Assembly: GCA_041478555.1 (NCBI GenBank)
Contig: JBGOWI010000002.1
Location: 14,622-78,621, forward strand
Length of the DNA: 64,000 nucleotides
Source: Phycisphaerae bacterium
GTDB lineage: Bacteria; Planctomycetota; Phycisphaerae; Sedimentisphaerales; UBA12454
Direction: 5' to 3'
In this document: piece by piece, positions 1 to 64,000 of the stretch
Layout: each line of letters begins with the position of its first letter
Position numbering within the stretch: the first letter of the stretch is position 1
The notes under the pieces: generated by a model
What the model was told of the DNA's origin: nothing
Database searches by the model: none
What the model saw: the letters and a program-made list of their open reading frames with translations, nothing else
Made by a program: the position numbers and the translations under genes

Positions 1-720
1 ATTGACCGCTATGCTCGAAAGTGGTGGATTAGTCAAATCGCAGACCATATCATCATTATCCACTCCCAGAACCGCTACGTCATAAGGTATGCGCAGGCCT
101 GCGATTTTACAGGCTTCCGTAATATCCTGACCGCGGTCATCATTGCATGCCATTACGGCCAACGGTTTCGGCAGCGATTTTAGCCACTCGGCGAGCAGCG
201 CTTGGTTGTCCGCCCTCGAAGATTTGCGCCGCGACCACAATTGACCGTATTGATAAAAATGTGTTTTGAAGCCTATTTTTTTAAGCCGTTTGGCAAAGCT
301 TTCTCCTCGCTCACGTGACCAGTACATACCCCCAAAACCACAATATGCGAAATTGCGGAATCCTCGGTCAAGGAAATATTCCGCTGCCATTTTGCCGAGG
401 GCGAGGTTATCAGTGATTAGATTTCGAAAATGGGGAAACTGCCGTATTGAATAAGGACTTACTATTGCCGGTATTCCCTCTGGTATGAATTGGCTGCCGT
501 TTCTTGTGTAAGGGATATGCGCGATAATACCGTCGGCTTTCTGGTCACCCAAATCAGGCAGCTTTTTTATCGTTCTCAACTTTCCATTGGTGACCATATA
601 GAACGGCGGCTCCCTGAAAAAAACCCATGGACCATGAAGGCTCGAATATCTTGCTATTCCCTGTATCGTCCTTCTTGAAGCTGCCCCCGAAGTGTCAAAC
701 AACAATATAACTTTCCACAT
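1..720 (-). CDS. XylR-type (AraC-family) sugar-responsive regulator, N-terminal periplasmic-binding-protein-like part; the 3' end lies outside the window
   Basis: Absent from the ORF track because it runs off the window. Manual minus-strand translation from the ATG (complement of 718-720) gives MWKVILLFDTSGAASRRTIQGIARYSSLHGPWVFFREPPFY...LAVMACNDDRGQDITEACKIAGLRIPYDVAVLGVDNDDMVCDL, open to position 1. The pattern matches N-terminal halves of XylR-like regulators. Plus-strand ORFs 266-454 and 490-678 are shadow ORFs. Confidence 0.65.
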   Translation of the reverse strand, partial: MWKVILLFDTSGAASRRTIQGIARYSSLHGPWVFFREPPFYMVTNGKLRTIKKLPDLGDQKADGIIAHIPYTRNGSQFIPEGIPAIVSPYSIRQFPHFRNLITDNLALGKMAAEYFLDRGFRNFAYCGFGGMYWSRERGESFAKRLKKIGFKTHFYQYGQLWSRRKSSRADNQALLAEWLKSLPKPLAVMACNDDRGQDITEACKIAGLRIPYDVAVLGVDNDDMVCDLTNPPLSSIAVN

Positions 721-1125
721 ATCAACTACCTTCCAAAATCTGCCTATATATTGACCTAATTCCAGAAATAACAAATAATTATCGTAACGTCCAATAATAC
801 GCTTCAGAGGTATTTAAAGTCAAGCTTATGTCGTAAAATGGTTAAAAATAAACGCAAAGTGGCGTTCTTTTGCTGATTGCAAAGTGGTACAATTCTAATT
901 GACGGTTACAAGTAAGTTCTTTTCTATTATATGCTGAGGAAGCGGGGTTTGGGTGTGTAGCCCAAAACCTGAGGCTAAAGCATATAGAAGAAATACGGGA
1001 TTTGTAAGGAGGAAAGAAAATAGATGACATGAAAAAGCATTGGGAAAGAGTAAAAAGTGCGGAAAATGAATGTTAAGGATGTAAGTTAAGAATGATGTAA
1101 AATTATTTTTTAGGAGAAGAGAAGA

Positions 1126-1740
1126 ATGAAAAAGTTATTTGTAATGTTAATAGTGTTGGCAGTGGTTGTTCCTGCGCAGATTGTTTTTGCCCCGGACAAT
1201 CTGCTGCAGAATCCTGGTTTCGAGACAGGGGACTTCACGGGCTGGTGGACATGGCTAACCGAGCCGACCGCTCAAAGCATCGGAGTTGTGCCTGTTCCTT
1301 ATGAGGGCGTTTATTCCGCGGAAATATATACTAGTGATGGTAATTCCGCTCAGCTCGGTCAGGATATTCCGTTCTCACCGGGTTTGCCGCTTACCGTGGG
1401 TGTGGTGTATAACGTACCTGCGGGCAGTTGGAATGGGGCAGGCATAACCGTTCAGTATAAGGATGCCAGTTGGACCTATCTCGACTATGCATGGGTGTTT
1501 CTGTTCAACTACACCGGTGGTGGTGGTGGTGGTGGTGGCTGGGTGCCGTTCACTGCCTCCTCAGGGGAGGGGACATGGACTTCTCCGGCAGGGACGGCGT
1601 ATGTTTCGTATAAAATAGAGCAATGGGGCTGGGAACCCAGCGCAAGTTATTATGACAATGCTGTGCTTACCCCAGAGCCGGCAACAATGGTTATGCTCGG
1701 TCTTGGCGGATTAGCTTTGATTCGTCGGAAAAGAGCGTAA
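1126..1740 (+). CDS. Secreted PEP-CTERM-anchored protein with a CBM4/9/22-like N-terminal module
   Basis: Signal peptide MKKLFVMLIVLAVVVPAQIVFA. NLLQNPGFETGDFTGWW is a typical CBM_4_9 start. The C terminus TPEPATMVMLGLGGLALIRRKRA is a PEP-CTERM sorting signal. RBS taggagaag lies upstream. Confidence 0.9.
   Translation: MKKLFVMLIVLAVVVPAQIVFAPDNLLQNPGFETGDFTGWWTWLTEPTAQSIGVVPVPYEGVYSAEIYTSDGNSAQLGQDIPFSPGLPLTVGVVYNVPAGSWNGAGITVQYKDASWTYLDYAWVFLFNYTGGGGGGGGWVPFTASSGEGTWTSPAGTAYVSYKIEQWGWEPSASYYDNAVLTPEPATMVMLGLGGLALIRRKRA
1516..1539 (+). repeat. (GGT)7GGC trinucleotide repeat encoding Gly8 inside the PEP-CTERM protein
   Basis: Read directly: ggtggtggtggtggtggtggtggc. Confidence 0.95.
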
Positions 1741-1759
1741 TAACAACAGAATCGTTGTG

Positions 1760-1795
1760 GGGGCCGCACAAAAAAGCGGCCCCTTGTTTGATTTG
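1760..1795 (+). terminator. Rho-independent terminator
   Basis: GGGGCCGC-acaaaaaa-GCGGCCCC stem-loop followed by ttgtttgattt, 20 nt after the stop at 1740. Confidence 0.7.
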
Positions 1796-1842
1796 ACAAG
1801 TAATTGGTCGTGCATAATATATGTATGCGGCGAGCGCATACA
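1793..1842 (+). promoter_or_regulatory. Sigma70-like promoter plus operator-like palindrome
   Basis: TTGACA (1793-1798), 16-nt spacer, TAATAT (1815-1820). Directly downstream is TGTATGCG-gcgag-CGCATACA (1822-1842), perfect 8-bp inverted arms. Confidence 0.5.
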
Positions 1843-1912
1843 ATTCGATATATATATGTGAGGTATTATGTATAACAAATCGACATTACATACTATCAGG
1901 AGGGCAAATGTT

Positions 1913-4900
1913 ATGTGTAGGAAATCGACATTATTTATAGTTATCTTTTTTGCCTTACAGGTGGTGCTGGTCTGCAATGCCTTCGCTGCAGATGTATGGT
2001 GGAGGGGCAAGGCCGGCACCGACAGCGGTGATTACCGGTGGAGTGCAGTGAATAACTGGTGGGGGGTTCTGGGCCAACCAGCGAGGGCGCCTGGGAGCGG
2101 TGATAATGCTTTTATGGATCAGCAGGAGGGGGGCGGTCCCTTGTACGGTACGGTCAATCCGAACTGTCTGAACGGGCCGGATGATTTAAACGCAGTCACA
2201 TGCACTAACCTTTATGTTGCCGACTGGTCACAAGACCCGTGTTCAGGAGACCGCAGAGTTACACTGGATGTCGATAACCGAACGCTTGACGTAACTGGTG
2301 ACCTGACTATCGGGGCGATGGACACGATTTGGTATTCAACGAAAGCTACCGGCGATGTCAACGTGCTTAATGGCGGCACTGTTAATGTCGGGGGTGATTT
2401 GTGGGTCGGCAGGGAAGGTATCGGCTATCTTAATGTGCGCAATGGTGACGTTGATATTGGAGGAACGCTGCGATGCCCCGGCGGGCCCCTGCCTTATTAT
2501 GGGGACCAGCGATACAGGTATGGCGAGGGCCATATAACGCTGTATAGTGGTGGAACTGTTGAGGCCGATGATATCTACAGTTACAGTGAATCCGGCGACA
2601 TAGGTCAGATGGATATTGCCGGCGGAACACTAATATTGAACGGCGATAGAGTCTCACAGATTGCTGACCTTATAAGTCAAGGCAGGCTTTATGCCTATGG
2701 CGGCGGTGGAAACATACAATGTGACTATGATGTCAGGAATGCCCTTAAGACTACGGTAACAGGGACGCCTGGCGACTCCAACTGTGCCTCGTCTCCCAGC
2801 CCGGGAAATTATGCTACAGGGGTCAGTCTTACCGCTCAACTTAGCTGGAAGAAGGCTGACGCTAACAATGCGGCATCGCACGATGTGTACTTCGGCACAA
2901 GTTTCAGCGATGTAAACAGCGCTAATCATACAACACCTGCCGGAATCTGGAAAGGCAACCAAACGCCGGATAGTAATACCACTTACAATCCCGGCAGTTT
3001 GATACCGAGCCAAACGTACTATTGGAGAATAGATGAGGTTAACAGCACTACATACAAGGGCAATGTGTGGCAATTTACCGTTATGAACCCCTATATTGCC
3101 TCGAATCCTAATCCGCTTAATAATGCGACAGCTATTCTTCCCGAGCGAATGCTTAGCTGGACCAAAGGGACATTAGCCAATAAGCACAAGGTATACCTTG
3201 AGACAAGTTTCAGCGATGCAAATACCGCCAATACGCCGACAGCCACCACGACAGAGCCCAATTATACTCCAGGACTCTCGTTCGACCAGACTTACTACTG
3301 GCGAGTGGATGAGGTTAATGAGGCTAATAATAATACCTGGAAAGGCCTCATCTGGAGGTTTACGACGGTTCCATATAAGACTATCAACAATTTCGATGCC
3401 TATTATCCAACAGGGGGCGGGAGTCATCCTTGGATAACCGACGAGTGGAAAGCTGGTGGCGGCGCTACCGTAGGTATGACGGCAAGTACGCCGGCTAATG
3501 ATGGTAATGCGATGGTGGTTAATTATAATAATACCTCACTCTACTATTCGGAGGTCAATTATGCTCTGCCTACCAGCGCCCAGCTCAACAAGCGAGATTG
3601 GAGTTCAGGCGGTGTTAAAATATTGAGCATTCCCTTCCACGGCGACCCGAACAACATCAACGCTGTTGAGCAGTTGTATGTTACCGTTATAGATGTCAGC
3701 AACAATAGTTTTACAGTGTCGTATTTTGATTCAAATGACATCGCACAGCAGCTGAACGAGACCTGGCACCGGTGGGTTATCGAACTCAAAAGATTCAGCG
3801 ACGGCGGCATAAACCTCACGGATGTCCGGCAGCTCATTATTGGTTTAGGTGACAAGGTATCGCCGGGCAGTAAGGGTACCGTTTATTTTGATAACATCAG
3901 GCTGTATCCATCTATTTGGAGCAATTCTAATAACAATATGGCCATTAGACTCTCCACGGGGACAAACCCCAACGCTGCAGACCTCGACAACGACGGTAGC
4001 GTCGATATGAATGATTTCGCGATATTTGCACGGGGTTGGCGCGACAGCAGCTATGATATCAACGCAACAGCACCACCCAGCTCAGACCCGAATTTTCTGG
4101 TACTCTGGTATATGTTTGATGCGAATGATGCGGCGTCCGTATATAGTGTCTACGATCATTCGGGCCATAATTATACTGGTAGCATAGGCGGTTATAACAT
4201 CTCGAGCCACTGGGATCCTTGCGGTCATGATGCCAATGGGACATATTCGTTTGACTTCAATGCTCCTGACCGTATATACCTTGTAGTTCCAATTGCCGCC
4301 GCTGCCGACGTTAATCTGGGAGGACATTCGACAGTTGCGTTCTGGATAAGAGATTATGGGCAGCCGGAAGGCAAGATGCTCTTCCAGATTGGTCCTTCGA
4401 CCGGGAATAGGGGAAATCTGCAGGTTTGGTCCGGATGGACAGGTGATTATACGTATATCTGCGGCGAGTATCCGGTCACCGGCTACCGAGATGAAGCCTT
4501 CTGGGGTCGGTATGGTTATACCAATCCAGGACACGTTCTGGGTCAGTGGATCCACTATGCGTTCACCAAGGACCATACCACAGGCATAATGAGAATCTAC
4601 CAGGATGGTTATGCAGTGGCTGAGTATAAAGAAGCTGACGCTAATTCCATGCCGGCATTGGTGCAGGACAGTGGTTTCTTCACAATCGGCGCATGGAGAT
4701 ACCCCGATGGCTGGGGTGGCTACTATACAGGCAAGATGGATGACTTCCGCTTATACAACCGGGCTCTTTCGCAGGGAGAGATTATGGCACTTGCCGGCGC
4801 AAGCTCGCTAACGCAACCGGTACTGTCATCGGCCAATTTAGTTGCAGACAATCAAGTGGACTTCAAGGACCTTCAACGTATGGTGGCTTCGTGGCTGAAA

Positions 4901-4921
4901 ATCCCGTTGTTGTGGCCATAA
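1913..4921 (+). CDS. Large secreted surface protein: beta-strand repeats, two tandem ~95-aa modules, CBM-like module, dockerin-like segment and LamG domain
   Basis: The track ORF starts at 1868. The ATG at 1913 has AGGAGGG 8 nt upstream and gives signal peptide MCRKSTLFIVIFFALQVVLVCNAFA. The module ..YFGTSFSDVNSAN..QTYYWRIDEVN.. occurs twice. ADLDNDGSVDMNDFAIFARGW is a dockerin/EF-hand-like repeat. DDFRLYNRALSQGEI is a LamG hallmark. Confidence 0.85.
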   Translation: MCRKSTLFIVIFFALQVVLVCNAFAADVWWRGKAGTDSGDYRWSAVNNWWGVLGQPARAPGSGDNAFMDQQEGGGPLYGTVNPNCLNGPDDLNAVTCTNLYVADWSQDPCSGDRRVTLDVDNRTLDVTGDLTIGAMDTIWYSTKATGDVNVLNGGTVNVGGDLWVGREGIGYLNVRNGDVDIGGTLRCPGGPLPYYGDQRYRYGEGHITLYSGGTVEADDIYSYSESGDIGQMDIAGGTLILNGDRVSQIADLISQGRLYAYGGGGNIQCDYDVRNALKTTVTGTPGDSNCASSPSPGNYATGVSLTAQLSWKKADANNAASHDVYFGTSFSDVNSANHTTPAGIWKGNQTPDSNTTYNPGSLIPSQTYYWRIDEVNSTTYKGNVWQFTVMNPYIASNPNPLNNATAILPERMLSWTKGTLANKHKVYLETSFSDANTANTPTATTTEPNYTPGLSFDQTYYWRVDEVNEANNNTWKGLIWRFTTVPYKTINNFDAYYPTGGGSHPWITDEWKAGGGATVGMTASTPANDGNAMVVNYNNTSLYYSEVNYALPTSAQLNKRDWSSGGVKILSIPFHGDPNNINAVEQLYVTVIDVSNNSFTVSYFDSNDIAQQLNETWHRWVIELKRFSDGGINLTDVRQLIIGLGDKVSPGSKGTVYFDNIRLYPSIWSNSNNNMAIRLSTGTNPNAADLDNDGSVDMNDFAIFARGWRDSSYDINATAPPSSDPNFLVLWYMFDANDAASVYSVYDHSGHNYTGSIGGYNISSHWDPCGHDANGTYSFDFNAPDRIYLVVPIAAAADVNLGGHSTVAFWIRDYGQPEGKMLFQIGPSTGNRGNLQVWSGWTGDYTYICGEYPVTGYRDEAFWGRYGYTNPGHVLGQWIHYAFTKDHTTGIMRIYQDGYAVAEYKEADANSMPALVQDSGFFTIGAWRYPDGWGGYYTGKMDDFRLYNRALSQGEIMALAGASSLTQPVLSSANLVADNQVDFKDLQRMVASWLKIPLLWP

Positions 4922-4942
4922 TGTAATCAGAGAAAAACCGAA

Positions 4943-4973
4943 GGGGCTGGTCGTTAGGAAACCAGCCCCTTTC
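4943..4973 (+). terminator. Rho-independent terminator (weak T tail)
   Basis: GGGGCTGGT-cgttaggaa-ACCAGCCCC followed by tttcagg. Confidence 0.55.
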
Positions 4974-5032
4974 AGGATTAATCGGGTTAACGGCCGAGGG
5001 ACGAGTGGCCGTGTAGAACGGAGGTTCAATTT

Positions 5033-5911
5033 ATGGCAAAGACCATTATGAAAAAGCAAATTGGTTTTACATTAGTTGAGCTTTTGGTGGTAATATCGAT
5101 TATCGCCATCCTGTTAGCTGTTCTGATACCTACACTGCAGAGGGCTCGGGGTCAGGCTAAAAATATAGTGTGCAGGAACAACCTCAAACAATGGGGTATG
5201 ATGTTCTCTATGTATGCAAATGCTAATGATGGACGCTTTTTTCCAGGTTATGGGACTCGCCCAGATGGGTATTCTACAAATTGGTGGGTCGCAGGGGAGA
5301 TGTGGATGGTAAAACTGCGTCCCTACTACGGCGGCGTATCTGGCACGGACAGTACGAAAGTTGTAACCGAAGGCCACAAAAGTGGTGATACCGACAAAAT
5401 ACGCCAGTGTCCGAAGGCCACAAAATTCTTGAGTTCCCTACCTGATTGGTTGGAGACTACCCCATTCACAGACTGGGGAATTTATGGCGAAGGAAGACGT
5501 CCGGTTCCTGGACATGGCGAGAAAGGTCTTTATGGCAGCTACGGTATAAATGACTGGGTTCACAACCCACCTCCAGGTAACCCAAACGGCGATGGAAATT
5601 ACTGGAGGACCATGATAAATGTAAAAACTCCGAGTACTGTACCGGTATTTGGTGATTCCGTGTGGGAAGGAACAGCTGCTCGTGACACAGACCAACCTTC
5701 CGGCACGCCGGGCAAGTCACCCAACCTAAGTGGTATGTGGAATTTCTGTATACCACGGCATGGATTAGCTGTGAATTGGGTTTTTTTTGACCTCACTGCC
5801 CGGAAAGTTCCTATCAAGGAACTGTGGAACCAAAAATGGTCGCCAAATTTTATAACATACCAGAGAATAGCAGAGTGGCCGAACTGGATGAACGATGATT
5901 GGGGCAACTGA
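5033..5911 (+). CDS. Prepilin-type N-terminal cleavage/methylation domain protein, DUF1559 (H-X9-DG-like) family
   Basis: MKKQIG|[22 protein letters not shown] is a class III signal. A C-terminal [13 protein letters not shown] motif (H-X9-D) is present. GGAGG lies 9 nt upstream. Confidence 0.85.
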
Positions 5912-6148
5912 GAAACTGAGAAAGGTCCGGGCCTCGATGTGGCTCGAAGGCACTATAGCAAGCTGCAAAGTGGCGCCGTTACCTGACGCATTAATAAGTA
6001 AATACTGTCATCCTGGTTTGTATTCAGGTTTGTGACAAATAACATAATAGCGGGTTGCCAAACCTCCTTATCGTGGCTAATGAAATAGACTGGACAACTG
6101 ATTCAGATATGTTTTTTTACAGAGCTGCTTTTTTTGAGTTGATTGCTT

Positions 6149-8728
6149 ATGCGTAAAAAAGGTTTGGCATGTCTGCTTTTTGTCTTGCTGCCGCTTCTGT
6201 GCAGCAGGGGTATATGTCTAAATTATCGCTACGGGCCAGCCGCCGATTTCAGCAACGACAAGGCGGTAAATTTCCAGGACTTCGCAGGATTGGCTGCCGT
6301 CTGGCTGAGCGACGCCAATCAGCCTGACTTCAATGATGTTTATGACCTGTATGACGATAATGCTGTTGATATGGCTGACCTTGGCGTTTTTGCACAGTAT
6401 TGGCTCTGGCAGCCTGCGGCGACTCACAGGGAAAAGATTAATTTCAATATCGGCTGGAAGTTTTACAGAGGCGCCATTTCAGGCGATGAAGCGAATAAAC
6501 CTGACTACAATGACAGTTCCTGGTATTATGTAACAACCCCCCATAATCCGCCACGGGATTCAAATATCCCTCCGGTCCCTGACCCTGCACGTCCCGTCTG
6601 GGGCAGTTACAGTTATGAGGGCGTCAGCTGGTATCGTAAACATTTTACTATAGACAGTTTCTATCAAACGCAGGGACGAAAGATATTCATAGAATTTGAG
6701 GCTGCGAATACCGTTGCAGACGTGTGGATAAATGGCACTAAACTGACAACCCACTATGGCGGTTATCTGCCTTTTACGGTTGACATCACCAACTATGCTA
6801 ATTTTGGCACAACCGAGAATGTTATAGCTGTAAAGGTTAATAACACATACAACGCCGATGTGCCTCCCGGCGAGTCCGGCTGGTTTAATTGGCCGGGTAT
6901 CTACAGAGATGTCTGGATGCATATCACCGATAAGCTGCATGTTACCGATGCGGTTGATGCAAATAAGATTGCAGGCGGCGGCATATTTGTCACGTATCCT
7001 GATGTAAATGTTTCACAGGCCCATGTCCAGATTAAAACAAACGTGAAAAATGAATATGGTGCAGCGAAGAACTGTACGGTAAAAACCTACCTTCTGGACG
7101 CTGACAACCAGATTGTTGATACAAATGCAATGTCAGACACGAACAGTATCGCTTCCGGTGCAAACTGTACTTTCACGCAAACGGCCAAAGTCAGCAACCC
7201 TTGTCTGTGGCACCCTGACCATCCTTATCTTTATACTGTTTCTACAGAGGTATATGACGACAATACTCTTGTCGATACTTATCCGACACGCATAGGTATC
7301 AGAAAAATAAACTTTACTAAGGCCGGCGGCTTTAAAATTAACGGCGAAACACTCAGGTTCATGGGCGCCAACAGAATGCAGGATTATCCATACGTGGGAT
7401 ACGCTATGTCCAATTACGAGCAGCGCCGCGACGCTGTGCAATTGAAAGAAGCAGGATTTCAGTGCATACGTACGGCGCACTATCCTCAGGACCCTGCTTT
7501 TATGGAGGCCTGCGACGAACTTGGCCTTATGGTTATGGATTCAATACCCGGTTTTCAGAATTGGGGCAACTCGACTTTTCAAAGTCGTTCTTATCAGAAT
7601 ATGAGGGATATGATTCGGCGGGACAGAAACCATCCCTGTGTAATTGTATGGGAACTTTCACTGAACGAAACATCTGGCATGACCTCCACTTATGCGAGTC
7701 AGGCAATGAGTATAGGCCATGCTGAGTATCCCGGCGACCAGTGTTTTGTAGCCGGCTGGAAATTTGGCTGGCCGTCAGAATCTGTAATCTATGATATCTT
7801 CATCGCCACGCCGAACGCCAATGCGAGAACCTACAACGGGGTACTGCCGCTTATAATCAGCGAATACGGCGATTATGAATATGGAGGCACAAGTAGTGTA
7901 CATCGTGCTACGTGGCTATCGGGCGGATATAGCGGCGAAGTAGCGATGCTTCAGCAGGCATGGAATCATCAGGAAGGACTGCATTTGAACCGCGGCTTAT
8001 CGAATATGTGCGGAGACGAGTTATGGGTCGGTTTTGATTATGGCCCTTATCCACAAGGAGTAATCGATAAGCTTCGTGTGCCGAAGTTTTCCCATTACTT
8101 TTTCCGGAGTCAGCGCGACCCGAACCTGATTATACCCGGTATTGATTCGGGTCCAATGGTGTATATAGCCAATTACTGGACTTCTACATCGCCGCATGAT
8201 GTAAACGTTTACAGCAATTGTGAGCAGGTGAAATTATATATCAATAACGTACTTCAGGGTACCCGCACCCCTAACACCGGATATCCTAATTCGAATTTGC
8301 TGCATCCGCCATTTTCATTTACAGGCCTGACCTGGGCGGCGGGCGAACTAAAGGCCGAAGGTTATATCGGCGGTAACCTGGTTGCAACACATATTGTCAG
8401 GACGCCCGGTACAGCCAGCTCTATTGTCGTCAGTTTCGATGCGAGTGAACTGGTTGCGGATGGTTCAGACATAATTTTCGCGTATGCCTCTATTGTTGAT
8501 GCTAACGGTACGGTTGTATCGAGCAATAGTAGTTATATTACGTTTAATGTTACTGGTCCGGCTACTTTGGTTAGTCCAAGTGTTATTCGTGCAGAGGCCG
8601 GTATTTCGACTGCTCTGCTACGGTCGTCAACTCGGCCTGGACAGATTACCGTGACTGCCACAGCAACCGGTTTGAGCAGCGGTACTGCCAATATAAACAG
8701 CATTATGGGTGAAAGGGTTCAGGATTGA
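6149..8728 (+). CDS. Secreted GH2 glycoside hydrolase (beta-galactosidase-like) with an N-terminal dockerin-like module
   Basis: The track ORF starts at TTG 6143; ATG 6149 gives MRKKGLACLLFVLLPLLC. DFSNDKAVNFQDFAGLAAVWL..DDNAVDMADLGVFAQYWLW are two dockerin-like repeats. GH2 motifs: GVSWYRKHF, HYGGYLPFTVDIT, IRTAHYPQDP, NHPCVIVWELSLNE. Confidence 0.85.
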   Translation: MRKKGLACLLFVLLPLLCSRGICLNYRYGPAADFSNDKAVNFQDFAGLAAVWLSDANQPDFNDVYDLYDDNAVDMADLGVFAQYWLWQPAATHREKINFNIGWKFYRGAISGDEANKPDYNDSSWYYVTTPHNPPRDSNIPPVPDPARPVWGSYSYEGVSWYRKHFTIDSFYQTQGRKIFIEFEAANTVADVWINGTKLTTHYGGYLPFTVDITNYANFGTTENVIAVKVNNTYNADVPPGESGWFNWPGIYRDVWMHITDKLHVTDAVDANKIAGGGIFVTYPDVNVSQAHVQIKTNVKNEYGAAKNCTVKTYLLDADNQIVDTNAMSDTNSIASGANCTFTQTAKVSNPCLWHPDHPYLYTVSTEVYDDNTLVDTYPTRIGIRKINFTKAGGFKINGETLRFMGANRMQDYPYVGYAMSNYEQRRDAVQLKEAGFQCIRTAHYPQDPAFMEACDELGLMVMDSIPGFQNWGNSTFQSRSYQNMRDMIRRDRNHPCVIVWELSLNETSGMTSTYASQAMSIGHAEYPGDQCFVAGWKFGWPSESVIYDIFIATPNANARTYNGVLPLIISEYGDYEYGGTSSVHRATWLSGGYSGEVAMLQQAWNHQEGLHLNRGLSNMCGDELWVGFDYGPYPQGVIDKLRVPKFSHYFFRSQRDPNLIIPGIDSGPMVYIANYWTSTSPHDVNVYSNCEQVKLYINNVLQGTRTPNTGYPNSNLLHPPFSFTGLTWAAGELKAEGYIGGNLVATHIVRTPGTASSIVVSFDASELVADGSDIIFAYASIVDANGTVVSSNSSYITFNVTGPATLVSPSVIRAEAGISTALLRSSTRPGQITVTATATGLSSGTANINSIMGERVQD

Positions 8729-11127
8729 AGAGCGGCACCGAGAAACGCAACACGACGGATCTCGTATTAAAAGCAATTGATACTTCCATAAAGATTTACT
8801 CTGGTCATCTGAAGATGGGTGGAACGAATCCTGATGGCTGCCAAATCGATGCGAATAATCTCTATTTTACCATTGCAGGAAAACCTATTTTGCCCGTAAT
8901 GGGTGAGTTTCATTTCTCGCGATACCCGCGGCAGTACTGGGAAGAAGAAATACTAAAAATGAAAGCTTGTGGCATAAATATTATCGCAACTTATATTTTC
9001 TGGATTTATCACGAGGAAATCCAGGGCCAGTGGAATTGGACCGGCGATAAGGACCTTCGGCATTTCGTCCAGTTATGTGCGAAACACAACCTGTATGTCT
9101 TCCCGCGAATAGGGCCTTTCGCTCATGGCGAATGCCGTAACGGCGGTTTTCCCGACTGGGTTTGGGAAATGCCGAATAAGCGAACCGATGACCCTGTTTA
9201 TCTGTCGTATGCGAGAAAACTCTACGCTGAAATATTTGATCAACTGAAAGGGCTTTTGTACAAAGACGGCGGCCCTGTAATCGGAATCCAGGTGGAAAAT
9301 GAGTATTGGTTGGGCAAGGCGGGCGAGAAGCACATGATGACGCTGAAGAATATGGCAATAGAAATCGGCTTTGATGTCCCGCTCTATACAATCACAGGAT
9401 GGAAAGATGCTTCGATTCCGCAGGACGAATTTATTCCTGTTTGGGGCGGCTATGCGGATTTACCGTGGGAGTTGCATACTGAAAAACTGCCGCCTATGCC
9501 TGAATACTTTTTCCATCATATTCGAAACAACGAGGTAATGGATGACAAATTGCGCCTAAAGATAAACGGCTACAATGTTGACTTTTCCCGCTATCCTTAC
9601 GCTACCTGTGAAATGGGCGCGGGAATTCAGATAACAGACCATCGCCGACCTGTTGTCAGCGCCGATGATGTTTGTAGTTTGTCAATGGTCAAGCTCGGCA
9701 ATGGCTCAAATCTGATGGGTTATTTTGTATTTCACGGCGGCACTCATCCAGACGGCATAAAAACCACTATGCAGGAAGTTTATGGCCGGCCATATAAGCT
9801 TGAATATCCCGTCAAATCTTACGATTTTCAGGCGCCTATTGGCGAGTATGGCCAGATTTCTGAATCATATAAAGGCTTCAAAATCATGCATCTGTTTTTG
9901 AATGATTTTGGGCAGCTTTTAGCTCCTATGATTAGTGTTTTGCCCGAGGAGCGGCCTGCGGATGTGAGCGACAAAAAGACCTTACGTTTTGCCGCCAGAG
10001 TGAAAGATGATGCCGGTTTTCTCTTTTTCAATAATTACCAGCGGCTTACCGAAATGAATAATTTCGAAAATCGCCGCATTGATTTAAAACTGAAAAAAGA
10101 GACGCTGCTGATGCCGAGAGAACCTTTTACTGTCAAAAAAGGAATGTATTTTATTTGGCCGTTCAATTTAGCTGTGAATGATGCGTTGCTGAAATATGCT
10201 ACTGCACAATTGCTTTGCAAAATTAATCATGATGCCGTGGATACGTACTTTTTCTTTGCTATCGACGATATTGATGTTGAATATGCTTTTGATTCGACGA
10301 CTATTAAAAGTGTCAAAGCTTATGGCGCGAAGATAAGTTCAGCTAACGGGCTAACTTATATTTCCGACCTGAAACCCGGTATAGATTGCATAATCCATAT
10401 AGTTACTGCATCTAGCGTTAAGGTAGATATTGTTACCCTGGCTGCTGAACAGGCAAAACACTGCTGGAAGGGCCAAGTCTGGGGCCGACAGAGAGTTTTT
10501 CTTACTAAGGCCAGCCTTCTCTTCGGGCGAAACGACCTTAGAGTTTACAGCACTGACCCAGCACAAATGTCCTTTTCGGTTTATCCGGCTGCAGAGGAAG
10601 AACTTTTTGACGGGTTCCATAGATTGCCAAGAGAAAATGACGGCTTATTTACTCGATATATTCTGACGAGACAGTACAAGAAGGTCCGGGTGACATTTAA
10701 TGACCGCAGTTCTGTCGGCAAATCAAAAAAACAGAAAAATGGTTATAGAGAATGGTCGATACATGTGCCGCAGGATGTACTGAATGGAACGAGCGATCAG
10801 TTTCTCCGCATACACTATGTTGGGGACACGGCTCGCGCTTATATTAACGGCAGACTTGTAGCTGATAATTTTTATAATGGTCTGCCGTGGGAAATCGGTT
10901 TAAAGCGATTCGCGCCCGAAGTTTTCCAGACGGGTCTTGTTGTTCAAATTACACCCATGCGGGATCAGTCACAAATATATCTGGAAGACTGGGCAAAAGT
11001 ATCTAAAGGTCAAGAACCCAATATACAAAAAATTGAGGTTTTGCCTGAATACTCCGCAAGCATTGTCCAGTCACAGTTGCCATCGGTAACTGTGAAAAGA
11101 ACTGCGTTGTCTTTAAGTAATGATTGA
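8725..11127 (+). CDS. GH35 beta-galactosidase, cytoplasmic (no signal peptide)
   Basis: GEFHFSRYPRQYWEEEILKMKACGINIIATYIFW and GGPVIGIQVENEY are GH35 hallmarks. The TTG start overlaps the GH2 stop (TTGA). An alternative start is ATG 8815. Confidence 0.8.
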   Translation: MKSGTEKRNTTDLVLKAIDTSIKIYSGHLKMGGTNPDGCQIDANNLYFTIAGKPILPVMGEFHFSRYPRQYWEEEILKMKACGINIIATYIFWIYHEEIQGQWNWTGDKDLRHFVQLCAKHNLYVFPRIGPFAHGECRNGGFPDWVWEMPNKRTDDPVYLSYARKLYAEIFDQLKGLLYKDGGPVIGIQVENEYWLGKAGEKHMMTLKNMAIEIGFDVPLYTITGWKDASIPQDEFIPVWGGYADLPWELHTEKLPPMPEYFFHHIRNNEVMDDKLRLKINGYNVDFSRYPYATCEMGAGIQITDHRRPVVSADDVCSLSMVKLGNGSNLMGYFVFHGGTHPDGIKTTMQEVYGRPYKLEYPVKSYDFQAPIGEYGQISESYKGFKIMHLFLNDFGQLLAPMISVLPEERPADVSDKKTLRFAARVKDDAGFLFFNNYQRLTEMNNFENRRIDLKLKKETLLMPREPFTVKKGMYFIWPFNLAVNDALLKYATAQLLCKINHDAVDTYFFFAIDDIDVEYAFDSTTIKSVKAYGAKISSANGLTYISDLKPGIDCIIHIVTASSVKVDIVTLAAEQAKHCWKGQVWGRQRVFLTKASLLFGRNDLRVYSTDPAQMSFSVYPAAEEELFDGFHRLPRENDGLFTRYILTRQYKKVRVTFNDRSSVGKSKKQKNGYREWSIHVPQDVLNGTSDQFLRIHYVGDTARAYINGRLVADNFYNGLPWEIGLKRFAPEVFQTGLVVQITPMRDQSQIYLEDWAKVSKGQEPNIQKIEVLPEYSASIVQSQLPSVTVKRTALSLSND

Positions 11128-11246
11128 ACTCGCTTTAAATTAAACCACGTCTTCGCTTATGGGGAAAGCGGCTGGATTTTGATGGCAATATTGTTAATCT
11201 ACAATTCTTGCGGGATAAAAATTATTTTGGTAACGAAAGGAATGTA

Positions 11247-13451
11247 ATGGGCGGCAGCAGCAACTTAATCGGTCATTTTACTCTTCCAGTCCAAAAGGGA
11301 ATGGATGAAGAAGTACAGATGTTATGTAAGAAATGGGGTGCTGATGCTATCCGTGACAGCGACGGAACCACTTTATCACCGGAAATACTCAATATGGGAC
11401 ATGAGGTCTATTCTACTATTTGTCTTATCAGAGCTGACCAGCAATGGGCTAAAGCTCATCCGGACCAGTGTCAGCAAAAGTATCTTATATCCTTTCCTGT
11501 AAGCTGCCAAAGTGGCGAAGAATTAAGGATTAAAATCCAAAAAGGCTATAGCCATGAGCAGTTCAGGATAGACAGCAAACATGACCCTAAAAAGTATTGG
11601 GAAGTTATCGATAGAACTACCGGCCAAGTCGTAAGCACAAATGATTGGCGATATTTGGAGGCGAGCCAGGAAGTTATTATCCGAAATGCAAAAAGATGGC
11701 ATATTTATACAGTTAATTTTCTCGTCTATCAGATTTGGGAAACCACATCTATGTACAATTATATTACCAATAATTGGACGGGAGAACATCAAATGGGGCT
11801 GGACCCTCGCCAACCACAAACCTGTAAGCACCTGTTGGAGTACCTTGACCAGTGGCTTCAAACCCATCCGAAAACTGATGTTGTTCGCTTTACATCCATG
11901 ATGTATCAGTTTCCCCTGATTAAAAATGAAAACAGGGAAACTGTGTATTTGGAATGGACAGGCTATCTGGACGCTATGAGCGCACTGGCAATGGACGAAT
12001 TTGAAAAAGAAAAAGGCTATCGCTTGCGCAGCGAAGATATTGTAGATGAAGGTTACTTTAATAACTCCTCCAGAGTTCCGAAAAAGGAATTCCTTGACTG
12101 GATAGATTTCGTAAAAAAGTTCGTAAGAGCCTACACAAAGCAATGCGTGGACATGGTTCATAAGTATGGCAAGAAAGCGGTACTGTTCTTCTGCGACCAT
12201 TGGATTGGAACAGAGCCTTATATGGAAGGATTTGCAGGACTCGGATTCGATGGAATAATTGGGCCTTGCTTGAGCGGTGTTGAACTCAGAAGAATTACAG
12301 ATGTACCCGGAAATATGATTAAGGAAGTCAGATTATATCCCTACTTCTTTGCGGTTAATCTTCAGAATGAACCGGTTTTTCAGGAAGGCGGCGACCCAGT
12401 TAAGGAGTGCAGGAAGTGGTGGAAAGGGATTCGAAGGGCTTTGCTGAGGCGCTGTGCGGACCGAATCGGTTTTGGCGGCTATTTGGACCTGGTTGTGAAG
12501 CACCCTGATTTCCTGGACTATGTGGAACAATTGGCTGACGAATTTAGAACTGTACTGTACAGGACACAGAAGACACTTGCCTACAGTATTGGTAAGAAAG
12601 TAGCAATGCTCGATGTTTGGGGAAAAACCCGCTCATGGATGCACAATGACAATTGGCCCGAAGGTCACATCCCGGAGTGTTTGAGCGGCCTGCCGGCAGA
12701 AGTGGAGTTCATCAGCTTTGATGACATACGCAAGAACGGTATCAGTGATGATATCGGCGTAATTATTAATTGGGGCAGGGCCAATAGCGCCTGGAGCGGC
12801 GGCAAGAATTGGATATATCCTGACGTTGTTGAAAAAATCCGACAGTGGGTTTACCAGGGCGGAGGCTTCATAGGTGTCGAAGACCCCACTGCCTGCGAAT
12901 ACCAAGGCAGATTTTTCCAGCTTGCCGATGTCTTAGGTGTTCAAAAGGAAGTTGGAAATACTCTCGGCTGGGGCAGGAACATAAGACCGGCAGTAAATAA
13001 GACGCACTTTATCCTCGAAGATTCTGCAGGTGACCTCGAAGTTGGCGTAAGTAATTCCGCAGTTTACCTTAGTAGTGAAAAAGCAGAATTATTGGCTGGA
13101 ACCCCCGATAAAGTCCTCTTGTCAACTCATACCTTTGGTAAAGGAAGGGCAGTTTACCTGGCGGATTACAAACACAATCCGGAAAATATCCGCATAGTGT
13201 ATCGGGCAATCCTGTGGGCGGCAGGCCTTGAAAATAAACTAAAAATATGGTTTAGTTCCAACTATAATACAGATTGTGCCTATTATCCGCAGGTTAGGGA
13301 ATTTGTCGTTATGAACAACACGGATGTCTCCCAGAAAACAACTGTTTATAATGCAGATGGTAAATCTGCAGATATTTCTTTAAAACCAATGGAAATGAAA
13401 TGGTTTACGTTGGATGAGATAAATCAACGTTGTAATATACGCAAGAGATAG
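11247..13451 (+). CDS. gnpA: GH112 1,3-beta-galactosyl-N-acetylhexosamine phosphorylase (galacto-N-biose/lacto-N-biose phosphorylase)
   Basis: N terminus ..GHFTLPVQKGMDEEVQMLCKKWGADAIRDSDGT.. and a length of ~735 aa match LNBP/GNBP-type enzymes. The track ORF starts at TTG 11208; ATG 11247 has AAAGGA upstream. Confidence 0.75.
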   Translation: MGGSSNLIGHFTLPVQKGMDEEVQMLCKKWGADAIRDSDGTTLSPEILNMGHEVYSTICLIRADQQWAKAHPDQCQQKYLISFPVSCQSGEELRIKIQKGYSHEQFRIDSKHDPKKYWEVIDRTTGQVVSTNDWRYLEASQEVIIRNAKRWHIYTVNFLVYQIWETTSMYNYITNNWTGEHQMGLDPRQPQTCKHLLEYLDQWLQTHPKTDVVRFTSMMYQFPLIKNENRETVYLEWTGYLDAMSALAMDEFEKEKGYRLRSEDIVDEGYFNNSSRVPKKEFLDWIDFVKKFVRAYTKQCVDMVHKYGKKAVLFFCDHWIGTEPYMEGFAGLGFDGIIGPCLSGVELRRITDVPGNMIKEVRLYPYFFAVNLQNEPVFQEGGDPVKECRKWWKGIRRALLRRCADRIGFGGYLDLVVKHPDFLDYVEQLADEFRTVLYRTQKTLAYSIGKKVAMLDVWGKTRSWMHNDNWPEGHIPECLSGLPAEVEFISFDDIRKNGISDDIGVIINWGRANSAWSGGKNWIYPDVVEKIRQWVYQGGGFIGVEDPTACEYQGRFFQLADVLGVQKEVGNTLGWGRNIRPAVNKTHFILEDSAGDLEVGVSNSAVYLSSEKAELLAGTPDKVLLSTHTFGKGRAVYLADYKHNPENIRIVYRAILWAAGLENKLKIWFSSNYNTDCAYYPQVREFVVMNNTDVSQKTTVYNADGKSADISLKPMEMKWFTLDEINQRCNIRKR

Positions 13452-13457
13452 GTCTGA

Positions 13458-15536
13458 ATGATAACGCCTAAAGTTCCAAAGATTATATTTGGCGGAGATT
13501 ACTTTCCTGAACAGTGGCCCCAGGAAATCTGGAAGGAAGATATCCGCCTGATGAAGCAGTCCAATGTAAATATGGTCAGCATTGCCATTTTTACCTGGGC
13601 ACTTCTTCAGCCTGATGAAGATACTTATACCTTTGACTGGCTGGATAAAGTGATGGATCTTATAGCAGAAAATAATATTTATGCCTGTTTAGCCACTTCA
13701 ACGGCAGCTCCTCCTGTCTGGCTGGCCTGTAAGTACAGTGATGTTCTGCCGGTCACAGAATCGGGGCAGAGAATCGATTATGGTTCCCGGCAGGCGTACT
13801 GTATCAACAGCCCTACTTACAGAAAATTCATCCGCAAATTAGCTGAAAAAATGGCCGTCCGTTATAAGGACCACAAGGCATTGGCCTTGTGGCATATCAA
13901 TAATGAGTACGCAAACAAAAACCAAATGTGTTTCTGTGGAAACTGCGAAAAACTTTTTCGAGAGTGGTTAAAGGGAAAATATGAAACCATTGACAGGCTG
14001 AATGAAATCTGGGGTACTGTTTTCTGGGGAGAAAGATACGCTTGCTGGGAGCAGATAAATACGCCCAAGGCCAGTAGCGGCTCAAGGAATTCCACAAAGT
14101 TGCTTGATTATAAAAGGTTCTTAAGTGAAAGCTTTTTTACTCTGTATCTGGAGGAATACAATATCCTCAGACAAATTACGCCGAGTATACCTATTACTAC
14201 TAATTTTGAAGGGGACTGGCGTAAATTTGACCACTCGTTATTCAAAAACCATTTAGATGTGGTCTCGTGGAACTGTTATCCGGACCCGGCCAATCCTGAT
14301 TCGCGCAAATGGGCGGCGCTGCGACATTCTATGATGCGTTCTTTACTGGGCAGGCCATTTATGCTTATGGAACAAGCCCCTTCACAGGTGGACTGGTATC
14401 CGGTGAATATTAATAAACCTCCCGGACTGATGCGTCTGTGGAGTTATCAGGCTCTGGCTCATGGCTCCGATTCGATAATGTATTATCAGTGGCGGGCTTC
14501 CAGAAAGGGCGCTGAGAGATACCACAGTGGTGTAATTCCACATTTCGGTGAAGATTCGAGGGTATTTAAAGAGATATGCAGCTTAGGCAATGAATTGGAA
14601 AAGGCAAAAGATATTGTCGGTTCCGACATAGATTCAAAAGTGGCAATTGTTATGGATAACGATTCATGGTGGGCGATCGATAATCCATACGGTCCTGCCG
14701 GCAGTAAATCCCTTGATAATGAGGTTTTCTGGACCGCCAATGCTCAGCCCTTCCCAACAGTGCTGGTCAGTTATTTTGGCGAGCTGGAATACTATTTTAA
14801 TGCTCTGTATGACCTGAACGTTCCGGTTGATGTTATTCCCGTTCATTATGATTTCTCGAAGTATAAAATCGTTATCGCTCCGCTTCTACATATGATTAAA
14901 CCGGCCTTTAAGGAAGCCGTAGAGAGTTTTGTGAAAAAGGGCGGTATCTTTGTTACGACTTATTTTACAGGGCTGATTGACGAATCTGTAGGCGTATATC
15001 TGGGCGGCTACCCCGGACCGCTGAAAGATGTTATGGGTATCAAGGTTGAAGAATACAACCCATTACCGCCTGGCAGCAGGAACACAATGAAAATGACTGC
15101 GACGCTCAACGGTTTTAAAAAAGATTACGGCTGTTCAGTATGGTGCGATGTCATCCATACGACAGGTGCGAAGGTGTTGGCAGCATTTGCAAATGATTAT
15201 TATGCCGGCAGTCCGTGTTTTACTGAAAATCAGTTTGGAAATGGAAAAGCCTACTATGTAGGTACCAGGCCGGATGAAGATTTTATGAGAGATTTCTTTA
15301 CGAAAATTTTAAAGGAGCAGGAGATTGACTTGCCCGATTTGCCCCAGGAAGTCGAGTTGATGACCAGGTCCAAAAAAGGCAAGTCCTATTGTTTTTACCT
15401 GAATTATGGAGAAAATGAAAAGACAATAAAGCTACCCTCAGGCAGATACGAAGATATACTAACAGGAACTATCTGTGAGCGAACGCTGACTTTGGCTAAA
15501 TATGGTGTATCCATTTTAAGGAGCAAATGGCGTTGA
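13458..15536 (+). CDS. GH42 beta-galactosidase, cytoplasmic
   Basis: GGDYFPEQWPQEIWKEDIRLMKQSNVNMVSIAIFTWALLQP and WHINNEY are GH42 hallmarks; length 692 aa. Confidence 0.88.
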   Translation: MITPKVPKIIFGGDYFPEQWPQEIWKEDIRLMKQSNVNMVSIAIFTWALLQPDEDTYTFDWLDKVMDLIAENNIYACLATSTAAPPVWLACKYSDVLPVTESGQRIDYGSRQAYCINSPTYRKFIRKLAEKMAVRYKDHKALALWHINNEYANKNQMCFCGNCEKLFREWLKGKYETIDRLNEIWGTVFWGERYACWEQINTPKASSGSRNSTKLLDYKRFLSESFFTLYLEEYNILRQITPSIPITTNFEGDWRKFDHSLFKNHLDVVSWNCYPDPANPDSRKWAALRHSMMRSLLGRPFMLMEQAPSQVDWYPVNINKPPGLMRLWSYQALAHGSDSIMYYQWRASRKGAERYHSGVIPHFGEDSRVFKEICSLGNELEKAKDIVGSDIDSKVAIVMDNDSWWAIDNPYGPAGSKSLDNEVFWTANAQPFPTVLVSYFGELEYYFNALYDLNVPVDVIPVHYDFSKYKIVIAPLLHMIKPAFKEAVESFVKKGGIFVTTYFTGLIDESVGVYLGGYPGPLKDVMGIKVEEYNPLPPGSRNTMKMTATLNGFKKDYGCSVWCDVIHTTGAKVLAAFANDYYAGSPCFTENQFGNGKAYYVGTRPDEDFMRDFFTKILKEQEIDLPDLPQEVELMTRSKKGKSYCFYLNYGENEKTIKLPSGRYEDILTGTICERTLTLAKYGVSILRSKWR

Positions 15537-16663
15537 TTGGCCAAGTGAAGAAGATTATGAAATCAAAACAATACTTTTTTTTGACGATTATGATTTTATG
15601 CATTACTCAAACTGTTGCTGCGAAAGATTTTCTCATCGGTGCGGATATATCGGCGTTGACGGTGCTTGAGGAAACTGGTGCGGTGTATCGCGAGAACGGC
15701 GGGCCGAATGACCTTATTGCTATTTTAAAGAATAACGGGTTTAACACTGTACGGCTGCGTCTGTTCGTAAACCCGGACAAAAAAGGTGTTGTTACAAATG
15801 ACTTGCCTTATACCCTGAACCTTGCAAAGAGGGCCAAAGCTCACGGCATGAAATTGTTGTTGGATTTTCATTATTCAGACACATGGGCAGACCCCCAGAA
15901 ACAGAGCAAACCTGCGGCTTGGGAAAACATGTCCTTTGAAGAACTGAAACAAACAGTGCAAAGCTATACTGCCTCTGTCATAAAAGCCTTCAAAAATGAA
16001 AATGTACTTCCGAACATTGTGCAAATTGGTAACGAAATTACCCCAGGTATGCTTTGGCCCGATGGGAAAGTCAGTGAAAAATATGACAATGAACTTCAAT
16101 GGGAGAAATTCAGCTCTTTGCTTAAGGCTGGCATTGCCGGCGTCCGGGCAGCAGCCCCCGATGCCGACCTGAAAATTATGCTTCACATCGATCAGGGTGG
16201 CAAAAAAAGCGTTAGTCAATGGTTTTTTAGCAACATTAATAAGCATAAGGTTCCTTACGATATTATTGGTATAAGTTACTATCCCTGGTGGCACGGGACA
16301 ATTGAAGACCTCAAGGAAAACCTGAACTACATTGCCATGGAACTCAAGAAAGACGTAGTGATTGTGGAAACAGCCTACCCGCATACCACGGATAAATGGT
16401 ATGAACACCCTGAGGAACTGCCATATCCAATGACGCCCCAGGGACAATATGATATGCTTCACATAATTACAAAGACGGTACTCGAAACCCCTGATAAACG
16501 CGGTTGCGGAGTATGCTACTGGTTTCCGGAGTCAGTGCCGGTTGCAAAGCATAATTGGCTGGGAGGTTCTGCCGCTCTGTTTGACTCTGACGGAAATTCG
16601 CTGGCTGGTATCCATGCTTTTGCCGATGCGGCCGGTTCAAGGCAATTCAAAAAAAAGCGGTGA
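15527..16663 (+). CDS. Secreted GH53 arabinogalactan endo-beta-1,4-galactanase
   Basis: Signal peptide ..MKSKQYFFLTIMILCITQTVAA. GADISALTVLEETGAVYRENG, VRLRLFVNP, VQIGNEI and VETAYP are GH53 motifs. AGGAG lies upstream of 15527; an alternative start is 15557. Confidence 0.85.
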   Translation: MALIGQVKKIMKSKQYFFLTIMILCITQTVAAKDFLIGADISALTVLEETGAVYRENGGPNDLIAILKNNGFNTVRLRLFVNPDKKGVVTNDLPYTLNLAKRAKAHGMKLLLDFHYSDTWADPQKQSKPAAWENMSFEELKQTVQSYTASVIKAFKNENVLPNIVQIGNEITPGMLWPDGKVSEKYDNELQWEKFSSLLKAGIAGVRAAAPDADLKIMLHIDQGGKKSVSQWFFSNINKHKVPYDIIGISYYPWWHGTIEDLKENLNYIAMELKKDVVIVETAYPHTTDKWYEHPEELPYPMTPQGQYDMLHIITKTVLETPDKRGCGVCYWFPESVPVAKHNWLGGSAALFDSDGNSLAGIHAFADAAGSRQFKKKR

Positions 16664-16724
16664 GTAGAAGACCGTATCCCGGAAACAAACTGTTAACAAA
16701 TTAAAATCTCGAATTGATGGGTAA

Positions 16725-17678
16725 ATGCTTACTATGAAAAAAACTCTCGTTGTTATGGCTGCAGGAATAGGAAGCAGATATAAGGGATTTAAACAAATAG
16801 ATTCAGTTGGTCCTGATGGTGAATTTATTATTGATTATTCAGTATATGATGCTATTAGAGCCGGATTCAATAAAGTTATTTTTATTATCCGGCGTGATAT
16901 CGAACTGGAATTCAAAGCCACAATTGGCAAACGTATCGCAGGCAATATCGAGATTGTTTATAGCTTTCAGGAACTTAATGATTTGCCAAAGCAAATAGAA
17001 ATTAATCCGGAACGAACAAAACCCTGGGGAACGGTACAGGCGATTTTAACGTGCAGCAAACTTATAGATAGTCCTTTTGCGGTTATTAATGCGGATGATT
17101 TTTATGGTAAAGACTCATATAGAAAATTGTCACAGTTTTTGGATACTGCTTTGTTGGACAAAAGTATTTATTGTATGGTAGGATTTAAGCTTAGTAGTAC
17201 TTTATCTGAATACGGCGGTGTGACGCGAGGTATATGTAAGTCAGGAGAAAATAATATGTTAGAAAGTATTGTGGAAACTTCAGGGATTAGTTATAAGGAG
17301 GGTCAAATCTATTTTGAAGATTTGGCTGGAAATAAGAGAGAATTAAGCGGAGATACTTTAGTGTCAATGAATATGTGGGGGTTTACTCCAACAATATTTG
17401 GATTATTAGACGAAGAATTTCAAATTTTTTTACAATCTTATGCAAAAGACTTAAAACAAGAGCTGGTTATACCAACAACAGTGAATAGCTTGATTACTAA
17501 AGGTAAGGCTTTAGTTAAAGTATTAAGTACTTCAAGTGATTGGTTTGGGATTACATATCGCAGCGATAGAGATGAAGTTAAAACGAGAATTCATCAATTA
17601 ATACAAGCCGGGGAATATCCAAATAATCTTTGGAAAGGATGTCCGTTGCTCTGTCCAGCTGAGCTACGAGCGCAATAA
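16725..17678 (+). CDS. Sugar-1-phosphate nucleotidyltransferase family protein; last 12 codons derive from a tRNA fragment
   Basis: VVMAAGIGSRYKGFKQID is an NTP-transferase G-loop. The C-terminal ..GCPLLCPAELRAQ is encoded by the 34-nt tRNA-derived repeat. Confidence 0.7.
   Translation: MLTMKKTLVVMAAGIGSRYKGFKQIDSVGPDGEFIIDYSVYDAIRAGFNKVIFIIRRDIELEFKATIGKRIAGNIEIVYSFQELNDLPKQIEINPERTKPWGTVQAILTCSKLIDSPFAVINADDFYGKDSYRKLSQFLDTALLDKSIYCMVGFKLSSTLSEYGGVTRGICKSGENNMLESIVETSGISYKEGQIYFEDLAGNKRELSGDTLVSMNMWGFTPTIFGLLDEEFQIFLQSYAKDLKQELVIPTTVNSLITKGKALVKVLSTSSDWFGITYRSDRDEVKTRIHQLIQAGEYPNNLWKGCPLLCPAELRAQ
17643..17676 (-). repeat. 34-nt direct repeat, left copy: 5' part (acceptor, D-arm and anticodon-stem start) of a tRNA-Arg gene
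   Basis: tccgttgctctgtccagctgagctacgagcgcaa is identical base for base to 28962-28995. The reverse complement reads GCGCTCGTAGCTCAGCTGGACAGAGCAACGGA. Confidence 0.9.
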
Positions 17679-17753
17679 CTTTTAAGTGCTTGTAATATAA
17701 ACAGTTTTCGCTCATTTTGTCAACTTTTGAAATGTCCGGAAAATCCAAAAAGT

Positions 17754-17962
17754 GTCAAAAAAGCGTCGGTCGCCACCGGTAAACCACTCCAGTTTCTAAC
17801 TTGTTACTCACTTGTCAACCACTTGTAAGTCTCATTTTTGACCAAAAAACGCGATATTTTTTCCCGTCTGCCAAAGCACACATCATCAGGAGTTACATTG
17901 CCGATGGCTTCATGGTATTGCCGGCTGTTGTACCACTTTACGAACCCGGCAATTTCTGTGTC
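17754..17962 (-). mobile_element. IS remnant: the last ~50 codons of a DDE (rve) transposase plus the element end
   Basis: Minus-strand translation reads ..[52 protein letters not shown], a typical rve C-terminal tail. No upstream catalytic part is present. 17754-17857 is repeated at 28823-28915. Confidence 0.75.
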
Positions 17963-18355
17963 AGAGACATAACTACTGCCGCCTATCCGGACTGCCGGGT
18001 CAGTTTCGAGGCTGCTCGCGGCCAGATACTTGGTTTTGCCGGTCTGGTTGGTGCGGGTCGAGGCGAAATGGCTCGTGCTGTCTTTGGTGTTGATCAGGTA
18101 CTGTCCGGTTCGATTACCTTAGTCGGTCGTGAACTGCAAATTTGCTTTGCTAAAGATGCTATTAAAAACGGAATCTATCTTGTGCCGGAAAACCGTAGAA
18201 AACCAGGTCTTGTTGTTGAAATGTCTTTCCGAGAAAACATAACGCTTTCCGATTTTGAAAGCCATGCTGCGATTGGCTTGATAAAAGGCCGGCTGGAAAC
18301 CATCACAGCTCGGTCCCAATCTGAAGCGCTAAGTATTAAAGTGCCGTCTGTTGAA
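17963..18355 (+). pseudogene. Internal fragment of a sugar ABC importer ATPase (RbsA/MglA-type second NBD)
   Basis: ..[55 protein letters not shown].. lacks an N-terminal NBD, and an LSGGNQQK signature is missing after ~18355. Track ORF 17801-18472 is a chimera of this fragment and the antisense IS tail. Confidence 0.7.
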
Positions 18356-18468
18356 ACTTTGTTTTTGGATATGGCGAAAATAGTGTTTAGCGAAACAGGT
18401 GCACTACCAGATTATTCCGGTGCAGTAGAAATTCTCACTCGGCTGAACAAAGTTGACCGGCATTATGA

Positions 18469-18864
18469 TTAGGGCAACGGGGGTGTTACCCAGCCTGTTT
18501 TGACGCTGTAAATAAAACTGCCTCTCGAACGAGTGCTGATATAAACGCAGTGGTTATGGACAGCGAAAGTGGCTTCGATTTTGTTGCTGTCTGGCGTTTT
18601 AATCTGCACCGCACCGTATTGTGCCAGACTGTTTCGCATCTCAGTTCCAAGCTGCAATATTTGTTCGTCAGAAAAACCTGCCCGCCGCATTATTTGCACA
18701 ATATCTTCGGCATTCAAGGCTATAATGTCCCGATTGCTTAAAGGCATAAGCCTAAGCCCGGTATTTGATAACCTTGTGGACTCGCAACTGACCAAAATGA
18801 CTACACCTGTCAACAAAATCAAAATGAAAACAACATTTGTCAACTTATGCCTAATCGGTTTCAT
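18469..18864 (-). CDS. Small lipoprotein, last gene of the secretin operon (pilotin candidate)
   Basis: The signal ends in lipobox ..VVILVS|C (Cys27). It starts 20 nt after the secretin stop on the same strand. No recognisable family. Confidence 0.7.
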   Translation of the reverse strand: MKPIRHKLTNVVFILILLTGVVILVSCESTRLSNTGLRLMPLSNRDIIALNAEDIVQIMRRAGFSDEQILQLGTEMRNSLAQYGAVQIKTPDSNKIEATFAVHNHCVYISTRSRGSFIYSVKTGWVTPPLP

Positions 18865-18884
18865 AGCTGCCTGATTTTCTATTG

Positions 18885-21800
18885 TTATTTATTTAATTGT
18901 TCCTCAAGCTTCTGCTTGAATTCATCTCCAACAGACTCTATTGGCTTTTGTTCTTCGGTTGGCAACCCTGACAGTCGTGACCTCACCTCAGGATCCGGTA
19001 TCAAATGTGCTGTAACAAATATAGCCACTTGTTGAGAAGCTTCCCGATTGGTCTCATTGCGGAACAGCCCTCCCAGTCCTGGCACACGGGAAAGACCCGG
19101 TACGTTCTGTTTGGTTGAGTAGGTCTCGCTCTTTTTAAGGCCTGCTACAGTAACTGTTCCACCATCCTGGATTCGCATGGTATTTTTGACCGTGCGTCTG
19201 CTGACAACCGGGTAATTATCAGTACTACGCATTACAATGTCACTAACCTCAATAGCCAGGTCAAGCGTGATATCGCCGTTTTCTCCGATATGAGGAGTGA
19301 TATTTAATATAGTTCCATATTCAATCTTTTCCAATTCTGCAGGGTTGTAGTAGTAAGGAGCACCTTCCATAGCCTTTGGCAGCAAAGAATAGTATTCCTC
19401 GGTAGTAATTTTAATTTCAGCCTGTTTACCGTCCTGCGCAAGGACCTGAGGACTTGACACTATTGTTGCTTCACCATTTTGCTCAAGAAGGTTCAGAGTT
19501 AATTCCAGCGAATTCGTAAATTCCTGATTCGTTGCATATCCGATCTGGATACCCCATGGCCACTTGGAGCCGACGCCAGCACCGCCTCCATGTATATACG
19601 AACTGGAGAAAATACCGGCCTTAATCTTTGGCCAGCCCCATTCAATACCGAGGTCCAGCAGGTCACTGTTTTGCATTACGACAATTCGGGCATCAAGCAT
19701 AATATGACTTGGTGCTTTGTCAATTTCTTTGAGGTCCGTTTCTATACGCTCTATCAAAGCAGACGGCGCCGTAACACAAATGGTTCCAGTATCAGGATAA
19801 GCCTGGACGTAATTGGCAAAGACAGGTGATAGAAGTTTTACAGCTATATCAGCCTTGAGATAATTTAACTTTATGGACTTTGTCCGGCTTGAAGCCGGAA
19901 AAGCAGCGTCTTTCGGATTAGGTGAGCTGACCAGGTAGTAATCTGGTGTCTTCTTCAGTACATAGCCAGTACCAGCCAGAACTATCTCAAGGGCTTTATC
20001 AAGCGGTACCTCCTTAAGCTCGCAGGTAATCAGGCCAGAAATAGTCTGGTCGGGAATGATTATAATTCCCGCCTGCGAGGCAATGTCCTGCAGAACCTGA
20101 CGCAACTCAGTATCAACAAACACGTTGCTTATGAGAGGTTGCTGAGGTGCCGGCTTTTCAGGAATTTCTGTTGTTTTTTCCTGCTGTTTTTGCGGTTCTG
20201 TAGCTGTTTCAGTTGTTAAATTTGTCGGGGCACCTTCCTCGCTCTTAAGTTGCTCTGGCTGTGATTCTTCAACTTTCGGTTCGGCAGCGGGCTCAGTAAT
20301 GGGTTCAGTTTCTGGTTCCATTACTTGCTCAGTTTGTGAATTAACTTCGGGTACAGCTTCCGGTTCCGCTGTCGCTTTGCTAACTTCCGAGCCCTTAGTT
20401 TTCTCAGGCAGAGGCTTCTGCTCTTCAGTAATTACCTCTTCTTTTTTCTGCTGCTCTGCAGTTTCCTGCTGTTGAGGAAGCTTTGGTGTTTCTTCTTCCT
20501 TTTCGACGATATTTGAAGTAACATTGATATATCTCTTGCTGGGCGGTGAGAACATATAACCTGCTTTTGTTGGCGTAACTGTTCCGGACCAGCCATAGTC
20601 GACGGTTAAATGATATTCACCATTGGCATTAGTCGTATCGGAGCTTCCGCCATTGTCGGCTGATACCAACACTCCTTCAGTAGGCACGCCGTCAAAGATA
20701 ATTTTACCTGAGATGGTACAGATAATTAAGGTGGCGTTGTAGTTTTGATTGCTCAGATTCTCTATCACTTTGCGATATTCTTGCTTTGGAGCTTCGAAGG
20801 TATAACCGTCCTTGATGGGTGTAATCGTGCCGCTCCAGCCATGCTTAACCAGAAGCTCATACTGACCGTTCGCATTGGTTTTTGCCGAACCTCCCGCATT
20901 GCTTGCGTTTATTGAAACATCCTCAACGGGTTTTTGACCGCGGGTAACCGCGCCGGCAATGGCATAGGTCAGTATCTGAGCCTGATAGTTCTGCGGCTGG
21001 TCTTCCGCAACTTTTGGGTATATTTTTTTGGCTGGTTCGAAAATGCAGCCTTCTTTTACAGGTGTAACTGAACCGCTCCATCCATAATCGACAATAGCGC
21101 TGTAATAGCCTTCTTCATTGGTAATCGGCTCTCCCGGCAAACCCTTCATGACAACGCTGCTTATCGGCGTATCAGCGGCTATTTTGCCGGATATGATAAA
21201 GCTCATCAGCTCCGGAGTATGGTTCCGCACCTGATTTTCTGTTACAGACTCATATATTCTATTGGCAGGATTGAAGCGATAGCCTTCCTTTGTCGGCGTA
21301 ACGGTGCCGCTCCAGCCATAGCCGACCGTTGCAGCGTACTGGCCGTTAGCGTCAGATGTTGGATTACCTGGCAGACCTTCCATTACCACGCCGTCAATAC
21401 CGACCGAGCCGGAAACAGTATAAGTAAGCAGCTTTGCGGTATAGTTCTGAGTCTGATGCGTGGTAACGGGCTCGTATTTTTTGTTAACCGGTTCAAAGTT
21501 ATAACCCTTCTTTGTTGGCGTAATGACACTGCTCCAGCCGTAGTTGACGGTCGAGCTGTAATAGCCATTCTCATTGGTAACCGGATCGCCCGGCAGCCCA
21601 TACATAACTACGCCGCCTAAAGGTGAGTCGCCGATTGTAATTGTACCGGAGACAGTGCACGTTAATATTTCTGCGGTATAGTTCTGATTGTCTATGCTTG
21701 TTGTAACCTCAGTATATTTGCGGCTTGAGAGGTCAAAAGTATAACCTTCTCTTTTCAGAGTAACTTCGCCGCTCCAGCCGTAATTAATTGAAATAGTATA

Positions 21801-22454
21801 CCGTCCTTTTTCATTGGTTGTGGCTGAACCGCCGCTGTTGTTGGCCGAAACAGATACGCCTTCCATCGGAACACCGCCTATGGTTACTATCCCGGAAATA
21901 GCAAAGCTCAACAGTGAGCTGGTGTAGTTTTGGTTGGCCTCCGGACGGGTTATGTTTGCATAAGTGCGGTTGGCCGGCTTGAACACATATCCTTCTTTTA
22001 TCGGCATAACCGTGCCACTCCAGCCGTGTCCGACAAGGGTATTATAGTTGCCGTCTTTGTCGGTTACCGGCTCGCCCGGCAGCCCACTCATTACCACACC
22101 GCTGGTGCCCACTGAACCGGAAATCTGGTAATTAATCAGCGAAGCTGTGTAGTTCTGGGCGGTTTGGTCGGCAGTAACAGGTTCATACTTTTTGCTGCTT
22201 GGCTCGAAGTTATAACCTTCTTTTGCCGGCGTTACCGTGCCGGACCAGCCATATTCGATTGTGACGCTGTAATTGCCTTTGTCATCGGTAACAGGATTAC
22301 CGGGGAGGCCTTTCATTACGACGCCATCCAGACCTGCTGTGCCTGAAATAGTGTAGGTTATTTTTGTCGCTTTGTATCCGAAACACAAAGTGCTATTGAG
22401 AAGGACACAAAGGACCAATCCGACGCTTAAAATTTTAACTGTATTTTTTGGCAT
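18885..22454 (-). CDS. Atypical secretin: signal peptide, 8 beta-sandwich repeats, acidic P/E/T/Q linker, N0/STN-like domain, secretin N-domain and C-terminal secretin domain
   Basis: The C-terminal ..GGTVTVAGLKKSETYSTKQNVPGLSRVPGLGGLFRNETNREASQQVAIFVTAHLI is a secretin hallmark. RQVLQDIASQAGIIIIPDQTISGLITCELKEVPLDKALEIVLAGTGYVLKK is STN/N0-like. IKLNYLKADIAVKLL..ICVTAPSALIERIETDLKEIDKAP is Secretin_N-like. Confidence 0.88.
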   Translation of the reverse strand: MPKNTVKILSVGLVLCVLLNSTLCFGYKATKITYTISGTAGLDGVVMKGLPGNPVTDDKGNYSVTIEYGWSGTVTPAKEGYNFEPSSKKYEPVTADQTAQNYTASLINYQISGSVGTSGVVMSGLPGEPVTDKDGNYNTLVGHGWSGTVMPIKEGYVFKPANRTYANITRPEANQNYTSSLLSFAISGIVTIGGVPMEGVSVSANNSGGSATTNEKGRYTISINYGWSGEVTLKREGYTFDLSSRKYTEVTTSIDNQNYTAEILTCTVSGTITIGDSPLGGVVMYGLPGDPVTNENGYYSSTVNYGWSSVITPTKKGYNFEPVNKKYEPVTTHQTQNYTAKLLTYTVSGSVGIDGVVMEGLPGNPTSDANGQYAATVGYGWSGTVTPTKEGYRFNPANRIYESVTENQVRNHTPELMSFIISGKIAADTPISSVVMKGLPGEPITNEEGYYSAIVDYGWSGSVTPVKEGCIFEPAKKIYPKVAEDQPQNYQAQILTYAIAGAVTRGQKPVEDVSINASNAGGSAKTNANGQYELLVKHGWSGTITPIKDGYTFEAPKQEYRKVIENLSNQNYNATLIICTISGKIIFDGVPTEGVLVSADNGGSSDTTNANGEYHLTVDYGWSGTVTPTKAGYMFSPPSKRYINVTSNIVEKEEETPKLPQQQETAEQQKKEEVITEEQKPLPEKTKGSEVSKATAEPEAVPEVNSQTEQVMEPETEPITEPAAEPKVEESQPEQLKSEEGAPTNLTTETATEPQKQQEKTTEIPEKPAPQQPLISNVFVDTELRQVLQDIASQAGIIIIPDQTISGLITCELKEVPLDKALEIVLAGTGYVLKKTPDYYLVSSPNPKDAAFPASSRTKSIKLNYLKADIAVKLLSPVFANYVQAYPDTGTICVTAPSALIERIETDLKEIDKAPSHIMLDARIVVMQNSDLLDLGIEWGWPKIKAGIFSSSYIHGGGAGVGSKWPWGIQIGYATNQEFTNSLELTLNLLEQNGEATIVSSPQVLAQDGKQAEIKITTEEYYSLLPKAMEGAPYYYNPAELEKIEYGTILNITPHIGENGDITLDLAIEVSDIVMRSTDNYPVVSRRTVKNTMRIQDGGTVTVAGLKKSETYSTKQNVPGLSRVPGLGGLFRNETNREASQQVAIFVTAHLIPDPEVRSRLSGLPTEEQKPIESVGDEFKQKLEEQLNK
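20505..22364 (-). repeat. Eight tandem ~78-aa coding repeats (CarboxypepD_reg/prealbumin-like beta-sandwich) in the secretin N-terminal region
   Basis: Signature [IL]xYx[IV]SG....GVxMxGLPGxPVTxxxGxYxxxVxYGWSGTVTPxKEGYxFxPxxxxYxxVxxxQxNQNYTA is seen 8 times (aa ~31-650). Confidence 0.85.
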
Positions 22455-22456
22455 AT

Positions 22457-24127
22457 TTAGCCCCCTTTAATAATAGGCTCAATAACTTCAACAATTCTCT
22501 GGCCACCTCTGCCAGAGACTTGTATGGGTACTATTTTGGTTGCTTTTCCGCCGCCGCCATGCTGCATAATTGCCTCGAGACGATATACGCCGGCAGCGAT
22601 TCCGGAAAAATCAAGTATTCCGGAGAAGTTTCTGATTTCAAGCGGCAGCATAAGACCTGTCTCGCCGGTCAGTAATATGCTTTTCACCATCGTGCCTTGA
22701 GGCGTTGTGAGTTCGGCTGTGCATCGTGGGCTCAGATGTATCGTTCCTATATTGCCGAATCTGCCGATGATTGCATAGCGGGAATTTCCTTCATCAGCAA
22801 CCGTTACCTTCATTGCCTGAGCAATAGGCTGAGCTTTCTGCTGTTTGTTCTCAAGGCACAGTATCGCATTTGTCAGGCCGGCGTTCTGACCGTCAGTGCT
22901 GTATTTGGCTGACAGTGTAATATCCGAATAATAATTGCTTTTCATTGATTCTGCCCTGGGCATATTTGTAACAATGCGAACGCCCTGCGAAGCACCAGGC
23001 CTGAGCGTGAATTTGTCGGGAACAACCTTGACCCATTCGGAACAAACCAGCTCCTCACCCTGCAGCTCGCCGAAGGCAACGCCCTTCAAAACGGCCGGCG
23101 TTGTCGCAGCAGCCACAATATCAATGGTGCTGTCCGAGGCATTTCGAACCTTTAGTACCGCCGACCGTGTTGCCCCGGGTGCGATGCTTATGAACAGCTC
23201 CGGCGGTTCCAAATCGAGCGCCGCATCAGCAGCAGCTTTCTTAATAGCCGGGTCGCCAACAAAGTCTATCTCTTTCTCAATAGGTTTTGCTCGTCTTCCA
23301 TCTATGTAAAGTTTGCCGTTTAATTTGTATTTCCCCGACGGCAGCGACCGGCCTATATCACTTTTTAAATCCAAGGTTATGCCGGGAATAATTCCGACTT
23401 CCTTGATTTTTGCGGTAGTGATGTTGCGCCAATGGCCGCCGGAGAATACCTGAGCGGTTATACCGCCGGTAAGACGTGAAAATTTTTTGCCGTTGTTTTC
23501 TACCTTCATTGACAGAAGGGTTGTTGCGGCTGATTGTTCGGCTGGCATTTTAAACTGCATATCGACATCGGTCAGCTCCACCTTCTGGAGCATTGTGCGG
23601 CCCTGTATCTCGACAAGAATTGGGATTAAAAACCGTATGATTATAGCGCTGCCGTTTGCATCCGGTTTTGGTCTGGTCTGGATAGTTATACCAGCGATGT
23701 AAAATCCCTGGGCGCGAGAAGGCACTCTAACGGCAAATTCGACTGCTCCTCCGGAAAGAGGTGCAAGTTTTATGCTGTCATTTTTAAGTTTTATCCATTC
23801 TCGACAGGAAGGAACTTCGGACGTGTTAACATCAGAACCCTGTTCGATAACTCTCGGACTGCCGTCTTCAGATTGAGTTATATCGACTACGCCTATGTCC
23901 ATTGTCATTACCTTGTTAGGCTCTTCATTTAGGACATGTATAACTTGTGTGATTTTATTGCCGGCATACGGTTCAAGTTCTATCTTCATAGGCCTGACAC
24001 GAAACTTGTCGGCCCAGGTCAATGGTGCCAAGTAGAGAACAACGGCAAGAGCACACAGCCTCCACAGTGTGTAGTAGTTATAAATCGTCAGAACCTCATT
24101 TTTCTTCTGAGCTTTCATATCACCCAA
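22457..24127 (-). CDS. Secreted 556-aa protein made of an internally duplicated two-domain beta-rich unit (Ig-like; PapD-chaperone/DUF916-like by pattern)
   Basis: Signal ..LCALAVVLYLAPLTWA|DKF. Unit 1 is aa ~45-290 and unit 2 aa ~300-556. The units share ..C[RS]EW[IV]K...D.[IF].L.P......V...V..P.. and a second domain ending in G.Y.L.. . Its stop lies 2 nt before the secretin start. Confidence 0.8.
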   Translation of the reverse strand: MGDMKAQKKNEVLTIYNYYTLWRLCALAVVLYLAPLTWADKFRVRPMKIELEPYAGNKITQVIHVLNEEPNKVMTMDIGVVDITQSEDGSPRVIEQGSDVNTSEVPSCREWIKLKNDSIKLAPLSGGAVEFAVRVPSRAQGFYIAGITIQTRPKPDANGSAIIIRFLIPILVEIQGRTMLQKVELTDVDMQFKMPAEQSAATTLLSMKVENNGKKFSRLTGGITAQVFSGGHWRNITTAKIKEVGIIPGITLDLKSDIGRSLPSGKYKLNGKLYIDGRRAKPIEKEIDFVGDPAIKKAAADAALDLEPPELFISIAPGATRSAVLKVRNASDSTIDIVAAATTPAVLKGVAFGELQGEELVCSEWVKVVPDKFTLRPGASQGVRIVTNMPRAESMKSNYYSDITLSAKYSTDGQNAGLTNAILCLENKQQKAQPIAQAMKVTVADEGNSRYAIIGRFGNIGTIHLSPRCTAELTTPQGTMVKSILLTGETGLMLPLEIRNFSGILDFSGIAAGVYRLEAIMQHGGGGKATKIVPIQVSGRGGQRIVEVIEPIIKGG

Positions 24128-24170
24128 TTGACTTTTTTAACACTTTTTCTCTATATTATCTGTCTTGCCT

Positions 24171-24199
24171 ATATTACCATTTTTGTTAAAAAAAGTCAA
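24171..24199 (-). promoter_or_regulatory. Sigma70-like promoter of the 556-aa/secretin/lipoprotein operon
   Basis: The minus strand reads TTGACT-17 nt-TAATAT, about 45 nt upstream of the ATG at 24127. Confidence 0.5.
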
Positions 24200-24378
24200 T
24201 TTTAAGGCCATACTCTCTGTTTATTTTGCCTGTTTTACCAAGATAGGATTAGTTTCAGACTAATAAAAGCGTTTTTTTAGGACTTTGATTCAGGTATTGT
24301 CACTATTTTTCCGGTACCCCTCTCTCCGAGCCTGAATTTAAAAGTAGGTATGACGATTTTTTTTGACTGCTGGGTTTT

Positions 24379-24485
24379 TATACCGCACCTATTTAAAAAG
24401 TATATCTTTGGTAAAACGTAAGTATCTTTTTAATAAGTTCTTGAATACAATGATTGGGGCGCCGAAATTAAATAGGTGCGGTATA
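24379..24485. repeat. Perfect 18-bp inverted repeat with a 71-nt spacer
   Basis: TATACCGCACCTATTTAA (24379-24396) and TTAAATAGGTGCGGTATA (24468-24485). Confidence 0.9.
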
Positions 24486-24490
24486 ATCTA

Positions 24491-24531
24491 TAAAAAAACA
24501 GGAAGGGCTTTCAGTTAATCAACCCTTCCTG
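24491..24531 (-). terminator. Rho-independent terminator after the 169-aa subunit gene
   Basis: The minus strand reads CAGGAAGGG-loop-CCCTTCCTG followed by TTTTTTTA. Confidence 0.8.
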
Positions 24532-24555
24532 CTTGAACTTTTTCAGACCTGCTTT

Positions 24556-25065
24556 TTACAGATTGTCATTCACAGTCAGCAATACTGTTGCGACCCGCTG
24601 AACGTGAGGACTTGAAGGTATGTAAGTAATGTCCACGTTGTTCACTGCTGCGCCGACATAAAATATCCTGCCGACCGGTGGCGGGGCGGGAATATCAAAT
24701 GCCATCTCATCAGTATCATCTTCCAGTATCCACTCAGCTCTGTTCTGAGGCAAATTCTGCGGATAGTCGGCAAGAGCAACCAGATACTTTGCAGTTGGTC
24801 CCAGTGATGGACCGAAGGGGACTATCATAACTGTAACCAGAACCGGAAAGTTATGCGTCATAGTTACGGCAGTATAGCCACGGTAAAGCGGATGAACACC
24901 AGATGGGTCGCCGAGTGTAAGTAGTATTTCTGCCGGGTCAATTGTAAGGATTACTGTTTTGTCAATCAGCATCACAACAGGAATTTGCGCTTGAGCCAAT
25001 ATCCCACCAGCAAATGCCGGAGCTGCTGTCAAAGCAATTGCTGCTAATGTCAGTATTTTTTTCAT
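24556..25065 (-). CDS. Small secreted beta-rich protein, putative fibre subunit (paralog of 25982-26488)
   Basis: Signal MKKILTLAAIALTAAPAFA|GG. The mature protein begins with an alternating hydrophobic stretch (IPVVMLIDKTVILTIDP) and ends VATVLLTVNDNL. It is collinear with its 168-aa paralog. Confidence 0.8.
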   Translation of the reverse strand: MKKILTLAAIALTAAPAFAGGILAQAQIPVVMLIDKTVILTIDPAEILLTLGDPSGVHPLYRGYTAVTMTHNFPVLVTVMIVPFGPSLGPTAKYLVALADYPQNLPQNRAEWILEDDTDEMAFDIPAPPPVGRIFYVGAAVNNVDITYIPSSPHVQRVATVLLTVNDNL

Positions 25066-25164
25066 TGTTTCTCGACTCCTTTCTTAGATTAAGTTTTGCT
25101 CCAAAAGACCGAATAATTAACCTGATGAGGCTGGCCATAATTTCTTTGTTCTAACCTCCGATTT

Positions 25165-25374
25165 TTAACCTCCCTTCTCCCCTGTTTTTCGTGAGTTAAT
25201 AACACCTTTATAGTAAGAATCAGATGTCTGCTCTCCGTAGTGAGAAATACTGCCAAGTTTGATTTCATCAGATACAGAAATGCTGGCGAATGGTTCAAGA
25301 GGGTATGGCTGTGCCTGCAACACTGCTCCACCCCAGAGGCGGAACATCAAAGTTACTGACAACCTCCGTGCCAT
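25165..25374 (-). pseudogene. Truncated copy of the 145-aa subunit gene (first ~50 codons retained)
   Basis: MARRLSV...LEPFASISVSDEIKLGSISHYGEQT aligns with EPFASISVPDKIDLGSASQYGQQT of 26842-27264 and then diverges to a stop. The flanks show that a few hundred bp present in cassette 2 (the rest of the subunit gene plus part of the long leader) are missing here. Confidence 0.6.
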
Positions 25375-25405
25375 CTTCGCTCCTTCCCTAATTTATCCTA
25401 TTCCT

Positions 25406-25435
25406 TTACTATGCCAGCCTTTTTGAAATTGTCAA
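25406..25435 (-). promoter_or_regulatory. Sigma70-like promoter of subunit cassette 1
   Basis: The minus strand reads GGGTATTGACAATTTCAAAAAGGCTGGCATAGTAA. The same -35 context is repeated at 27410-27420. Confidence 0.4.
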
Positions 25436-25746
25436 TACCCAAACCTCCTGTTTTTTCTATTTTATATAAGTTCCCTATTTATAATTATTAAGGATAAAAA
25501 CAGATAGCATAAATTTAATCATCGAGTGTCCGCCGTTCGTTTAGCACCTCAAAGAGGTAGGGGATCGCGTCAAACTGTTGCGGTTGCGAGGCTCGTTTCG
25601 TATTACGTTGTACGATTGCGTCTTAAATGACATTTCACGATAAACGCAGCCGTAACGGGCATCGCAACCAATTAGTTAAATTTCCCCTGTATCTTTACTT
25701 CTCTAAAAATCGGCGTAATCTGTTTAATCAGTGATTGATAAACACA

Positions 25747-25786
25747 ATAAAAAAGCAGGAAGGACTAATTACTTAGCCCTTCCTGC
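25747..25786 (-). terminator. Rho-independent terminator after the 168-aa subunit gene
   Basis: The minus strand reads GCAGGAAGG-loop-CCTTCCTGC followed by TTTTTTA. Confidence 0.8.
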
Positions 25787-25981
25787 TTAAACTTTTTCAG
25801 ATTGCAGGATTTTTTAAAATCCTACCCTCTTTGCCGCATCATTGCAGCCGCTTACTGTTCATACTGCAGAGTACTTATTTCCTGCAGATGAAACAACGTT
25901 GTTACATCCGTTACGAACTTTACATTTTACCCTTGTATCCTCCGAAGCTTTAGCGAAGGAGGGTAACAATACTCCTGCTCT

Positions 25982-26488
25982 TTACAGATTGTCACTTACT
26001 GTCAGCAATACTGTTGCAACCTGCTGAGCAGCAGGACTTGAAGGTATAAAGCCAATGTCCACATTAGCTACTGCTGCACCGACATAAAATAGCCTACCGG
26101 CTGGCGGGGCGGGAGTCGTGAAGTCCATGTCGTCGGTATTGCCTGCTGCTTGCCACCCAACGTACGTTTGAGGCAAATTAATCGGGAAGTCGGCAAGAGC
26201 GACATGATATGTGGCAGCTGCTCCCAGTGATGGACCGAAGGAGTTTATCAATGCTGTAACTGTAACTGGGAAGTTATGCGTCATAGTTACGCCAGTATAG
26301 CCACGATAAAGCGGATTACCTAAATTCGGGTCGCCTATCGTAAGTAATATTTCTGGCGGGTCGACTGTAAGGTTTACGGTCTTGTCAATCACCATCATAA
26401 CAGGAATCTGCGTTTGGGCTAATATCCCGCCGGCGAATGCCGGAGCTGCTATCAAAGCAATTGTTACTAATATCAGTAATTTTTTCAT
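25982..26488 (-). CDS. Small secreted beta-rich protein, putative fibre subunit (paralog of 24556-25065)
   Basis: Signal MKKLLILVTIALIAAPAFA|GG. THNFPVTVTALI and a C-terminal VATVLLTVSDNL are shared with the paralog. Confidence 0.8.
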   Translation of the reverse strand: MKKLLILVTIALIAAPAFAGGILAQTQIPVMMVIDKTVNLTVDPPEILLTIGDPNLGNPLYRGYTGVTMTHNFPVTVTALINSFGPSLGAAATYHVALADFPINLPQTYVGWQAAGNTDDMDFTTPAPPAGRLFYVGAAVANVDIGFIPSSPAAQQVATVLLTVSDNL

Positions 26489-26841
26489 TGTCTTAACTCC
26501 TTTCTTAAGTTAAGCTTTGCCCTTGTAAGGCCGATAAACAGCCTGACAGGACTAACCATAATTAGGTGTTCGGGACTCTCTTTTGGGTCTCGAACTCTAC
26601 TGCAGCGGGCATATCCGCTTGGGCGACTGGGTGGGTTGCCCGCTCTTTCTAACTCCACCTGAGCCGCAGCCTGCATCTTGTTTACAGCCTAAAGACCAGG
26701 CCGGTTTCTTTGGGCTGTTGCATCGCCTCTCGTTTTTTGTCCTACCCTCCTTTCTCCCCTTGCGAGTTTTTTCTTCTATAGGTTAATAACATTTTTTAAA
26801 TGAGCTTTATTTACACGCAACTACGCTGTTGCGTCTGTTTT

Positions 26842-27264
26842 TCAGGGTTCAGCCATTATGGTAATGACCAGAGTGCCTGTATATTCTCCTGCCGAGTCGC
26901 TGGATTTGATATCAATAGTGAACTTTAGATTTATATCCACATCGACGCCTTCAGGAGGAGTGCCTGACGAGACTAATGGCGGCACCATTTCAACATTGGT
27001 TCTTTCCTTCGGAATAAAACCTCCGGCAGGACTTGCAAACGCTCCTCCGATTGATGCGATGATACGATGAGGACAATTAGCGGTTATATGTACTTTTATG
27101 GTGGAATTAAATGTTTGCTGACCATACTGGCTGGCACTGCCGAGGTCGATTTTGTCGGGTACGGAGATGCTGGCGAACGGTTCTGCCTGTAGAGTAGTTC
27201 CTCTCCCCAGGCAGAATACTAAAATTACTGCCACAAATAGTATTATGTATCCACTCCGTGCCAT
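26842..27264 (-). CDS. Small secreted protein with SCPU/fimbrial-subunit-like features
   Basis: The track ORF starts at 27279; ATG 27264 has GGAGGAGCGAAGG upstream and matches the paralog start. Signal ..ILVFCLGRGTTLQA|EP. IKVHITANCPHRIIASIGG and the C-terminal SAGEYTGTLVITIMAEP resemble spore-coat-U/Csu-type and type-1 pilin ends. Confidence 0.75.
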   Translation of the reverse strand: MARSGYIILFVAVILVFCLGRGTTLQAEPFASISVPDKIDLGSASQYGQQTFNSTIKVHITANCPHRIIASIGGAFASPAGGFIPKERTNVEMVPPLVSSGTPPEGVDVDINLKFTIDIKSSDSAGEYTGTLVITIMAEP

Positions 27265-27387
27265 CCTTCGCTCCTCCATATATTTATCCTGTTTTTTCCT
27301 TTCTTTAGTTGAAACGTTACATTTTCAAGGTTGAAATTGCCGATAATACAAAAACTTATGCTCGTTAAACCATTTCTTATAGGACTT

Positions 27388-27415
27388 ATTTTACCAGCCT
27401 TCTTTAAATTGTCAA
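27388..27415 (-). promoter_or_regulatory. Sigma70-like promoter of subunit cassette 2
   Basis: The minus strand reads TTGACA-16 nt-TAAAAT, within a block conserved with 25406-25440. Confidence 0.45.
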
Positions 27416-27723
27416 TACCCAAACTTCCTAAATTGCCCATTTTTCACCATTTTTCCATTTTGCCATAAAAGGACAAAAAAAAACAGTTTTTATTTCAAAA
27501 AATTTGGTTAACTGCTTTAGCTAAAAGTGGTTATATTAATTTGGTGGTATCGGATAAAAACTACTTCTTAATGTAGACTATCTTGTTATTTTAGAATGAG
27601 GTGTTTCTTGAGCAGTATTATTATGTGAATATAGGCAGAAAATATAACCTGTGTTAAGCAACGTGTGATTACAAAACACTTTCTTTTAGGCGAAGAGCGG
27701 TAAAACTTAAAGACAAGCAGCCG

Positions 27724-28410
27724 TCAAGAATTAGAGTTGTTAGCATCATCCACAAAAAACTCGTTTTGGCTCAACCTCTCGAAAAAATCATTTTCTTGGG
27801 ACAGAGTCTCGTTTTGCTCCGTAAGCATCGTGTTCTCATCGGCCAGATGAGTAGTTTTCTCCGCAAGAGATGCATTTTCCGCTGTGAGCCTGTTATTTTC
27901 TGCGCTTAGCTGCTCTATCCTGATACAGTACTCTCTTGCAGCCTTTCTGATTTGGTCGTTCAGTATTTCGATTCTCTCTGTAAGTTTTTGATTTTCCTCG
28001 GTAATTGTTTGATTGCCGGCTGCCAGTGTTTCTGTCTGGCCGATGAGTGTTTCGAGCTGATTTTCGAGTGTTTCAATTTGGCTAACAAGTTCCTGATTTT
28101 CACTTAAAAGCTCGGCATTCTGGCTGGAGAGGGTATGACTCTGGGTTTCAAATTCCTCAGCAAGCATCCGGGCTTTCTTCTGTTCGAGGCTCAGGTGTTC
28201 ACTTAACTTTTGTTTTTCCATCTGTAGATGGCTGATGGTCTGAATCATTGTCTGTCTTTCTTTGAACAGCAATGCGGCAGCGCCGGTTAAAGCAAGCAAA
28301 ATTACCGTCAGCAAAGATACCACAATAACTCTGCGCCCCAGGCCTGATTTGTGCATTCTTTTGCCGTCTTCGTTAGACGATGTATCAAATGTATTTTCAC
28401 TGAAATCCAT
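27724..28410 (-). CDS. Bitopic membrane protein with a ~170-aa coiled-coil ectodomain
   Basis: One TM segment (VIVVSLLTVILLALTGAAALLF) is followed by heptad-rich Q/E/N/L sequence (..ENQELVSQIETLENQLETLIGQTETL..). Confidence 0.7.
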   Translation of the reverse strand: MDFSENTFDTSSNEDGKRMHKSGLGRRVIVVSLLTVILLALTGAAALLFKERQTMIQTISHLQMEKQKLSEHLSLEQKKARMLAEEFETQSHTLSSQNAELLSENQELVSQIETLENQLETLIGQTETLAAGNQTITEENQKLTERIEILNDQIRKAAREYCIRIEQLSAENNRLTAENASLAEKTTHLADENTMLTEQNETLSQENDFFERLSQNEFFVDDANNSNS

Positions 28411-28470
28411 TTTTATCCTCTTTTATGTAATCAGATAACATTTATAGAACCTTCCCCATTTCTGTTATGA

Positions 28471-28499
28471 ATTTTAACACAAAAAACGCTTTGGTTCAA
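28471..28499 (-). promoter_or_regulatory. Sigma70-like promoter of the coiled-coil gene
   Basis: The minus strand reads TTGAAC-17 nt-TAAAAT. Confidence 0.4.
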
Positions 28500-28822
28500 C
28501 AGTAAAACGCGTTTGGGGCCTTTGGCGGGCGGGTTGTGTTTATTCAGCGAGTAGGCAGGCGGTTTTTATGGGTCATTGAGAAAAAATTTACTTAAGTGCA
28601 CAATACTGTCTACGATAAAAACCGGACTATCGCCGGTTGTGAGCCGGGTTGTTTCTGCGCAACTGAATCCTTGACAGGGACATCTCTGAATAACTTGTAA
28701 TTTCGTTGCCATGAGAGTGTTATCTATGAGCGGTTTTTTGAAATCGTATCGAAGGACTATTCAAATCCAGTCAGTCATATCAACTGACCAATTCGGTCTT
28801 ACCACAGAAAAAGCTCAATATT

Positions 28823-28915
28823 GTCAAAAAAGTGTCAGTTGCCACCGGTAAATCACTTCAGTTTCTACTTGTTACTCACTTGTCAACCTCATTTTCGGCC
28901 AAAAAACGCAATATA
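28823..28915 (-). mobile_element. Second remnant of the same IS end (about 90 nt, with an 11-nt deletion)
   Basis: gtcaaaaaagtgtcagttgccaccggtaaatcacttcagtttctacttgttactcacttgtcaacc..ggccaaaaaacgcaatata aligns with 17754-17857 in the same orientation. Confidence 0.75.
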
Positions 28916-28940
28916 ACCATTCGGTGACACTTGAGTTATA

Positions 28941-28993
28941 AACCCCTTATCGGATTAGAAATCCGTTGCTCTGTCCAGCTGAGCTACGAGCGC
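28941..28993 (-). pseudogene. Truncated tRNA-Arg(UCU): acceptor 5' strand, D-arm, anticodon arm and variable loop; the T-arm and 3' acceptor are missing
   Basis: The reverse complement reads GCGCTCG TA GCTC AGCTGGACA GAGC A ACGGA TTTCTAA TCCGA TAAGG GGTT, then unrelated sequence. There is no TTCGAAT T-loop and no CGAGCGC 3' strand. Confidence 0.75.
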
Positions 28994-29107
28994 AAGGGTT
29001 TTTCCTGAGACATACTTTATATTCCGGCCGGCAGTATTGTAAGAAGATTAAGCGCAACGTGTAGATATAGCGGTGCTTTCCTGTCCTGCGGCAGATTTGA
29101 AGAGGAG

Positions 29108-29135
29108 TTGCTTTTTTAAATCCTTGTGATACAAT
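29108..29135 (+). promoter_or_regulatory. Sigma70-like promoter upstream of the ATPase gene
   Basis: TTGCTT-16 nt-TACAAT. Confidence 0.35.
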
Positions 29136-29219
29136 CACAGTTACCGTATTTTGAGCTGTTCCATAATGGCGCTATTGGCTGTAAATTATAACTCGAAACT
29201 AATCTGTTAAGGTGATGCC

Positions 29220-30329
29220 ATGGCACAGGTATTGCTTAAGGATGTTAAAAAAATCTATGATAATAGCTTTGTGGCGGTCAGGGATATTAATCTCAATGTC
29301 AATGACAAGGAATTTATAGTAATAGTAGGACCTTCCGGCTGCGGCAAGACCACAATACTTAGGATGATAGCAGGGCTGGAGGAGATAACAGAGGGAACTG
29401 TTGTCATAAGCGACCGGGTTGTTAACGACATTCCTCCCAAAGACCGTAACATAGCCATGGTCTTTCAGAACTACGCGCTCTATCCCCATATGACGGTATT
29501 TCAAAATATGGCCTTTAGTCTGAAACTTCGTAAATACCCAAAAGCCGAGATAAAAAAACGTGTCAAAGAAGCAGCAGAAATGCTCAGTATCAGTGACCAG
29601 CTTAATAAAAAGCCCAAGGCTCTGTCCGGCGGTCAGCGCCAGCGAGTTGCGCTGGGTCGAGCAATTGTTCGCAATCCGGCGGCGTTTTTATTTGATGAGC
29701 CTTTAAGCAACCTTGATGCAAAGCTTCGTGTAACAACCCGCGCAGAATTAAAAGCGCTGCATCACAGGCTTAAAACAACCTCAATTTATGTAACGCATGA
29801 CCAGGCCGAGGCAATGACGCTCGGGGACAGGATATGTGTTATGTATAACGGAGTAATCCAGCAGGTAGCGCCACCTATGGAAGTTTATGACAAACCTGTG
29901 AACCGCTTTGTGGCGGGATTTTTAGGCACTCCCCCGATGAATTTCTTTGAAGGCAGGCTGCGACTCAAAGATAATAAAATTGCGTTTGTATTGAGTGACG
30001 GCACTGCAATTGTGCTGAAAGCCGCAAACAATCTCAAACCTTATATCGACAAGGAGATGGCATTGGGTGTCAGGCCTGAGCATTTGACTGTCGAACAACT
30101 GGCGGGTCAGGCTGATAATGGCATCAGGTCGACGGTTAATATTGTCGAGCCGCTGGGCGACAGGAAGGATGTATATCTGACCAGCTCGTCAGGCCTTAAG
30201 TTCATCGCCAATCTCGACCCTCATACCGCGGTTGATGTTGACCAGCGGGTTACTATGTACGTAGACATATCCAAGGCACATGTTTTTGAGCCCGGTGAGA
30301 CTGGGAAAAATGCAACTTTGGCCGGATAG
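29220..30329 (+). CDS. msmX: Sugar ABC transporter ATP-binding protein, MsmX/MalK/UgpC type (no permease genes nearby)
   Basis: Walker A GPSGCGKTT, signature LSGGQRQRVALGRA and Walker B FLFDEPLSNLD, plus a C-terminal TOBE-like regulatory domain. Confidence 0.88.
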   Translation: MAQVLLKDVKKIYDNSFVAVRDINLNVNDKEFIVIVGPSGCGKTTILRMIAGLEEITEGTVVISDRVVNDIPPKDRNIAMVFQNYALYPHMTVFQNMAFSLKLRKYPKAEIKKRVKEAAEMLSISDQLNKKPKALSGGQRQRVALGRAIVRNPAAFLFDEPLSNLDAKLRVTTRAELKALHHRLKTTSIYVTHDQAEAMTLGDRICVMYNGVIQQVAPPMEVYDKPVNRFVAGFLGTPPMNFFEGRLRLKDNKIAFVLSDGTAIVLKAANNLKPYIDKEMALGVRPEHLTVEQLAGQADNGIRSTVNIVEPLGDRKDVYLTSSSGLKFIANLDPHTAVDVDQRVTMYVDISKAHVFEPGETGKNATLAG

Positions 30330-30365
30330 GCATAATGAATAATATTTGACGGGGAATGAAACATA

Positions 30366-32018
30366 TTGAAAGGTAATTTGTTCAAAAAGTCCGCACTTAT
30401 AGTGTATATCACGTCGATTCTGGGGATTGTGCGGGCTTGCTTCTCCAAGGAATCGCCGACAGACATTCCCCATCTTGGAAAACACCGAGACGCTACGCAG
30501 CTCATTGTGGACGGCGAACCATTTCTGATACTTGGAGGCCAACTGGGAAACTCAAGTGCATCCAGTCTCAATTATATAAGGCCGATATGGCGCAAGCTGG
30601 TCCAGATGAATCTCAACACAGTCCTGACACCTGTTTACTGGGATTTGATAGAACCCCGCCAAGGCAAGTTTGACTTTACGCTGGTCGATGGTCTTATAGC
30701 CGGTGCCAGACGGCACAATCTGCGTCTAATTCTTCTATGGTTTGGAAGCTGGAAAAACAGCATGTCCTGCTATGCACCGCAGTGGGTTAAAACCAATCAA
30801 CAGCGTTTCCCGCGAGCCAGACTTCGAACCGGACAGGCTATGGAGATTCTTTCAGCCTTTGATAAGGCAAATCTCGATGCCGATGCGTCCGCTTTCGCGG
30901 CTCTTATGCGACACATTCGTAAAATAGACGGCAGAAAACACACAGTCATTATGGTTCAGGTAGAGAATGAAGTAGGGATGCTGGAAGATGCGCGAGACTA
31001 CAGCGATGAGGCCAATCTTGCTTTTAAACAGCAGGTGCCGAAGGAGCTGATAGATTACCTTAAAGAAAACAAGGATATACTTGTGCCTGAGTTCCGCCAG
31101 GTTTGGCAGGCCGCCGGTTTCAAAACAGGCGGCGGGTGGGAAGAAGTCTTCGGCAAAGGTCTTTGGACGGATGAAATCTTCATGGCCTGGCACTACGCGC
31201 GCTACATTAATCAGGTAGCCCAGGCAGGCAAAGCTGAGTATCCTCTGCCGATGTTTGCCAACGCAGCGCTGAACCGTCCGAACCACAGACCCGGCCAATA
31301 TCCCAGTGCCGGGCCGCTGCCACATTTGTTCGACATCTGGCGAGCTGCTTCTCAGGAGATTGATTTTTTTTCGCCTGATATTTACTTTCCTGATTTTGGG
31401 CAGTGGTGCCGGAAATACCATCGGGCCGCGAATCCGTTGTTCATACCTGAGACGGGCAGGGATTTGCATAGTGAGATTAACGTGTTTTATGCCGTCGGAC
31501 AACACGATGCGATTGGGTTTAGTCCATTTTCGATTGAATCAATCCCGCCGGAAAACTCGCCGATTTCCAGAAGCTACGAAATCCTTTCTCAGTTATCGCC
31601 CTTGATTCTGGAAAAACAGGGCAGCGGTGCAATGGCAGGTGTATTGCTGGACAAGGAAAATCAGACTCAGGAAATAAAATTGGGCAAATACACTCTGAAG
31701 GTTTCTCACGATTACACGTTTGAGTGGACGCCGAGGCCTCGCGAGGCCCAGTTTTGGCCGCCTGCAGGGGGTATTATCATTTTGACAGGGCCTGACGAAT
31801 ATGTGATTGCCGGTGCCGGCTTGATTGTTACATTTGCTCCGAATCCGCCATCAGGCCAGATTGCAGGAATAGCCGGCATTCAGGAAGGAACGTATGTGAA
31901 TGGCCGCTGGGTTGGCGGACGCTGGTTGAACGGCGACCAGAGTCACCAGGGCAGACATCTGAATTTGCCTTCCGGCAGTTTCGGCATACAGCGCATCAAA
32001 CTGTACCGTTACCGCTGA
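30366..32018 (+). CDS. Clan GH-A beta-galactosidase-like glycoside hydrolase (GH35/42-related, DUF4978/DUF5597-type architecture)
   Basis: LIVDGEPFLILGGQLGNSSAS..IWRKLVQMNLNTVLTPVYWDLIEPRQGKFDF and VQVENEVG are present. The start is TTG. The exact family is uncertain. Confidence 0.6.
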   Translation: MKGNLFKKSALIVYITSILGIVRACFSKESPTDIPHLGKHRDATQLIVDGEPFLILGGQLGNSSASSLNYIRPIWRKLVQMNLNTVLTPVYWDLIEPRQGKFDFTLVDGLIAGARRHNLRLILLWFGSWKNSMSCYAPQWVKTNQQRFPRARLRTGQAMEILSAFDKANLDADASAFAALMRHIRKIDGRKHTVIMVQVENEVGMLEDARDYSDEANLAFKQQVPKELIDYLKENKDILVPEFRQVWQAAGFKTGGGWEEVFGKGLWTDEIFMAWHYARYINQVAQAGKAEYPLPMFANAALNRPNHRPGQYPSAGPLPHLFDIWRAASQEIDFFSPDIYFPDFGQWCRKYHRAANPLFIPETGRDLHSEINVFYAVGQHDAIGFSPFSIESIPPENSPISRSYEILSQLSPLILEKQGSGAMAGVLLDKENQTQEIKLGKYTLKVSHDYTFEWTPRPREAQFWPPAGGIIILTGPDEYVIAGAGLIVTFAPNPPSGQIAGIAGIQEGTYVNGRWVGGRWLNGDQSHQGRHLNLPSGSFGIQRIKLYRYR

Positions 32019-32167
32019 GTTCTGAATACCGCAGTTAATTAACAGAAAGTTCTTGAAACCTGCCTGGTCAAATGCAGGACGAATCAGAAATTATTTCTTT
32101 GTGTTTTCCATGTCTTTATTTTGGAGTTTTTGTTTTTTGTCTAAAGGGAAAACAGGTACAAAACGGT

Positions 32168-34423
32168 TCACCGAGTCTCGATGTAAGGTTTGCCAGCCTT
32201 ATACAAAACCAGCCGGCTTTTAATCTCCTTTTTGAGCGTTTCTTGTTCGGAAGATTGGCATAACTCCAAAGCCTTTTCTGCTGTCTCTACGGCCTTACCG
32301 AAGGCACCCGTCGCAGCATAGGTCGCAGCCAGCGTATCCAATAATCCGGGTTTTTTGTATTTAGTAAGTTCGCAGGCGTGCTGCGCAAGTTTGAGCGCCC
32401 TATCGGGATTGTGGACCGTAGTTTTCTTACTTGTAGCCAGTAACCAGGCCAGGTCATTCATAGGCTCAACCCAGTCAGGTTTGAGTCGCAGCGCCTCCTC
32501 GAAATGTACAATGGCCTCATTGATTTTACCCCTTTGCGCCAGAACCTGCCCAAGATAGTAATGCGCCTCCGCATGGTTAGGGTCCAACTGCAGTGCTTCA
32601 GTAAAATGTACGGCAGCATCATTGTGGTTGCCTTGGAGGACTAAGGCATAGCCTAAATCGGTATGAGCATCGGCAAAATCAGGCTTTATCCGCAGGGCTT
32701 CGGTAAAGTATTTAATGGCTTCATCGAGTTTGCCCTGCCGGCCAAGTGCAAGACCAAGAGCGTTGAGTACATTCGGGTCATCCGGCTCCGTCTGAAGAGA
32801 TTTTCGATATTCCTCGGCGGCCTGGTCAAATTTTTCCTGCCGGTAGAGTACTGCACCAAGGTTATTGCGGGCAATAGCATTTTGGGGCTGAGTGAGCAGG
32901 ATTTTTTCATACTCTTTCACCGCTTCTTCGAGTTTGCCACTGTTGGTCAATGCGTATCCGAGATTGATACGGAAGTTGACAAAATTAGGTGCGATTTGAA
33001 GGGCTTTATTGAAGGGCGAAATGGCCTCAGCGAATTTGCCCTGCTTCATAAACGTATCCGCTATGTTGGCGTAAGCTATGTAGTTATCATTGGTTACTTC
33101 GAGTGCGTGCTGAAAAAGTGTTATGCTGTCTTTCCAATATCGCTGCTGGAGGTGTGCCTGTGTGGCGAGTGCGAATAAAACTATCAGTGCGGACGCCCAG
33201 AGTGCGATTTTTCGATGCGGCCATTTTCCGAGCAGTTCGGGTAAGCCCCAGGCAATAATAATAAATAAACCCGTCAGGGTGATGTAGCTGTAGCGGTCGG
33301 CCATAGCCTGGTCACCAACCTGGACAAGACCAATAACAGGCACGAGTGTTCCAAGAAACCAAAACCAGCCTGTGACAAGGTATCGACGGTTTTTGGAGAA
33401 TCGAAGTATAAGGATTGTTACGACTATCAGAACACCGGCAGACATCGCGGCATGTGAAAACGACACGCCCTGGACGGGGTGTGGATAAAACACGGCCAAT
33501 CGGCTCGGCCATATCATTTTCCTTATGTATTCCATGTAAGAGACAAGGGCGTTGGAGATGCGAAACTTTAGAGGAACCAGAGTAATCGGCACCACTATTC
33601 CGCCGCTTCGCTGTGCAAAGAAGGTAACGACACTTGAAACTGCCGAGAGGGCAAAGAAAGGGGTTTTTTCCCAGATCAGGTGATAGAGTATCAGTTTGTG
33701 AAAGTGGATATCCATATGTTTTTCATTCTGTTTGCCAGTTTTGACGACGGCCTGTCCGGACGGGATGCGAGCAAGGGGCCAATAGTCCAGCAGCAGTAAT
33801 ACAAACGGTAAAGTTACGAGCATGGACTTTGCCATGATGCCCAGAGCGAAGGTCAACAATGTTAACAGATAGCGAGCAGTGCCCGGATGTTTGACATATC
33901 GCAGATACGCAGCCATCGTAAGTATCCAGAAAAAAGTGCTCAAGACATCTTTACGCTCGGTGACCCAGGCAACAGATTCGACATGGAGCGGGTGAAGAGC
34001 GAATAAAGCCGCCACAAATGCGCTCGGCCAGAGCGAACCTGTCATCTGTTTTAGAACAACAAAGAGGAGCAGGGTATTCGCAATATGAAAAACCAGATTG
34101 ATAAGATGATGGCCTCCGGCGTTATGGCCGAAGAGCTGCCAGCCCAGCATATGTGAAAGCCAGGTTAAGGGATGCCAGATACTGGTGTGAGTGGTAGTGA
34201 AGGCCCACTTGATGGCTTTAAAAGTGATACCAGCCTGAATGTCCGGATTTTGGTAGACATAGACGTTGTCATCATAATTAACAAAATCATATGTCCAGAC
34301 CTGATAATAAACTGCTATGGTAGCAAACACCAAAGCCGCGCAAATCCAAAATGTGTGAAAATAATTGGGGTTATAATGGTTTTTGTTCACGTGTCCCTCG
34401 ATTATGTAAAGAGTTTTAGCCAT
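32168..34423 (-). CDS. TMTC-like membrane protein: GT-C-type (DUF1736) multi-TM N-terminal domain plus C-terminal TPR repeats
   Basis: YDDNVYVYQNPDIQ..IWHPLTWLSHMLGWQLFG..HHLINLVFH is followed by ~10 TM segments and ~8 TPR units (..A..Y..AL...P....A...LG..). Confidence 0.75.
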   Translation of the reverse strand: MAKTLYIIEGHVNKNHYNPNYFHTFWICAALVFATIAVYYQVWTYDFVNYDDNVYVYQNPDIQAGITFKAIKWAFTTTHTSIWHPLTWLSHMLGWQLFGHNAGGHHLINLVFHIANTLLLFVVLKQMTGSLWPSAFVAALFALHPLHVESVAWVTERKDVLSTFFWILTMAAYLRYVKHPGTARYLLTLLTFALGIMAKSMLVTLPFVLLLLDYWPLARIPSGQAVVKTGKQNEKHMDIHFHKLILYHLIWEKTPFFALSAVSSVVTFFAQRSGGIVVPITLVPLKFRISNALVSYMEYIRKMIWPSRLAVFYPHPVQGVSFSHAAMSAGVLIVVTILILRFSKNRRYLVTGWFWFLGTLVPVIGLVQVGDQAMADRYSYITLTGLFIIIAWGLPELLGKWPHRKIALWASALIVLFALATQAHLQQRYWKDSITLFQHALEVTNDNYIAYANIADTFMKQGKFAEAISPFNKALQIAPNFVNFRINLGYALTNSGKLEEAVKEYEKILLTQPQNAIARNNLGAVLYRQEKFDQAAEEYRKSLQTEPDDPNVLNALGLALGRQGKLDEAIKYFTEALRIKPDFADAHTDLGYALVLQGNHNDAAVHFTEALQLDPNHAEAHYYLGQVLAQRGKINEAIVHFEEALRLKPDWVEPMNDLAWLLATSKKTTVHNPDRALKLAQHACELTKYKKPGLLDTLAATYAATGAFGKAVETAEKALELCQSSEQETLKKEIKSRLVLYKAGKPYIETR

Positions 34424-34730
34424 AGTGATAATTCTATAACTTAGGTCTATATTTTAAACAATACAGAAATCAAAGATTTACCCACAGTGAACCTCACTGG
34501 CGGGAAAACCGCGATGTCTACAAAAAAATCATCAATGCAAGAGAAAAGCCGATTCGCCGCAGTATGCCCTTCACTATGGCCTTTAAAACCGACTAAATTA
34601 ACTATTAAGGATTTAAAGCCTCCTGTTATCGTTAATTTTGTATATCTTTGGCGATTATCGCTTTATGGGGTGAAACGCAGGATTTTTTATAATTATTTGC
34701 CACGAAAATTAAAAAAGCGCAAAAAAAGTC

Positions 34731-34777
34731 TTGACGTGCTTAAACAAAACTGGTACTATCCAGTAAACGTTTACTTG
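34731..34777 (+). promoter_or_regulatory. Promoter plus LacI-type operator, copy A
   Basis: TTGACG-17 nt-TACTAT, then the palindrome AGTAAACGTTTACT (34762-34775). Confidence 0.65.
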
Positions 34778-35016
34778 TTCTTTAATCATTTAGAACGTGT
34801 AATTATCGGGTGTTGACAAGTCCCCCATAGGGAGGAGGACGAAATCAATCTCCCAAAGAGTGTAAAAGATATGCTCCGAATGCAGTCAGAGTTTGGAGGT
34901 GTGTCTTGTAAAATTTATTTATAGTGTTTGGTATTCGAATGTTAAACTTTTAAAGTGTCGTATTTGTAACCCGAAATGAAGAAGTGTTCCTTAATTTTTT
35001 TAAGGAGGAGTAGATT
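34778..35016 (+). promoter_or_regulatory. Conserved ~240-nt 5' leader, copy A (candidate cis-regulatory RNA)
   Basis: Near-identical to 38205-38439; the core is shared with 36003-36125. It contains a CTCCGAA-11 nt-TTTGGAG hairpin, C-rich/G-rich alternative pairing segments and the SD-covering hairpin TCCTTAA-ttttt-TTAAGGA (34988-35006). Confidence 0.5.
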
Positions 35017-35760
35017 ATGAAGAAACTAATTGTTTGTTGTTTTATGTTGGTTGTGTTAAGCATGCCAGCATATGCGGATTTCACTGTGACGACAATTGCC
35101 GACCTGTCTGCATGGCCGGATTCGCCGCAGGTTAAATGCACAGTGAATCCTGGCACTGACACCACACCCGCCAACGGCCAACCCTATTCGCCAGAGCAGA
35201 ACTGGGGTGGTGGCGCTCTGCAGCAGCTTGGTCAGGTTTTTATGGTTCCCAGCTCGTACATCGGAACTCCAACATTGGACAAGGTTGCCGTTAAACTCAG
35301 CGGTACTGCTGGCACCTTGAGCGTCAAGTTGTATGACCTTTGGCCGGGAGACTTCAATGATAATTTCCACGGATGGGGCAATGGCAACCAGGGGACCTTG
35401 AGTCCTGTTAACCTTACGACCAACGCGACTCTCTTGATTAACGACACGTGGGCTTATCCAGGCAGTGCCACCGCGAAGGTGTATCTGTTGGATTTCACTG
35501 GCAGTCAAGAGGTAGCACTTGCGTATGCTGAAAAGTATATGTTCGTACTGGATCATGATAATACTTTTCAGGTGTCGTGGTACCGCAATGGCCTCTATAG
35601 CTACACCGATGGTGATGTGTATAGAGACACCGGCGCGGGTACTACTATGCAGTATGTCAATGGTGCTGGCCGCGAGGCCGGTATGGCTGTCTATATTCCC
35701 GAGCCGGCGACTATCGCTCTGTTAGGTCTTGGACTGGCTTTGCTCAGGAAGCGCAGCTAA
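35017..35760 (+). CDS. Secreted PEP-CTERM-anchored protein (unassigned beta-rich ectodomain)
   Basis: Signal MKKLIVCCFMLVVLSMPAYA and C terminus IPEPATIALLGLGLALLRKRS. A strong RBS taaggaggag is present. Confidence 0.9.
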   Translation: MKKLIVCCFMLVVLSMPAYADFTVTTIADLSAWPDSPQVKCTVNPGTDTTPANGQPYSPEQNWGGGALQQLGQVFMVPSSYIGTPTLDKVAVKLSGTAGTLSVKLYDLWPGDFNDNFHGWGNGNQGTLSPVNLTTNATLLINDTWAYPGSATAKVYLLDFTGSQEVALAYAEKYMFVLDHDNTFQVSWYRNGLYSYTDGDVYRDTGAGTTMQYVNGAGREAGMAVYIPEPATIALLGLGLALLRKRS

Positions 35761-35797
35761 TTTGTAACTGACTATTTATTTAGTTAAGTTAATAAAG

Positions 35798-35847
35798 CGC
35801 CAACGTAGCCTGCACTGAAATGTGCAGGAGACGGAGGCGTTTTTTTT
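35798..35847 (+). terminator. Rho-independent terminator
   Basis: CCTGCAC-tgaaat-GTGCAGG lies within a longer GC stem, followed by T8. Confidence 0.75.
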
Positions 35848-35955
35848 GCGCAGATTTGCCAAAATTTCAGGGTACTTATATCTTCTATCTTTCTGATTGT
35901 GCTTTTTGACGGACCAAAAAACGGAAAAAGAACAAAAGTAAAGAACAAAAAAACC

Positions 35956-36002
35956 TTGACAAGCCCAAACGAGGATGATAATATCAAGTAAACGTTTACT
36001 TG
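35956..36002 (+). promoter_or_regulatory. Promoter plus LacI-type operator, copy B
   Basis: TTGACA-17 nt-TAATAT, then the perfect 18-bp palindrome CAAGTAAACGTTTACTTG (35985-36002). Confidence 0.7.
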
Positions 36003-36208
36003 TTCTTTAGTTATTAGAATGTGCAATTATCGGGTGTTGACAAGTCCCCCCATAAGGGAGGAGGACGAAATTAATTTCCCAAAGAGTGTAACGACATGCT
36101 CCGAATGCAGGCAGAGTTTGGATGTGTGTATCGGGTTTGTATAGAAATGTTTGAAAAAAACATTAAGGAAATAACAGGTAAAAATTATTATAATTAGGAG
36201 AGGGTGCT
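36003..36208 (+). promoter_or_regulatory. Conserved 5' leader, copy B (shared core, different 3' part)
   Basis: The core 36003-36125 matches copies A and C. The 3' part carries an AATGTTT-gaaaaa-AAACATT hairpin that is also found at 63785-63803. Confidence 0.45.
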
Positions 36209-37975
36209 ATGAAATATAAAATTGAATTATTAATTGTGGCTTCGGTGTTTTTTTGCCTGTTACTGGCGCAGGCTGCCCCGGCCGGCAACACGATGAAAAC
36301 TCTCTATATAGATGGAGTGAAGGTCAATGAGACTAATGACAACACCAGTGGTCTTACTTGGCCTGAGCCGCCGAAGGACCGTATAACGATTGGAGCTGAG
36401 AACGACCGCTGGTACCTCTATAACGAATATATTGGAAAAATTGATGATTTCGCGGTTTACGCAGGTGTTCTGAGCGCTACCCGCATAAAGGCGCATTACG
36501 ATGCTAACGCGGACTATACTGCTTATAAAAATGCAGTGCAGGCGGATGCACCGTTACTATGGCTGAGGTTTGATGATGCCAGCGTGGCTAACGAAGCTGC
36601 TGCTGAAAATTCAGGCAGCATAGGGATAGACGGCAATTACGTTCAAACAGGCGGCAGCCCTTTTACTCAGGTACCCGGTTTCAATGCCGACAGTAATGCT
36701 TTAAACTTCCCTGATACTGTTGCTGATGCTGCCGGCCACTGTGTGGACATGTGGGACGGCAACGGGGACTTCGGCGAGGACCTCGATGGTGATGTAACAG
36801 TCGAGCTATGGGTCAACTTTACCGACATTGGTAACCCATTGGAGCCTGAAAACGACTGGCCGAGATTTTACCAGCACGGAGGCGGTTATGGTCTTATGGT
36901 TAGCGGCCCCAACGAATTAGGTATTCAAGGCGGCGATGCTACAAATTATATAGGTTTTCCAGATGAAAATGACATTAATGACGGTCAGTGGCACCACATT
37001 GTCGTTACCTATGACTCAACTTACGGGGCGCCAAATCTACCGCCTGCCGCCACGTATGTCGAGGAGGTGAACAAGGATAATCCCGTCCTGTGGCTGCGGT
37101 TTGAGGATACTCAACCGAAAGACTACTCTGTCGCCGACGGCAACCATTGGGTTGGTTATGGTACTGCGTTGAGCATTGTAGATAAAGTTGGCGGAATCGG
37201 AAAGTCCGCTTACTTAAATGGTCCAGATGATGGAGCCGTCTATTGTGCTGCAGCGACGAATAACCCGAACGCACCTCCCTTAGTTAGCGAGAGCTATGAA
37301 GTTTTTGATAACAATTATGCCTTTGCCCCCAACGACATAACTTTTGAGATGTGGTACAAGACCCTTCCGACCGGCCAGCCGCAGCCGGGAGACTACGGTA
37401 TATTCTTCCAGCAGTTAGGGAGTGATGAGCCAAGGGCTCCGGGTGTGAGTAATTCCGGCGGCACAATACGTGTTTTCTGCGGCAGTGACACTTGGTATAG
37501 CGGCGTGAGCTCATATTTCGACCAGAAGTGGCATCAATTAGTCGTTACTTATGATGAAGAATACGAAGGCGACCCTTGTTCAATGCACGTACAATTGTAT
37601 TTGGATGGTATTAAAAAGGGCGATGCGAATTTCACCGGCACTGGAGCAAAACTTGGGCCTGAATTGTCTCACGTTATGGTCGGCGCTGAAAGGGACATTG
37701 GGTATACCTGGAATCCATTTCGCGGGTATGTCGATGAGTTTGCTATCTACGCGGGCATCCTGGACCCAAACCGTGTCCTGACTCATTACTCGGCCTGGCA
37801 GCCCCACAATTGTGCGGAGATGTGGGATAGAGGGTTTGGATTGGCTGGCGACTTAAACCACGACTGCAAGGTGAACTTTGCTGATTTTGCCGAGCTTGCG
37901 TTAGACTGGGCAAGCTGCAACGAGCCAAATGCTCCAGGGCAGCCGCCTATCCCGGGTTGCACCCCAAACTGGTAA
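36209..37975 (+). CDS. Secreted multi-LamG (concanavalin-A-like lectin) protein with a C-terminal Cys-containing dockerin-like tail
   Basis: A signal peptide is present. IDDFAVYAGVLSATRIKAHY and VDEFAIYAGILDPNRVLTHY are LamG ends. The tail reads GDLNHDCKVNFADFAELALDWASCNEPNAPGQPPIPGCTPNW. Confidence 0.85.
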   Translation: MKYKIELLIVASVFFCLLLAQAAPAGNTMKTLYIDGVKVNETNDNTSGLTWPEPPKDRITIGAENDRWYLYNEYIGKIDDFAVYAGVLSATRIKAHYDANADYTAYKNAVQADAPLLWLRFDDASVANEAAAENSGSIGIDGNYVQTGGSPFTQVPGFNADSNALNFPDTVADAAGHCVDMWDGNGDFGEDLDGDVTVELWVNFTDIGNPLEPENDWPRFYQHGGGYGLMVSGPNELGIQGGDATNYIGFPDENDINDGQWHHIVVTYDSTYGAPNLPPAATYVEEVNKDNPVLWLRFEDTQPKDYSVADGNHWVGYGTALSIVDKVGGIGKSAYLNGPDDGAVYCAAATNNPNAPPLVSESYEVFDNNYAFAPNDITFEMWYKTLPTGQPQPGDYGIFFQQLGSDEPRAPGVSNSGGTIRVFCGSDTWYSGVSSYFDQKWHQLVVTYDEEYEGDPCSMHVQLYLDGIKKGDANFTGTGAKLGPELSHVMVGAERDIGYTWNPFRGYVDEFAIYAGILDPNRVLTHYSAWQPHNCAEMWDRGFGLAGDLNHDCKVNFADFAELALDWASCNEPNAPGQPPIPGCTPNW

Positions 37976-37999
37976 TAAAAGCTTAATCGTTAATAAAAC

Positions 38000-38041
38000 G
38001 TCAACGTAGCCTCCTTGGGAGGAGACCGAGGCGTTTTTTTT
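38000..38041 (+). terminator. Rho-independent terminator
   Basis: A CCTCC-ttg-GGAGG core stem within a longer pairing, followed by T8. Confidence 0.6.
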
Positions 38042-38157
38042 GCGCAGATATGGCCAAAATTTCAGAGTGCTTATGTCTTCTATCTTCCTGATTGTCTGAT
38101 TGTGCTTTTTGACGGACCAAAAAACGGAAAAAGAACAAAAGAAAGAACAAAAAAACC

Positions 38158-38204
38158 TTGACAAGCCCAAACGAGAATGATACTATTAAGTAAACGTTTA
38201 CTTG
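38158..38204 (+). promoter_or_regulatory. Promoter plus LacI-type operator, copy C
   Basis: TTGACA-17 nt-TACTAT, then AAGTAAACGTTTACTT (38188-38203). Confidence 0.7.
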
Positions 38205-38439
38205 TTCTTTAGTCATTAGGATGTGTCGTTATCGGGTGTTGACAAGTCCCCCATAGGGAGGAGGACGAAATCAATTTCCCAAAGAGTGTAAAAGATATGC
38301 TCCGAATGCAGTCAGAGTTTGGAAGTGTGTCTTGTAAAATTTATTTGTAGTGTTTGGTATTCGAATGTTAAACTTTTAAAGTGTCGTATTTGTAACCCGA
38401 AAGAAGAAGTTTCCTTAATTTTTTTAAGGAGGAGCAGAA
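38205..38439 (+). promoter_or_regulatory. Conserved ~240-nt 5' leader, copy C
   Basis: Near-identical to copy A, including the SD-covering hairpin at 38412-38430. Confidence 0.5.
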
Positions 38440-39192
38440 ATGAGAAAATTATTTGTTTTGTTAGTTGTAGCAGCTTTGAGCATGTCGGCCTATGCAGATA
38501 AGGTTATAGGCACCTGGGAGGTTGGAGAGGTTAACGGCGGTGGATGGAGTGATTGGTCCAGCCAAGCCCGCATTGGTCCGTTCCCTCAAACTATAAATGG
38601 CAACACGTATAACCAAAGCACAATTGGTGTTTCTAATGGGAACAACTCCCTGTCGGTGGCCGCAAAATCAGGTTGGCAGCAGTGCTTGACTATTCGTAAC
38701 TATCAGAGCACATTAGGTTTTTACATGTCGGATTTCCTCAATAACAACAAATTCCAGATTGACGTTACCTATGATAGCGGTAGCTGGCCCTCAAATACGA
38801 GTTATGCTCAGGTGTACCAGTTAGCTATGCAGACCTCAGGCTATGGAATGCATGATGTAGGTGGAACAGCTGCCCCAACCGGCGCCAATGGCGTAGTGTT
38901 TACTGATACGCTCAACCCGGGTTATCCGGGAGGTTTACCCCTTGTGAATCAGGGTACGCCGGGAACCGTCCTATCGGGAACATGGACGTGGGATTACTCC
39001 GCAATATTACCCGGAGGGTCCTATACCGGTAACAAAGTTTCGGCTTCCGATTCGTATGTGAATATTATGTTCGCATTGAATTCCAATGCGGCCGGGACTT
39101 ACTACTTCGACAATGCCCGGCTTACTCCCGAGCCGACGACAATCGCTCTGCTGGGTCTTGGATTGGCTCTGCTCAGGAAGAAAAGAAGCTAA
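38440..39192 (+). CDS. Secreted PEP-CTERM-anchored protein (unassigned beta-rich ectodomain)
   Basis: Signal MRKLFVLLVVAALSMSAYA and C terminus LTPEPTTIALLGLGLALLRKKRS. Confidence 0.9.
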   Translation: MRKLFVLLVVAALSMSAYADKVIGTWEVGEVNGGGWSDWSSQARIGPFPQTINGNTYNQSTIGVSNGNNSLSVAAKSGWQQCLTIRNYQSTLGFYMSDFLNNNKFQIDVTYDSGSWPSNTSYAQVYQLAMQTSGYGMHDVGGTAAPTGANGVVFTDTLNPGYPGGLPLVNQGTPGTVLSGTWTWDYSAILPGGSYTGNKVSASDSYVNIMFALNSNAAGTYYFDNARLTPEPTTIALLGLGLALLRKKRS

Positions 39193-39228
39193 GAAGCTGA
39201 TTCACAACTAAGTATTATTAGCAATTAA

Positions 39229-39279
39229 GCGCCACCTGTTCCTACAGTAATCATTGTGGGAAACAGGGGCGCTTTTTTT
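39229..39279 (+). terminator. Rho-independent terminator
   Basis: GCGCCACCTGTTCC-loop-GGAAACAGGGGCGC followed by T7. Confidence 0.8.
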
Positions 39280-39423
39280 ATAACTTTCAAAAAATTATCA
39301 CATCGTTTCTCCTAAGAAATTCTGAAAGGTTAAAATAACGTTTGACAAGATTCGGCAAACGATATAAATAGGAAAACCTTGTTGGGAACTGTTCAACCTG
39401 TTTATAAAAAGGATTAAAGGCTT

Positions 39424-40584
39424 ATGGACAAAGTTCGTATCGGACTTATTGGTTATGGAGCGATGGGTAAGAACCATGCCAAATATCTTATTGGCGGTGA
39501 AGTGCCTGATGCTGAATTAACCGCCATCTGCGATATTTCTGCTGAAAATCTCAATCGGGCAAAAAACGACCTTGCAGGTATCAGGATTGGGTTTTTTGAC
39601 GATTCGAAAAAACTTATGGAGTCCGGCCTGGCAGATGCGGTCTTTATCGCGGTGCCGCATTATGACCATCCTGACCTGATTATCGCGGCCCTGGAGCATA
39701 ATCTGCACGTCCTGACTGAAAAGCCTGTGGGCGTCTATACAAAGAATGTTCGAAAGGTAAATGCTATTGCTGCCAAAAGTAAAAAAGTTTTCGGAATAAT
39801 GTTTAATCAGCGCACCAATCCGGTCCATCAGAAGCTGCATCAGATGATTGCCTCAGGCGAGCTTGGCGAAATCAAACGCACCAACTGGATTATAACGATT
39901 TGGTATCGCTCGCAGAGTTATTACGATGCGGGCGGCTGGCGTGCAACGTGGGCCGGCGAAGGCGGGGGAGTTCTGCTGAATCAATGTCCGCACCAGCTGG
40001 ACCTGTGGCAGTGGATTTGCGGAATGCCCAAGCGTGTTCGGGCTTTCTGCAGTTTCGGCAAATACCACAACATTGAAGTCGAAGATGATGTTACTGCCTA
40101 TGTGGAGTATGAAAACGGCGCTACAGGTGTCTTTATCGCCACTACAGGCGAGACGCCCGGCTCAAACCGTTTTGAGATAGCCGGCGACAACGGTAAAATA
40201 ATCCTTGGGGACGAAGGAATCACATTCTGGAAAAACGCTGTTCCTGAGCGGCAGTTTAATCGCGAATTTAAGGGAGGTTTTGGTGCGCCGGAAAATAAAA
40301 AAATCGAGATTACTGTCGAAGGCAGGGGCGAGGAACACAAAGGTATTGTAAAAGACTGGGTCAAGGCGATTTTGACCGGCTCGCCTCTTCTTGCTGGCGG
40401 CATAGAAGGAATAAACAGCCTCCAGTTATCTAATGCAATGCTGCTGTCAACCTGGCTGGATGACTGGGTCCGGCTGCCTATTGATGATGAGCTTTTTTTT
40501 CAAAAGCTTCAGGAGAAAATCAAAAGTTCAAGGTTCAGGAAGGTAACAAGGAAAGTAGAAATGGACGCTACAGGAACGTATTAA
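39424..40584 (+). CDS. Gfo/Idh/MocA family NAD(P)-dependent oxidoreductase
   Basis: VRIGLIGYGAMGKNHAKYL is a Rossmann N terminus; EKPV and the C-terminal alpha/beta domain are typical. Confidence 0.85.
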   Translation: MDKVRIGLIGYGAMGKNHAKYLIGGEVPDAELTAICDISAENLNRAKNDLAGIRIGFFDDSKKLMESGLADAVFIAVPHYDHPDLIIAALEHNLHVLTEKPVGVYTKNVRKVNAIAAKSKKVFGIMFNQRTNPVHQKLHQMIASGELGEIKRTNWIITIWYRSQSYYDAGGWRATWAGEGGGVLLNQCPHQLDLWQWICGMPKRVRAFCSFGKYHNIEVEDDVTAYVEYENGATGVFIATTGETPGSNRFEIAGDNGKIILGDEGITFWKNAVPERQFNREFKGGFGAPENKKIEITVEGRGEEHKGIVKDWVKAILTGSPLLAGGIEGINSLQLSNAMLLSTWLDDWVRLPIDDELFFQKLQEKIKSSRFRKVTRKVEMDATGTY

Positions 40585-40611
40585 CATCAATTTTTTAAAA
40601 GGAAGGCAGGA

Positions 40612-41484
40612 ATGTACCTGACAGGTTTTGCTGATGAAGCGGCTGCGGATATTGACGGCCAGATTAGAGCGACGAAAGAACTCGGCTGGAAAAACATAGA
40701 AAGCAGGAATGTAAACGGCAAAAATATCCACGACATTTCCGACAGAGAGTTTGATATTGTCTGCGGCAAACTTGCCGATGCCGGGATAAAAATCAACTGT
40801 TTCGGCTCGACGATAGCCAACTGGGGCAAAAAAATCACAGAGCCCTTTGATTCTTCGCTTGCAGAGGCCAAAAGAGCGGTCCCGCGAATGCAGAAATCAG
40901 GCTGCAAATTAATACGCATAATGAGTTTTGCCGTTCTTGAAGACCGCGAATCGAACGACCAGATGGAGCAGGAGCGGTTTCGCCGCGTCCGCCAGTTGCA
41001 TAAAATGTTTGCCGATGCCGGCCTTACCGCCGTTCACGAAAATTGCATGAACTACGGCGGTATGGGCTGGACTTATACTCTCAAACTCATCGAAAACGTT
41101 CCGGGTCTCAAACTTGTATTCGATACCGGCAATCCGGTCTTTACAGACGACCGCACAAAGTCAAAACCTTACCCCAAGCAGTCGTCGTGGGAATTTTACA
41201 GCCATGTTAAAGAACATATAGAATATGTGCATATTAAAGACTGTGTCTGGGATTGGGCTGCCGGCAAACCTAAATTTACTTTTGCGGGCGAAGGCAATGG
41301 CGACGTAAAACGAATCGTCGAGGACCTGCTCAAAAGCGGATATGACGGCGGTATATCAATGGAACCGCATCTGGCTGTTGTATTTCACGACAAAACCGTC
41401 AAGAGCGAAGATGCGGTCAAATATGCAAATTATGTGGAATACGGCCGACGCTTTATGGCTATGCTGAAAGAACTGAAAAACTGA
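40612..41484 (+). CDS. Sugar phosphate isomerase/epimerase (xylose-isomerase-like TIM barrel)
   Basis: Length and motifs (..HENC.., ..DTGN.., ..VHIKD.., ..SMEPH..) fit the AP_endonuc_2 family. Confidence 0.8.
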   Translation: MYLTGFADEAAADIDGQIRATKELGWKNIESRNVNGKNIHDISDREFDIVCGKLADAGIKINCFGSTIANWGKKITEPFDSSLAEAKRAVPRMQKSGCKLIRIMSFAVLEDRESNDQMEQERFRRVRQLHKMFADAGLTAVHENCMNYGGMGWTYTLKLIENVPGLKLVFDTGNPVFTDDRTKSKPYPKQSSWEFYSHVKEHIEYVHIKDCVWDWAAGKPKFTFAGEGNGDVKRIVEDLLKSGYDGGISMEPHLAVVFHDKTVKSEDAVKYANYVEYGRRFMAMLKELKN

Positions 41485-41592
41485 TAACCGTTCAGTGCGG
41501 TGTTCTATTGATTGAAGATGTAAAACTTAAAGCTAAAAACCGAAGCTTAAAGCACAAAACCACAACGAACATTCCAAAATCTGCAGTTGTTA

Positions 41593-43329
41593 TCAATTTT
41601 GTTGCGAATTTGTCTTAGCTTTTGGCGGTTCCGGCATCTTGCCTTGTTTGGCCAGCACTAACGCAAGGTTGTTGCGGGCTGGTTCATAATCCGGTTTTAG
41701 CGCCAGCGCCTTTCTGTAGTTTACCTCCGCCAGGGTGAGGTTGCCTTTTTGGGCGTATGCCGAACCCAGATTGTTGTACATCTTGTGCATATCCGGCCAG
41801 TCATTTCTTTCCTGCAGTGCCTCGGTAAGACAGGTGATGGCTTCATCGAGTTTCTTCTGTTCCAGTAGCGTTGTGCAGAGATTCCCGCGGGCCTCCGGAT
41901 AACCGGGGCAGATACGGAGAGCCTCCTTAAAGTGCTGGGTTGCTTCTTCGTATCGTCCCTGCTCGAAGAGATACAGACCATAGTTGTCGTGCATAACGAA
42001 GTTGTTCCTGGTGACGGCAATAGCTCGTTGATAAAGCGTAGGGCTGTCCCGCCAGTAACCCACCTGAATCCGCGTCAACAGCACCATAGCAATCAACACC
42101 GCAGTGGCTGCGGCTGCTGCCAGTGGCTTTGGATGCGGCAGTTTCGCAAAAATTTCAGTTGTGCCCCATGCTATTATGATAAAGATGCCTATTGAAGGCA
42201 GATAGGTGTACCGGTCGGCCATAATCTGGCTGCCCACCTGTACCAGCCCAATCACCGGTACCAGCGTTCCGAGATACCACAGAAGGCCAACGACCAGCCA
42301 GCGCCTGCCTCGCCCCCATACCTTCAGCAGCACTATTACTCCAACAACCGCCAGCACTACAGCGTCTATTGTTGGCTTGTCCGAAAGCGGATACAAAGCC
42401 GCCAAACCTTTCGGATAAAGCATTTTCATAATGTAATTAAAATAACATCCCAGTGCGTTTATTACGCGGGTAGGCAAAGGCCAAGCCTTTAAGCTCCACA
42501 CTACCTCGCCGTGTTGCTGTGCGACGAAGGTAACGACACTCAGAACTGCCGACAGCGCAAACAGGGGGACTTTCTCCGTCACTAACCATCCCACCGCTGT
42601 TTTTTGGGGAGACGGTCCGTTTGGTGTGGCTTCGGACAGATTTGTATTTTCAATTTGGCATCCCCATTTGACTCTGTCAAGGGGCCAATAGTCGAGAAGC
42701 AGCAATACGAATGGCAGAGTGACCACCACCGGCTTGGTCATAATGCACAGGGCGTATGTCCCACAAAGCAATATGTATCGTCTAATGGCTGGTTGCTTAG
42801 TGTACCAAACATACACGGCCATTGTGAGAAACCAGAAAAGACCGCTCAGCACCGTTTTTCGTTCTGCAACCCAGGCAACCGACTCCACCTGGAGCGGGTG
42901 CATCGCAAAGACCCCGGCCACGAATGCACTTGCCCATATTGTCCCGGTCATTTCTTTGAGAATCCAGAAAAGCAGCAGCGAGTTCACAGTATGAAATAGC
43001 ACACTGATGAGGTGATGTCCACGCGGGTTCAGTCCGAAAAGCTGGCAATCCAATATATGACTTAGTGTGGTTAAGGGATGCCACATATGGGCATGTGGCT
43101 CGGTGAATGCCCAGATAATTGACTGGCGAGTTATCCCGCCGGTTACGTTGGGATTTTCTGTCACATATATGTGGTCGTCGTATCGGACGAAGTCGTTGTG
43201 CCGTACCGGCTCATAGGCAATAAAAGTGCTCACTGCCAGAGCCAAGTAAATCAGGAAAACATACAACTTGCTACGTACTTGCTTTGCCATCAGGTCTATT
43301 CCTGCAAATGAACCAAGTCTGCTTGGCAT
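41593..43329 (-). CDS. TMTC-like GT-C (DUF1736) membrane protein with a short TPR tail; paralog of 32168-34423
   Basis: YDDHIYVTENPNV..MWHPLTTLSHILDCQLFG..HHLISVLFH. An alternative start is ATG 43290 (MAKQVRSKLYVF). Confidence 0.75.
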   Translation of the reverse strand: MPSRLGSFAGIDLMAKQVRSKLYVFLIYLALAVSTFIAYEPVRHNDFVRYDDHIYVTENPNVTGGITRQSIIWAFTEPHAHMWHPLTTLSHILDCQLFGLNPRGHHLISVLFHTVNSLLLFWILKEMTGTIWASAFVAGVFAMHPLQVESVAWVAERKTVLSGLFWFLTMAVYVWYTKQPAIRRYILLCGTYALCIMTKPVVVTLPFVLLLLDYWPLDRVKWGCQIENTNLSEATPNGPSPQKTAVGWLVTEKVPLFALSAVLSVVTFVAQQHGEVVWSLKAWPLPTRVINALGCYFNYIMKMLYPKGLAALYPLSDKPTIDAVVLAVVGVIVLLKVWGRGRRWLVVGLLWYLGTLVPVIGLVQVGSQIMADRYTYLPSIGIFIIIAWGTTEIFAKLPHPKPLAAAAATAVLIAMVLLTRIQVGYWRDSPTLYQRAIAVTRNNFVMHDNYGLYLFEQGRYEEATQHFKEALRICPGYPEARGNLCTTLLEQKKLDEAITCLTEALQERNDWPDMHKMYNNLGSAYAQKGNLTLAEVNYRKALALKPDYEPARNNLALVLAKQGKMPEPPKAKTNSQQN

Positions 43330-43331
43330 TT

Positions 43332-44312
43332 TTAGTGTTGGCGTTTCCCTTTGTCAAGAAACTCCTGACAGGCGATGTCCTGCCATTTCGGCTCAAGTCC
43401 GATTGCAACATTGTCGCCGTAGTATCCGGCGATAAAGCCTCCTCTGCCTTTCCACAATTTATCGAGCATTTCTCTTGCCTTGTTGCGGATGACTTTTTCA
43501 TTACGTGTCTGAAGAGTCTTTTGAATATCCACAGGGCACCAGAACGTAATCCTGCTTTGTTTCTGATATTCTGCAAGCTGGTCGATGCCGTGAAGGTCGG
43601 GCTGGTCGAACTGGAGAACCTCAATGCCGGCCTTTATCAGCCCCGGCACAATCGCACTGATTTTGCCGCAGGAATGCATAAAGACCTTTATGCCGCATTG
43701 ATGAGCGATTCCGCAGAGTTTAACAAATCTTGGGGAAAATTCCTCGTGCCACAGATTAGGGCTGATAAACAACTGGCTCTGGGTTCCCCAGTCTTCGGGA
43801 AACATTACACAGTCTGCTCCTGCTTTGGCATGGTTGCGAATCATATACTCCAGGAGCACATCAATTTTGTCATGTAAAATTCTTATCTTCTCTCTTTCCA
43901 GCATAATAGCCATCAGGTAATTTTCCAGTTTGAAAATCTTGTTTGCTATATTAAAGGTAAAGCCCGGCATTCCGCCTATCAGCCATTTATCCTTATTTTT
44001 GGCTCTTGCATCGACAACGGTTTGGTAATCCTCAAATCTGGAATAATCCGGCAGCTCATAGCCGGCTATCTGGGATACGTCGGACAAAACTCCCTTTACC
44101 ACTTCGCCTTTTGAAGTGGCATCCAGTCTTTGCCATATATTGCCGTACTCATCGGTTCTTTCCCATTTGCCGGGAGCGATTTGGACCCAGTCAGTAGCGC
44201 CAGTCTTTACCTTATCGTTAACCCAGATGAAATCCGAATCACCGAACGAGCGTGCTACTCGCGGGGGATTGCGGAAACTCAAGGTTCTTTCAACGATTTC
44301 TTTCGATGTCAT
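43332..44312 (-). CDS. Uroporphyrinogen-decarboxylase (URO-D/MtaA-like) family protein
   Basis: 326 aa; ..FPEDWGTQ.. and ..HSCGKISAIVPGLIKAGIEVLQFDQP.. are typical of URO-D-like TIM barrels. Confidence 0.65.
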   Translation of the reverse strand: MTSKEIVERTLSFRNPPRVARSFGDSDFIWVNDKVKTGATDWVQIAPGKWERTDEYGNIWQRLDATSKGEVVKGVLSDVSQIAGYELPDYSRFEDYQTVVDARAKNKDKWLIGGMPGFTFNIANKIFKLENYLMAIMLEREKIRILHDKIDVLLEYMIRNHAKAGADCVMFPEDWGTQSQLFISPNLWHEEFSPRFVKLCGIAHQCGIKVFMHSCGKISAIVPGLIKAGIEVLQFDQPDLHGIDQLAEYQKQSRITFWCPVDIQKTLQTRNEKVIRNKAREMLDKLWKGRGGFIAGYYGDNVAIGLEPKWQDIACQEFLDKGKRQH

Positions 44313-44337
44313 TGCCGTTTAATCGTCTGCCTTTCTG

Positions 44338-46161
44338 CTAAAATGCATAGACACTGTGCATATTGTAGTATACACCTTTTTTGTCCAGCAGTTCCTGGTG
44401 GGTGCCTATCTCAGCGATTTTTTTATTTTCAAGAACGATTATTCTATCGCATTTTTGTATAGTGCTCAGCCGATGCGCAATAATAAAAGCCATCCGGTTT
44501 TTGAGCATATTATCGGTACTCTGCTGAATAAGCTTTTCCGTAACCGAGTCCAGCGAACTTGTCGCCTCATCCAGTATCACTATGGCCGGGTCTTTCAGAA
44601 TTACCCTGGCGATGGCGATTCTTTGCTTCTGGCCGCCGCTGAGCTTGACTCCTCTTTCACCGACGACAGTCTCGAACTTATCCGGAAATTGCATGATTGT
44701 GTCGTAGATATTGGCCATGATGCATGCATTTTTTATTTCCTCCTCGCTTTTGCCCGGGTCGGCAAACAAAAGATTATCTCTGATTGTTCCATAAAAAAGG
44801 AATGTTTCCTGGAAGACGATTCCGATATTTTGTCTTAGCGAAGTCTGCGTAAAATCTCTGATGTCTCTGCCGTCTATTTCTACTGAGCCGTTCTGGGGGT
44901 CGTAAAACCTCGGCAGAAGCGACAGCAGCGTGGTTTTACCGCTTCCGGTAGGACCTACGACGGCGATTTTTTCGCCGGCCCTGACCTCCAGGTTTACACC
45001 GTCAAGCACCTGCTCTCTGCCGTATGAGAATTTTACATCCCTGAACCTCACCTCGCCTTTAAGCGTCTGTTTTTCAAGTCTGAGCGCACCGGGTTTATCT
45101 TTGATATCCGGAACCGTCTTGATAAAATCAACTATTCTTTCCAGTGCTACTATTCCATCCTGAATAAGATTGGATACATTTATTATGGCGCCTATCGAGC
45201 TGTATAAATAATTCGAGAGCATCAGAAACAGTGTTATTGTTCCAACAGTTACTCCTCCGAATCGATAGAACATACAGATTCCGCCTATCACCGCTATCTG
45301 CATTCTTCCCCAGTCCATAGTCCCGTAGCTGAGCTGGTGATTGAAGCTGAATATCCTCATTATCTCATTTTGGACGTCAAAAAACTGCCGGTTTACATTA
45401 CGATATATTTCGCTGGAATAGTCTTCCAGGCTGAAAGCCTTGATTTCTTTTATGCCGCTGATGGTTTCCTGTATCTGTGAAGTTATTTGAGACAGGTGTG
45501 TCCGCTGTCTTCGATATAGCGGTTGCAATTTTGTCTTGATTGAGTAAAAAGCGTAAACGAGCACCGGCATAGGCAGCATTGCAGCAACAAAAAGCACAGG
45601 CGAAAGCACAAGCATTACCACCGGAACGAGCAGAAAATGAATGGCAGCATAAACCAGATGAAAACTGTTTCTCAGCATCACACTCAGGTTGTTTACATCA
45701 CCTACAGTCTTTGTCATTACATCTCCGACCCGCTCTGAATTGAAGTAAGCCAGCGATAGTTTATTGATATGGTCCTGAAGCTTCAGTTTGATTGAATATA
45801 TCACTAATTCCACGCTGCGGGTCGCCTGTCTGTGCATTACAACGCCGACACAGTTGGCCAGAAATATGACTATAGCCATCAGTGCGATGAATACGATGGA
45901 GAAAATGGTTTTTTCAAGAGCCGTTGAGCCGGCCTTGAGCCACAGGATATTGGCGTCATTTGCCAATAGTACATGGTCGATATAGTATTTTATGCTTATT
46001 GCCGGCAGCAGATTAAGTGCAGAGTTAAGAAAGAAAAGGAAGTAAACAGTGCGCAAAGGTTTTCTGTATGGCTTTATAAACAGCCAGAAATGTTTTATGT
46101 ATTCGGAAGTTTTATATTTCGGCCCGACGTTTTGTTCGCTTTGGCCTTTTATATTTTTCAT
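44338..46161 (-). CDS. ABC exporter, fused permease/ATPase (MsbA-like)
   Basis: Six-TM ABC_membrane region followed by GPTGSGKTT, LSGGQKQRIAIARV and ILDEATSSLD. Confidence 0.9.
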   Translation of the reverse strand: MKNIKGQSEQNVGPKYKTSEYIKHFWLFIKPYRKPLRTVYFLFFLNSALNLLPAISIKYYIDHVLLANDANILWLKAGSTALEKTIFSIVFIALMAIVIFLANCVGVVMHRQATRSVELVIYSIKLKLQDHINKLSLAYFNSERVGDVMTKTVGDVNNLSVMLRNSFHLVYAAIHFLLVPVVMLVLSPVLFVAAMLPMPVLVYAFYSIKTKLQPLYRRQRTHLSQITSQIQETISGIKEIKAFSLEDYSSEIYRNVNRQFFDVQNEIMRIFSFNHQLSYGTMDWGRMQIAVIGGICMFYRFGGVTVGTITLFLMLSNYLYSSIGAIINVSNLIQDGIVALERIVDFIKTVPDIKDKPGALRLEKQTLKGEVRFRDVKFSYGREQVLDGVNLEVRAGEKIAVVGPTGSGKTTLLSLLPRFYDPQNGSVEIDGRDIRDFTQTSLRQNIGIVFQETFLFYGTIRDNLLFADPGKSEEEIKNACIMANIYDTIMQFPDKFETVVGERGVKLSGGQKQRIAIARVILKDPAIVILDEATSSLDSVTEKLIQQSTDNMLKNRMAFIIAHRLSTIQKCDRIIVLENKKIAEIGTHQELLDKKGVYYNMHSVYAF

Positions 46162-46274
46162 TGTTTTGTTTACTTTGCCTGCAACTCGTTCGTTCAGTGC
46201 TCGTCCTTAAACATAAAATATTAAGATATAATCTTACATCTTACAAGTTCTGCAGGCAATATTGTTTTGATGGT

Positions 46275-48101
46275 TTACAGTTTTGGGGAAACCAGCGTTC
46301 CTGTTAGTATAACGGTTGTGATTGAATTTTTGGGCAAAATCAAGGGCGTATTTTCCTCGAATTTGCCTGTAAGTACACAATTTTCTGTCTGGCTTGTTCG
46401 ATAAACTTTGCTGGCTCTAATTTTAAAATTGCCGGTCGAAAGTTCAAGTGCAATATCGGTGGCGGCGGAAGTGTTTATTATTACAATTGATATTTGCCGG
46501 TTATCAGGGCTGATAAAGGCTGTTGTTCTCAAAGCAGGAGAATTTGTTGAGGCTTCAATACGCTGCCACTCTGCATCTATGAAAGCTGAAAATTGCTTGA
46601 ATGCGTAATAAGGGGGGTTGATGGTATAGCCGCCACTGCCCTTAGGAGCGTCAAGTGTCACAAGGCCGCCGCCAGTGGTGGCTTTCCGGAACAGGCTCCA
46701 GTAGCAATATGAGGTTACACCTTCATAAACAAGGCAGTTGTGGATATGCCGGGCTGTGTACAACGCGTCAGTAAAATCAGAGTTTCGTGAATACTCCGTC
46801 TGAAAAAGGGGCTTATAGCCGTATTTAGCAGCGTATTTTTTTATTGCCGCGACATAACCCTCAGGGTTGTCATAACTGCCGCTGCCGTCGCTGTAAAGGT
46901 GATGGACCCAACCGTAAACGTGGTTGGTATCGATAATCGCGTCAATATATGCCCGAGACCTTCCGAAGCCCATTGTTTCGGGGGCAAGCATCTTCGGCAT
47001 ATTTTTTCCCATTCGGGAATATAGTTTCTGATAGACTGCCTCGAAAGCGAGGTTATAGCCTGCCCAGTTTGAATCTTCTTTAGGCAGGAATTTGCAGGAA
47101 GCATAATTTGTCTCGATGTCACACTCATTTTGAATGCTTATATAATCGGCCTCTATGCCGTGATTGGAAAGGTCGGCCAGACTGTCCGCCCACCATTGCG
47201 CAAAATCATTATACATATAATTGCCATTAGCGTCTTTTTTAAGCGTTCCGCCGACCGGATTGTTATTGTTCTTGAGCCAAGCCGGCGGTGACCACGAGGC
47301 AATCATAATCTTTATTGGATGACTCAATGCCGTTTTGGCGTCGGCGATAATTTGTGCCGTGTCGTCTATATAGTTGCTGTCGATGCCATAGAGGTTTCGG
47401 AATCTGTAAATATCAGACCCCAGCTCTTTGAACAGAAGAATGTAAAGCTCGGTTTTCCTGGGGTGTGCTGTCAGCCAGTCTATGTCATAGCCGCCGGAGG
47501 CCCCAAAGCCTTCGAATTGCTGATAACGTATTGTTGCATCAACCCTGCCCGCAGCATTAGGGTCGATAGGCTTGGGTGGGCCGGCAGGCGGGCCGAATAC
47601 ATTCACATCATCGACATAGAAATTTACTCCTGCGGCAGGACCTTCAAAGTAGACATCAAGAGTTCCCAGCTCGCCGGTGAAATTCAGTGTGAAATTCCCT
47701 GAGAGCGGCACCCAGTTGCTGTCGTTGCCGACGCCGCCGGCTACGTGAATATAGTTGGTGTCGGCGCTGTCAGCCTGAGCAACGGTTAAAGAGACATTGG
47801 CACTGGCTGCGTTTTCGAGTTTGACCCAGCCGGATATCTGGTAAGTTTTCCCATTTTCCATCTTTCCCAAAAGGGACTGTTTGATTCCCTGCCAGGTATC
47901 AGTTCTGCTGTATGCTCTGCCGCTTTGGGAGCCGCTGTGTTTTTCGCTTGTGGATGTTGAGAACGGGCAGTTGCGCCCGGCCCAGCCGGTAGCGCCGTCT
48001 TCAAACCCCGGATTAGTAAGCAGGTTGGTATCACCGTAGCAGGGCGATAATGATAGAGCCACAGCGAAGAACAAACACATATAAAAATGCTTAACAGGCA
48101 T
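46275..48101 (-). CDS. Secreted CBM4/9/22-like plus GH30 glycoside hydrolase (no dockerin-like tail)
   Basis: The track ORF starts at 48125; ATG 48101 (MPVKHFYMCLFF) has AAAGGA upstream. NLLTNPGFEDGATGW is a CBM start. FEGFGASGG, ISIQNECD and FQTEYS are the GH30 acid/base and nucleophile regions. Confidence 0.82.
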   Translation of the reverse strand: MPVKHFYMCLFFAVALSLSPCYGDTNLLTNPGFEDGATGWAGRNCPFSTSTSEKHSGSQSGRAYSRTDTWQGIKQSLLGKMENGKTYQISGWVKLENAASANVSLTVAQADSADTNYIHVAGGVGNDSNWVPLSGNFTLNFTGELGTLDVYFEGPAAGVNFYVDDVNVFGPPAGPPKPIDPNAAGRVDATIRYQQFEGFGASGGYDIDWLTAHPRKTELYILLFKELGSDIYRFRNLYGIDSNYIDDTAQIIADAKTALSHPIKIMIASWSPPAWLKNNNNPVGGTLKKDANGNYMYNDFAQWWADSLADLSNHGIEADYISIQNECDIETNYASCKFLPKEDSNWAGYNLAFEAVYQKLYSRMGKNMPKMLAPETMGFGRSRAYIDAIIDTNHVYGWVHHLYSDGSGSYDNPEGYVAAIKKYAAKYGYKPLFQTEYSRNSDFTDALYTARHIHNCLVYEGVTSYCYWSLFRKATTGGGLVTLDAPKGSGGYTINPPYYAFKQFSAFIDAEWQRIEASTNSPALRTTAFISPDNRQISIVIINTSAATDIALELSTGNFKIRASKVYRTSQTENCVLTGKFEENTPLILPKNSITTVILTGTLVSPKL

Positions 48102-48161
48102 TTTGTCCTTTTCTACCGGTAGCAATTGCCGTTCAAATCTGCTTCAAGGGTCAATCCTGAA

Positions 48162-49445
48162 TCATTGACTTGCTGGTAAGTGGGTCGGTTCGCCAATGTT
48201 GGTCAGCTCAATGGTGAAGTCGTTGGGACCGCCGACAGTAACGTCAATAATTGCAACAGTAGGTTTCGCTTTCGCAGACGTAAGCGTAATGCTGTATTTT
48301 CCATAAAAGCCTCTGAAATCTGCATTTCCGTTATTATCAGTGATTGATGAATCGTTTTTTGTAGTCCATTCGTCCATCAGTGCTTCGTACCTTCTTCCAG
48401 CTTCGTTCAGGGTCCAGTCGTTATTAACAATGAACCAGTTAGGATACCAACGTGAGCCCTCCCAGAAGCCCCACATTAATATGCCCTCAACAGCGGGATG
48501 GCTGAAAGCTATGCGGTAAAAGTCCTCCATATCATTAGCACGTAAATTTATATCGGCCTGGTTGACGTCAAACTCGGTAATCCAGATAGGCAGGCCAAGC
48601 TGTGCCAGACTGTCGAGAACCTTCAATGCATTGGTACGGTTAAAGTTCACTTCTATGTGGCCCTGAACGCCGATAGCGTGAATCGGTGCGCCATTGTTAC
48701 GTAGATTAGTGATGAGATTTTTGTATGGCGTCGTATCGTAACGTCCGAATGAAAGCACATCATACTCATTGACAAAGAGCCTGCAGTTCGGGTCTATCTG
48801 GTTAGCCGCCTGGAACATCCAGTACCATATCGCTTCGCCGAGGTGGTCTTTGTAGAATGAGCCGGCCAGCATTTCATTATCGACGTCCCAGTGGACGAAT
48901 TTCCCTTTGAAGTGATTCACGACACTGTTCATTCGGCTCTCAACCGCGCTGCGCAGCGGACTGGCGGCCGGCAGCGGGGCATAAGCCAGATTCCTTAACC
49001 ATTGCTGTGCGTATTTTTCCTTTTCCCAATAAATACAATGGCCTCGCATAATGATTCCATTCGCCGCGCACCAGTTGTAGATATTGTCCGCAGTTTTATA
49101 GTCCACCTTGCCCTGCATCAGTTCGTTCCTGTACCACTTTGATTCATTTTCCATCACCGCCCACTCAAAATGGTTTTTGAAGAAGTTGGCATAGTTAGTA
49201 TTAGTCATAACGTTATTATTGATGCACGAGCCGAAGGCGAAGTGATGCTTTATCTGGCTGATTTTGACCTCGATACCTGGCACCGGCAGCTTGGAGCCGT
49301 ATGGCGAGATAGCAGTGATTCGGAAGTTGCCTTTACGGATTTGCTCTGTTCTCTTGTTCGCATCGGTTTTCCAGTCGCCGTAAGAGGATGATAACAATAG
49401 AGCCGCCATAAAAAACAAGCACGTATAAAAATACTTAACAGGCAT
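48162..49445 (-). CDS. Secreted GH10 endo-beta-xylanase-like enzyme with a C-terminal beta-sandwich
   Basis: The track ORF extends to 49577 and overlaps the upstream gene. ATG 49445 (MPVKYFYTCLFFMAALLL) has AAAGGA upstream. FAFGSCIN, WAVMENESKW, HWDVDNEM and WITEFDV are GH10 motifs. Confidence 0.85.
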   Translation of the reverse strand: MPVKYFYTCLFFMAALLLSSSYGDWKTDANKRTEQIRKGNFRITAISPYGSKLPVPGIEVKISQIKHHFAFGSCINNNVMTNTNYANFFKNHFEWAVMENESKWYRNELMQGKVDYKTADNIYNWCAANGIIMRGHCIYWEKEKYAQQWLRNLAYAPLPAASPLRSAVESRMNSVVNHFKGKFVHWDVDNEMLAGSFYKDHLGEAIWYWMFQAANQIDPNCRLFVNEYDVLSFGRYDTTPYKNLITNLRNNGAPIHAIGVQGHIEVNFNRTNALKVLDSLAQLGLPIWITEFDVNQADINLRANDMEDFYRIAFSHPAVEGILMWGFWEGSRWYPNWFIVNNDWTLNEAGRRYEALMDEWTTKNDSSITDNNGNADFRGFYGKYSITLTSAKAKPTVAIIDVTVGGPNDFTIELTNIGEPTHLPASQ

Positions 49446-49455
49446 CTGTCCTTTT

Positions 49456-52400
49456 CTACCAGTTATGTACACACGCCTGATCATTCGGGTCATTGCACTG
49501 CATCCACTGCACGGCAAAATCGCCGAAGTCGAGGAAATTGACGATGCCGTCCGTCGGCTCAAAATCCGCACCATCACAGTTGTTGGAATCGCCGCATTCA
49601 GGATTCAGCCAGTAATAGGATATAACATCGAGGTCCTGGTTGTCAACATAACAATCGCCGTTGAGGTCTGAATCGAGCTGGTGGCCAGCAGCCCGCACCT
49701 GCGAGCAGTCCTGGTAATCGGGCGTAGCGGAAGCTTCGTTCGAATAGCCGGATTCGTTGTTGGCGTCATCAACCGCTGTTACGACATAGAAATAAGGTAT
49801 GCCGTTGGTGGCGCTGTTGTCGATATAATTCGAGTCGCTCACAAGAGTAGAGCCGTTCAACTTGCTGTAGCCGCTGCCCGAAGTCATCGAACGATACACA
49901 TTATAGCCGGCCAAATCGACTTCGTTGTTATCGTTCCAGTCGAGCGAAACCATTCCGTTGCCTGCCGTTGCCGTCAGATTCGTCGGTGCCGCCGGTGGCA
50001 GGTTCATTGCCCCAGCCTTGACTACGAAGCCGATAATCACCTGACGGTTCATAGTGCCGGAAAAAGTTGCGCTTGGTGTTTCACTTGAGCCTGTCGGGGT
50101 TTTTTTGTAGCCGGTTACACCAGTGGATGAAGAGAATGATTGGTCGTTGGCTTCGGTAAAGCCATTGTTCAGTGTATATGAGCCCGCCTGACCGCAAGTA
50201 GCGGCGAGAATAACCATATCGCCATCGGAGGTAGCCAGTGCAGAAGAAGTTGTTATCGTATTGCCGCTCGTTGTACCGTTACTTGCAGAAGCTCCGGTAA
50301 GAGTCGTTTGATTGACATTCTGAAGGAATACGCTGGAGAATACGTTGGTATCGGGTGTCTGGTTCCACGAGAGGGTAAAGGTGTTCCCGCTTGCGGCAGC
50401 GATGTTGGGCTCGTTTAGGATAAATGCCACAACGTATGCTCTGGTCAATGGGCTCCCACTGCTGACCACTTTTTCGATGACCTTGGTCATCGATTGCCCG
50501 CCATAGGTCACAGAAGATAGATTTATATTGGGGTCATCATCATCCTCAGAGTGCGCAATGAAGACAAGTGCACGGTTAGTGCCTGATACTTTTGTATGTG
50601 TTGTGCCTGTTGCCCACGAGCCGATAATATTCACATCTGTGCTGGGCGCTGTGGTTGTAGCGGACTGTGTGCTCGACCAGCCTGTCTCATTCGGAGTCAG
50701 ATAGCTGTCGCGTGCCTTAACCCTAAACGAATACTGTGTACTCGGAGTAAGACCGCTGGCTATATAAGTTGGGCTTGTTTGCCAGGTGCTATTGGCTTCG
50801 CCGTGGTTGGTGCATTCGAAGTAGTACTGCACAGGCGGACTGTTGGCATCAGTGGCGGTCGTTGCGGTCATTGTGATTGTGCTTGGCCCTGTTGCTGTCG
50901 GTACCGTTGCCCAGACAAGCGGATTCGGCGTCGGCGGCGTAGTGTCCGGCGGATTGGCTTCAAAGTTGGCAACCACTGTATAATTCGCATCCATCAAAAC
51001 GGTGGTGCTGGCAGCATTGGGGTCGGCCACCTTGCCGGCATCTGCCGCCGTTCCCGTCCAGTTGACGAAGTGATAGTGCAAATCAGCCGTGGCAACGATG
51101 GTTGCATTGGAATCCTGGGCGTATTGGAAGCTGCCCTCGCCCGGCGTTGTTACTGAGCCGCCATTCGTAGAAGAGCAGACAAGCGTCTGCTGGGGACCTA
51201 TGGTAACAGAAAATGAGATAGTGGTAATTGACTGCGCCGGCAGGGACAGTGGTTGTGTGAATGCGCCGATGTATAACCAGTGCTCTGACTGGCTGCTTCG
51301 GTAAACCTCTGAGTCGTCCGGTGAACAGCCGTTCAGTGTAAGCGTTATGTTTTCGCTGCTGGTGGATTTGTTGAGTATTACAACCGTCAGTTCGTCATTG
51401 CCGGGATTCTTAAAGGCGGTCATTCGCAGGTTGCTCGAATCGGTCGATGCCCCGATAAGATACCAGTTGGGGTCGGTAAAGTATGAATAATGCTTGAAAA
51501 AATAGTAAAGGTCCCGAATTGAATAAGCACTCGAGGAGTCAATATGGATAAAACCGCCGGTAGATGATGACCTAAACAAGCTCCAGTGGTAATATGATGT
51601 TACACCCTCGTAAACCAGACAGTTGTAAATATGCTGGGCCAGCAATACGGCATGAGCAAATGTGGGAGTGCCGTTCGCACCATACTCCGTCATGAAAAGG
51701 GGCTTATTATAGTAGTCGCCGTAATTAGCAGCGAAAGTCTGCATCGCTGGGATTTTATCATCTGGAATATCGTAGTTACCGGTGCCGTCGGAATAAAGAT
51801 GGTTCGAGAAACCATAGACGTTGTTTATCTGGCCTCTATTGACAAGTGCGTCGATATATGGCCCAGCGCCGCCGACGGAGCCGCCGGTAATTCCCATAGT
51901 TTCCGGGGCGAGCATCTTCGGCATACTCGAACCCAGCCGGGAATAAATTTCGTTGTAAACCGCTTCGAAGGCCTGGTCGTAGCCTGCGAAGCTTGTTGTT
52001 TCGTTGGGTAAGAATTTGCAGGAATCATAGCTGGTCTCAATATCCGGCTCATTCTGAATAGAGATATAGTCCGGAACCAGGCCGTTAGGATTAGTGGCCC
52101 ATGTTTCCAAGCTGTCTGCCCACCAGTCTGCATACGCGGCATAAACGTAAAGGCCGCCGCTTTTGGCAAGTGTTCCGCCAGTAGAGCTTCCGGTGCTTTT
52201 GTAGGCACCAGGAGGCGACCACGGGACCAGCTCAAGCTTTAAAGCTGGGTTACGCGTCGTTTGCCTCGCCGCGGCAACGATTGTCTTAGTGGCGGTTACG
52301 GCGGAATCATCGTAACCGACGCAGTTTCGTATCCTTAAAACGTCAAGCCCAAGGTCTTTGAACAGAAGGTCGTAAATTGCTTCTCTCTGCGAGTGGCTTG

Positions 52401-52638
52401 TCAGGCTGGTTGGATCATAGACAGCGGCTCCGCCAAAACCTTCAAGCTGCTGATAAACGGTGTTATAATTTACTGTGCCTGTCGCAGCCATCCCTGCCTG
52501 GACAAAGAACAGGCATAAGGTCAGAATTGCTGCCCCCACTCTTGCTTCGCAAGAAGCAGTGGGGGTGATTGTTTTTCGGGGGAAATAACGGCCTCCAGCG
52601 GTTTTAGCCGCTGGGTCAGATATTCGCTTCTTCATCAT
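49456..52638 (-). CDS. Multidomain secreted GH30 enzyme: GH30, InlB-B-repeat-like, Fn3, unassigned ~210-aa module, Fn3 and Cys-containing dockerin-like tail
   Basis: LEGFGGAAV, ISIQNEPD and FMTEYG indicate GH30. YHFVNWTG..VVANFE is B-repeat-like. Fn3 blocks are present. The tail reads DLNGDCYVDNQDLDVISYYWL..NFLDFGDFAVQWMQCNDPNDQACVHNW. Confidence 0.85.
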   Translation of the reverse strand: MMKKRISDPAAKTAGGRYFPRKTITPTASCEARVGAAILTLCLFFVQAGMAATGTVNYNTVYQQLEGFGGAAVYDPTSLTSHSQREAIYDLLFKDLGLDVLRIRNCVGYDDSAVTATKTIVAAARQTTRNPALKLELVPWSPPGAYKSTGSSTGGTLAKSGGLYVYAAYADWWADSLETWATNPNGLVPDYISIQNEPDIETSYDSCKFLPNETTSFAGYDQAFEAVYNEIYSRLGSSMPKMLAPETMGITGGSVGGAGPYIDALVNRGQINNVYGFSNHLYSDGTGNYDIPDDKIPAMQTFAANYGDYYNKPLFMTEYGANGTPTFAHAVLLAQHIYNCLVYEGVTSYYHWSLFRSSSTGGFIHIDSSSAYSIRDLYYFFKHYSYFTDPNWYLIGASTDSSNLRMTAFKNPGNDELTVVILNKSTSSENITLTLNGCSPDDSEVYRSSQSEHWLYIGAFTQPLSLPAQSITTISFSVTIGPQQTLVCSSTNGGSVTTPGEGSFQYAQDSNATIVATADLHYHFVNWTGTAADAGKVADPNAASTTVLMDANYTVVANFEANPPDTTPPTPNPLVWATVPTATGPSTITMTATTATDANSPPVQYYFECTNHGEANSTWQTSPTYIASGLTPSTQYSFRVKARDSYLTPNETGWSSTQSATTTAPSTDVNIIGSWATGTTHTKVSGTNRALVFIAHSEDDDDPNINLSSVTYGGQSMTKVIEKVVSSGSPLTRAYVVAFILNEPNIAAASGNTFTLSWNQTPDTNVFSSVFLQNVNQTTLTGASASNGTTSGNTITTSSALATSDGDMVILAATCGQAGSYTLNNGFTEANDQSFSSSTGVTGYKKTPTGSSETPSATFSGTMNRQVIIGFVVKAGAMNLPPAAPTNLTATAGNGMVSLDWNDNNEVDLAGYNVYRSMTSGSGYSKLNGSTLVSDSNYIDNSATNGIPYFYVVTAVDDANNESGYSNEASATPDYQDCSQVRAAGHQLDSDLNGDCYVDNQDLDVISYYWLNPECGDSNNCDGADFEPTDGIVNFLDFGDFAVQWMQCNDPNDQACVHNW

Positions 52639-52821
52639 TCCTCACTCCTAAAAAAGATGAGCCAGCGAGTTTAGCTACAAAGTTTAACTACAAAATAGTA
52701 TACTTGGTTTGTCCCCTAAAATCAAGGTTTTTTGCCATTTTGCGGAGTTTTTTGCGGGCAGAATAGGCAGAAATCAGCTAAAAAAGAAGATTATGCCTTC
52801 TTTATTTCACTTCATTTGATT

Positions 52822-55800
52822 TTACCAGTTATGTCCGCAGTTCGGGTCATTCGGGTCGTTGCACTGTGTCCACTGCACGGCAAAATCGCCGAAGTCGAGG
52901 AAGTTGACGATGCCGTCCACCGGCTCAAAATCCGCACCATCACAGTTGTTGGAATCGCCGCATTCAGGATTCAGCCAGTAATAGGATATAACATCGAGGT
53001 CCTGGTTGTCAACATAACAATCGCCGTTGAGGTCTGACAGGAGGCCGTGGCCAGTAGCCCGCACCTGCGAGCAGTCCTGGTAATCGGGCGTAGCTGAAGC
53101 TTCGTTCGAATAGCCGGATTCGTTGTTGGCGTCATCAACCGCTGTTACGACGTAATAATAGGGTATGCCGTTGGTGGCGCTGTTGTCGATATAATTCGAG
53201 TCGCTCACAAGAGTAGAGCCGTTCAACTTGCTGTAGCCGCTGCCCGAAGTTGTTGAGCGATATACATTGTAACCTGCCAGGTCAACTTCATTGTTATCAT
53301 CCCAGTCAAGCGTAACTATTCCATTGCCTGCCGTTGCTGCCAGTCCTGTCGGCGCCGCTGGAGGCATATCTATTGCTGCAGCCTTGACTACGAAGCCGAT
53401 AATTACCTGACGATTCACATTTGTGTGTCTTACGTTTGGCTCTTCGACAACCCCTATTGCGGATTTGTATCCAGTTGTGCCGGTGGACGAAGCCATATCT
53501 TGTTCAATAGCTTCGGTGAATCCGTTATTTACAGTATAGTCACCCGTATTGCCGCACGTAGCAGCATCGATAACCATATCCCCGTCGTTTGTGGCGAGAG
53601 CGGCGGTCGTGATTGGATTTGGAGTGCTGCTTGCCGTGCCGTTACTGGCGGATGCTCCGATAGAAGTAGTCTGGTCAACGTTGGAAAGGAATACACTTGC
53701 GTATCCAACCTCCGTCGGCGTTGTGTTCCAAGTGGGAGCAAACGTGCCGCTGGTTGCAGCAGCAATGTTTGGCTCTTTGAGGATATATGCCACAACGTAT
53801 GCATAGGTGGTTGGTGTTCCACTGCTGACTGCTCTTTCGATGACCTTGGTCATTGATTGTCCGCCGTAGGTTACAGAGACCAGATTCATATCGCCGGCAC
53901 GCTCGCCATGTGCAATAAAAATCAAAGCACGGTTAATTCCGTTTGCTTCTTTGGCGTGGCTGGTTCCGGAGACCCATGAGCCGATGATGTTCACGTCTGT
54001 CGGGGGTGCTTGGGTGGTTGCGGACTGTGTGCTCGACCAGCCCGTCTGGTTTGGGGCAGGGGCGCTATCGCGAGCCTTGACCCTGAACATATATAAAGTT
54101 GAAGGAGTAAGACCTTGTGCTACGTATGTCGGGCTTGTTTGCCAGGTGCTGTTGGCCTCGCCGTGATTGGTGCATTCGAAATAATACTGCACAGGCGGAC
54201 TCGTAGCGTCGGTAGCGGTTGTTGCGGTCATTGTAATTGTGCTTGCGCCGGTAGCTGTCGGAACCGTTGCCCAGACAAGCGGATTTGGCGTCGGCGGCGT
54301 GGTATCCGGTGCGTTAGTGGTTGCCGATTCTGTGCTCGACCAGCCCGTCTGGTTTTGGGCAGGGGCGCTGTCGCGTGCCTTGACCCTGAATGTATATAAT
54401 GTTGAAGGATTGAGGCCGCTGGCTGCATAAGTCGGGCTTGTTTGCCAGGTACTATTGGCCTCACCGTGATTGGTGCATTCGAAGTAGTACCGCACGGGTG
54501 TACTAATGTCCGTTGCGGTCGTTGCGGTCATTGTGATTGTGTATGGCCCCGTTGCGGTTGGCGTCGAAGCCCAGGTCATCGGGTTCGGTGTTGGGGCATT
54601 GGTGTCAGGCGGACCGCTATAGAAACCAGTTTCGAGCTCAAATGCCTCGGTTCCCGTTCCCGGTTCCAGCTCTATAGTGTGTATTTCTGTATTGGGTTCG
54701 CCGGCCTTGCTGAGCGTTATCTCGTAAGTGCCGTGAATTCCCCTGAAATTCACCTCGCCTGACGTATTGGTGTAATTGGCATCTTTTGTTGTCCATTCGT
54801 TCATCAGGGCTTCGTATTTTTGGCCGGCTGCGTTTAAAACGCCGCTGGTGCTTACAAGCCCCCAGGCGCTGTTGGCCCGCCAGGTATAGCCTACCATAAA
54901 GCCCCACATTATTATGCCCTCAACATTTGGGTCGCTGAACATTATTCGGTAGTAGTTCTCCACGTCAGTTGCTCGCGCAGAATCACTTGTGGTATCGGAA
55001 TCGAACTCGGTGGCCCAGATGGGCAGACCCAGTTGATTGCCCAGAGGTTTGAGGACGTTGTTCCAGTAACTTTCGGGGTCAAAGGGCGAATTAATGTGGC
55101 CCTGAATGCCGATGGCGTGGATTGGCGCTCCTTTGCCGCGCAGATTATTGACGAGACTTATATAATTGGTAGCGGTGTAACTGCCGAATGAATTGCCGGA
55201 GTATTCATTGACAAACAGTTTGCAGTTGGGGTCTAACTGGTTGGCCCTTTGGTGCATCCAGACTCTTGAATTTACATCTGTTGAACCCGGCCCACCTACC
55301 TCGAGGCGGTCGAAGAATGGGTCGGTCAGTTGTTCATTATCGACATCCCAGTGGACAAATTTATTCTGAAAATGAGGCACCACGCTATTCAGCCGGTTCT
55401 GACAGGCAGTGTACAAAGCGGAAATCTGCGGCCAGGGTGCATAGGTCAGATTCGTTACCCACGATGGGAGACTGCTGCTCTGTTCCCAGAAGATACAATG
55501 GCCTCGCATCGTGATTCCGTTGCTGTTACACCAGTTGTAGATATTATCCGCATCCGTATAGGAAACACTGCCTTGTGTCTTCTCGTTGGAGGTCCACTTT
55601 GTCTCATTTTCACACGCCGCCCATTCGAAATGGTTCTTGAAAAAGTTGGCATAAGTGGTATTGCTGTTGACTCTATAGTTGATGCACGAGCCGAATGCGA
55701 AGCGATGCTTAACCTGTTTTATTTGCACATTAACGTCGGCGACAGGCTCCCCATTAGAGCCGAGGACCGTAATTTCGGCATTCCTCTTGCGCATCGACTC

Positions 55801-55899
55801 AATTCTTGCGTTGGCGTCGCTTTTCCAGTCGGCGTAAGAGGATGATGTTAATAAAACAACCGTTAAAAACAAACGGGCATAAGAATATTTAACAGACAT
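52822..55899 (-). CDS. Multidomain secreted GH10 enzyme: GH10, beta-sandwich, 2x Fn3, unassigned ~210-aa module, Fn3 and Cys-containing dockerin-like tail
   Basis: FAFGSCIN, WAACENETKW, HWDVDNEQ and WATEFDS indicate GH10. Two tandem ..PTPNP..YYFECTNHGEANSTWQTSPTY..FRVKARD Fn3 units are present. The tail is near-identical to that of 49456-52638. Confidence 0.85.
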   Translation of the reverse strand: MSVKYSYARLFLTVVLLTSSSYADWKSDANARIESMRKRNAEITVLGSNGEPVADVNVQIKQVKHRFAFGSCINYRVNSNTTYANFFKNHFEWAACENETKWTSNEKTQGSVSYTDADNIYNWCNSNGITMRGHCIFWEQSSSLPSWVTNLTYAPWPQISALYTACQNRLNSVVPHFQNKFVHWDVDNEQLTDPFFDRLEVGGPGSTDVNSRVWMHQRANQLDPNCKLFVNEYSGNSFGSYTATNYISLVNNLRGKGAPIHAIGIQGHINSPFDPESYWNNVLKPLGNQLGLPIWATEFDSDTTSDSARATDVENYYRIMFSDPNVEGIIMWGFMVGYTWRANSAWGLVSTSGVLNAAGQKYEALMNEWTTKDANYTNTSGEVNFRGIHGTYEITLSKAGEPNTEIHTIELEPGTGTEAFELETGFYSGPPDTNAPTPNPMTWASTPTATGPYTITMTATTATDISTPVRYYFECTNHGEANSTWQTSPTYAASGLNPSTLYTFRVKARDSAPAQNQTGWSSTESATTNAPDTTPPTPNPLVWATVPTATGASTITMTATTATDATSPPVQYYFECTNHGEANSTWQTSPTYVAQGLTPSTLYMFRVKARDSAPAPNQTGWSSTQSATTQAPPTDVNIIGSWVSGTSHAKEANGINRALIFIAHGERAGDMNLVSVTYGGQSMTKVIERAVSSGTPTTYAYVVAYILKEPNIAAATSGTFAPTWNTTPTEVGYASVFLSNVDQTTSIGASASNGTASSTPNPITTAALATNDGDMVIDAATCGNTGDYTVNNGFTEAIEQDMASSTGTTGYKSAIGVVEEPNVRHTNVNRQVIIGFVVKAAAIDMPPAAPTGLAATAGNGIVTLDWDDNNEVDLAGYNVYRSTTSGSGYSKLNGSTLVSDSNYIDNSATNGIPYYYVVTAVDDANNESGYSNEASATPDYQDCSQVRATGHGLLSDLNGDCYVDNQDLDVISYYWLNPECGDSNNCDGADFEPVDGIVNFLDFGDFAVQWTQCNDPNDPNCGHNW

Positions 55900-56545
55900 T
55901 TTCTTCTTCCTTAATTATGTTTTGGCTAAAATGCACGTTATAAAATATGGTTTTAGAATGGCTGAGTTGGTGATTCATTGATGTATCAGCCTTGCCTGCG
56001 GCATTAGGCTCGATTGGCTTGGGCGGGGCGGCAGGCGGGCCGAATACGTTTACGTCATCGACGTAGAAATTTACGTCTGCGGCAGGACCTTCAAAGTAAA
56101 CATCGAGAGTTGTCAACGTGCCGACGGCATTCAGGGTGAAACTTCCTGAGAGCTGGACCCAATTACTGTCGTTGGCGGTTCCCTTGGCTATGTTAATATA
56201 TCTGGTGCCTTTATCATCCTTTTGCTCAATGGATACAACGACATCAGCGCCGGCTGCGTTTTCGAGTCTGACCCAGCCGGAAATTTGATAAGTGTTTCCA
56301 TCCTGTACTCTGCCCAGGATAGACTGTTTGATTCCCTGCCAGTTTTGGGTTCTGCCGGATGCCTTTCCACTGTAAGTGCCGCTGTGCTTTTGTTCAGTTG
56401 TTGTTGTGAACGTGCAACCGCGAGCAGCCCAGCCATTGCTATCCTCGAACCCTGGATTTGCAAGTATGTTGGTATCGCCGTAACAGGGCGACAATGCCAA
56501 ACAGCCGGCCAAAAACAAGACCATACCAAAATACTTAATGGACAT
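55889..56545 (-). pseudogene. CBM-only remnant of a CBM-GH30 gene (truncated at ~55980)
   Basis: MSIKYFGMVLFLAGCLALSPCYG..NILANPGFEDSNGW.. is collinear with the N termini of 56562-58724 and 46275-48101 up to ..PKPIEPNAAGKADTS. It then reads into the leader of the GH10 gene and stops. Confidence 0.6.
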
Positions 56546-56561
56546 TTTTGTTCCCCTTAAA

Positions 56562-58724
56562 TTAATTTTCCCAGTTAGATATACAGCCTGGTCCACCTGG
56601 GTCATTGCAAGTCAGCCATTGGGCTGCTAAATCGGCAAAGTCGAGCAGGTTCACTATATTATCAGAATCAGTATGAATGTCAGGCGAATGTTCCGGCGGA
56701 AATACCGTTATCGGGGATGTTTCAAGCCAATGCTCTGTCATAACCAGCAGGTCCTTGAAGTTGATGTAGCAATCGCTGTTCAAGTCCGCGAGTAATCTGT
56801 AATGAAAGTCTTGTACTTCCTGACAGTTCGTAGGAATCAGCGTTCCCATTAGTGCAACGGTTGTGATTGAGTTTTTAGGCAGGGTTAAAGGCGTGTTCGC
56901 GTCGAATACTCCGACAAAGGCACACTTTTGTGTCAGGCTCGAATTGGTTCGATATACATTACCGTCTTGGACTTCGAAATTTCCGAGAGAATTAAAGTCC
57001 AGCGCAATGTTGGTGTCGGTGGAGGTATTTATTATTACAATTGACATTTGATTGTTATCAGGGCTGATGTAGGCTGAGATTCTCAATGCGGGAGAATTTG
57101 TTGATGCCTCGATGCGCTGCCAATTAGGGTCTGTAAAAGCGGCATAGTGCTTAAAGGCATAATAGACTGGATTAATGGTATAGCTTGATGCCGTGATACT
57201 CACCAGACCCGTTCCAGATGTTCCCCAGAACAAGTCCCAATGCATATATGCTGCCACCTCCTCAACAGTCAGAGAGTTGTGCATCAACTTCGCCAGATTT
57301 ATTGCGTCAGTGAAATTACTCTCGTTATGGGAATATTCTGTCTGCAGCAATGGTTTATAGCCATATTGTGCTGCGAAGCTTGCCATCGTGGAAATGTAAC
57401 CGTCAGGGTTGTCGCCATCTCCGCCGCCATTATAAAGATGATGAGCGTAACCATAAACTGGTGACCTGTCAAAAAGGGCATCTATATAACTGGTCAATTG
57501 ATTAAAGCCTGCTGTTTCCGGTGCGAGCAGCTTGGGAGGATTTGGCAAAGCGGCTACTTTGGTGGAGAGGGCCTGGAAGGCTGAATTGTAACCCGCATAG
57601 CTTGAGTTCTCATTTGGGTCAAATCTGCAGGAGTCCCACGTGGCTAAATAGTCAGGTTCGTTCTGCATATTGATATATTCGGCGCGTATGCCGTGATTGT
57701 TAAAATCGATTATGCTGTTATACCACCATTGTGCAAACCTTTGGTAAACGTATCCGGAAGAGCCGTTATTGGGGTCGTTAAAATCTTTTGCAAGCGTTCC
57801 GCCGACAGTACTGTTATTGCTCTTGAGAGAGTACGGCGGAGAATTCGGCGGAGACCACGAAGAAATCATAATCTTTATGGGATGTCCTAACGAAGATGCT
57901 GCACGGGCGACGATTGTGGCTGAGTTATCTATGTAGCTGCTGCCGCCTGACTGGCCATAAGCGTTTCGCAACCTGTAAATATCAAGGCCTAATTGGCCGA
58001 AGAGAACTTTATAGATGTTCGGGTCGGATTGGCCAAGGCTGACAAGCGTTCCTTCATACCAGGCGCCGGCGGCTCCGAAGCCTTCGAGGACCTGATGACG
58101 TATTGATGTATTGATTTGACCTGTGGCATTAGGGTCGGTGGGAGTAGGGGGTGGGCCAAATACATTCGCGTCATCGACAAAGAAGTTTACGTCTGCGGCA
58201 GGACCCTCAAAGTAAACATCAAGAGTTCCTAATATGCCGTTGACGTCTAATGTGAAACTCCCTGAGAGCTGGATCCAACTACTTTTGTTGGCGGTCTTAC
58301 TATTTATAGTATAGTATCTGGTGCCGCCATTGCTATCAGTTTGCTCAACGGATACCTTGACAATATTGCTGTCCGAGTTTTCGAGTTTGACCCAGCCGGA
58401 TATCGCGTAGGTGTTTCCATCCTGTACTTTGCCTAAAAGTGACTGTTTTATTCCCTGCCATGTAGCAGTTCTCTTGGATGCCTTTCCACTGTAAGTGCCG
58501 CTGTGCTTTTGTGCAGTTGTGTACGTGAACGTGCAACCGCGAGCAGCCCAGCCATTGCTATCCTCGAACCCGGGATTTGTAAGTATGTTGATATCGCCGT
58601 AACAGGGCGACAATGTCAAAACACCGGCCAAAAACAAGACCATACCAAAATACTTAATGGACGTTTTTGTTCTCCTTAAATTAATTTTCCCAGTTAGATA
58701 TACAGCCTGGTCCACCCGGGTCAT
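56562..58724 (-). CDS. Secreted CBM4/9/22-like plus GH30 enzyme with a Cys-containing dockerin-like tail
   Basis: NILTNPGFEDSNGW (CBM); LEGFGAAGAW, INMQNEPD and LQTEYS (GH30); tail ADLNSDCYINFKDLLVMTEHWL..NLLDFADLAAQWLTCNDPGGPGCISNWEN. The start is uncertain (ATG 58724 lies inside the upstream gene; ATG 58643 is the alternative). Confidence 0.82.
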   Translation of the reverse strand: MTRVDQAVYLTGKINLRRTKTSIKYFGMVLFLAGVLTLSPCYGDINILTNPGFEDSNGWAARGCTFTYTTAQKHSGTYSGKASKRTATWQGIKQSLLGKVQDGNTYAISGWVKLENSDSNIVKVSVEQTDSNGGTRYYTINSKTANKSSWIQLSGSFTLDVNGILGTLDVYFEGPAADVNFFVDDANVFGPPPTPTDPNATGQINTSIRHQVLEGFGAAGAWYEGTLVSLGQSDPNIYKVLFGQLGLDIYRLRNAYGQSGGSSYIDNSATIVARAASSLGHPIKIMISSWSPPNSPPYSLKSNNSTVGGTLAKDFNDPNNGSSGYVYQRFAQWWYNSIIDFNNHGIRAEYINMQNEPDYLATWDSCRFDPNENSSYAGYNSAFQALSTKVAALPNPPKLLAPETAGFNQLTSYIDALFDRSPVYGYAHHLYNGGGDGDNPDGYISTMASFAAQYGYKPLLQTEYSHNESNFTDAINLAKLMHNSLTVEEVAAYMHWDLFWGTSGTGLVSITASSYTINPVYYAFKHYAAFTDPNWQRIEASTNSPALRISAYISPDNNQMSIVIINTSTDTNIALDFNSLGNFEVQDGNVYRTNSSLTQKCAFVGVFDANTPLTLPKNSITTVALMGTLIPTNCQEVQDFHYRLLADLNSDCYINFKDLLVMTEHWLETSPITVFPPEHSPDIHTDSDNIVNLLDFADLAAQWLTCNDPGGPGCISNWEN

Positions 58725-60798
58725 TGCAAGTCAGCCATTGAGCCGCTAAATCGGCAAAGTCGAGCAGGTTTACTATGTTACCGGAATCAGTATGGATGTC
58801 AGGCGAATGTTCCGGCGGAAATACCGTTATCGGGGATGTTTCAAGCCAATGCTCTGTCATAACCAGCAGGTCCTTGAAGTTGACATAGCAGTCGCCGGTT
58901 AAGTCCGCAGGTAATCTGTAACCAAAGTTTTGTACTTCCTGACAGCTTGTGGGAAGCAGCGTTCCAGTTAGTGCAATGGTTGCGATTGACCTTGCAGGCA
59001 AAGACAAAGGCATAGTGTCCCCAAACTTTCCTATGAGTGCACAGTTTTCCATTATGCTTGTTCGATAAACATTGCCATCTGCGACTTCAAAATTACCGAG
59101 AGAATTAAAGTCGAGAAAGATGTCGGCGCCGGTAGAGGTGTTTATTATTACAATGGACATTTGATTGTTATCAGGGCTGATGTAGGCTGAGATTCGCAGG
59201 GCGTTCGGTTCGTTGTTCGGTTCGTCTGTTGAGGCTTCAAGACGCTGCCAATTGGGGTCCGTAAAGGCTGAATAGTGCTTGAAGGCATAATAGACCGGAT
59301 TGATGGTATAGCTTGTTGATGAAATACTTACCAGTCCTTTGGGGGCTCCCCAGAACAACTCCCAGTACAGATATGCGGAGGCGTTCTCGACAGTCAGAGA
59401 GTTGTGCATCAAAAGCGCCAGATTCATTGCGTCGGTAAAGGTAAGGGCGTTCGAGTCCCCCCTTGAGAATTCTGTCTGCAGTCGCGGCTTGTCACTATAA
59501 TTTGCCGCTAACCAGGTCATTGCGGAGATATAGCCGTCAGGGTTGTCCGCGCTACCGCCGCCGCCATAAAGATGATGGGCATAGCCGTAAACATTGGATT
59601 TGTCAGTTGTGTCTAGTGCATTTATATAATACCAGGTGTCGTATATACTCGCACCTTCCGGTGCCAGAAGTTTTGGACGATTTGGCATCGTGTTCAACTT
59701 ATTGTACAAGGCTCGAAAGGCCTGCGTGTAACCTGCGTAATCTGATGTCTCATCGTTGTAGAATACGCACGAATCCCAGGTGGCCCAAAAGTCGGGTTCA
59801 TTTTGCATATTCACGTATTCGGCATTTATGCCATGATTGGAAAAATCGGTCAGGCTGTCCCGCCACCATTGTGCAAACCTTTGGTATACGTATCCGTAAG
59901 GGACATTATTGGGGTCGTTATAATCTTTGGCAAGCGTTCCGCCGTTGTTAGTGGTGCCGTTGCTTTTTAGCGTAGCCGGCGGAGACCACGAGGAAATCAT
60001 AATCTTTATTTTCGGGTTACGAGCCTTCGCGGCTGCGACGATTTGAGCAGTGTTGTCTATATAGCCGGCGTCATATCCGTGGGTATTTCGTACCCTGTAA
60101 ATATCAAGGCCTAATTGACTGAAGAGTGTGTCATAGATGTCTGGGTGGGATCCGCCGAGGCTGACAAGCGTTCCATCACTCCAGGCGCCGGCGGCCCCGA
60201 AGCCTTCTATCTTCTGGCGGCGTATTGTTGTATCAACACTGGCATAAAGAGGAGGAGGGGACGGACCAAATACACTTACATCATCGAGGTAGAGATATAC
60301 TCCTGCGGCAGGGCCTGAGAAGTAAACGTCCAGGACAGTCAATGTGCCGGTAACACTCAGTGTGAAACTCCCTGAGAGCCGGACCCAATAAGTATTATAG
60401 CCGGTGTCGCTGTTTACGTCAATTAATCTGTTGCCCAGACCATCAGTTTGCTCGATGGTTACCTTGATATTATCACTGGCCACGCTTGAAAGTTTGACCC
60501 ACCCGGATATCTGGTAGGTACCTCCGGGCTGCATTTTGCCTAAAAGGGACTGTTTGATTCCCTGTGACGTCGCGGTTCTGCCGACTGCTAATCCGCTGCG
60601 AGACCCGCTGTGCTTGTCTGACGTTGTTGATGTAAATCCACAACCGCCGCGGGCGGCCCAGCCGGTTGTACCGCTTTCAAACCCCGGATTTGTCAGAATA
60701 TTTACATTTGCGGCTTTAGTGCCGGAAATCGCAGCAAAAAACACTATCAGTGTTGTCAAAAGGTTAGTCCATCCAAAGTTATGGATGTCTTTTTCCAT
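58681..60798 (-). CDS. Secreted CBM4/9/22-like plus GH30 enzyme with a Cys-containing dockerin-like tail (first gene of the array)
   Basis: The track ORF starts at TTG 60837; ATG 60798 (MEKDIHNFGWTNLLTTLIVFFAAISGTKA) has GGAGG 11 nt upstream. Domain motifs are as in 56562-58724. Confidence 0.82.
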   Translation of the reverse strand: MEKDIHNFGWTNLLTTLIVFFAAISGTKAANVNILTNPGFESGTTGWAARGGCGFTSTTSDKHSGSRSGLAVGRTATSQGIKQSLLGKMQPGGTYQISGWVKLSSVASDNIKVTIEQTDGLGNRLIDVNSDTGYNTYWVRLSGSFTLSVTGTLTVLDVYFSGPAAGVYLYLDDVSVFGPSPPPLYASVDTTIRRQKIEGFGAAGAWSDGTLVSLGGSHPDIYDTLFSQLGLDIYRVRNTHGYDAGYIDNTAQIVAAAKARNPKIKIMISSWSPPATLKSNGTTNNGGTLAKDYNDPNNVPYGYVYQRFAQWWRDSLTDFSNHGINAEYVNMQNEPDFWATWDSCVFYNDETSDYAGYTQAFRALYNKLNTMPNRPKLLAPEGASIYDTWYYINALDTTDKSNVYGYAHHLYGGGGSADNPDGYISAMTWLAANYSDKPRLQTEFSRGDSNALTFTDAMNLALLMHNSLTVENASAYLYWELFWGAPKGLVSISSTSYTINPVYYAFKHYSAFTDPNWQRLEASTDEPNNEPNALRISAYISPDNNQMSIVIINTSTGADIFLDFNSLGNFEVADGNVYRTSIMENCALIGKFGDTMPLSLPARSIATIALTGTLLPTSCQEVQNFGYRLPADLTGDCYVNFKDLLVMTEHWLETSPITVFPPEHSPDIHTDSGNIVNLLDFADLAAQWLTCNDPGGPGCISNWEN

Positions 60799-60906
60799 TT
60801 TCAACCCATCCTCCGTAGATTGCCAAATTGTTGGCAAGACCCTCCGCCGGTCTTTTTGAAAACACCACCGCAGGTCGACTAATTTGACCCTTGTTCTTTT
60901 TCAAAC

Positions 60907-60961
60907 AGTAAACGATTACCGAACTTCTTATATCATAGCCTATCCTATACTGGTACGTCAA
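60907..60961 (-). promoter_or_regulatory. Promoter of the GH30/GH10 array with a near-consensus LacI-type operator (copy E)
   Basis: The minus strand reads TTGACG-18 nt-TATGAT, then GGTAATCGTTTACT. On the plus strand this is AGTAAACGATTACC at 60907-60920, a 12/14 match to the palindrome. Confidence 0.5.
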
Positions 60962-61105
60962 GAACATTTGAAGGAATATGGGATTGTTTTATTTTTTTGC
61001 GTTATTTTTCATGCTAAAAAAGACACATATTATCTGCATTTATCGACTTCTGGTGGGTCTGAAAACAGGATTGTCCAAAAAAAGAAAAAATGTATATAAA
61101 AAACC

Positions 61106-61155
61106 TTGACATTCTTCCAGGACAGTGATAATTTATACAAGTAAACGTTTACTTG
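61106..61155 (+). promoter_or_regulatory. Promoter plus LacI-type operator, copy D (autoregulatory)
   Basis: TTGACA-17 nt-TAATTT, then CAAGTAAACGTTTACTTG (61138-61155), 18-32 nt upstream of the regulator start. Confidence 0.65.
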
Positions 61156-61172
61156 TTTTTTAAGCTGTAAAC

Positions 61173-62213
61173 TTGACGGAGATTAAGGTGGCTGAAACTA
61201 ACTCAGTGCCTACAGTTAAAAAGGTGGCAGCTCATTGCGGGGTCAGCGAAGCTACAGTCAGCCGAGTGTTGAACAGTAATTACAAGCATGGTTTTTCTGT
61301 AAGAGAGGAAGTCCGCCAGCGGATTACTGAAGTTGCAGATGCTTTGGGTTATCGTCCCAACCTTGCGGCAAAAAACCTTGTCAAGCAGCAGACCAAGATG
61401 GTGGCAATTCTTGGTAGTGATATTGCTCTGGGCTGGCCCGGCAATATATATCAGGCAATTATTAATGCGCTTGTCCAGACTCTTCATGTTTGTGGTTATG
61501 ATGTTTGTATTACTGTGCCGAATTTAGAGAAGAGCGAGACAGATCTGCCGTCCTGGAGAGTGGATGGGGTGATTGTGCTTCAGGAATGTTCCGCCAAGAC
61601 GATTGAGCTTATGGAAAGGACCGGTCTGGCTTATGTGGTTATCAATGGAGTTGGCGGCCCGAGTTGTTCTTCAGTTATTCCTGATGACATTGAAGCCACT
61701 CGGCGGGCGATAGGTTATCTGGTGGACCTTGGGCATCGTTGCATAGCTTATGCAGGTCCGATGTCTGACCACAAGAAACACAGGAGTATTGAAGACCGTC
61801 ATAATACATATCTTTCCGCGTTATCAGAGCATGGGATTGAGCCGATTCCCGGCCATGATACCGTCTTTCGCTCAGCCCCTGCCTTTCTGGCTTCGGCGGT
61901 GCTGAAAAATCACGCAACGGCTATCCTTGCATATGACCACATAGAGGCGCTGAAAATTCTTCACGGTGCTCAAGTGCTTGATATCCAGATTCCAAGACAG
62001 GTCAGCCTGATGTGCTTTAATGATGAATATCTATGCAATATTGTTACGCCGGCGCTTACCACCATTGGTGTGCCGCTGCGGCAAATGGGCAGAATAGCGG
62101 CTGAGAGGCTGCTCAAGCAGCTCGAATCGCCTCAGGACCATCTCCCTGAGTGTATAAAGCTCTTGCAGGATTTGAAAATACGAGCCTCTACAGTGCCGCC
62201 TTTAAAAAAGTAA
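61173..62213 (+). CDS. LacI/GalR-family transcriptional regulator
   Basis: VKKVAAHCGVSEATVSRVLN is a LacI HTH, with YRPNLAAKNL as the hinge and a type I periplasmic-binding fold after it. The start is TTG 61173 or GTG 61187. Confidence 0.9.
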   Translation: MTEIKVAETNSVPTVKKVAAHCGVSEATVSRVLNSNYKHGFSVREEVRQRITEVADALGYRPNLAAKNLVKQQTKMVAILGSDIALGWPGNIYQAIINALVQTLHVCGYDVCITVPNLEKSETDLPSWRVDGVIVLQECSAKTIELMERTGLAYVVINGVGGPSCSSVIPDDIEATRRAIGYLVDLGHRCIAYAGPMSDHKKHRSIEDRHNTYLSALSEHGIEPIPGHDTVFRSAPAFLASAVLKNHATAILAYDHIEALKILHGAQVLDIQIPRQVSLMCFNDEYLCNIVTPALTTIGVPLRQMGRIAAERLLKQLESPQDHLPECIKLLQDLKIRASTVPPLKK

Positions 62214-62360
62214 AAAGTCGTGATGGTTGAACATCAGCAGTTTTTTGTCTTTGCTAAGATAGTGAATGTATATGGCCGGTAGGACTGGTCAAAACTTGGA
62301 TATACAGGATGTGAAAAAAATAACAGATGAAAAAAAGAAAATAATTTAGGAGGCGTCAAG

Positions 62361-63761
62361 ATGAAAAAGAAATTACTAATGGCTATTTTAATTTGTCTCG
62401 GCATTGCCGGAGCAGCGTCGGCGATAGAGGTTATCAACATAGACCTCAATGTCGATGGTGATGCCAATGCTTACACCGGCACGGCGGCGGTACAGTCAGA
62501 GCCGGGTTATGACTTCCCGGATATATGGTGGGCATACTACGGAGGATGGGGGAAAGCGATGGGTTCGCCCAGAAGCGCCGACCTTCGTGGTTCTAATGAA
62601 CCGTGTCTTCCAAGCACGTATGCTGCGCAGGTATGGATTGGTAACGGTGACGGCGACAATGGTAATCACGAGACCTATAGGGATGTTAATATATCGAATC
62701 TGCTGATGCGGGATGGGTTCAGAAAGAAAGACGCCGCGACGGCAGACCCGAACATTTGCCTCTTTGGTTGGGATGCATATACGGGTAAGTTTGATATCTA
62801 CGTTTATGGAACCGAGGCGGGAGACTTTAACCTGGCAATATGTGATGTTAATATATGGTGGGAACCTAATAATGTCGGTGCTCCCGATGCTAATATTCAT
62901 CCCGCTGATGGCAATACCTATAAACTTCATAATGAATCAAAGTGGACTTCTACTAAAAAATCTGTAAGCGGAGGTTTTACCGGGACTTTTACAGAAAACA
63001 CAAACTATGTAAAGTTCACGGATGTTAATGTCAATCCTTCATATCGAGGAACGATAGTCGCCACCGACGCCAACACCGATGCCAACACTGTCCCCCTCAC
63101 CGGCCACAGGGTGTACATCGTTTATACGAAGAGGATTAACGGTCTTCAGCTTGTCAGCACCAAACGGCCCGTGGCAGTATATAATGCAAAGAAAATCGAG
63201 GCAAGGGCGTATGATGTTGCATTTGAAACGAATGCCAGAAGTGGTGAAGGGCAGCATTTTGGCCCGGATATAGCTCCGGCGGATGTTTACAGTACTTACG
63301 GATATGTTGTTTATCTCGATGGCGGCGAATATATGGAATATGACATTACAGTGAATGATGTGAATGAGGGTGAATATAATATTTTCGCCTATGTTCGTAC
63401 GTCTCTATATGATGCGAATTATTTGACATTTTATCTCGACGATATGCCGTTGGGTGCTCCGATTGCTGATTATACGGGAGAGCTATATCTTGTGCCGACC
63501 ACTAAGGTCAGCGTCAACATCTTTGAAGGAAGCCATGTCTTTAAGTGGTTCCTGTCGAGGACGTATTACTTTGACATCGCTGCGTTTGAGTTTGAGCGTA
63601 TTGGTGATATTAGTATGCCCGACTGCAACGCTGTATACAAGTATGGCTTTAACTACACAGGTGATTTAAACCATGATTGCAGTGTCGACTATAAAGACCT
63701 TGATGTTATAACAGACCAGTGGCTCAATTGCTACGACCCGGATCCGAATATTTGTCCGTGA
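62361..63761 (+). CDS. Secreted protein with a CBM6/35-like module (inferred) and a short Cys-containing dockerin-like tail
   Basis: Signal MKKKLLMAILICLGIAGAASA. YMEYDITVNDVNEGEYNIFAYVRT resembles CBM6-type sequence. The tail reads GDLNHDCSVDYKDLDVITDQWLNCYDPDPNICP. Confidence 0.8.
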   Translation: MKKKLLMAILICLGIAGAASAIEVINIDLNVDGDANAYTGTAAVQSEPGYDFPDIWWAYYGGWGKAMGSPRSADLRGSNEPCLPSTYAAQVWIGNGDGDNGNHETYRDVNISNLLMRDGFRKKDAATADPNICLFGWDAYTGKFDIYVYGTEAGDFNLAICDVNIWWEPNNVGAPDANIHPADGNTYKLHNESKWTSTKKSVSGGFTGTFTENTNYVKFTDVNVNPSYRGTIVATDANTDANTVPLTGHRVYIVYTKRINGLQLVSTKRPVAVYNAKKIEARAYDVAFETNARSGEGQHFGPDIAPADVYSTYGYVVYLDGGEYMEYDITVNDVNEGEYNIFAYVRTSLYDANYLTFYLDDMPLGAPIADYTGELYLVPTTKVSVNIFEGSHVFKWFLSRTYYFDIAAFEFERIGDISMPDCNAVYKYGFNYTGDLNHDCSVDYKDLDVITDQWLNCYDPDPNICP

Positions 63762-63839
63762 TGCTTTGGCTTTATGTGTAAAAATGTTTGAAAAGAACAT
63801 TAAGAAAATAACAGGTAAAAAATAATAGGAGAAGGTGCT

Positions 63840-64000
63840 ATGAAATATAAAATTGGATTATTAATTGTGGCTTCGGTACTTTTTTGCCTGTCGTTTGCGC
63901 AGGTTGCCGGGGCCGCTGAGCAAGTTGTGAAGACTCTTTATATCGATGGAGTCAAGATAGACCAGGCGATTGCTGACCAGGGGCTTACCTGGCCCTATAT
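63840..64000 (+). CDS. 5' end of a LamG-protein paralog of 36209-37975 (continues beyond the window)
   Basis: Absent from the ORF track. ATG 63840 gives MKYKIGLLIVASVLFCLSFAQVAGAAEQVVKTLYIDGVKIDQ.., matching MKYKIELLIVASVFFCLLLAQAAPAGNTMKTLYIDGVKVNE. The upstream leader is also conserved. Confidence 0.8.
   Translation, partial: MKYKIGLLIVASVLFCLSFAQVAGAAEQVVKTLYIDGVKIDQAIADQGLTWPY

Follow-up and report, generated by a model that had tools for sequence, protein, structure and literature searches.

An 11.3-kb block that carries a complete secretin-centred gene cluster is present in one member of a species-level Sedimentisphaerales group and absent from others, and thus represents a true presence/absence polymorphism. 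In the window, the 64-kb stretch of DNA analysed here, the block splits a sugar-use operon between a nucleotidyltransferase gene and an msmX-like gene, and it is bracketed by two identical copies of the 5' half of a tRNA-Arg. Since close relatives lack the 11.3 kb, it is a real insertion; it is native-looking and integrase-less, a remnant that is neither foreign nor borne by an insertion sequence (IS). The features at the site of insertion are the following.

16725..17678, plus strand: sugar-phosphate nucleotidyltransferase (NTase), last gene of a galactan/GNB-type operon (Pfam NTP_transferase)
17642..17675, minus strand: left repeat, the 5' half of a tRNA-Arg of UCU type (bases 1-32 with the 2 bases before them), which breaks off where the anticodon loop begins and is joined there to the NTase gene
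28951..28995, minus strand: right tRNA-Arg(UCU) fragment, bases 1-43 identical to real tRNA-Arg(UCU) genes; bases 1-32 and 2 upstream bases make up the right repeat (28962-28995)
28996..29219, plus strand: 224-nt spacer from the right repeat to msmX, 96% identical to the relative L001
29220..30329, plus strand: MsmX/MalK-type ABC ATPase (Pfam)

Repeats and allelic states at the NTase/msmX junction

The two 34-mers flanking the block, TCCGTTGCTCTGTCCAGCTGAGCTACGAGCGCAA, lie in the same orientation at 17642-17675 and 28962-28995; an earlier note on this DNA had recognised them as identical direct repeats, with the left copy placed one base off (17643-17676). The 34-mer occurs exactly twice in the window and in none of 100 shuffles, and no third copy was found in the 64 kb at up to three mismatches. 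It corresponds exactly to bases -2 to 32 of tRNA-Arg(UCU). In MAGs of Pirellulales and Actinomycetota, annotated tRNA-Arg(UCU) genes begin with the 32 nt found in its reverse complement, which confirms the proposed origin from the 5' part of this tRNA, and a scan of a genome collection with the 32-nt half returned six MAGs only, all from other phyla and none from Sedimentisphaerales. The right copy extends through the anticodon arm, as had been noted, being identical to real tRNA-Arg(UCU) genes over 43 nt and divergent after that. The view that no intact tRNA remains at either end also holds, because ARAGORN predicts 0 tRNAs in the 64-kb window and the right copy, the only one detected by Rfam (28926-28993, minus strand), scores 28.0 bits against a threshold of 29. 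An Ignavibacteria MAG (L017) also has a truncated tRNA-Arg(UCU), considered as a related case and dropped, as it is a mere interruption next to a DDE transposase gene.

The left repeat is partly coding: the last 11 codons and one base of the NTase gene (tail GC-PLLCPAELRAQ) are read from it, close to the 12 codons first counted, with the stop codon just past the repeat. In the tail alignment, NTase homologues diverge after the residues NLWK.

Three states of this junction exist within the species-level group, all of them among NTase alleles that differ at no more than 12 of 294 residues. In state A, the NTase gene directly overlaps msmX, and in ancestral-type relatives (L003 sequence) it is the msmX start codon that overlaps the NTase 3' end. 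In state B, the NTase gene is followed by one decayed repeat copy, the 224-nt spacer and msmX. State C, that of the window, is state B with 11.3 kb between two perfect copies. The closest relative (L001/L002) has the "empty" site, in which a single decayed copy joins both flanks, and its NTase/repeat junction (L001) is identical to that of the window; the proteins P0282 and P0283 have the same NTase tail. The relatives' empty site with one copy bears out the claim of an inserted segment between tRNA-derived repeats, and their adjacent, even overlapping, NTase and msmX genes bear out the claim that a sugar-use operon was split. The predicted empty site of NTase, tRNA-Arg and msmX did not appear, however, and no relative has an intact tRNA there. 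P0281 (state A) equals P0283 (state B) across 294 residues and has the CAT codon that marks the right junction of states B and C, whereas among more distant relatives a state A whose junction reads TAT is widespread; thus the insert is derived in any case.

The 224-nt spacer, together with one decayed repeat copy, is present in the empty relatives, and in a metagenome scan with a spacer 22-mer the L002 contig was the sole match. Within the spacer, 29113-29153 is a 41-nt paralogue of the promoter-proximal region of the left tRNA (score 29 against 16.6 +/- 2.2 in shuffles, reached by 0/1000). For msmX and the GH53-like gene, no record of the exact protein was found.

The single copy of L001 has changes at 7 of 34 positions, whereas both window copies are perfect tRNA sequence; differences in the flanks fall on both lineages (9 assigned to L001, 5 to the window), and the 147 nt adjacent to the repeat have diverged by 15.6%. 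These observations favour a recent derivation of the window repeats. An excess divergence of the L001 repeat was considered and dropped, the repeat being no outlier beside those 147 nt, and a chimera of CCU- and UCU-type halves was rejected by inspection, the copy being of decayed UCU type. Compared with state A, state B has about 255 nt inserted with a duplication of only 4 nt, GATG, which also stands at both outer ends of the insert as a whole. The idea of a longer target-site duplication there was likewise dropped, as the similarity score (20-22) does not rise above chance (18.4 +/- 2.3 in shuffles).

The secretin cluster and its tRNA neighbour

The cargo is a set of genes read from the minus strand, preceded on the left by the promoter region of the tRNA half.

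17676..17752, minus strand: native tRNA promoter region, with TTGACA-18-TATATT at 17723..17694, lying 20 nt in front of the tRNA half
18469..18864, minus strand: lipoprotein-like protein of 131 aa, whose gene closes the secretin cluster (ORF)
18885..22454, minus strand: secretin of 1189 aa with eight tandem N-terminal repeats of ~80 aa (Pfam Secretin, 4.2e-38, with Secretin_N, STN and CarboxypepD_reg)
22457..24127, minus strand: 556-aa secreted protein with four Ig-like beta domains (AlphaFold pLDDT 87)
24556-25065 and 25982-26488, minus strand: two paralogous signal-peptide proteins of 169 and 168 aa, 70% identical
26842-27279, minus strand: 145-aa secreted protein, among the first cluster genes, syntenic in L008 (ORF)
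27724-28410, minus strand: 228-aa membrane-anchored coiled-coil protein, among the first cluster genes, syntenic in L008 (ORF/Pfam)

The secretin C-terminal domain is clearly recognised (PF00263, 131 bits against a cut-off of 27.5), and at the DNA level the gene contains eight repeats spaced by ~240 nt. Like the secretins of type II secretion and type IV pili (GspD/PilQ), the protein has Secretin, Secretin_N and STN domains. Unlike them, it falls below the cut-offs of all named secretin subfamilies (145 and 136 bits for NCBIfam PilQ and GspD, with cut-offs of 284 and 351) and has eight extra N-terminal repeats. The cluster around it also differs from those systems, since Pfam and NCBIfam give no match to an ATPase, a platform protein or N-methylated pilins among the island proteins, and it encodes instead the four-Ig-domain protein and small secreted proteins. 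For the 556-aa protein, 103 homologues were found; its best compact PDB match is WxLIP, and the fold search gave just generic Ig-domain arrays. The 169/168-aa pair is single copy in relatives, and the structure prediction for the 169-aa protein reached a pLDDT of 39, with no usable model. The 131-aa lipoprotein-like gene is kept beside the secretin in L008, L011 and L030.

The cluster is a conserved module of Sedimentisphaerales. The GC content of the island (0.447 vs 0.468) and its tetranucleotide correlation (0.867, inside the 0.818-0.948 range of other segments) are native, so that the comparison with the flanks carries no foreign signal. The suggestion of acquired cargo therefore survives as regards an inserted segment and is unsupported as regards foreign DNA.

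The same native character extends to the left repeat. In L008, an intact tRNA-Arg(CCT) gene lies beside the same cluster, and 17648-17772 of the window is 88-90% identical to the sequence upstream of this gene; the left repeat, with 78 nt and 20 nt, matches the intact tRNA-Arg and its upstream sequence at 88%. In addition, a promoter scan upstream of the left tRNA half gave a score of 11 of 12, which marks a strong promoter. The left repeat is the 5' half of the cluster's native tRNA-Arg neighbour, and L008 keeps the positionally homologous tRNA intact beside the cluster. It is a truncated half with its promoter, not a target duplication.

A conserved repeat-linker unit beside tRNA halves

Both ends of the island also contain copies of a ~100-nt repeat, here called R, the left one followed by two pseudogenes.

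17753..17857, plus strand: R_left, ~105 nt, with three ACTTGT hexamers at 11-nt spacing (sequence alignment)
17873..17985, minus strand: C-terminal fragment of an IS3-family (rve_3) transposase, pseudogene (translation; NCBIfam IS3 match weak)
18000..18340, plus strand: pseudogene, remnant of a two-domain ATPase (AraG/RbsA/XylG type) of a sugar ABC transporter (NCBIfam AraG, 6.5e-24, profile positions 284-397 only)
28822..28913, plus strand: R_right, lacking exactly one 11-nt ACTTGT unit (sequence alignment)
28914..28949, plus strand: 36-nt linker from R to the anticodon arm, with a homologue of the same length in both L001 and L006

The two R copies (17753-17857 and 28822-28917) are about 87-91% identical with one 11-nt indel. 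R and the 36-nt linker directly abut a tRNA anticodon arm at three loci, in the window, L001 and L006, and the linkers of the window and L001 align without gaps at 19 of 36 identical positions. The partner of this unit varies: it is an inverted tRNA-Arg in the window and the 3' half of a tRNA-Asp in L001 and L006. In L001, a tyrosine-integrase fragment lies ~100 nt past the tRNA-Asp half. In L006, R, the linker, the tRNA piece and a block homologous to 17709-17765 are contiguous and in one order.

No integrase, excisionase or other recombinase was found in the island or the whole 64-kb window; no PF00589-like ORF was found in the island, and tblastn of the L001 integrase fragment against the window gave nothing. 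Searches with the R core in viral contigs and with the whole island in plasmid and phage collections gave no match.

Origin of the insert

Several explanations may account for these features. The one we prefer, which has in our judgement about an even chance of being correct, is that the 11.3 kb is a defective, integrase-less island native to the lineage that entered through a circular form at a scar of a tRNA-Arg 5' half. The island would carry, besides the cluster for a surface structure, the promoter and 5' half of the neighbouring tRNA-Arg, and it would have entered the NTase/msmX junction as a circular molecule whose own junction read R, linker, tRNA-Arg(1-43), promoter and R. State B would already have placed a decayed 5' half of a tRNA-Arg there as a scar, and a crossover with it through the tRNA 5' half would double the half and so produce the 34-nt direct repeats. 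The polarity would be the rare "reverse" one: the element end bears a 5' half equipped with a promoter, while on the host side the 5' fragment that was displaced would remain beside the spacer. Probably, a related element provided in trans a site-specific recombination that took place in or close to the anticodon or D arm, and the arm of the attachment site would consist of R, in which the ACTTGT hexamers are phased by 11 nt, and the linker. The order of elements in L006 lends indirect support to a circular junction, as it equals the order predicted for that of the window island. Counting against the island reading are the lack of a recombinase in the 64 kb, of an intact tRNA at either end and of any match to R in viral, plasmid or phage collections, the left junction, where the tRNA half is joined to NTase coding sequence with no tRNA 3' half, the mere GATG duplication that separates state B from state A, and the ordinary chromosomal context of the cluster, with no flanking repeats, in L008 and L030. 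Moreover, a crossover between a perfect and a decayed copy should leave one decayed copy, so two perfect ones imply either a target that was undecayed at the time or later gene conversion.

One may argue instead that state C is the older one, a possible but rather doubtful course of events. An 11.6-kb chromosomal segment, which started in the anticodon loop of the cluster-linked tRNA-Arg, spanned the cluster and ended with another tRNA-Arg fragment and the spacer upstream of it, would have been joined once by microhomology into the NTase/msmX overlap; recombination between the 34-nt repeats would then have deleted the interior to give state B, and a further GATG-mediated deletion would have given state A with its CAT codon. 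The shared NTase/repeat junction of L001 and the window, GATG at both outer edges, and the identity of P0281 and P0283 with CAT as a precise deletion would leave it all fit this course, and loss between direct repeats requires no recombinase. Yet it demands that the 34-nt and 43-nt repeats stayed canonical during a time in which 7 changes built up in the L001 copy and both lineages diverged over the adjacent 147 nt, and 34 nt is close to the lower limit for RecA-type recombination; the widespread TAT-junction state A makes the insert derived in this case too.

The earlier note had read the ~100-nt repeats as one IS terminus present at both 34-mers, from which a composite-transposon-like island with IS-mobilised cargo would follow. 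The repeat itself is real, and an IS3-family transposase fragment in the correct orientation does follow the left copy, with R beginning in TG, but an IS end is unsupported and this origin is highly improbable. The fragment is 68-85% identical to its homologues, and homology at both the DNA and the protein level stops at the GRREKI codons, before R, so that the usual last ~37 codons are missing and cannot be recognised in R. The right copy has no transposase sequence; both copies are direct, and the window holds no inverted partner. R-like homologues in relatives (L001, L003, L006) stand beside tRNA halves or after msmX, without an IS, and the first 20 nt of R_left are plain tRNA upstream sequence in L008, where there is no IS either. 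A search with the transposase fragment returned short rve_3 remnants only, and one context (L020) is unrelated to the island. An assembly artefact, that is, a chimeric contig falsely joined at the 34-nt repeat, is hardly credible. The window does derive from a MAG contig, and no independent contig crosses the left junction or the join of right repeat and spacer, Logan contig L022 ending within the right repeat. A false insertion would nevertheless need two mis-joins at a repeat far shorter than the reads, whereas stretches inside the island, as far as 28980, recur at 100% identity in nine independent contigs from five samples, and the same population is present in JGI 3300052988, SRR35961417, SRR35959917, SRR35969293 and SRR29604878; the exact NTase with its repeat-encoded tail is on record from a 106-kb contig, and the NTase/repeat junction is seen independently in state B relatives.

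Read as a native, defective island, the block resembles the tRNA islands with tyrosine integrases (lambda, P4, ICE type) in being a multi-kb segment between tRNA-derived direct repeats, which close relatives lack, their empty site having a single copy, with break points at the anticodon arm and, in a relative, an integrase fragment beside the homologous unit of arm and tRNA half. It differs from them in having neither an integrase nor an intact tRNA at either end, in repeating the 5' half and not the 3' part, the uncommon polarity, in its target, a tRNA-fragment scar between two protein genes, and in its native composition, a deviating one being typical of such islands though not obligatory. 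CIMEs (cis-mobilisable elements), known from the Streptococcus ICESt literature, derive from integrative elements, lack an integrase and have att sites on both sides. The window cargo likewise has putative att-like repeats on both sides and itself encodes no recombination functions, and any mobility would rely on a related element in trans; unlike those elements, its host is a planctomycete. From an IS-bounded composite transposon, with which it shares a transposase fragment and a repeated ~100-nt sequence near the ends, it is set apart in that the R copies are direct, only one of them is beside transposase sequence, and terminal inverted repeats and a convincing target duplication are missing. 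According to a passage in PMC6563490 that cites Zhao & Williams 2002, some elements do recombine with the 5'-distal part of tRNA genes, although this is uncommon. In general, elements of "reversed target orientation" share with the window a duplicated tRNA 5' half, a promoter supplied with the element-side copy and a 5' fragment displaced to host upstream DNA; the window, in contrast, regenerates no functional tRNA and has no integrase.

As a bolder and rather unlikely proposal, Sedimentisphaerales may hold an undescribed family of integrative elements that target tRNA anticodon arms. Their att arm (R and the 36-nt linker) would be fused to a tRNA half, the target would have switched from tRNA-Asp to tRNA-Arg and with it the polarity, the tRNA-Arg version being the 5' half with its own promoter, and the window would contain an integrase-less, trans-mobilised member that takes a surface-structure operon based on a secretin from one chromosomal site to another within the species.

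In summary, the finding is ordinary in kind and leaves the general picture of genomic islands unchanged, while correcting the reading of an IS-bounded foreign island to that of a native, defective, tRNA-linked one. It offers a concrete case of a tRNA island with the rare polarity, the duplicated part being the 5' half and promoter, and the conserved unit of arm and tRNA half is a possible handle for finding active elements and integrases in such genomes. For the organism, it means that strains gain or lose a complete envelope cluster centred on a secretin inside a polysaccharide-utilisation operon, in a poorly studied planctomycete order, with MsmX retaining its own upstream spacer.

Arrangements of the NTase/msmX junction

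The segment of ~11.3 kb that carries a secretin cluster between two tRNA-derived repeats is a real insertion polymorphism among relatives of its host, which NTase homologues place in the Sedimentisphaerales (Planctomycetota). Three arrangements are found between the sugar-phosphate nucleotidyltransferase gene (NTase; 16725..17678, plus strand) and the MsmX/MalK-type ABC ATPase gene (msmX; 29220..30329, plus strand). In state A, carried by contigs L003, L004 and L005 at 88% nucleotide identity, the end of NTase runs over the start codon of msmX, and repeat and spacer are both lacking; the same state is implied by homologue tails such as GCYGTGIA, GYNGTGVA and ERYGASIT, in which the NTase frame reads through the start of msmX. 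In state B (contigs L001 and L002), NTase is followed by one repeat copy, alignable to both window copies, a 226-nt spacer and msmX. State C, that of the window, differs from state B by a second repeat copy and the 11.3 kb that the two enclose. NTase and msmX are thus neighbours without the island, as the earlier note had expected, but the tRNA-Arg that it predicted between them is, as an intact gene, absent from the empty-site relatives.

All three tails occur in one 90%-identity NTase cluster, on alleles that differ at ≤12 of 294 core residues, and the core of P0281 (state A, tail GCHGTGIA) is identical to that of P0283 (state B). Because near-identical alleles carry all three tails, the ~255-nt piece as well as the 11.3 kb varies within one species-level population. 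Synteny with both relatives is lost again past the msmX stop, and the region is thus a rearrangement hot spot.

Gene content of the island

The intact genes of the island all lie on the minus strand and form a single cluster.

Features of the island
17873-17985, minus: C-terminus of an IS3-type transposase, pseudogene fragment between left repeat and cluster
~18000-18340, plus: part (second domain) of an AraG/RbsA-type ABC ATPase, pseudogene fragment
secretin cluster, minus: coiled-coil membrane protein
secretin cluster, minus: 145-aa protein
24556-25065 and 25982-26488, minus: two paralogous secreted proteins of 168/169 aa
secretin cluster, minus: 556-aa protein
secretin cluster, minus: 1189-aa secretin with eight N-terminal repeats (PF00263, 4.2e-38)
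secretin cluster, minus: small lipoprotein

The cluster is a conserved module, found in differing chromosomal contexts in L008, L011 and L030. It comprises 6-7 genes (window 18469-28410; L008 7089-15642; L030 7149-15629; L011 77-5719) and has >100 metagenome homologues. The secretin, whose N-terminal repeats are CarboxypepD_reg-like, belongs to the secretin superfamily and falls in no named subfamily; the cluster contains no T2SS or T4P partner genes, and the module no pilin, ATPase or platform genes. The 556-aa protein, with 103 homologues, is confidently predicted to consist of four Ig-like domains (pLDDT 87; best compact match WxLIP). The module may represent a surface structure, not yet described, that depends on the secretin.

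A tandem duplication takes in the 169-aa gene and some of the sequence around it; the 300-nt cores share 76% identity and the proteins 70%. It is seen in the window's population (L012, 100% identical), and L008 and L030 have a single copy. In L011 (87% identical), the lipoprotein end of the cluster has yet another setting, the third: beyond the lipoprotein gene, at 5764-6117, come an IS630-type transposase with a frameshift and a comM-like gene. The two pseudogene fragments abut each other and separate the tRNA promoter region from the cluster, and the transposase fragment is one of the widespread short (~70-98 aa) rve_3-only ORFs of metagenomes (P0224-P0241).

No integrase was found in the island, and its composition is indistinguishable from the remainder of the window. 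The proposal of acquired cargo splitting a sugar operon holds for a real inserted segment bracketed by tRNA-derived repeats, but not for a foreign origin. Elsewhere in the window, two paralogous PEP-CTERM proteins (35017-35760, 38440-39192) have upstream of them the copies of a 187-nt direct repeat (34790-34976 and 38216-38402, 96% identical), and 46275-60837 is a large minus-strand array of paralogous genes, the first CBM_4_9/GH30-like, with many repeat families and 2.1-kb and 3.4-kb periodicities.

tRNA-derived ends and the repeat R

The 64 kb contain the 34-mer TCCGTTGCTCTGTCCAGCTGAGCTACGAGCGCAA in exactly two places, both on the plus strand (17642-17675 and 28962-28995); 100 shuffles gave none, and allowing up to 3 mismatches reveals no further copy in the window. 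Identity, number and orientation were correctly described before, with the coordinates of the left copy too high by one. Read on the opposite strand, the 34-mer is TT plus nucleotides 1-32 of a tRNA, and annotated tRNA-Arg(UCU) genes of Pirellulales and Actinomycetota MAGs start with the same 32 nt. In alignment, the right copy matches these genes over 43 nt, including the anticodon arm with anticodon TCT, and is unrelated beyond, while the left match goes no further than the opening base of the anticodon loop. With ARAGORN the window yields no tRNA, and Rfam scores 28926-28993 (minus) at 28.0 bits against a 29-bit threshold, with a broken T arm. The left repeat encodes the NTase tail (...NLWKG-C-PLLCPAELRAQ), and all NTase homologues diverge after NLWK. 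The tRNA-Arg(UCU) origin, the missing intact tRNA and the coding role of the left repeat, all proposed from the first reading, are confirmed.

L008 has an intact tRNA-Arg(CCT) after its homologous cluster (82% nucleotide identity), and window 17648-17772, made up of the left repeat, the 78 nt beside it and a further 20 nt, matches the 5' half and upstream sequence of that tRNA at 88%; a near-consensus promoter, TTGACA-18-TATATT, lies within the 78 nt and is directed at the left tRNA half. Because of this homology and this promoter, the left repeat is a truncated tRNA gene with its own promoter, fused to NTase at the anticodon loop, and not a target duplication. A 5'-only tRNA-Arg(UCU) fragment in an Ignavibacteria MAG (L017 246-289), cut after the anticodon arm and with a DDE_Tnp_1 transposase gene ~550 nt downstream of it, is an unrelated case.

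Each end also carries a copy of R, a ~100-nt repeat (17753-17857 and 28822-28913). The repeat is real, but it is not demonstrably the IS terminus that the earlier note saw in it: the IS3-type transposase homology stops at ...GRREKI, short of R, with the usual last ~37 codons missing; transposase sequence adjoins the left copy only; the copies are direct, with no inverted partner; and in L008 the initial 20 nt of R belong to the ordinary sequence upstream of a tRNA. An R profile search of relatives found further copies in L001 (12641-12742) and L006 (6275-6374), and a partial one in L003 immediately past the msmX stop. In L001 and L006, R leads through a homologous 36-nt linker into a tRNA-Asp(GTC) that has its anticodon arm and 3' half but lacks the 5' half (L001 12641-13121, L006 6275-6465). 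The two units lie in chromosomal contexts unrelated to each other, and beyond the one in L001 lies a 69-aa tyrosine-integrase fragment. They resemble remnant att sites of a family of elements. In the window, R_right leads through a linker of the same length into the tRNA-Arg anticodon arm, in inverted orientation, and the anticodon-arm stems of the two tRNAs are the same at these units (TCGGA...TCCG). The unit of R, linker and tRNA half is conserved and common to tRNA-Asp and tRNA-Arg. Within R, ACTTGT hexamers recur at 11-nt spacing, and R_right is short of exactly one unit; the pattern would resemble arm-type protein-binding sites of an attachment site.

Origin of the island

In L006, R, linker, tRNA piece, ~50 nt and a block homologous to window 17709-17765 are contiguous in that order. 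In the window these pieces are split: the right end has R-linker-tRNA(43..1) and the left end tRNA(32..1)-promoter-block-R, which is the expected outcome if a circle with one such unit recombined via the tRNA half. A circle carrying one R-linker-tRNA unit would recombine with a chromosomal copy of the tRNA half, for which state B's decayed tRNA-Arg 5' half would serve as a target. State B may itself be the scar of an earlier related event, as suggested by a 41-nt paralogue of the promoter-proximal region (17679-17719) in the msmX upstream spacer (29113-29153; score reached by 0 of 1000 shuffles). The distance to the tRNA fragment is 117 nt for this paralogue at the right end, against 4 nt for its counterpart at the left. 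We give insertion via a circular form about an even chance; long residence of the island followed by deletion in L001 is less probable. The comparison with L001 is a mosaic.

Differences between window and L001
16700-17449: 0.4%
17450-17596: 15.6%
repeat: 7/34
spacer: ~5%
msmX: 3.3%

Outgroups assign nine of the changes in 17450-17596 to L001 and five to the window, with nine ambiguous. Along window 16700-17675 (L001 9970-10951), 3 differences in 750 nt are followed by 23 in the next 147 nt, and so sharp a mosaic points to these populations often exchanging homologous sequence within NTase. All seven repeat differences are departures of L001 from the canonical tRNA, the window copies (34 nt and 43 nt) being perfect, which mildly favours window copies recently derived from a tRNA, whether by insertion into state B or by later conversion. 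A plain crossover with a decayed target, however, should leave one decayed copy.

A composite transposon is very improbable: the orientation is wrong, the second IS is missing and the behaviour of R in relatives does not fit. Mis-assembly of the contig, to which we give the least weight, could draw on the fact that no independent contig crosses either outer junction of the window's island, but nine independent contigs from five samples match stretches of the island at 100%, one of them stops inside the right repeat, as expected of a k=31 assembly, and the NTase/repeat junction is independently present in state B.

The island is functionally similar to integrase-less cis-mobilisable elements. 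Like known tRNA-linked genomic islands, it has bracketing repeats and empty sites in relatives; unlike them, it has no integrase, no intact tRNA and no deviant composition. Its polarity is uncommon, with the tRNA 5' half duplicated and a promoter supplied; recombination at the 5'-distal part of tRNAs is called “considerably less frequent” than at the 3'-distal part in a passage of PMC6563490 citing Zhao & Williams 2002. In summary, the island is a decaying tRNA-linked genomic island, of a kind already known. The first observation of it was essentially correct, and its interpretation partly right: tRNA-derived repeats do bracket an island that splits an operon, but IS boundaries, foreign origin and a tRNA at the empty site were mistaken. 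For specialists in mobile elements, it is of moderate interest in its 5'-half polarity, its R-linker-tRNA-half unit and its secretin operon as cargo.

Follow-up and report, generated by a model that had tools for sequence, protein, structure and literature searches.

A PilQ-like secretin with eight N-terminal CarboxypepD_reg-like repeats in a conserved gene cassette of uncultured Planctomycetota

Described systems closest to the locus

GspD carries the N1-N3 domains, and PilQ has an AMIN-linker-N0 layout in which the AMIN domains fold back towards the wall; its gene, pilQ, is frequently unlinked to pilB and pilT. We know of no beta-sandwich array in GspD. The N-terminal extensions of TonB-dependent transporters face the periplasm, and wall-binding modules of the avidity type usually vary in copy number. 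CarboxypepD_reg, STN and AMIN are N-terminal modules of TonB-dependent outer-membrane transporters (PMC6434023). Outside these systems, NOMO1 is a rod in which at least 8 Ig-like domains follow each other as "beads on a string"; its length of 24-27 nm determines the spacing between the ER membranes (PMC8327139), and a typical WxL cluster comprises one WxLIP and two small partner proteins (PMC10599100).

The secretin described here is encoded in a 64-kb window, i.e., the whole stretch of DNA that was analysed. The observation made in an initial annotation of this DNA, a secretin extended at its N-terminus by about 770 aa, was confirmed, and its interpretation was partly supported.

The secretin and its N-terminal extension

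The gene is an uninterrupted ORF with an ATG start and zero internal stops, and a protein in the public collection (P0001) is 100% identical to its 1189-aa product. The database holds more than 100 full-length colinear homologues, and nearly 200 independent contigs, drawn from many studies, encode the identical architecture. A frameshift or fusion of two genes, which the initial annotation had considered, is thus contradicted by the intact ORF, the identical P0001 and the colinear homologues. From the N- to the C-terminus, the protein consists of a signal peptide, eight repeats, an acidic linker, N0/STN, a single N1, the secretin domain and a short C-terminal tail:

18885..22454 (-), secretin gene, 1189 aa, complete ORF (ORF listing; Pfam Secretin; identical P0001)
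22377..22454 (-), Sec signal peptide, aa 1-26, probable cleavage after CFG and before YK (inferred from sequence)
20502..22355 (-), eight tandem CarboxypepD_reg/transthyretin-like repeats, aa 34-651 (repeat alignment, identities, Pfam clan matches)
22131-22355 (-), repeat R1, aa 34-108
21906-22130 (-), repeat R2, aa 109-183
21660-21905 (-), repeat R3, aa 184-265
21423-21659 (-), repeat R4, aa 266-344
21201-21422 (-), repeat R5, aa 345-418
20967-21200 (-), repeat R6, aa 419-496
20721-20966 (-), repeat R7, aa 497-578
20502-20720 (-), repeat R8, aa 579-651
20139..20501 (-), low-complexity acidic Glu/Pro/Thr/Gln/Lys-rich linker, aa 652-772 (composition, charge, low conservation)
19905..20138 (-), N0/STN-like domain, aa 773-850 (Pfam STN, weak type_II_gspD_N0, PilQ model alignment)
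19707..19883 (-), single N1-type domain (Secretin_N, PF03958), aa 858-916 (29.0 bits vs cut-off 28.2)
18999..19490 (-), secretin pore domain (PF00263), aa 989-1152 (Pfam E 4e-38)
18888..18998 (-), C-terminal tail with the conserved closing motif [DG][DE]F[KR]xxL[RK]ESL (tails of 13 homologues)

The signal peptide has a basic n-region and a hydrophobic core, and a canonical lipobox is absent from its sequence. Once it is cleaved, the rod that the repeats may form would have no membrane anchor of its own.

The protein is a true secretin of the outer membrane, and its core resembles that of PilQ. Besides the Pfam Secretin match, which bears out the annotated extension as part of a real secretin, the nearest solved structures to the core are those of PilQ (4av2/9sh1, E 2e-24), and the NCBIfam PilQ model TIGR02515 is colinear with aa 777-1152, scoring 145 bits against a family cut-off of 284; the GspD model scores 136 bits against 351. 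Pfam STN matches aa 798-844 with 24 bits, under the cut-off of 28.4, and the type_II_gspD_N0 match is weak, while STN scores 39 bits, above the cut-off, in a relative (L087). By analogy, the C-terminal tail is a candidate pilotin-binding "S-domain" helix.

The eight repeats of about 78 aa that had been annotated were recovered at aa 34-651, with lengths of 73-82 aa and zero linker residues between neighbours. Their consensus (YTISG..VP..GVVM.GLPG.P.TN.NG.Y..TV.YGWSGTVTP.KEGY.FEP..K.Y..VT..Q..QNYTA.LL) agrees with the YGWSGTVTP... signature noted before, and BLASTP detects 28/28 repeat pairs (E 1e-33 to 7e-15). One detail of the annotation needs amending: an inserted loop ("ANNSGGS.TTN") is present in R3, R7 and R8, and R1, R7 and R8 keep an identity tied to their position from species to species. 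Comparisons between species pair them best with the repeat at their own position in 62% of cases for R1, 61% for R7 and 86% for R8, against 12.5% by chance. Mean pairwise identity among the eight repeats is 46% for protein and 55% for DNA (DNA maximum 67%). The number of repeats is exactly eight in 119/119 full-length database homologues (38-84% identity) and in 72/72 complete repeat-bearing secretins from species-level genome loci; none of the loci has an intermediate number, and zero is the sole alternative to eight. Because DNA identity is so low and the count is kept in every complete repeat-bearing relative, the repeats are old, as had been proposed, and no assembly artefact.

Judged by sequence matches, the repeats belong to the CarboxypepD_reg/transthyretin-like beta-sandwich clan, in line with the beta-sandwich prediction and with the Pfam comparison to which the initial annotation had pointed. 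In the window protein, CarboxypepD_reg matches with E 1.4e-7 and 32.2 bits, next to a cut-off of 32.3, and CarbopepD_reg_2 with E 3.6e-7; in homologue P0030 the former rises above its cut-off (33.0 bits), and homologue P0005 matches CooC_C with 35.7 bits against 29. We take these three families to be members of one Pfam clan (transthyretin). The conserved positions are Gly, aromatic and Pro, as usual for a fold core, and the repeats are acidic (pI about 5). From this family membership we infer the fold, rigidity and length of the putative rod. Among PDB profiles, the repeat matches NOMO2 best (9c7v_B, E 0.006), and the same repeat occurs in 19 copies in another protein that ends in a T9SS sorting tail, i.e., it would serve there as a stalk.

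The low-complexity segment ahead of N0 was likewise found as annotated (nt 20139-20504); its 122 residues (aa 651-772) include 31 E, 16 P, 15 T, 15 Q and 13 K, and the net charge of aa 652-772 is about -17. Pairwise identity among homologues is 47-57% in the repeats, 52-63% in N0/N1/pore and 23.5% in the linker, i.e., the repeats are conserved about as well as the pore and the linker is not conserved. Linker length among relatives ranges from 51 to 246 aa, so that total reach is not precisely fixed, and this five-fold variation in tether length argues against a precise ruler.

Four related secretins carry zero repeats, and short repeat-less secretins occur in the same cassette at loci L074, L077, L078, L082 and L087. 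Judging by these sister cassettes, whose secretin is short, the extension lies outside the core mechanism and is an accessory, lineage-specific module. The polarity of repeat loss versus gain comes from a midpoint-rooted neighbour-joining tree without support values. The hosts of eight-repeat secretins are uncultured Planctomycetota, and the named relatives are Sedimentisphaerales/Phycisphaerae MAGs, matching the Planctomycetes lineage assumed earlier. No catalogued subclass, family model or paper covers this architecture or its cassette.

Partner genes of the conserved cassette

The secretin gene belongs to a conserved five-gene cassette without an ATPase gene. The cassette opens with one to three genes for small Sec-exported proteins; next come those for a four-Ig WxLIP/PapD-like protein and the secretin, and last that for a small lipoprotein. 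In the window, these and the accompanying features are:

18469..18864 (-), lipoprotein, 131 aa, lipobox LVSC (20 nt downstream of the secretin)
22457..24127 (-), 556-aa secreted protein with four predicted beta-sandwich (Ig-like) domains (AlphaFold2, Foldseek, HHalign)
24556..25065 (-), 169-aa small secreted protein ("B-type"), paralogue of the 168-aa protein
25753..25788 (-), strong intrinsic-terminator-like hairpin, 16-bp stem and T tail (consensus scan only)
25982..26488 (-), 168-aa small secreted protein ("B-type"), 70% identical to the 169-aa protein
26842..27279 (-), 145-aa small secreted protein ("A-type"), predicted pilin-like beta-sandwich (AlphaFold2 and Foldseek)
27388..27415 (-), best sigma-70-like promoter match, TTGACA-16-TAAAAT, 11/12 (consensus scan only)
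27724..28410 (-), 228-aa protein with an N-terminal transmembrane helix and a coiled coil of about 180 aa (coiled-coil Pfam matches)

The lipoprotein gene lies directly 3' of the secretin in 73/75 loci. Its lipobox Cys is invariant in the family alignment, and the protein has zero matches in Pfam, NCBIfam and PDB; it is probably a pilotin. On the other side, the stop codon of the 556-aa gene lies 2 nt ahead of the secretin start codon, and this gene is directly 5' of the secretin in 69/73 loci. The AlphaFold2 model of its product (pLDDT 88, pTM 0.80) is matched in Foldseek by WxLIP of Enterococcus (9i1y/9i25, E 8e-11, TM 0.55) and also by PapD-like/ASH arrays; the PF06030 match is weak (23.4 bits; PDB profile E 0.03). 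The two halves align in HHalign with a probability of 95%, and the protein is predicted to be a duplicated two-domain WxLIP-like unit. One homologue bears the JGI label "PapD chaperone".

The small partner proteins have Sec-type rather than prepilin-type signal peptides and are present in 55/57 loci overall, with a B-type gene in 52/57. The 145-aa protein models as a chaperone-usher-type pilin fold (AlphaFold2, pLDDT 90.7): the best 50 Foldseek matches are mostly chaperone-usher pilins, namely CsuA/B, CfaB, FimA/F/G and the PapG pilin domain, with modest scores (TM 0.4-0.5, E about 1e-3); class 5 (CfaB, CS17) and archaic Csu subunits are among these pilins. Members of the A-type family also show weak DUF4402, CblD and Dr_adhesin matches, and a possible relation of A-type to B-type has an HHalign probability of 24% (E 8.5e-4). 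The 228-aa gene heads the cassette in the window's own clade only, with a 58% identical homologue in L004/L014 and another in L007. The terminator-like hairpin lies about 200 nt 3' of the 168-aa gene, and the promoter match lies upstream of the 145-aa gene.

No GspE/PilB-type Walker A ORF was found within +-10 kb at any of 80 loci or in the 64-kb window, and no pilMNOP or gsp genes lie beside the secretin at any of the 80 loci. Genes for an ATPase or an inner-membrane platform could still lie in other parts of the genome.

Possible roles of the extension and comparison with known systems

Taken together, we tentatively hypothesize, as quite possible rather than probable, that the PilQ-like secretin bears an accessory eight-domain spacer rod on a flexible tether and forms the pore of an ATPase-less fibre or surface-complex cassette. 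The cassette would carry the small proteins over the outer membrane into a surface fibre or surface complex, the fibre being suggested by the pilin-like fold of one of them, and the 131-aa lipoprotein would act as pilotin, bound to the conserved C-terminal helix of the secretin. Roughly 12-15 protomers might each hang one rigid eight-domain rod, about 25-30 nm long, into the periplasm by its flexible leash. The rod would be a stalk or spacer, a role suggested by the fixed count of eight, the conservation of the repeats, the positional identity of R1, R7 and R8 and the abutting domains, as well as by the NOMO rod profile match and the 19-copy stalk use beside a T9SS tail. The fixed count, the abutting domains, the NOMO match and the 19-copy run also indirectly favour the far reach into the periplasm that the initial annotation had put forward as a possibility. 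The distinct domains at the tip (R1) and base (R7-R8) of the rod may make specific contacts, linking the pore to deeper layers of Phycisphaerae-type envelopes (the inner membrane, the cell wall or a partner there). The rod would remain accessory, as related cassettes presumably work with a rod-less secretin. On a more radical reading, the motor-less cassette with its pilin-like subunits hints at a possible undescribed, secretin-based route of surface-fibre building.

Alternatively, the eight domains might bind peptidoglycan or another periplasmic polymer, with the tether allowing them to fold back to the wall and fix the secretin there. Such an anchor, akin to the peptidoglycan- or glycan-binding stalk offered as an alternative in the initial annotation, would fit a core most similar to PilQ, a layout of accessory domains, long disordered linker and N0 that resembles that of PilQ, the dispensability of the repeats in some lineages, as for AMIN domains, and the presence of either AMIN or CarboxypepD_reg at the N-terminus of TonB-dependent transporters (PMC6434023). 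However, the domain number is invariant at eight, the repeats and linker (charge -17) are acidic, no known peptidoglycan-binding family is matched, and the conserved positions are those typical for a fold core; we therefore favour it less and regard it as unlikely. It is less plausible again that the tethered domains serve as a docking or hand-over arm, collecting the four-Ig protein in complex with pilin-like subunits from the periplasm and passing these complexes to the pore, as ushers of chaperone-usher systems do with their N- and C-terminal periplasmic domains. The CooC_C match in P0005, to the C-terminal domain of the CS1-pilus usher, would suit such an arm, as would the pilin-like 145-aa neighbour, the resemblance of the 556-aa neighbour to PapD-like/ASH domains and to the strand-inserting WxLIP (PMC10599100), the JGI label and the pore-like conservation of the repeats. 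Yet the repeat-less cassettes retain the same partners, so docking cannot depend on the arm, and the shared clan of CooC_C and CarboxypepD_reg makes the usher match unspecific.

More doubtful still is the reading that the protein is a conventional secretin of a type IV pilus or type II secretion system, with the genes for ATPase, platform and pilins at other sites and unrelated passengers as its neighbours. PilQ and GspD are the top NCBIfam models, pilQ is often apart from pilB/pilT, and the window has a lone prepilin-type gene (5033..5911), but both scores are far under the family cut-offs, pilMNOP/gsp neighbours are absent from all 80 loci, and four non-T4P partner families, whose small members carry Sec-type signal peptides, are syntenic and tightly spaced (69/73 and 73/75 loci). 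We give practically no weight to an artefact, whether a frameshift or mis-assembly fusing two genes or a recent repeat expansion; it was rejected on the uninterrupted ORF, the nearly 200 independent contigs and the mere 55% DNA identity of the repeats.

Compared with known systems, TonB-dependent transporters (CarboxypepD_reg in the Oar/SusC class, STN in the FecA class) share the same Pfam module types, N-terminal on an outer-membrane channel, but they carry just one such domain, attached to a plugged 22-strand barrel, whereas the window secretin is a multimeric pore with eight tandem domains and a tether of about 120 aa. NOMO, the ER-luminal spacer of the BOS complex, is likewise an Ig-like domain rod and the best repeat profile match, but it is eukaryotic, anchored by a transmembrane helix and functionally unrelated, and the resemblance is weak and does not go beyond the level of the domain family. 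The WxL/WxLIP clusters of Firmicutes are paralleled by one four-Ig protein, structurally closest to WxLIP, with two or three small proteins; here, however, the host is diderm, the Ig unit is duplicated and lacks a C-terminal transmembrane helix, WxL-domain proteins were not detected, and a secretin and lipoprotein are added. Chaperone-usher pili (Fim/Pap, class 5 CFA/I-CS1, archaic Csu) have in common small Sec-exported beta-sandwich subunits of pilin-like fold with a C-terminal G.Y.G...v.v strand, an Ig-like periplasmic partner, the absence of an ATPase, and an usher periplasmic domain (CooC_C) in the clan of the window repeats. By contrast, the cassette has no usher barrel (PF00577) or PapD-family sequence match, and its outer-membrane component is a secretin.

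Among secretins, GspD shares the secretin and N0/STN domains and the pairing of a C-terminal "S-domain" with a small lipoprotein pilotin, to which the tail motif and the lipoprotein gene 3' of the secretin point in the present locus, but the window protein scores far below the GspD cut-off (136 vs 351 bits), has one detected Secretin_N and lacks a gsp operon. PilQ is nearest by sequence, with a core of N0, a single N1 and the secretin domain in the outer membrane and accessory N-terminal domains on a long disordered linker before N0 that are absent from some relatives. In contrast to PilQ, the window secretin (145 bits vs cut-off 284) has neither AMIN domains nor pilMNOP neighbours or nearby prepilin-type substrates; it carries a fixed set of eight CarboxypepD_reg-like domains instead, and it is accompanied by a four-Ig protein, by Sec substrates that are pilin-like and by a small lipoprotein.

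The secretin core and its eight-domain arm

The reading frame at 18885..22454 (-) is single and unbroken in the ORF listing, encodes 1189 amino acids, and has an identical counterpart, P0001, in the public protein collection. The secretin core occupies the C-terminal 420 amino acids, behind eight repeats and an acidic linker.

Architecture of the window secretin, with Pfam bit scores and the mean pairwise identity of each region across 39 diverse family members
aa 34-108, 109-183, 184-265, 266-344, 345-418, 419-496, 497-578, 579-651: repeats R1-R8, each 73-82 aa; identity 47-57%
aa 651-772 (nt 20139-20504): linker; identity 23.5%
aa 798-844: STN/N0, 24 bits against a cut-off of 28.4 (below threshold in the window protein); identity 59%
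aa 858-916: Secretin_N (N1-type), the sole Secretin_N domain detected, 29.0 bits against a cut-off of 28.2; identity 52%
aa 989-1152: Secretin pore domain PF00263, E 4e-38, 131 bits against a cut-off of 27.5; identity, together with the segment aa 921-988, 59-63%

The pore domain, preceded by an STN-like N0 and then at least one N1-type Secretin_N domain, gives the composition of the secretin superfamily (PF00263), to which the window protein belongs by its sequence. STN reaches 39 bits in the secretin of L087, a locus with a related cassette, the NCBIfam PilQ model TIGR02515 is colinear with aa 777-1152, and the window secretin matches 24 solved secretins, the nearest being the PilQ structures 4av2 and 9sh1 (E 2e-24).

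The eight repeats share a mean pairwise identity of 46% in protein sequence and 55% in DNA (DNA maximum 67%), BLASTP is significant for 28 of 28 repeat pairs (E 1e-33 to 7e-15), and linker residues are absent at the repeat-repeat boundaries. Their consensus, YGWSGTVTP.KEGY.FEP...QNYTA, reproduces the signature reported in the initial annotation, and the composition of aa 651-772 (31 Glu, 16 Pro, 15 Thr, 15 Gln and 13 Lys in 122 residues; net charge about -17, computed on aa 652-772) agrees with the low-complexity E/P/T/Q-rich segment described there. In a Pfam check of the window protein, CarboxypepD_reg (PF13620, E 1.4e-7, 32.2 bits) and CarbopepD_reg_2 (PF13715, 30.6 bits) fell just below their cut-offs of 32.3 and 32.2 bits, respectively, with further matches to TTR_TEN1-4, GldM_3rd and MetallophosN. 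Matches above cut-off were obtained in two homologues, to CarboxypepD_reg in P0030 (33.0 bits) and to CooC_C (PF15976), the CS1-pilus usher's C-terminal domain, in P0005 (35.7 bits against 29). The matched families form one clan of transthyretin-like beta-sandwiches, and by this family membership the prediction that the repeats are beta-sandwiches is well supported.

Comparison of PDB sequences with a repeat profile, built from 8 and then from 44 sequences, gave weak matches, the best being to the BOS complex subunit NOMO2 (E 0.006 with the 44-sequence profile). At least eight Ig-like domains make up NOMO1, whose "beads on a string" rod measures 24-27 nm, and a lengthened NOMO1 widens the ER lumen (PMC8327139). 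The secretin-type repeat is also found in P0020, a non-secretin homologue of 1792 aa with 19 copies followed by a T9SS Por_Secre_tail C-terminal sorting domain. We infer that P0020 is a cell-surface protein, and since the 19 copies precede a T9SS sorting tail, the repeat would be used there as a stalk.

A homologue search with the window secretin returned 1400 matches; the MAG taxon labels, which include "uncultured Pirellulales", one "Aegiribacteria" and one "Verrucomicrobiota", come from record titles and may be unreliable. Among the best 120 of the 1400 homologues, 119 are secretins of 1118-1333 aa that are colinear over their full length and come from MAGs of Sedimentisphaerales, Phycisphaerae and Planctomycetota, named, where a name is given, "hypothetical protein" or "GspD", the remaining one being P0020, and a repeat HMM found exactly eight repeats in 119/119 of these secretins. 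A genome scan using one genome per GTDB species gave 122 relatives, of which 80 loci were kept; complete secretins with eight repeats are encoded in 72 of the 80, and secretins with one to seven or more than eight repeats in none of them. The claim that this is one gene rather than a frameshift or fusion is borne out by the uninterrupted ORF, the identical public protein and the complete secretins at genome loci; with the database homologues sharing the same architecture, an artefact of this kind is ruled out, and the architecture is that of a family.

When repeats were compared across species, the best match lay at the same position for 62% of R1, 61% of R7 and 86% of R8 (12.5% by chance), and R2-R6 were nearly interchangeable. 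The linker ranges from 51 to 246 aa in the relatives at genome loci (median 104). On this sequence evidence, the secretins of Phycisphaerae-type lineages carry a fixed set of eight predicted beta-sandwich domains, attached by an acidic tether that varies. All secretins of the family close with the C-terminal motif [DG][DE]F[KR]xxL[RK]ESL, which is tandemly duplicated (..DQFE.RLRESL..) in some homologues (P0069, P0078 and P0088).

The cassette, its partner proteins and its surroundings

The secretin gene belongs to a cassette of genes that share one strand.

Cassette genes around the secretin gene (18885..22454 (-))
26842..27279 (-): 145-aa protein (A-type), Sec signal peptide
25982..26488 (-): 168-aa protein (B-type), Sec signal peptide
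24556..25065 (-): 169-aa protein (B-type), Sec signal peptide
22457..24127 (-): 556-aa protein, stop codon 2 nt before the secretin start
18469..18864 (-): 131-aa lipoprotein with lipobox LVSC, 20 nt past the secretin

Cassette synteny was scored with purpose-built HMMs on the 80 kept loci. The 556-aa family lies directly upstream of the secretin in 69/73 loci with enough flank and the lipoprotein directly downstream in 73/75, and small proteins of A-type or B-type are present in 55/57. Within ±10 kb of the secretin in the 80 loci, there was no GspE/PilB/PilT-type Walker A ORF, no gsp gene and no type IV pilus gene (pilMNOP context), and the 64-kb window contained no ATPase or platform gene and no type IV pilus genes. 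What emerges is a conserved Sec-dependent cassette around a PilQ-like secretin, without an ATPase gene nearby (±10 kb).

None of the partner proteins has a Pfam or NCBIfam match at threshold. The model of the 556-aa protein (pLDDT 88, pTM 0.80) consists of four beta-sandwich domains, and the sequence is internally duplicated (residues ~42-277 against ~304-525, HHalign probability 95%, E 2e-8), a duplication that on this alignment is ancient. Its best rigid structural match is Enterococcus faecium WxLIP, in the free form and in complex with a WxL protein (9i1y/9i25, E 8e-11, TM 0.55, ~264 columns), followed by arrays of PapD-like/ASH domains, and its sequence profile weakly matches EfmWxLIP1 among PDB sequences (E 0.03). 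WxLIP was proposed to hold small WxL partners via an inserted beta-hairpin strand, and a typical Firmicute WxL cluster comprises a single WxLIP and a pair of WxL proteins (PMC10599100).

The 145-aa protein represents a family with 79 representatives at 50% clustering, and its model is a six-strand sandwich (pLDDT 90.7). Chaperone-usher pilins make up most of the PDB neighbours that Foldseek gives for this model (CsuA/B 6fq0 and 7zl4, CfaB 4y2l, the PapG pilin domain, FimA/F/G and CS17), with modest scores (E ~1e-3, TM 0.4-0.5), and a few family members weakly match DUF4402, CblD or Dr_adhesin. The A-type and B-type proteins align weakly with each other (HHalign probability 24%, E 8.5e-4). In the lipoprotein family, the lipobox Cys is invariant and a ~90-aa domain is conserved, for which we found no known relatives (no Pfam or NCBIfam match, no similarity to known pilotins); a profile match to tandem RecA fusions in the PDB was judged spurious. 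By analogy with secretin S-domains, the lipoprotein and the secretin C-terminal motif may be a candidate pilotin pair.

A strong terminator-like hairpin (25753..25788 (-)) follows the 168-aa gene, a near-consensus promoter-like site (27388..27415 (-)) precedes the 145-aa gene, and unusually long intergenic gaps (350-920 bp) surround the small genes, features that would be compatible with structural subunits expressed separately and at a high level. No Rfam RNA families were detected in the window. In the window's nearest clade only (L004/L014 and L007), and not generally, the cassette is headed by a 228-aa protein (27724..28410 (-)) that combines a transmembrane helix at its N-terminus with ~180 aa of coiled coil (~27 nm if continuous), possibly an inner-membrane partner for the rod.

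Four loci encode short secretins of 459-597 aa without repeats, consisting of a signal peptide, a short spacer, N0, N1, the pore and the shared tail motif, and these short forms share the cassette, including the four-Ig protein, the lipoprotein and small proteins. A fifth locus holds a divergent cassette.

Cassettes with repeat-less secretins
L074:3659-5143: short secretin
L077:663-2060: short secretin
L078:6025-7404: short secretin
L082:1998-3791: short secretin
L087:7289-13138: divergent cassette of a 203-aa protein, a 553-aa four-Ig protein, 212-aa and 230-aa proteins, a 564-aa secretin and a 117-aa lipoprotein

In L087, the STN domain of the short secretin directly follows the signal peptide, the three small proteins share a C-terminal "PG.Y.A...V" strand with the cassette small proteins, and the 117-aa lipoprotein and 553-aa protein are homologues of the window lipoprotein and four-Ig protein. 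The flanking housekeeping genes (EPSP synthase, hisD, UPF0262, infA, maf and RNase E/G) look alphaproteobacterial to us, and the cassette system may extend beyond Planctomycetota. In a secretin-core tree (neighbour-joining, midpoint-rooted, without support values), the other four short forms make up one clade nested beside the window's clade, which suggests that the repeats were lost in the short-secretin clade. Repeat number is all-or-none, 0 or 8. Since the same cassette occurs with repeat-less secretins, the arm is not needed for the core function of the cassette; we rejected the idea that the mechanism centres on the repeats, and they are an add-on.

Gene calls, read in five loci, show different surroundings of the cassette each time; in the window, CAZyme clusters flank it. 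Given this lack of flank conservation across the five loci, we rejected a link between the cassette and the CAZyme clusters.

Other features of the window
6143..16663 (+): CAZyme cluster with galactan and lacto-N-biose targets (GH2, GH35, lacto-N-biose phosphorylase, GH42, GH53)
46275..60837 (-): CAZyme cluster with a xylan target (two GH10, one GH30-like, four tandem paralogous CBM4_9 proteins)
1126..1740, 35017..35760, 38440..39192 (+): three proteins ending in PEP-CTERM sorting motifs, one with a CBM4_9 domain, which therefore imply an exosortase system in the genome
5033..5911 (+): lone 292-aa protein with a prepilin-type N-terminal methylation motif (N_methyl E 5e-8), adjoining a Laminin_G_3 protein and unlinked to the cassette
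17801..18472 (+): 223-aa ORF, TTG start codon, for which ABC_tran gives only a weak partial match; it abuts the lipoprotein gene at that gene's 3' end and is probably a spurious ORF or a gene fragment
32168..34423 (-): membrane protein of 751 aa, PMT_2-type glycosyltransferase at the N-terminus, plus a long array of TPRs

Possible roles of the arm and the cassette

We propose that the small proteins cross the inner membrane via Sec, would be handled in the periplasm by the four-Ig protein, and would exit via the secretin and form a fibre or complex at the surface, while the lipoprotein, by analogy, would pilot the secretin to the outer membrane. Beneath the N0 ring, each protomer would carry, on an entropic leash, a rigid rod of ~25-30 nm, a length scaled from NOMO at ~3 nm per domain, and the tip (R1) and base (R7-R8) of the rod, both distinct, could make specific contacts. 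A stalk or spacer is the reading we favour for the arm, as suggested by the invariant domain number, the lack of inter-domain linkers and a conservation equal to that of the pore, together with the NOMO match and the stalk use of the same repeat in P0020; however, the variable length of the tether (51-246 aa) counts against this reading. The arm might instead anchor the secretin to the wall or to glycans in the manner of AMIN domains, which we consider doubtful given the fixed number and the acidity of the domains, or it might serve as a docking arm for subunit complexes, like the periplasmic domains of ushers, but this is unlikely in view of the cassettes that do without repeats. It is quite improbable that the protein is the ordinary secretin of a T4P or T2SS whose partners are encoded elsewhere, since its synteny with non-T4P genes is tight and conserved and its PilQ and GspD scores lie below the family thresholds.

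Beyond the stalk or spacer reading of the arm, the cassette as a whole could, tentatively, represent a motor-less, ATPase-independent "chaperone-secretin" pathway that builds a surface fibre or complex, as a counterpart of chaperone-usher. The duplicated WxLIP/PapD-like four-Ig protein would hold pilin-like, Sec-exported subunits by beta-strand complementation, and the secretin, instead of an usher, would polymerise or release them; in Phycisphaerae, the eight-domain tethered arms of 12-15 protomers would act as a periplasmic capture and hand-over device. Such a pathway would reach beyond Planctomycetota, because versions with short secretins exist (e.g., L087).

Comparison with known systems

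Secretins serve in type II and type III secretion, type IV and Tad pili, and filamentous-phage export, and the layout of PilQ is AMIN plus N0. To our knowledge, every known secretin is an outer-membrane part of an ATP-driven machine, and their N-terminal decorations have so far been limited to N-domains and AMIN domains. Neither the curated scores nor the gene context place the window secretin with PilQ (TIGR02515, 145.2 bits against a cut-off of 284.35; no AMIN domains found by Pfam) or with GspD (TIGR02517, 136.4 bits against 351.35; N0-N3 set incomplete).

Compared with chaperone-usher systems, no cassette protein matches the usher barrel (PF00577) or the PapD-family chaperone (PF00345/PF02753) in Pfam; the modelled 556-aa protein resembles PapD-like/ASH domains at the fold level only, and the likeness of the six-strand 145-aa model to pilins, which have an incomplete Ig fold and polymerise by donor-strand exchange, is modest. 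A WxL/WxLIP cluster combines PF06030 and PF11797, a C-terminal transmembrane helix and two WxL-domain proteins, whereas here PF06030 reaches 23.4 bits against a cut-off of 27.3 in the 556-aa protein, whose sequence lacks the C-terminal transmembrane helix, and the small proteins have no WxL-domain match; within such a cluster, the structural similarity is to WxLIP only.

The modules of the window secretin are known periplasmic decorations of outer-membrane channels; CarboxypepD_reg, STN and AMIN are all found in TonB-dependent transporters (PMC6434023). New are the combination of eight CarboxypepD_reg-like domains with a tether preceding N0, the strictness of the domain count and the partner set, and we found neither the architecture nor the cassette described in the literature searched on secretins in Planctomycetes (crateriform) or Phycisphaerae, CarboxypepD_reg, chaperone-usher, WxLIP or NOMO. 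The carriers form a large, widespread family in uncultured polysaccharide-degrading Planctomycetota. Their secretin would bring a new decoration, a leashed rod of exactly eight beta-sandwich domains, and a new motor-less partner set of pilin-like Sec substrates, a private lipoprotein and an Ig-domain protein whose modelled fold appears related to the strand-complementing WxLIP/PapD-like proteins. If the rod is a spacer, it would give direct molecular access to the positioning of machines across the unusual envelope of Planctomycetes, and if the cassette assembles fibres, it would be a pilus or secretion pathway of a new class, through which the genes behind surface fibres in this phylum could be identified.

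Follow-up and report, generated by a model that had tools for sequence, protein, structure and literature searches.

Introduction

The closest known relative of the protein described here, p556, is WxLIP, a protein composed of DUF916 (PF06030), DUF3324 (PF11797) and a transmembrane helix, which is encoded in WxL surface-protein loci of Lactobacillales and Bacillales and represented by PDB entries 9i1y and 9i25 (PMC10599100). Located at the cell surface, WxLIP binds WxL proteins and stabilises them, and it is predicted to contribute a strand that closes a gap in the WxL β-sandwich (PMC10599100). The type is characterised by two perpendicular Ig domains and by clustering with at least two WxL-domain proteins. 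Like p556, it is built on a two-Ig-domain unit whose first domain is of the DUF916 type, and its genes lie next to those of small β-rich secreted proteins. In contrast, the p556 unit occurs in tandem duplicate, without the DUF3324 signature or the C-terminal transmembrane helix, and by sequence none of its neighbours is a WxL-domain protein. Moreover, p556 comes from a diderm planctomycete, with a secretin and a lipoprotein in the gene module.

PapD-like chaperones (FimC, PapD, Caf1M, CsuC) resemble each p556 unit in being Sec-exported and in consisting of two Ig-like domains; these chaperones complement their subunits by a donor strand, with Arg/Lys of the cleft anchoring the subunit C-terminus. 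Chaperone-usher pili also share with the p556 module the lack of a module-encoded ATPase, and the fold predicted for one partner gene product of p556 may be like that of chaperone-usher pilins. However, p556 is a tandem fusion of two such units and lacks the PapD_N/PapD_C signature, and its outer-membrane partner is a secretin rather than a FimD/PapC-type usher. The ASH, MSP and CEP192 domains, "PapD-like" Ig domains found in eukaryotic cilia and centrosomes, share the tandem Ig subtype with p556, but not the function.

Secretin systems (T2SS, type IV pili, T3SS and filamentous phage pIV) have the same canonical STN/N0, N1 and secretin core as the secretin of this locus, behind which a small lipoprotein is encoded in a pilotin-like arrangement. 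To our knowledge, all characterised secretins work with an inner-membrane ATPase machine. The p556 locus differs from the known systems in that genes for an inner-membrane ATPase, a platform or (pseudo)pilins are not conserved around it, in putative substrates or subunits with Sec signals and a predicted Ig-like pilin fold, and in carrying up to eight N-terminal transthyretin-like repeats on the secretin in place of AMIN domains.

Here, p556 and its neighbourhood were analysed in a 64-kb stretch of Phycisphaerae (Planctomycetota) DNA, referred to below as the window. The features of the locus are collected in Table 1.

Table 1. Features of the p556 locus, in window coordinates.
Feature	Position	Strand	Remarks
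p131, small lipoprotein, lipobox LVSC	18469..18864	(-)	3′ of secretin; candidate pilotin or accessory protein
Secretin, 1189 aa	18885..22454	(-)	adjoins p556 in 27/27 informative loci
p556, tandem WxLIP-like/PapD-fold protein	22457..24127	(-)	mechanical ORF, 556 aa
p556 unit 2: A2 (~296-428) + B2 (~429-548, ends AAGVYRL)	22460..23248	(-)	553-aa numbering
p556 unit 1: A1 (~37-176, DUF916/WxLIP_PGBD-like) + B1 (~177-290, Big_14-like)	23249..24010	(-)	553-aa numbering
Sec signal peptide of p556, residues 1-36, ...LAPLTWA↓DKF	24011..24118	(-)	from N-termini of 57 members; predicted cleavage
Sigma-70-like promoter, TTGACT-17-TAATAT, extended -10, upstream of p556	24171..24199	(-)	consensus match only
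Hairpin CAGGAAGGG...CCCTTCCTG + T run, after s169, related to that after s168	24492..24531	(-)	loop 15 nt; direct reading of sequence
s169, s16x type, fast-evolving, Sec-secreted	24556..25065	(-)	candidate major subunit
Truncated s145-like ORF, 69 aa	25165..25374	(-)	remnant of duplicated s145-s16x cassette
Strong intrinsic-terminator-like hairpin + T run, after s168	25753..25788	(-)	
s168, paralogue of s169 (70% identity)	25982..26488	(-)	
s145, conserved small Sec-secreted protein	26842..27279	(-)	

Gene Product and Predicted Localization

The TTG at 24127 is the opening codon of the mechanical ORF only. Translation of p556 probably starts at the ATG at 24118, giving a product of 553 aa; a 100% identical database protein of the same length (P0001) begins at this ATG. 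Sec signal peptides were present throughout the p556 family in the 57 N-termini inspected, with the cleavage-site consensus A-x-[GA]↓Q-F-x-V-x-P-M. The first β-strand (F-x-V-x-P-M) follows directly after the predicted cleavage site, and the K/R behind this strand is conserved in the family. A membrane-anchoring function of the N-terminus was rejected on inspection of the same 57 sequences, which look like cleavable Sec signals. The C-terminus (...RIVEVIEPIIKGG) contains no hydrophobic stretch in the sequence and no C-terminal helix in the AlphaFold2 (AF2) model. p556 is presumably a soluble periplasmic protein.

Internal Duplication and Domain Architecture

The AF2 model of p556 (pLDDT 88.4, pTM 0.80) is all-β and comprises four Ig-like domains. 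This architecture agrees with the initial annotation, which had described an internally duplicated (A+B)×2 Ig-like protein beside a secretin from the letters alone; the two repeat strings quoted there were both found, at ORF residues 107 and 362, and the G-x-Y-[KR]-L motif occurs exactly twice, at 265 (GKYKL) and 513 (GVYRL). Plain BLASTP of the two halves returned a single 58-aa HSP with an E-value of 3e-4. Profile-profile comparison, with half profiles cut from the 57-sequence family alignment, gave a probability of 95.5% (E 1.4e-8) over 212 colinear columns. At the level of single domains, A1 matched A2 at 95% (E 3.5e-8) and B1 matched B2 at 27% (E 6.7e-4), with all A-versus-B control comparisons at or below 8%. 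Thus, the duplication of the A domain is solid, and that of the B domain is weaker, though colinear.

The best-conserved stretch of the protein is the end of B1 (SLPSGKYKL..LYIDGRR). The mean column identity of the four domains is approximately equal (0.40-0.50). Such even conservation is expected of a structural part, and four Ig-like domains in series, encoded next to the secretin in every informative locus and only 2 nt upstream of it in this genome, could form a structural connector or ring in the periplasm that binds the secretin in fixed stoichiometry. Such a part would correspond in function to PilP/GspC or to the PorM/GldM stalk with its multiple Ig domains, would span the wide planctomycetal periplasm and would be no subunit chaperone. 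We consider this explanation unlikely: the N-terminus, with its A-x-G/A site directly before the first strand, looks like a cleavable Sec signal and not like a membrane anchor, the closest relatives of p556 in both sequence and fold (WxLIP) are strand-donating partners, and the conserved genes for small pilin-like proteins would be left unexplained.

Relationship to WxLIP Proteins and Pilus Chaperones

By sequence comparison, domain A of p556 is distantly homologous to DUF916. Of the 57 family members, 14 matched the PF06030 (WxLIP_PGBD) model in domain A1 (E ≤ 0.01), with the best match in P0079 (residues 46-139; 37.9 bits versus the gathering score of 27.3); p556 of the window itself scored 23.4 bits (E 6e-5), below that gathering score. 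When the family profile was compared with PDB sequences at E ≤ 10, only three matches were obtained, the top one being EfmWxLIP1, matched in two constructs (E 0.016), and the remaining one a faint match to the PapD-type pilus chaperone 4ncd (E 0.53). In Foldseek searches, a two-domain unit of p556 aligned with 9i1y_A/9i25_C over ~264 columns (E 1e-10, rmsd ~6 Å, target-normalised TM 0.55-0.58), which makes WxLIP the best compact structural match; 9i25 is the deposited WxLIP-WxL complex. The previously noted resemblance to DUF916/DUF3324 (WxLIP) proteins of Gram-positive WxL loci is real. Domain B showed no DUF3324 signature: WxLIP_HBD (PF11797) matched none of the 57 family members (Pfam, E ≤ 0.01), and domain B1 instead matched Big_14 (PF20251) in 17 of 57.

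The initial annotation had likened each A+B pair in size to a PapD-like chaperone. Membership of p556 in the PapD chaperone family was rejected at the sequence level. Neither PapD_N (PF00345) nor PapD_C (PF02753) matched any of the 57 members (E ≤ 0.01), and hhalign of either half against the five E. coli K-12 chaperones FimC, SfmC, YadV, YehC and YraI gave probabilities of at most 2.1%. The A+B unit, at ~255-260 aa, is somewhat larger than the precursors of these five chaperones (231-246 aa).

A generic Ig-fold similarity combined with a fortuitous neighbourhood would make p556 an unrelated periplasmic β-sandwich protein. The lowest Foldseek E-values of p556 belonged to multi-Ig ASH-type ciliary proteins, at query-normalised TM values of 0.15-0.23, and many further matches were to unrelated multi-Ig proteins (complement, transglutaminase, integrins). 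Weak Pfam matches to ASH, OCRL-like ASH and Cep192 D3/D5/D7 were found in family members, A2 showed weak ASH/Cep192/fn3_5-like matches, and the Pfam matches of the window protein itself were below threshold. We nevertheless regard this reading as highly improbable. Matches above the PF06030 gathering score occur in the family, the sole PDB sequence matches at E ≤ 10 are to WxLIP and a pilus chaperone, and 27 loci share the gene order with protein identities of 33-51%, a synteny that already contradicts a chance neighbourhood.

Secretin, Lipoprotein and Transcription Signals

The secretin comprises eight CarboxypepD_reg-like repeats in its N-terminal part, a ~150-aa linker rich in P/E/T/Q, STN/N0, Secretin_N and the secretin core (Pfam: PF00263, E 4.2e-38; Secretin_N, E 1.3e-6; STN, E 3.5e-5). 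Among NCBIfam models, it was scored best by those of PilQ and GspD, below their cut-offs. The stop codon of p556 (TAA, 22459-22457) is separated from the secretin ATG (22454) by a 2-nt spacer, and AAAGGGGG lies within the 3′ end of the gene upstream of the secretin, which makes close coupling of the two genes plausible in this genome. Most relatives have 100-170 nt between the two genes, which means that adjacency is conserved and tight coupling is not; the translational coupling proposed in the initial annotation is thus plausible locally and does not extend to the family. The p131-type gene always comes after the secretin gene and in relatives often overlaps it by 4 nt.

A match to the promoter consensus upstream of p556 suggests that p556, the secretin and p131 may form a transcription unit of their own. 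The subunit genes are tandemly duplicated, with two copies here and three in another locus (L029), and each copy in the window has its own terminator or terminator-like hairpin behind it. The hairpin after s169 was missed by the terminator scanner because of its 15-nt loop.

Small Secreted Proteins

The s145 and s16x proteins carry Sec signals, not prepilin signals. The C-terminal motif of s145 is G-x-Y-x-G-x-[ILV]-x-[FIL]-T-[IV], and its C-terminal pattern Y-x-x-x-[LIV]-x-[IFL]-x-[IV]-x-x-x-P may loosely resemble the WxL motif. Assignment of the small proteins to WxL domains or known pilins by sequence was rejected: searches with Pfam, PDB-sequence profiles and hhalign against 12 E. coli pilins matched signal peptides only. 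At E ≤ 1, neither family matched WxL or any other meaningful Pfam entry, and s145 resembled neither E. coli pilins nor Pfam Fimbrial in sequence.

In a single AF2 model (pLDDT 83.5), the predicted fold of s145 appears closest to chaperone-usher pilins, the match being moderate (TM ~0.5). The best PDB matches were FimA (E 7e-6 to 1e-4, TM 0.45-0.55; self-complemented FimA, E 7e-6), CsuA/B, the PapG pilin domain and FimF/G, and no WxL chains were present among the top 50 Foldseek matches. AF2 drew the signal peptide of s145 as a 12-residue β-strand, as might be expected if a groove in the modelled fold needs filling. The s145 and s16x families are likely homologous as judged from their sequences, although this is not proven: hhalign aligned them with 56% probability over 40 columns, a protein of locus L006 (1318-1821) matches both HMMs, and an invariant Asn within a [ST]-N-[CF] motif is common to both.

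Distribution and Conservation of the Locus

The p556 family comprises at least 316 clusters at 50% identity (E ≤ 1e-30); at E ≤ 1e-3, 5,136 proteins matched. Nearly all of the clusters are functionally unannotated: among the names listed by the sources, a JGI label, "P pilus assembly chaperone PapD", was the single exception to "hypothetical protein". Related loci were retrieved with the closer p556 sequences, yielding 27 informative loci, mostly from Phycisphaerae and mostly from metagenome-assembled genomes (MAGs), one of which contains two loci (L012 and L019). The module is ordered as s145-type gene, variable s16x-type gene(s), p556, secretin and small lipoprotein. The last three occur together in 25-27 of the 27 loci, and s16x-type and s145-type genes are found upstream wherever enough sequence is present.

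All-against-all clustering of flanking ORFs within ±10 kb revealed as further conserved genes only antisense shadow ORFs and, in one sub-clade, ClpB. A coiled-coil transmembrane protein (27724-28410) was conserved in L004 only and is not counted as core. Type IV prepilin-like genes lie upstream in one locus, L026. Glycoside hydrolases and carbohydrate-binding modules abound in the window, a CAZyme context that the other loci do not conserve. No usher (PF00577) was found in the window or in the flanks of related loci.

No ATPase, inner-membrane platform or prepilin-type (pseudo)pilin gene is conserved within ±10 kb in the 27 loci, and the 64-kb window contains no GspE/PilB ATPase, platform protein or (pseudo)pilins. 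This bears on the idea that the locus is an accessory to a T2SS or type IV pilus machine encoded elsewhere, with the secretin providing another outlet. Ordinary folded T2SS cargo would then include the small proteins and perhaps p556, which would be at most a cargo-specific helper. The dependence of all known secretins on inner-membrane machines, together with the PilQ and GspD scores and the prepilin-like genes of L026, would fit such a role, and machine genes may lie elsewhere in these genomes. The lack of conserved machine genes within ±10 kb and in the window, the Sec rather than prepilin signals of the small proteins, and the predicted s145 fold, which resembles an incomplete pilin and not a globular enzyme, make it improbable.

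Relative to the window proteins, p556 sequences were 40-51% identical, secretin cores 45-55%, s145 proteins 21-37% and distant s16x proteins 20-28%. Judged from these identities, evolutionary rates in the module appear to resemble those of fimbrial operons. They also bear on the possibility that p556 is exported through the secretin and displayed on the surface, where it would act like WxLIP as an anchor or adhesin, retain the small proteins and possibly bind polysaccharides. The surface location of WxLIP and its stabilising role towards WxL proteins (PMC10599100) would agree with this, as would the CAZyme-rich window, given that WxL/csc clusters have been connected with carbohydrate use (PMC1534035, PMC9026416). 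Yet p556 has neither the C-terminal transmembrane helix of WxLIP nor another anchor, its CAZyme surroundings are not a conserved feature of the loci, and its conservation far exceeds that of the small proteins, an unusual pattern for an adhesin exposed at the surface. Surface display is therefore quite unlikely in our estimate.

Discussion

We propose, with about even confidence, that p556 is a periplasmic tandem strand-complementing chaperone or adaptor that feeds pilin-like subunits to a secretin replacing the usher. More broadly, p556 would be dedicated to a module that assembles or exports surface fibres in Phycisphaerae through a secretin and independently of an ATPase. A chaperone or fibre-base role had been raised as a possibility in the initial annotation; it appears strengthened by the pilin-like fold predicted for s145.

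In the proposed mechanism, the small proteins (conserved s145 and variable, often multi-copy s16x) would cross the inner membrane via Sec and reach the periplasm as incomplete Ig-like, pilin-type folds. There, p556 would capture them by inserting a β-strand into the open groove, as WxLIP is proposed to do for WxL domains and as PapD-like chaperones do for pilins. The two p556 units may hold two subunits, or one may hold a subunit while the other docks on the periplasmic N-terminal domains of the secretin. Strand exchange is the probable way in which subunits would then be handed on before they exit via the secretin channel, with the secretin acting as usher substitute and lipoprotein p131 aiding its targeting or assembly. 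Strand complementation, subunit polymerisation and passage through the secretin are inferred steps of this model.

In the absence of an inner-membrane ATPase, the secretin would take over the usher's job. Tentatively, such a "chaperone-secretin" pathway could represent an unrecognised class of surface-fibre pathway, defined by a tandem WxLIP/PapD-like holder, Ig-fold subunits that depend on strand complementation, and a secretin that polymerises or releases them without inner-membrane ATPase; it would be the diderm counterpart of Gram-positive WxL/WxLIP loci and link WxLIP to donor-strand chaperones in both evolution and mechanism. In the literature searched, no description was found of a secretin combined with a chaperone or donor-strand system in Planctomycetota, nor of a gene module tied to planctomycetal surface fibres.

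Secretins are not known to act without ATP-driven inner-membrane machines; if correct, the proposed pathway would be a new way of crossing the outer membrane independently of energy. What WxLIP/DUF916 proteins do in Gram-positive pathogens and commensals is poorly understood, and a distant diderm WxLIP homologue in a fibre-export setting would back a role as strand-complementing chaperone or partner across the superfamily. For the planctomycetes themselves, the p556 family would provide concrete candidate genes for their surface structures.

Duplication, Fold and Location of p556

The open reading frame of p556, the tandem Ig-like protein, proved genuine; the mechanical call begins at a TTG codon, and the identical database protein P0001 (553 aa) uses the ATG at 24118 as its start. 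The two peptide strings that the initial annotation cited as evidence of a repeat were both found, at ORF residues 107 and 362, and the G-x-Y-[KR]-L motif ascribed to the two B domains has exactly two occurrences, at residues 265 and 513. BLASTP of one half against the other gave a single match of 58 residues (E 3e-4); therefore, a 57-sequence family alignment was built, and the profiles of the two halves derived from it were compared. They matched at a probability of 95.5% (E 1.4e-8) over 212 colinear columns. By domain, A1 and A2 matched at 95% (E 3.5e-8) and B1 and B2 at 27% (E 6.7e-4), with all A-versus-B controls at or below 8%. This confirms the proposed duplication of an A+B unit, strongly for A and more weakly for B. 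The AlphaFold2 model based on the family alignment agrees with the proposed Ig-like character, predicting an all-beta protein of four Ig-like domains (pLDDT 88.4, pTM 0.80).

At their N-termini, the 57 family members carry typical Sec signal peptides, which end in A-x-G/A and are immediately followed by a conserved first strand, F-x-V-x-P-M. This points to a cleaved, soluble periplasmic protein with no membrane anchor.

Relationship to WxLIP and PapD-like Proteins

The p556 family is a large one: the full HMM scan yielded 316 clusters (50% identity) at E ≤ 1e-30 and 1228 at E ≤ 1e-10. Nearly all of the best 150 matches are full-length four-domain proteins, about a dozen being shorter and covering part of the profile. 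Source annotations read 'hypothetical protein', with a single exception from JGI, 'P pilus assembly chaperone PapD'.

In Pfam, p556 itself gave sub-threshold matches only, to WxLIP_PGBD/DUF916 (E 6e-5, residues 69-150), Cep192 D5/D3 and fn3_5. The suggested resemblance to DUF916/DUF3324 proteins held for its first part: PF06030 matches 14 of the 57 members, always on A1, and scores 37.9 bits against the family member P0079 (gathering score 27.3), whereas the DUF3324 model WxLIP_HBD matches none of the 57. Big_14 matches B1 in 17/57, and A domains also match ASH, OCRL-ASH, Cep192 and fn3_5. A search of all PDB sequences with the family profile (E ≤ 10) returned three matches: two EfmWxLIP1 constructs on A1 (E 0.016) and 4ncd, a 'Gram-negative pili assembly chaperone', on A2 (E 0.53). 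With the p556 model, Foldseek gave its lowest E-values for long tandem-Ig (ASH-type) ciliary proteins at very low TM-scores. Among compact structures, it matched Enterococcus faecium WxLIP best (9i1y, 9i25; E 1e-10, target-normalised TM 0.55-0.58, ~264 columns).

Membership of the PapD chaperone family, judged by sequence, was rejected: neither PapD_N nor PapD_C matched any of the 57 members, and either half, when aligned by hhalign with five fimbrial chaperones of E. coli (FimC, SfmC, YadV, YehC, YraI), gave probabilities of ~2% or less. The fold of p556 is of the broad PapD-like/ASH Ig type, and its domain A is, as judged from sequence, distantly related to WxLIP. Three features that define WxLIP are absent from p556: the DUF3324 signature, the C-terminal TM helix and WxL-domain neighbours. 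Display of p556 on the surface as a WxLIP-like anchor or adhesin would accord with the kinship to WxLIP; we consider such a role quite unlikely. A WxLIP strand is predicted to close a gap in the WxL beta-sandwich (PMC10599100), and 9i25 is a deposited WxLIP-WxL complex; WxLIP, the closest known relative of p556, therefore appears to work by strand complementation.

A Conserved Gene Module

Related loci were taken from a species-representative genome collection; 29 were recovered, 27 of them informative for gene order. Planctomycetota MAGs (Sedimentisphaerales, Phycisphaerae, 'Pirellulales' bins) account for nearly all of them. The record titles of L011, L023, L025 and L027 name Desulfuromonadales, Clostridia, Aegiribacteria and Devosia; because these contigs are short and their proteins share 35-45% identity with planctomycetal ones, mis-binning seems a more probable cause than broad horizontal spread. 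Two different p556 homologues lie on separate contigs of one MAG (CAYSLN010000376, CAYSLN010000290), so the module, like fimbrial operons, can occur more than once in a genome.

The order p556, secretin, ~130-aa protein is kept in 25-27 of the 27 loci. Upstream of p556, a variable s16x-type protein (~160-200 aa) is encoded one to three times, joined in most loci by a more conserved s145-type protein (~145-177 aa). Generic Ig similarity in a chance neighbourhood is contradicted by this synteny and is hardly credible.

Features of the module and its surroundings in the window
Feature	Position	Strand	Remarks
p131, small lipoprotein	18469-18864	-	~130 aa, conserved lipobox (here LVSC)
Secretin	18885-22454	-	repeats at residues ~27-650, linker 650-800, then N0
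p556	22457-24127	-	tandem A+B
Terminator hairpins after s169 and s168	24492-24531, 25753-25788	-	near-identical, AAGCAGGAAGGG...CCTTCCTG + T run
s16x-type genes (s169, s168)	24556-25065, 25982-26488	-	70% identical to each other
Truncated s145 copy	25165-25374	-	69 aa, 5' part of s145, between s168 and s169
s145-type gene	26842-27279	-	more conserved small-protein type
Coiled-coil protein	27724-28410	-	228 aa, one TM segment
PEP-CTERM protein	35017-35760	+	247 aa, C-terminal sorting motif (PF07589, E 1e-4)
Stretches dense in carbohydrate-active genes	6143-16663, 30366-32018, 46275-58724		

Translational coupling of p556 to the secretin, as first proposed, is plausible in the window, where 2 nt separate the p556 stop (TAA, 22459-22457) from the secretin ATG (22454), just upstream of which lies a purine-rich AAAGGGGG. 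Adjacency is conserved, but tight coupling does not extend to relatives, the gap in 23 related loci usually being 100-170 nt. An overlap of 4 nt between the secretin and the following small gene is common in these 23. p556 could, beside a secretin so constantly paired with it, form a structural connector or ring beneath the channel, a reading we regard as unlikely.

The secretin follows the usual layout of STN/N0, Secretin_N and secretin core (PF00263, E 4e-38), preceded by eight transthyretin/CarboxypepD_reg-like repeats of ~80 aa (motif KEGY.F.P) and a P/E/T/Q-rich (acidic or proline-rich) linker of ~150 aa. Against the PilQ and GspD models, its scores stay under the cut-offs. Peptidoglycan binding, periplasm spanning and docking are candidate roles for the repeats; some relatives (L006, L011) have short repeat-less secretins of about 450-494 aa. 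The lipoprotein, which follows the secretin in 25/27 loci, often with a 4-nt overlap, has a well-conserved core (...DD[IV]V.[VI]MRRAGFSD.QIL..GT...) and matches nothing in Pfam or NCBIfam. It may reasonably be guessed to be a pilotin-like helper of the secretin, and is a candidate for a new pilotin family.

The module might also serve as an accessory outlet for a T2SS or T4P machine encoded elsewhere. Within ±10 kb of the p556 loci there is no further conserved gene and no conserved ATPase, platform protein or prepilin; we judge this role very unlikely.

Neighbouring genes vary. ClpB lies downstream in one sub-clade only. The 228-aa protein upstream, with its long heptad-like coiled coil (repeated ...ENQ.L...), is of doubtful membership because it is conserved only in L004, the closest long locus (69% identity). 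Immediately upstream of the module, L005 encodes an autotransporter-like repeat protein of 1972 aa (1041-6959, minus strand), and L026 has upstream type IV prepilin-like (FTLIELL) genes (2046-4078, plus strand); neither recurs at other loci. The carbohydrate-active stretches of the window include genes for GH2, GH35, lacto-N-biose phosphorylase, GH42, GH53, GH35/DUF5597, GH10 and one GH30-like protein, as well as two CBM4_9 proteins, several with Laminin_G_3 and an ABC ATPase of the MalK type; their density suggests a Phycisphaerae genome that degrades galactan or galactosides, and this context is not conserved at other p556 loci.

Small Secreted Proteins

Both small-protein types carry Sec signals (MKK...PAFAG), contain no prepilin motif and match nothing in Pfam or among PDB sequences. 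They are weakly similar (hhalign 56%), one protein matches both HMMs, and a [ST]-N-[CF] motif with an invariant Asn is common to both families. Members of the s145 family have the C-terminal motif G-x-Y-x-G-x-[ILV]-x-[FIL]-T-[IV]. Modelled by AF2 from 38 sequences (pLDDT 83.5), s145 forms a beta-sandwich whose best PDB matches are chaperone-usher pilins (FimA, CsuA/B, the PapG pilin domain, FimF/G); for FimA in self-complemented or N-terminally reversed form, E is 7e-6 to 1e-4 and TM 0.45-0.55. In this model, the hydrophobic signal peptide becomes a beta strand of 12 residues, which may be read as filling an open groove. Such a groove is the hallmark of donor-strand-dependent subunits.

The small proteins of relatives share 20-37% identity with those of the window, compared with 40-55% for p556 and the secretin core; by this measure the subunit genes are much faster evolving than the machinery. 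They are tandemly duplicated, each with its own terminator hairpin; fimbrial operons likewise have fast-evolving, tandem-duplicated subunit genes. Evidently, an s145 + s16x + terminator cassette underwent tandem duplication, after which the second copy of s145 decayed.

Proposed Mechanism

We propose that the small proteins enter the periplasm via Sec as incomplete Ig folds and that p556 would capture them by strand complementation, by analogy with WxLIP and PapD-like chaperones. Its two diverged units could hold two subunits, or one subunit while docking on the secretin. Subunits would then exit through the secretin, which would take the place of an usher, probably as a strand-exchanged fibre. 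The fold, distant homology, signal peptides and conserved gene set of p556 are observed, and binding, polymerisation and the export route are inferred; for the mechanism as a whole, we consider the chances evenly balanced.

In the literature searched, there was no tandem fusion of this kind and no pairing of such a protein with a secretin and without an ATPase. Each component (a secretin, a WxLIP/PapD-fold protein, pilin-like subunits) belongs to a kind already known. Together they may, as a tentative reading to which we give the smaller share of our belief, constitute a truly new 'chaperone-secretin' pathway, known here from computation on uncultured genomes.
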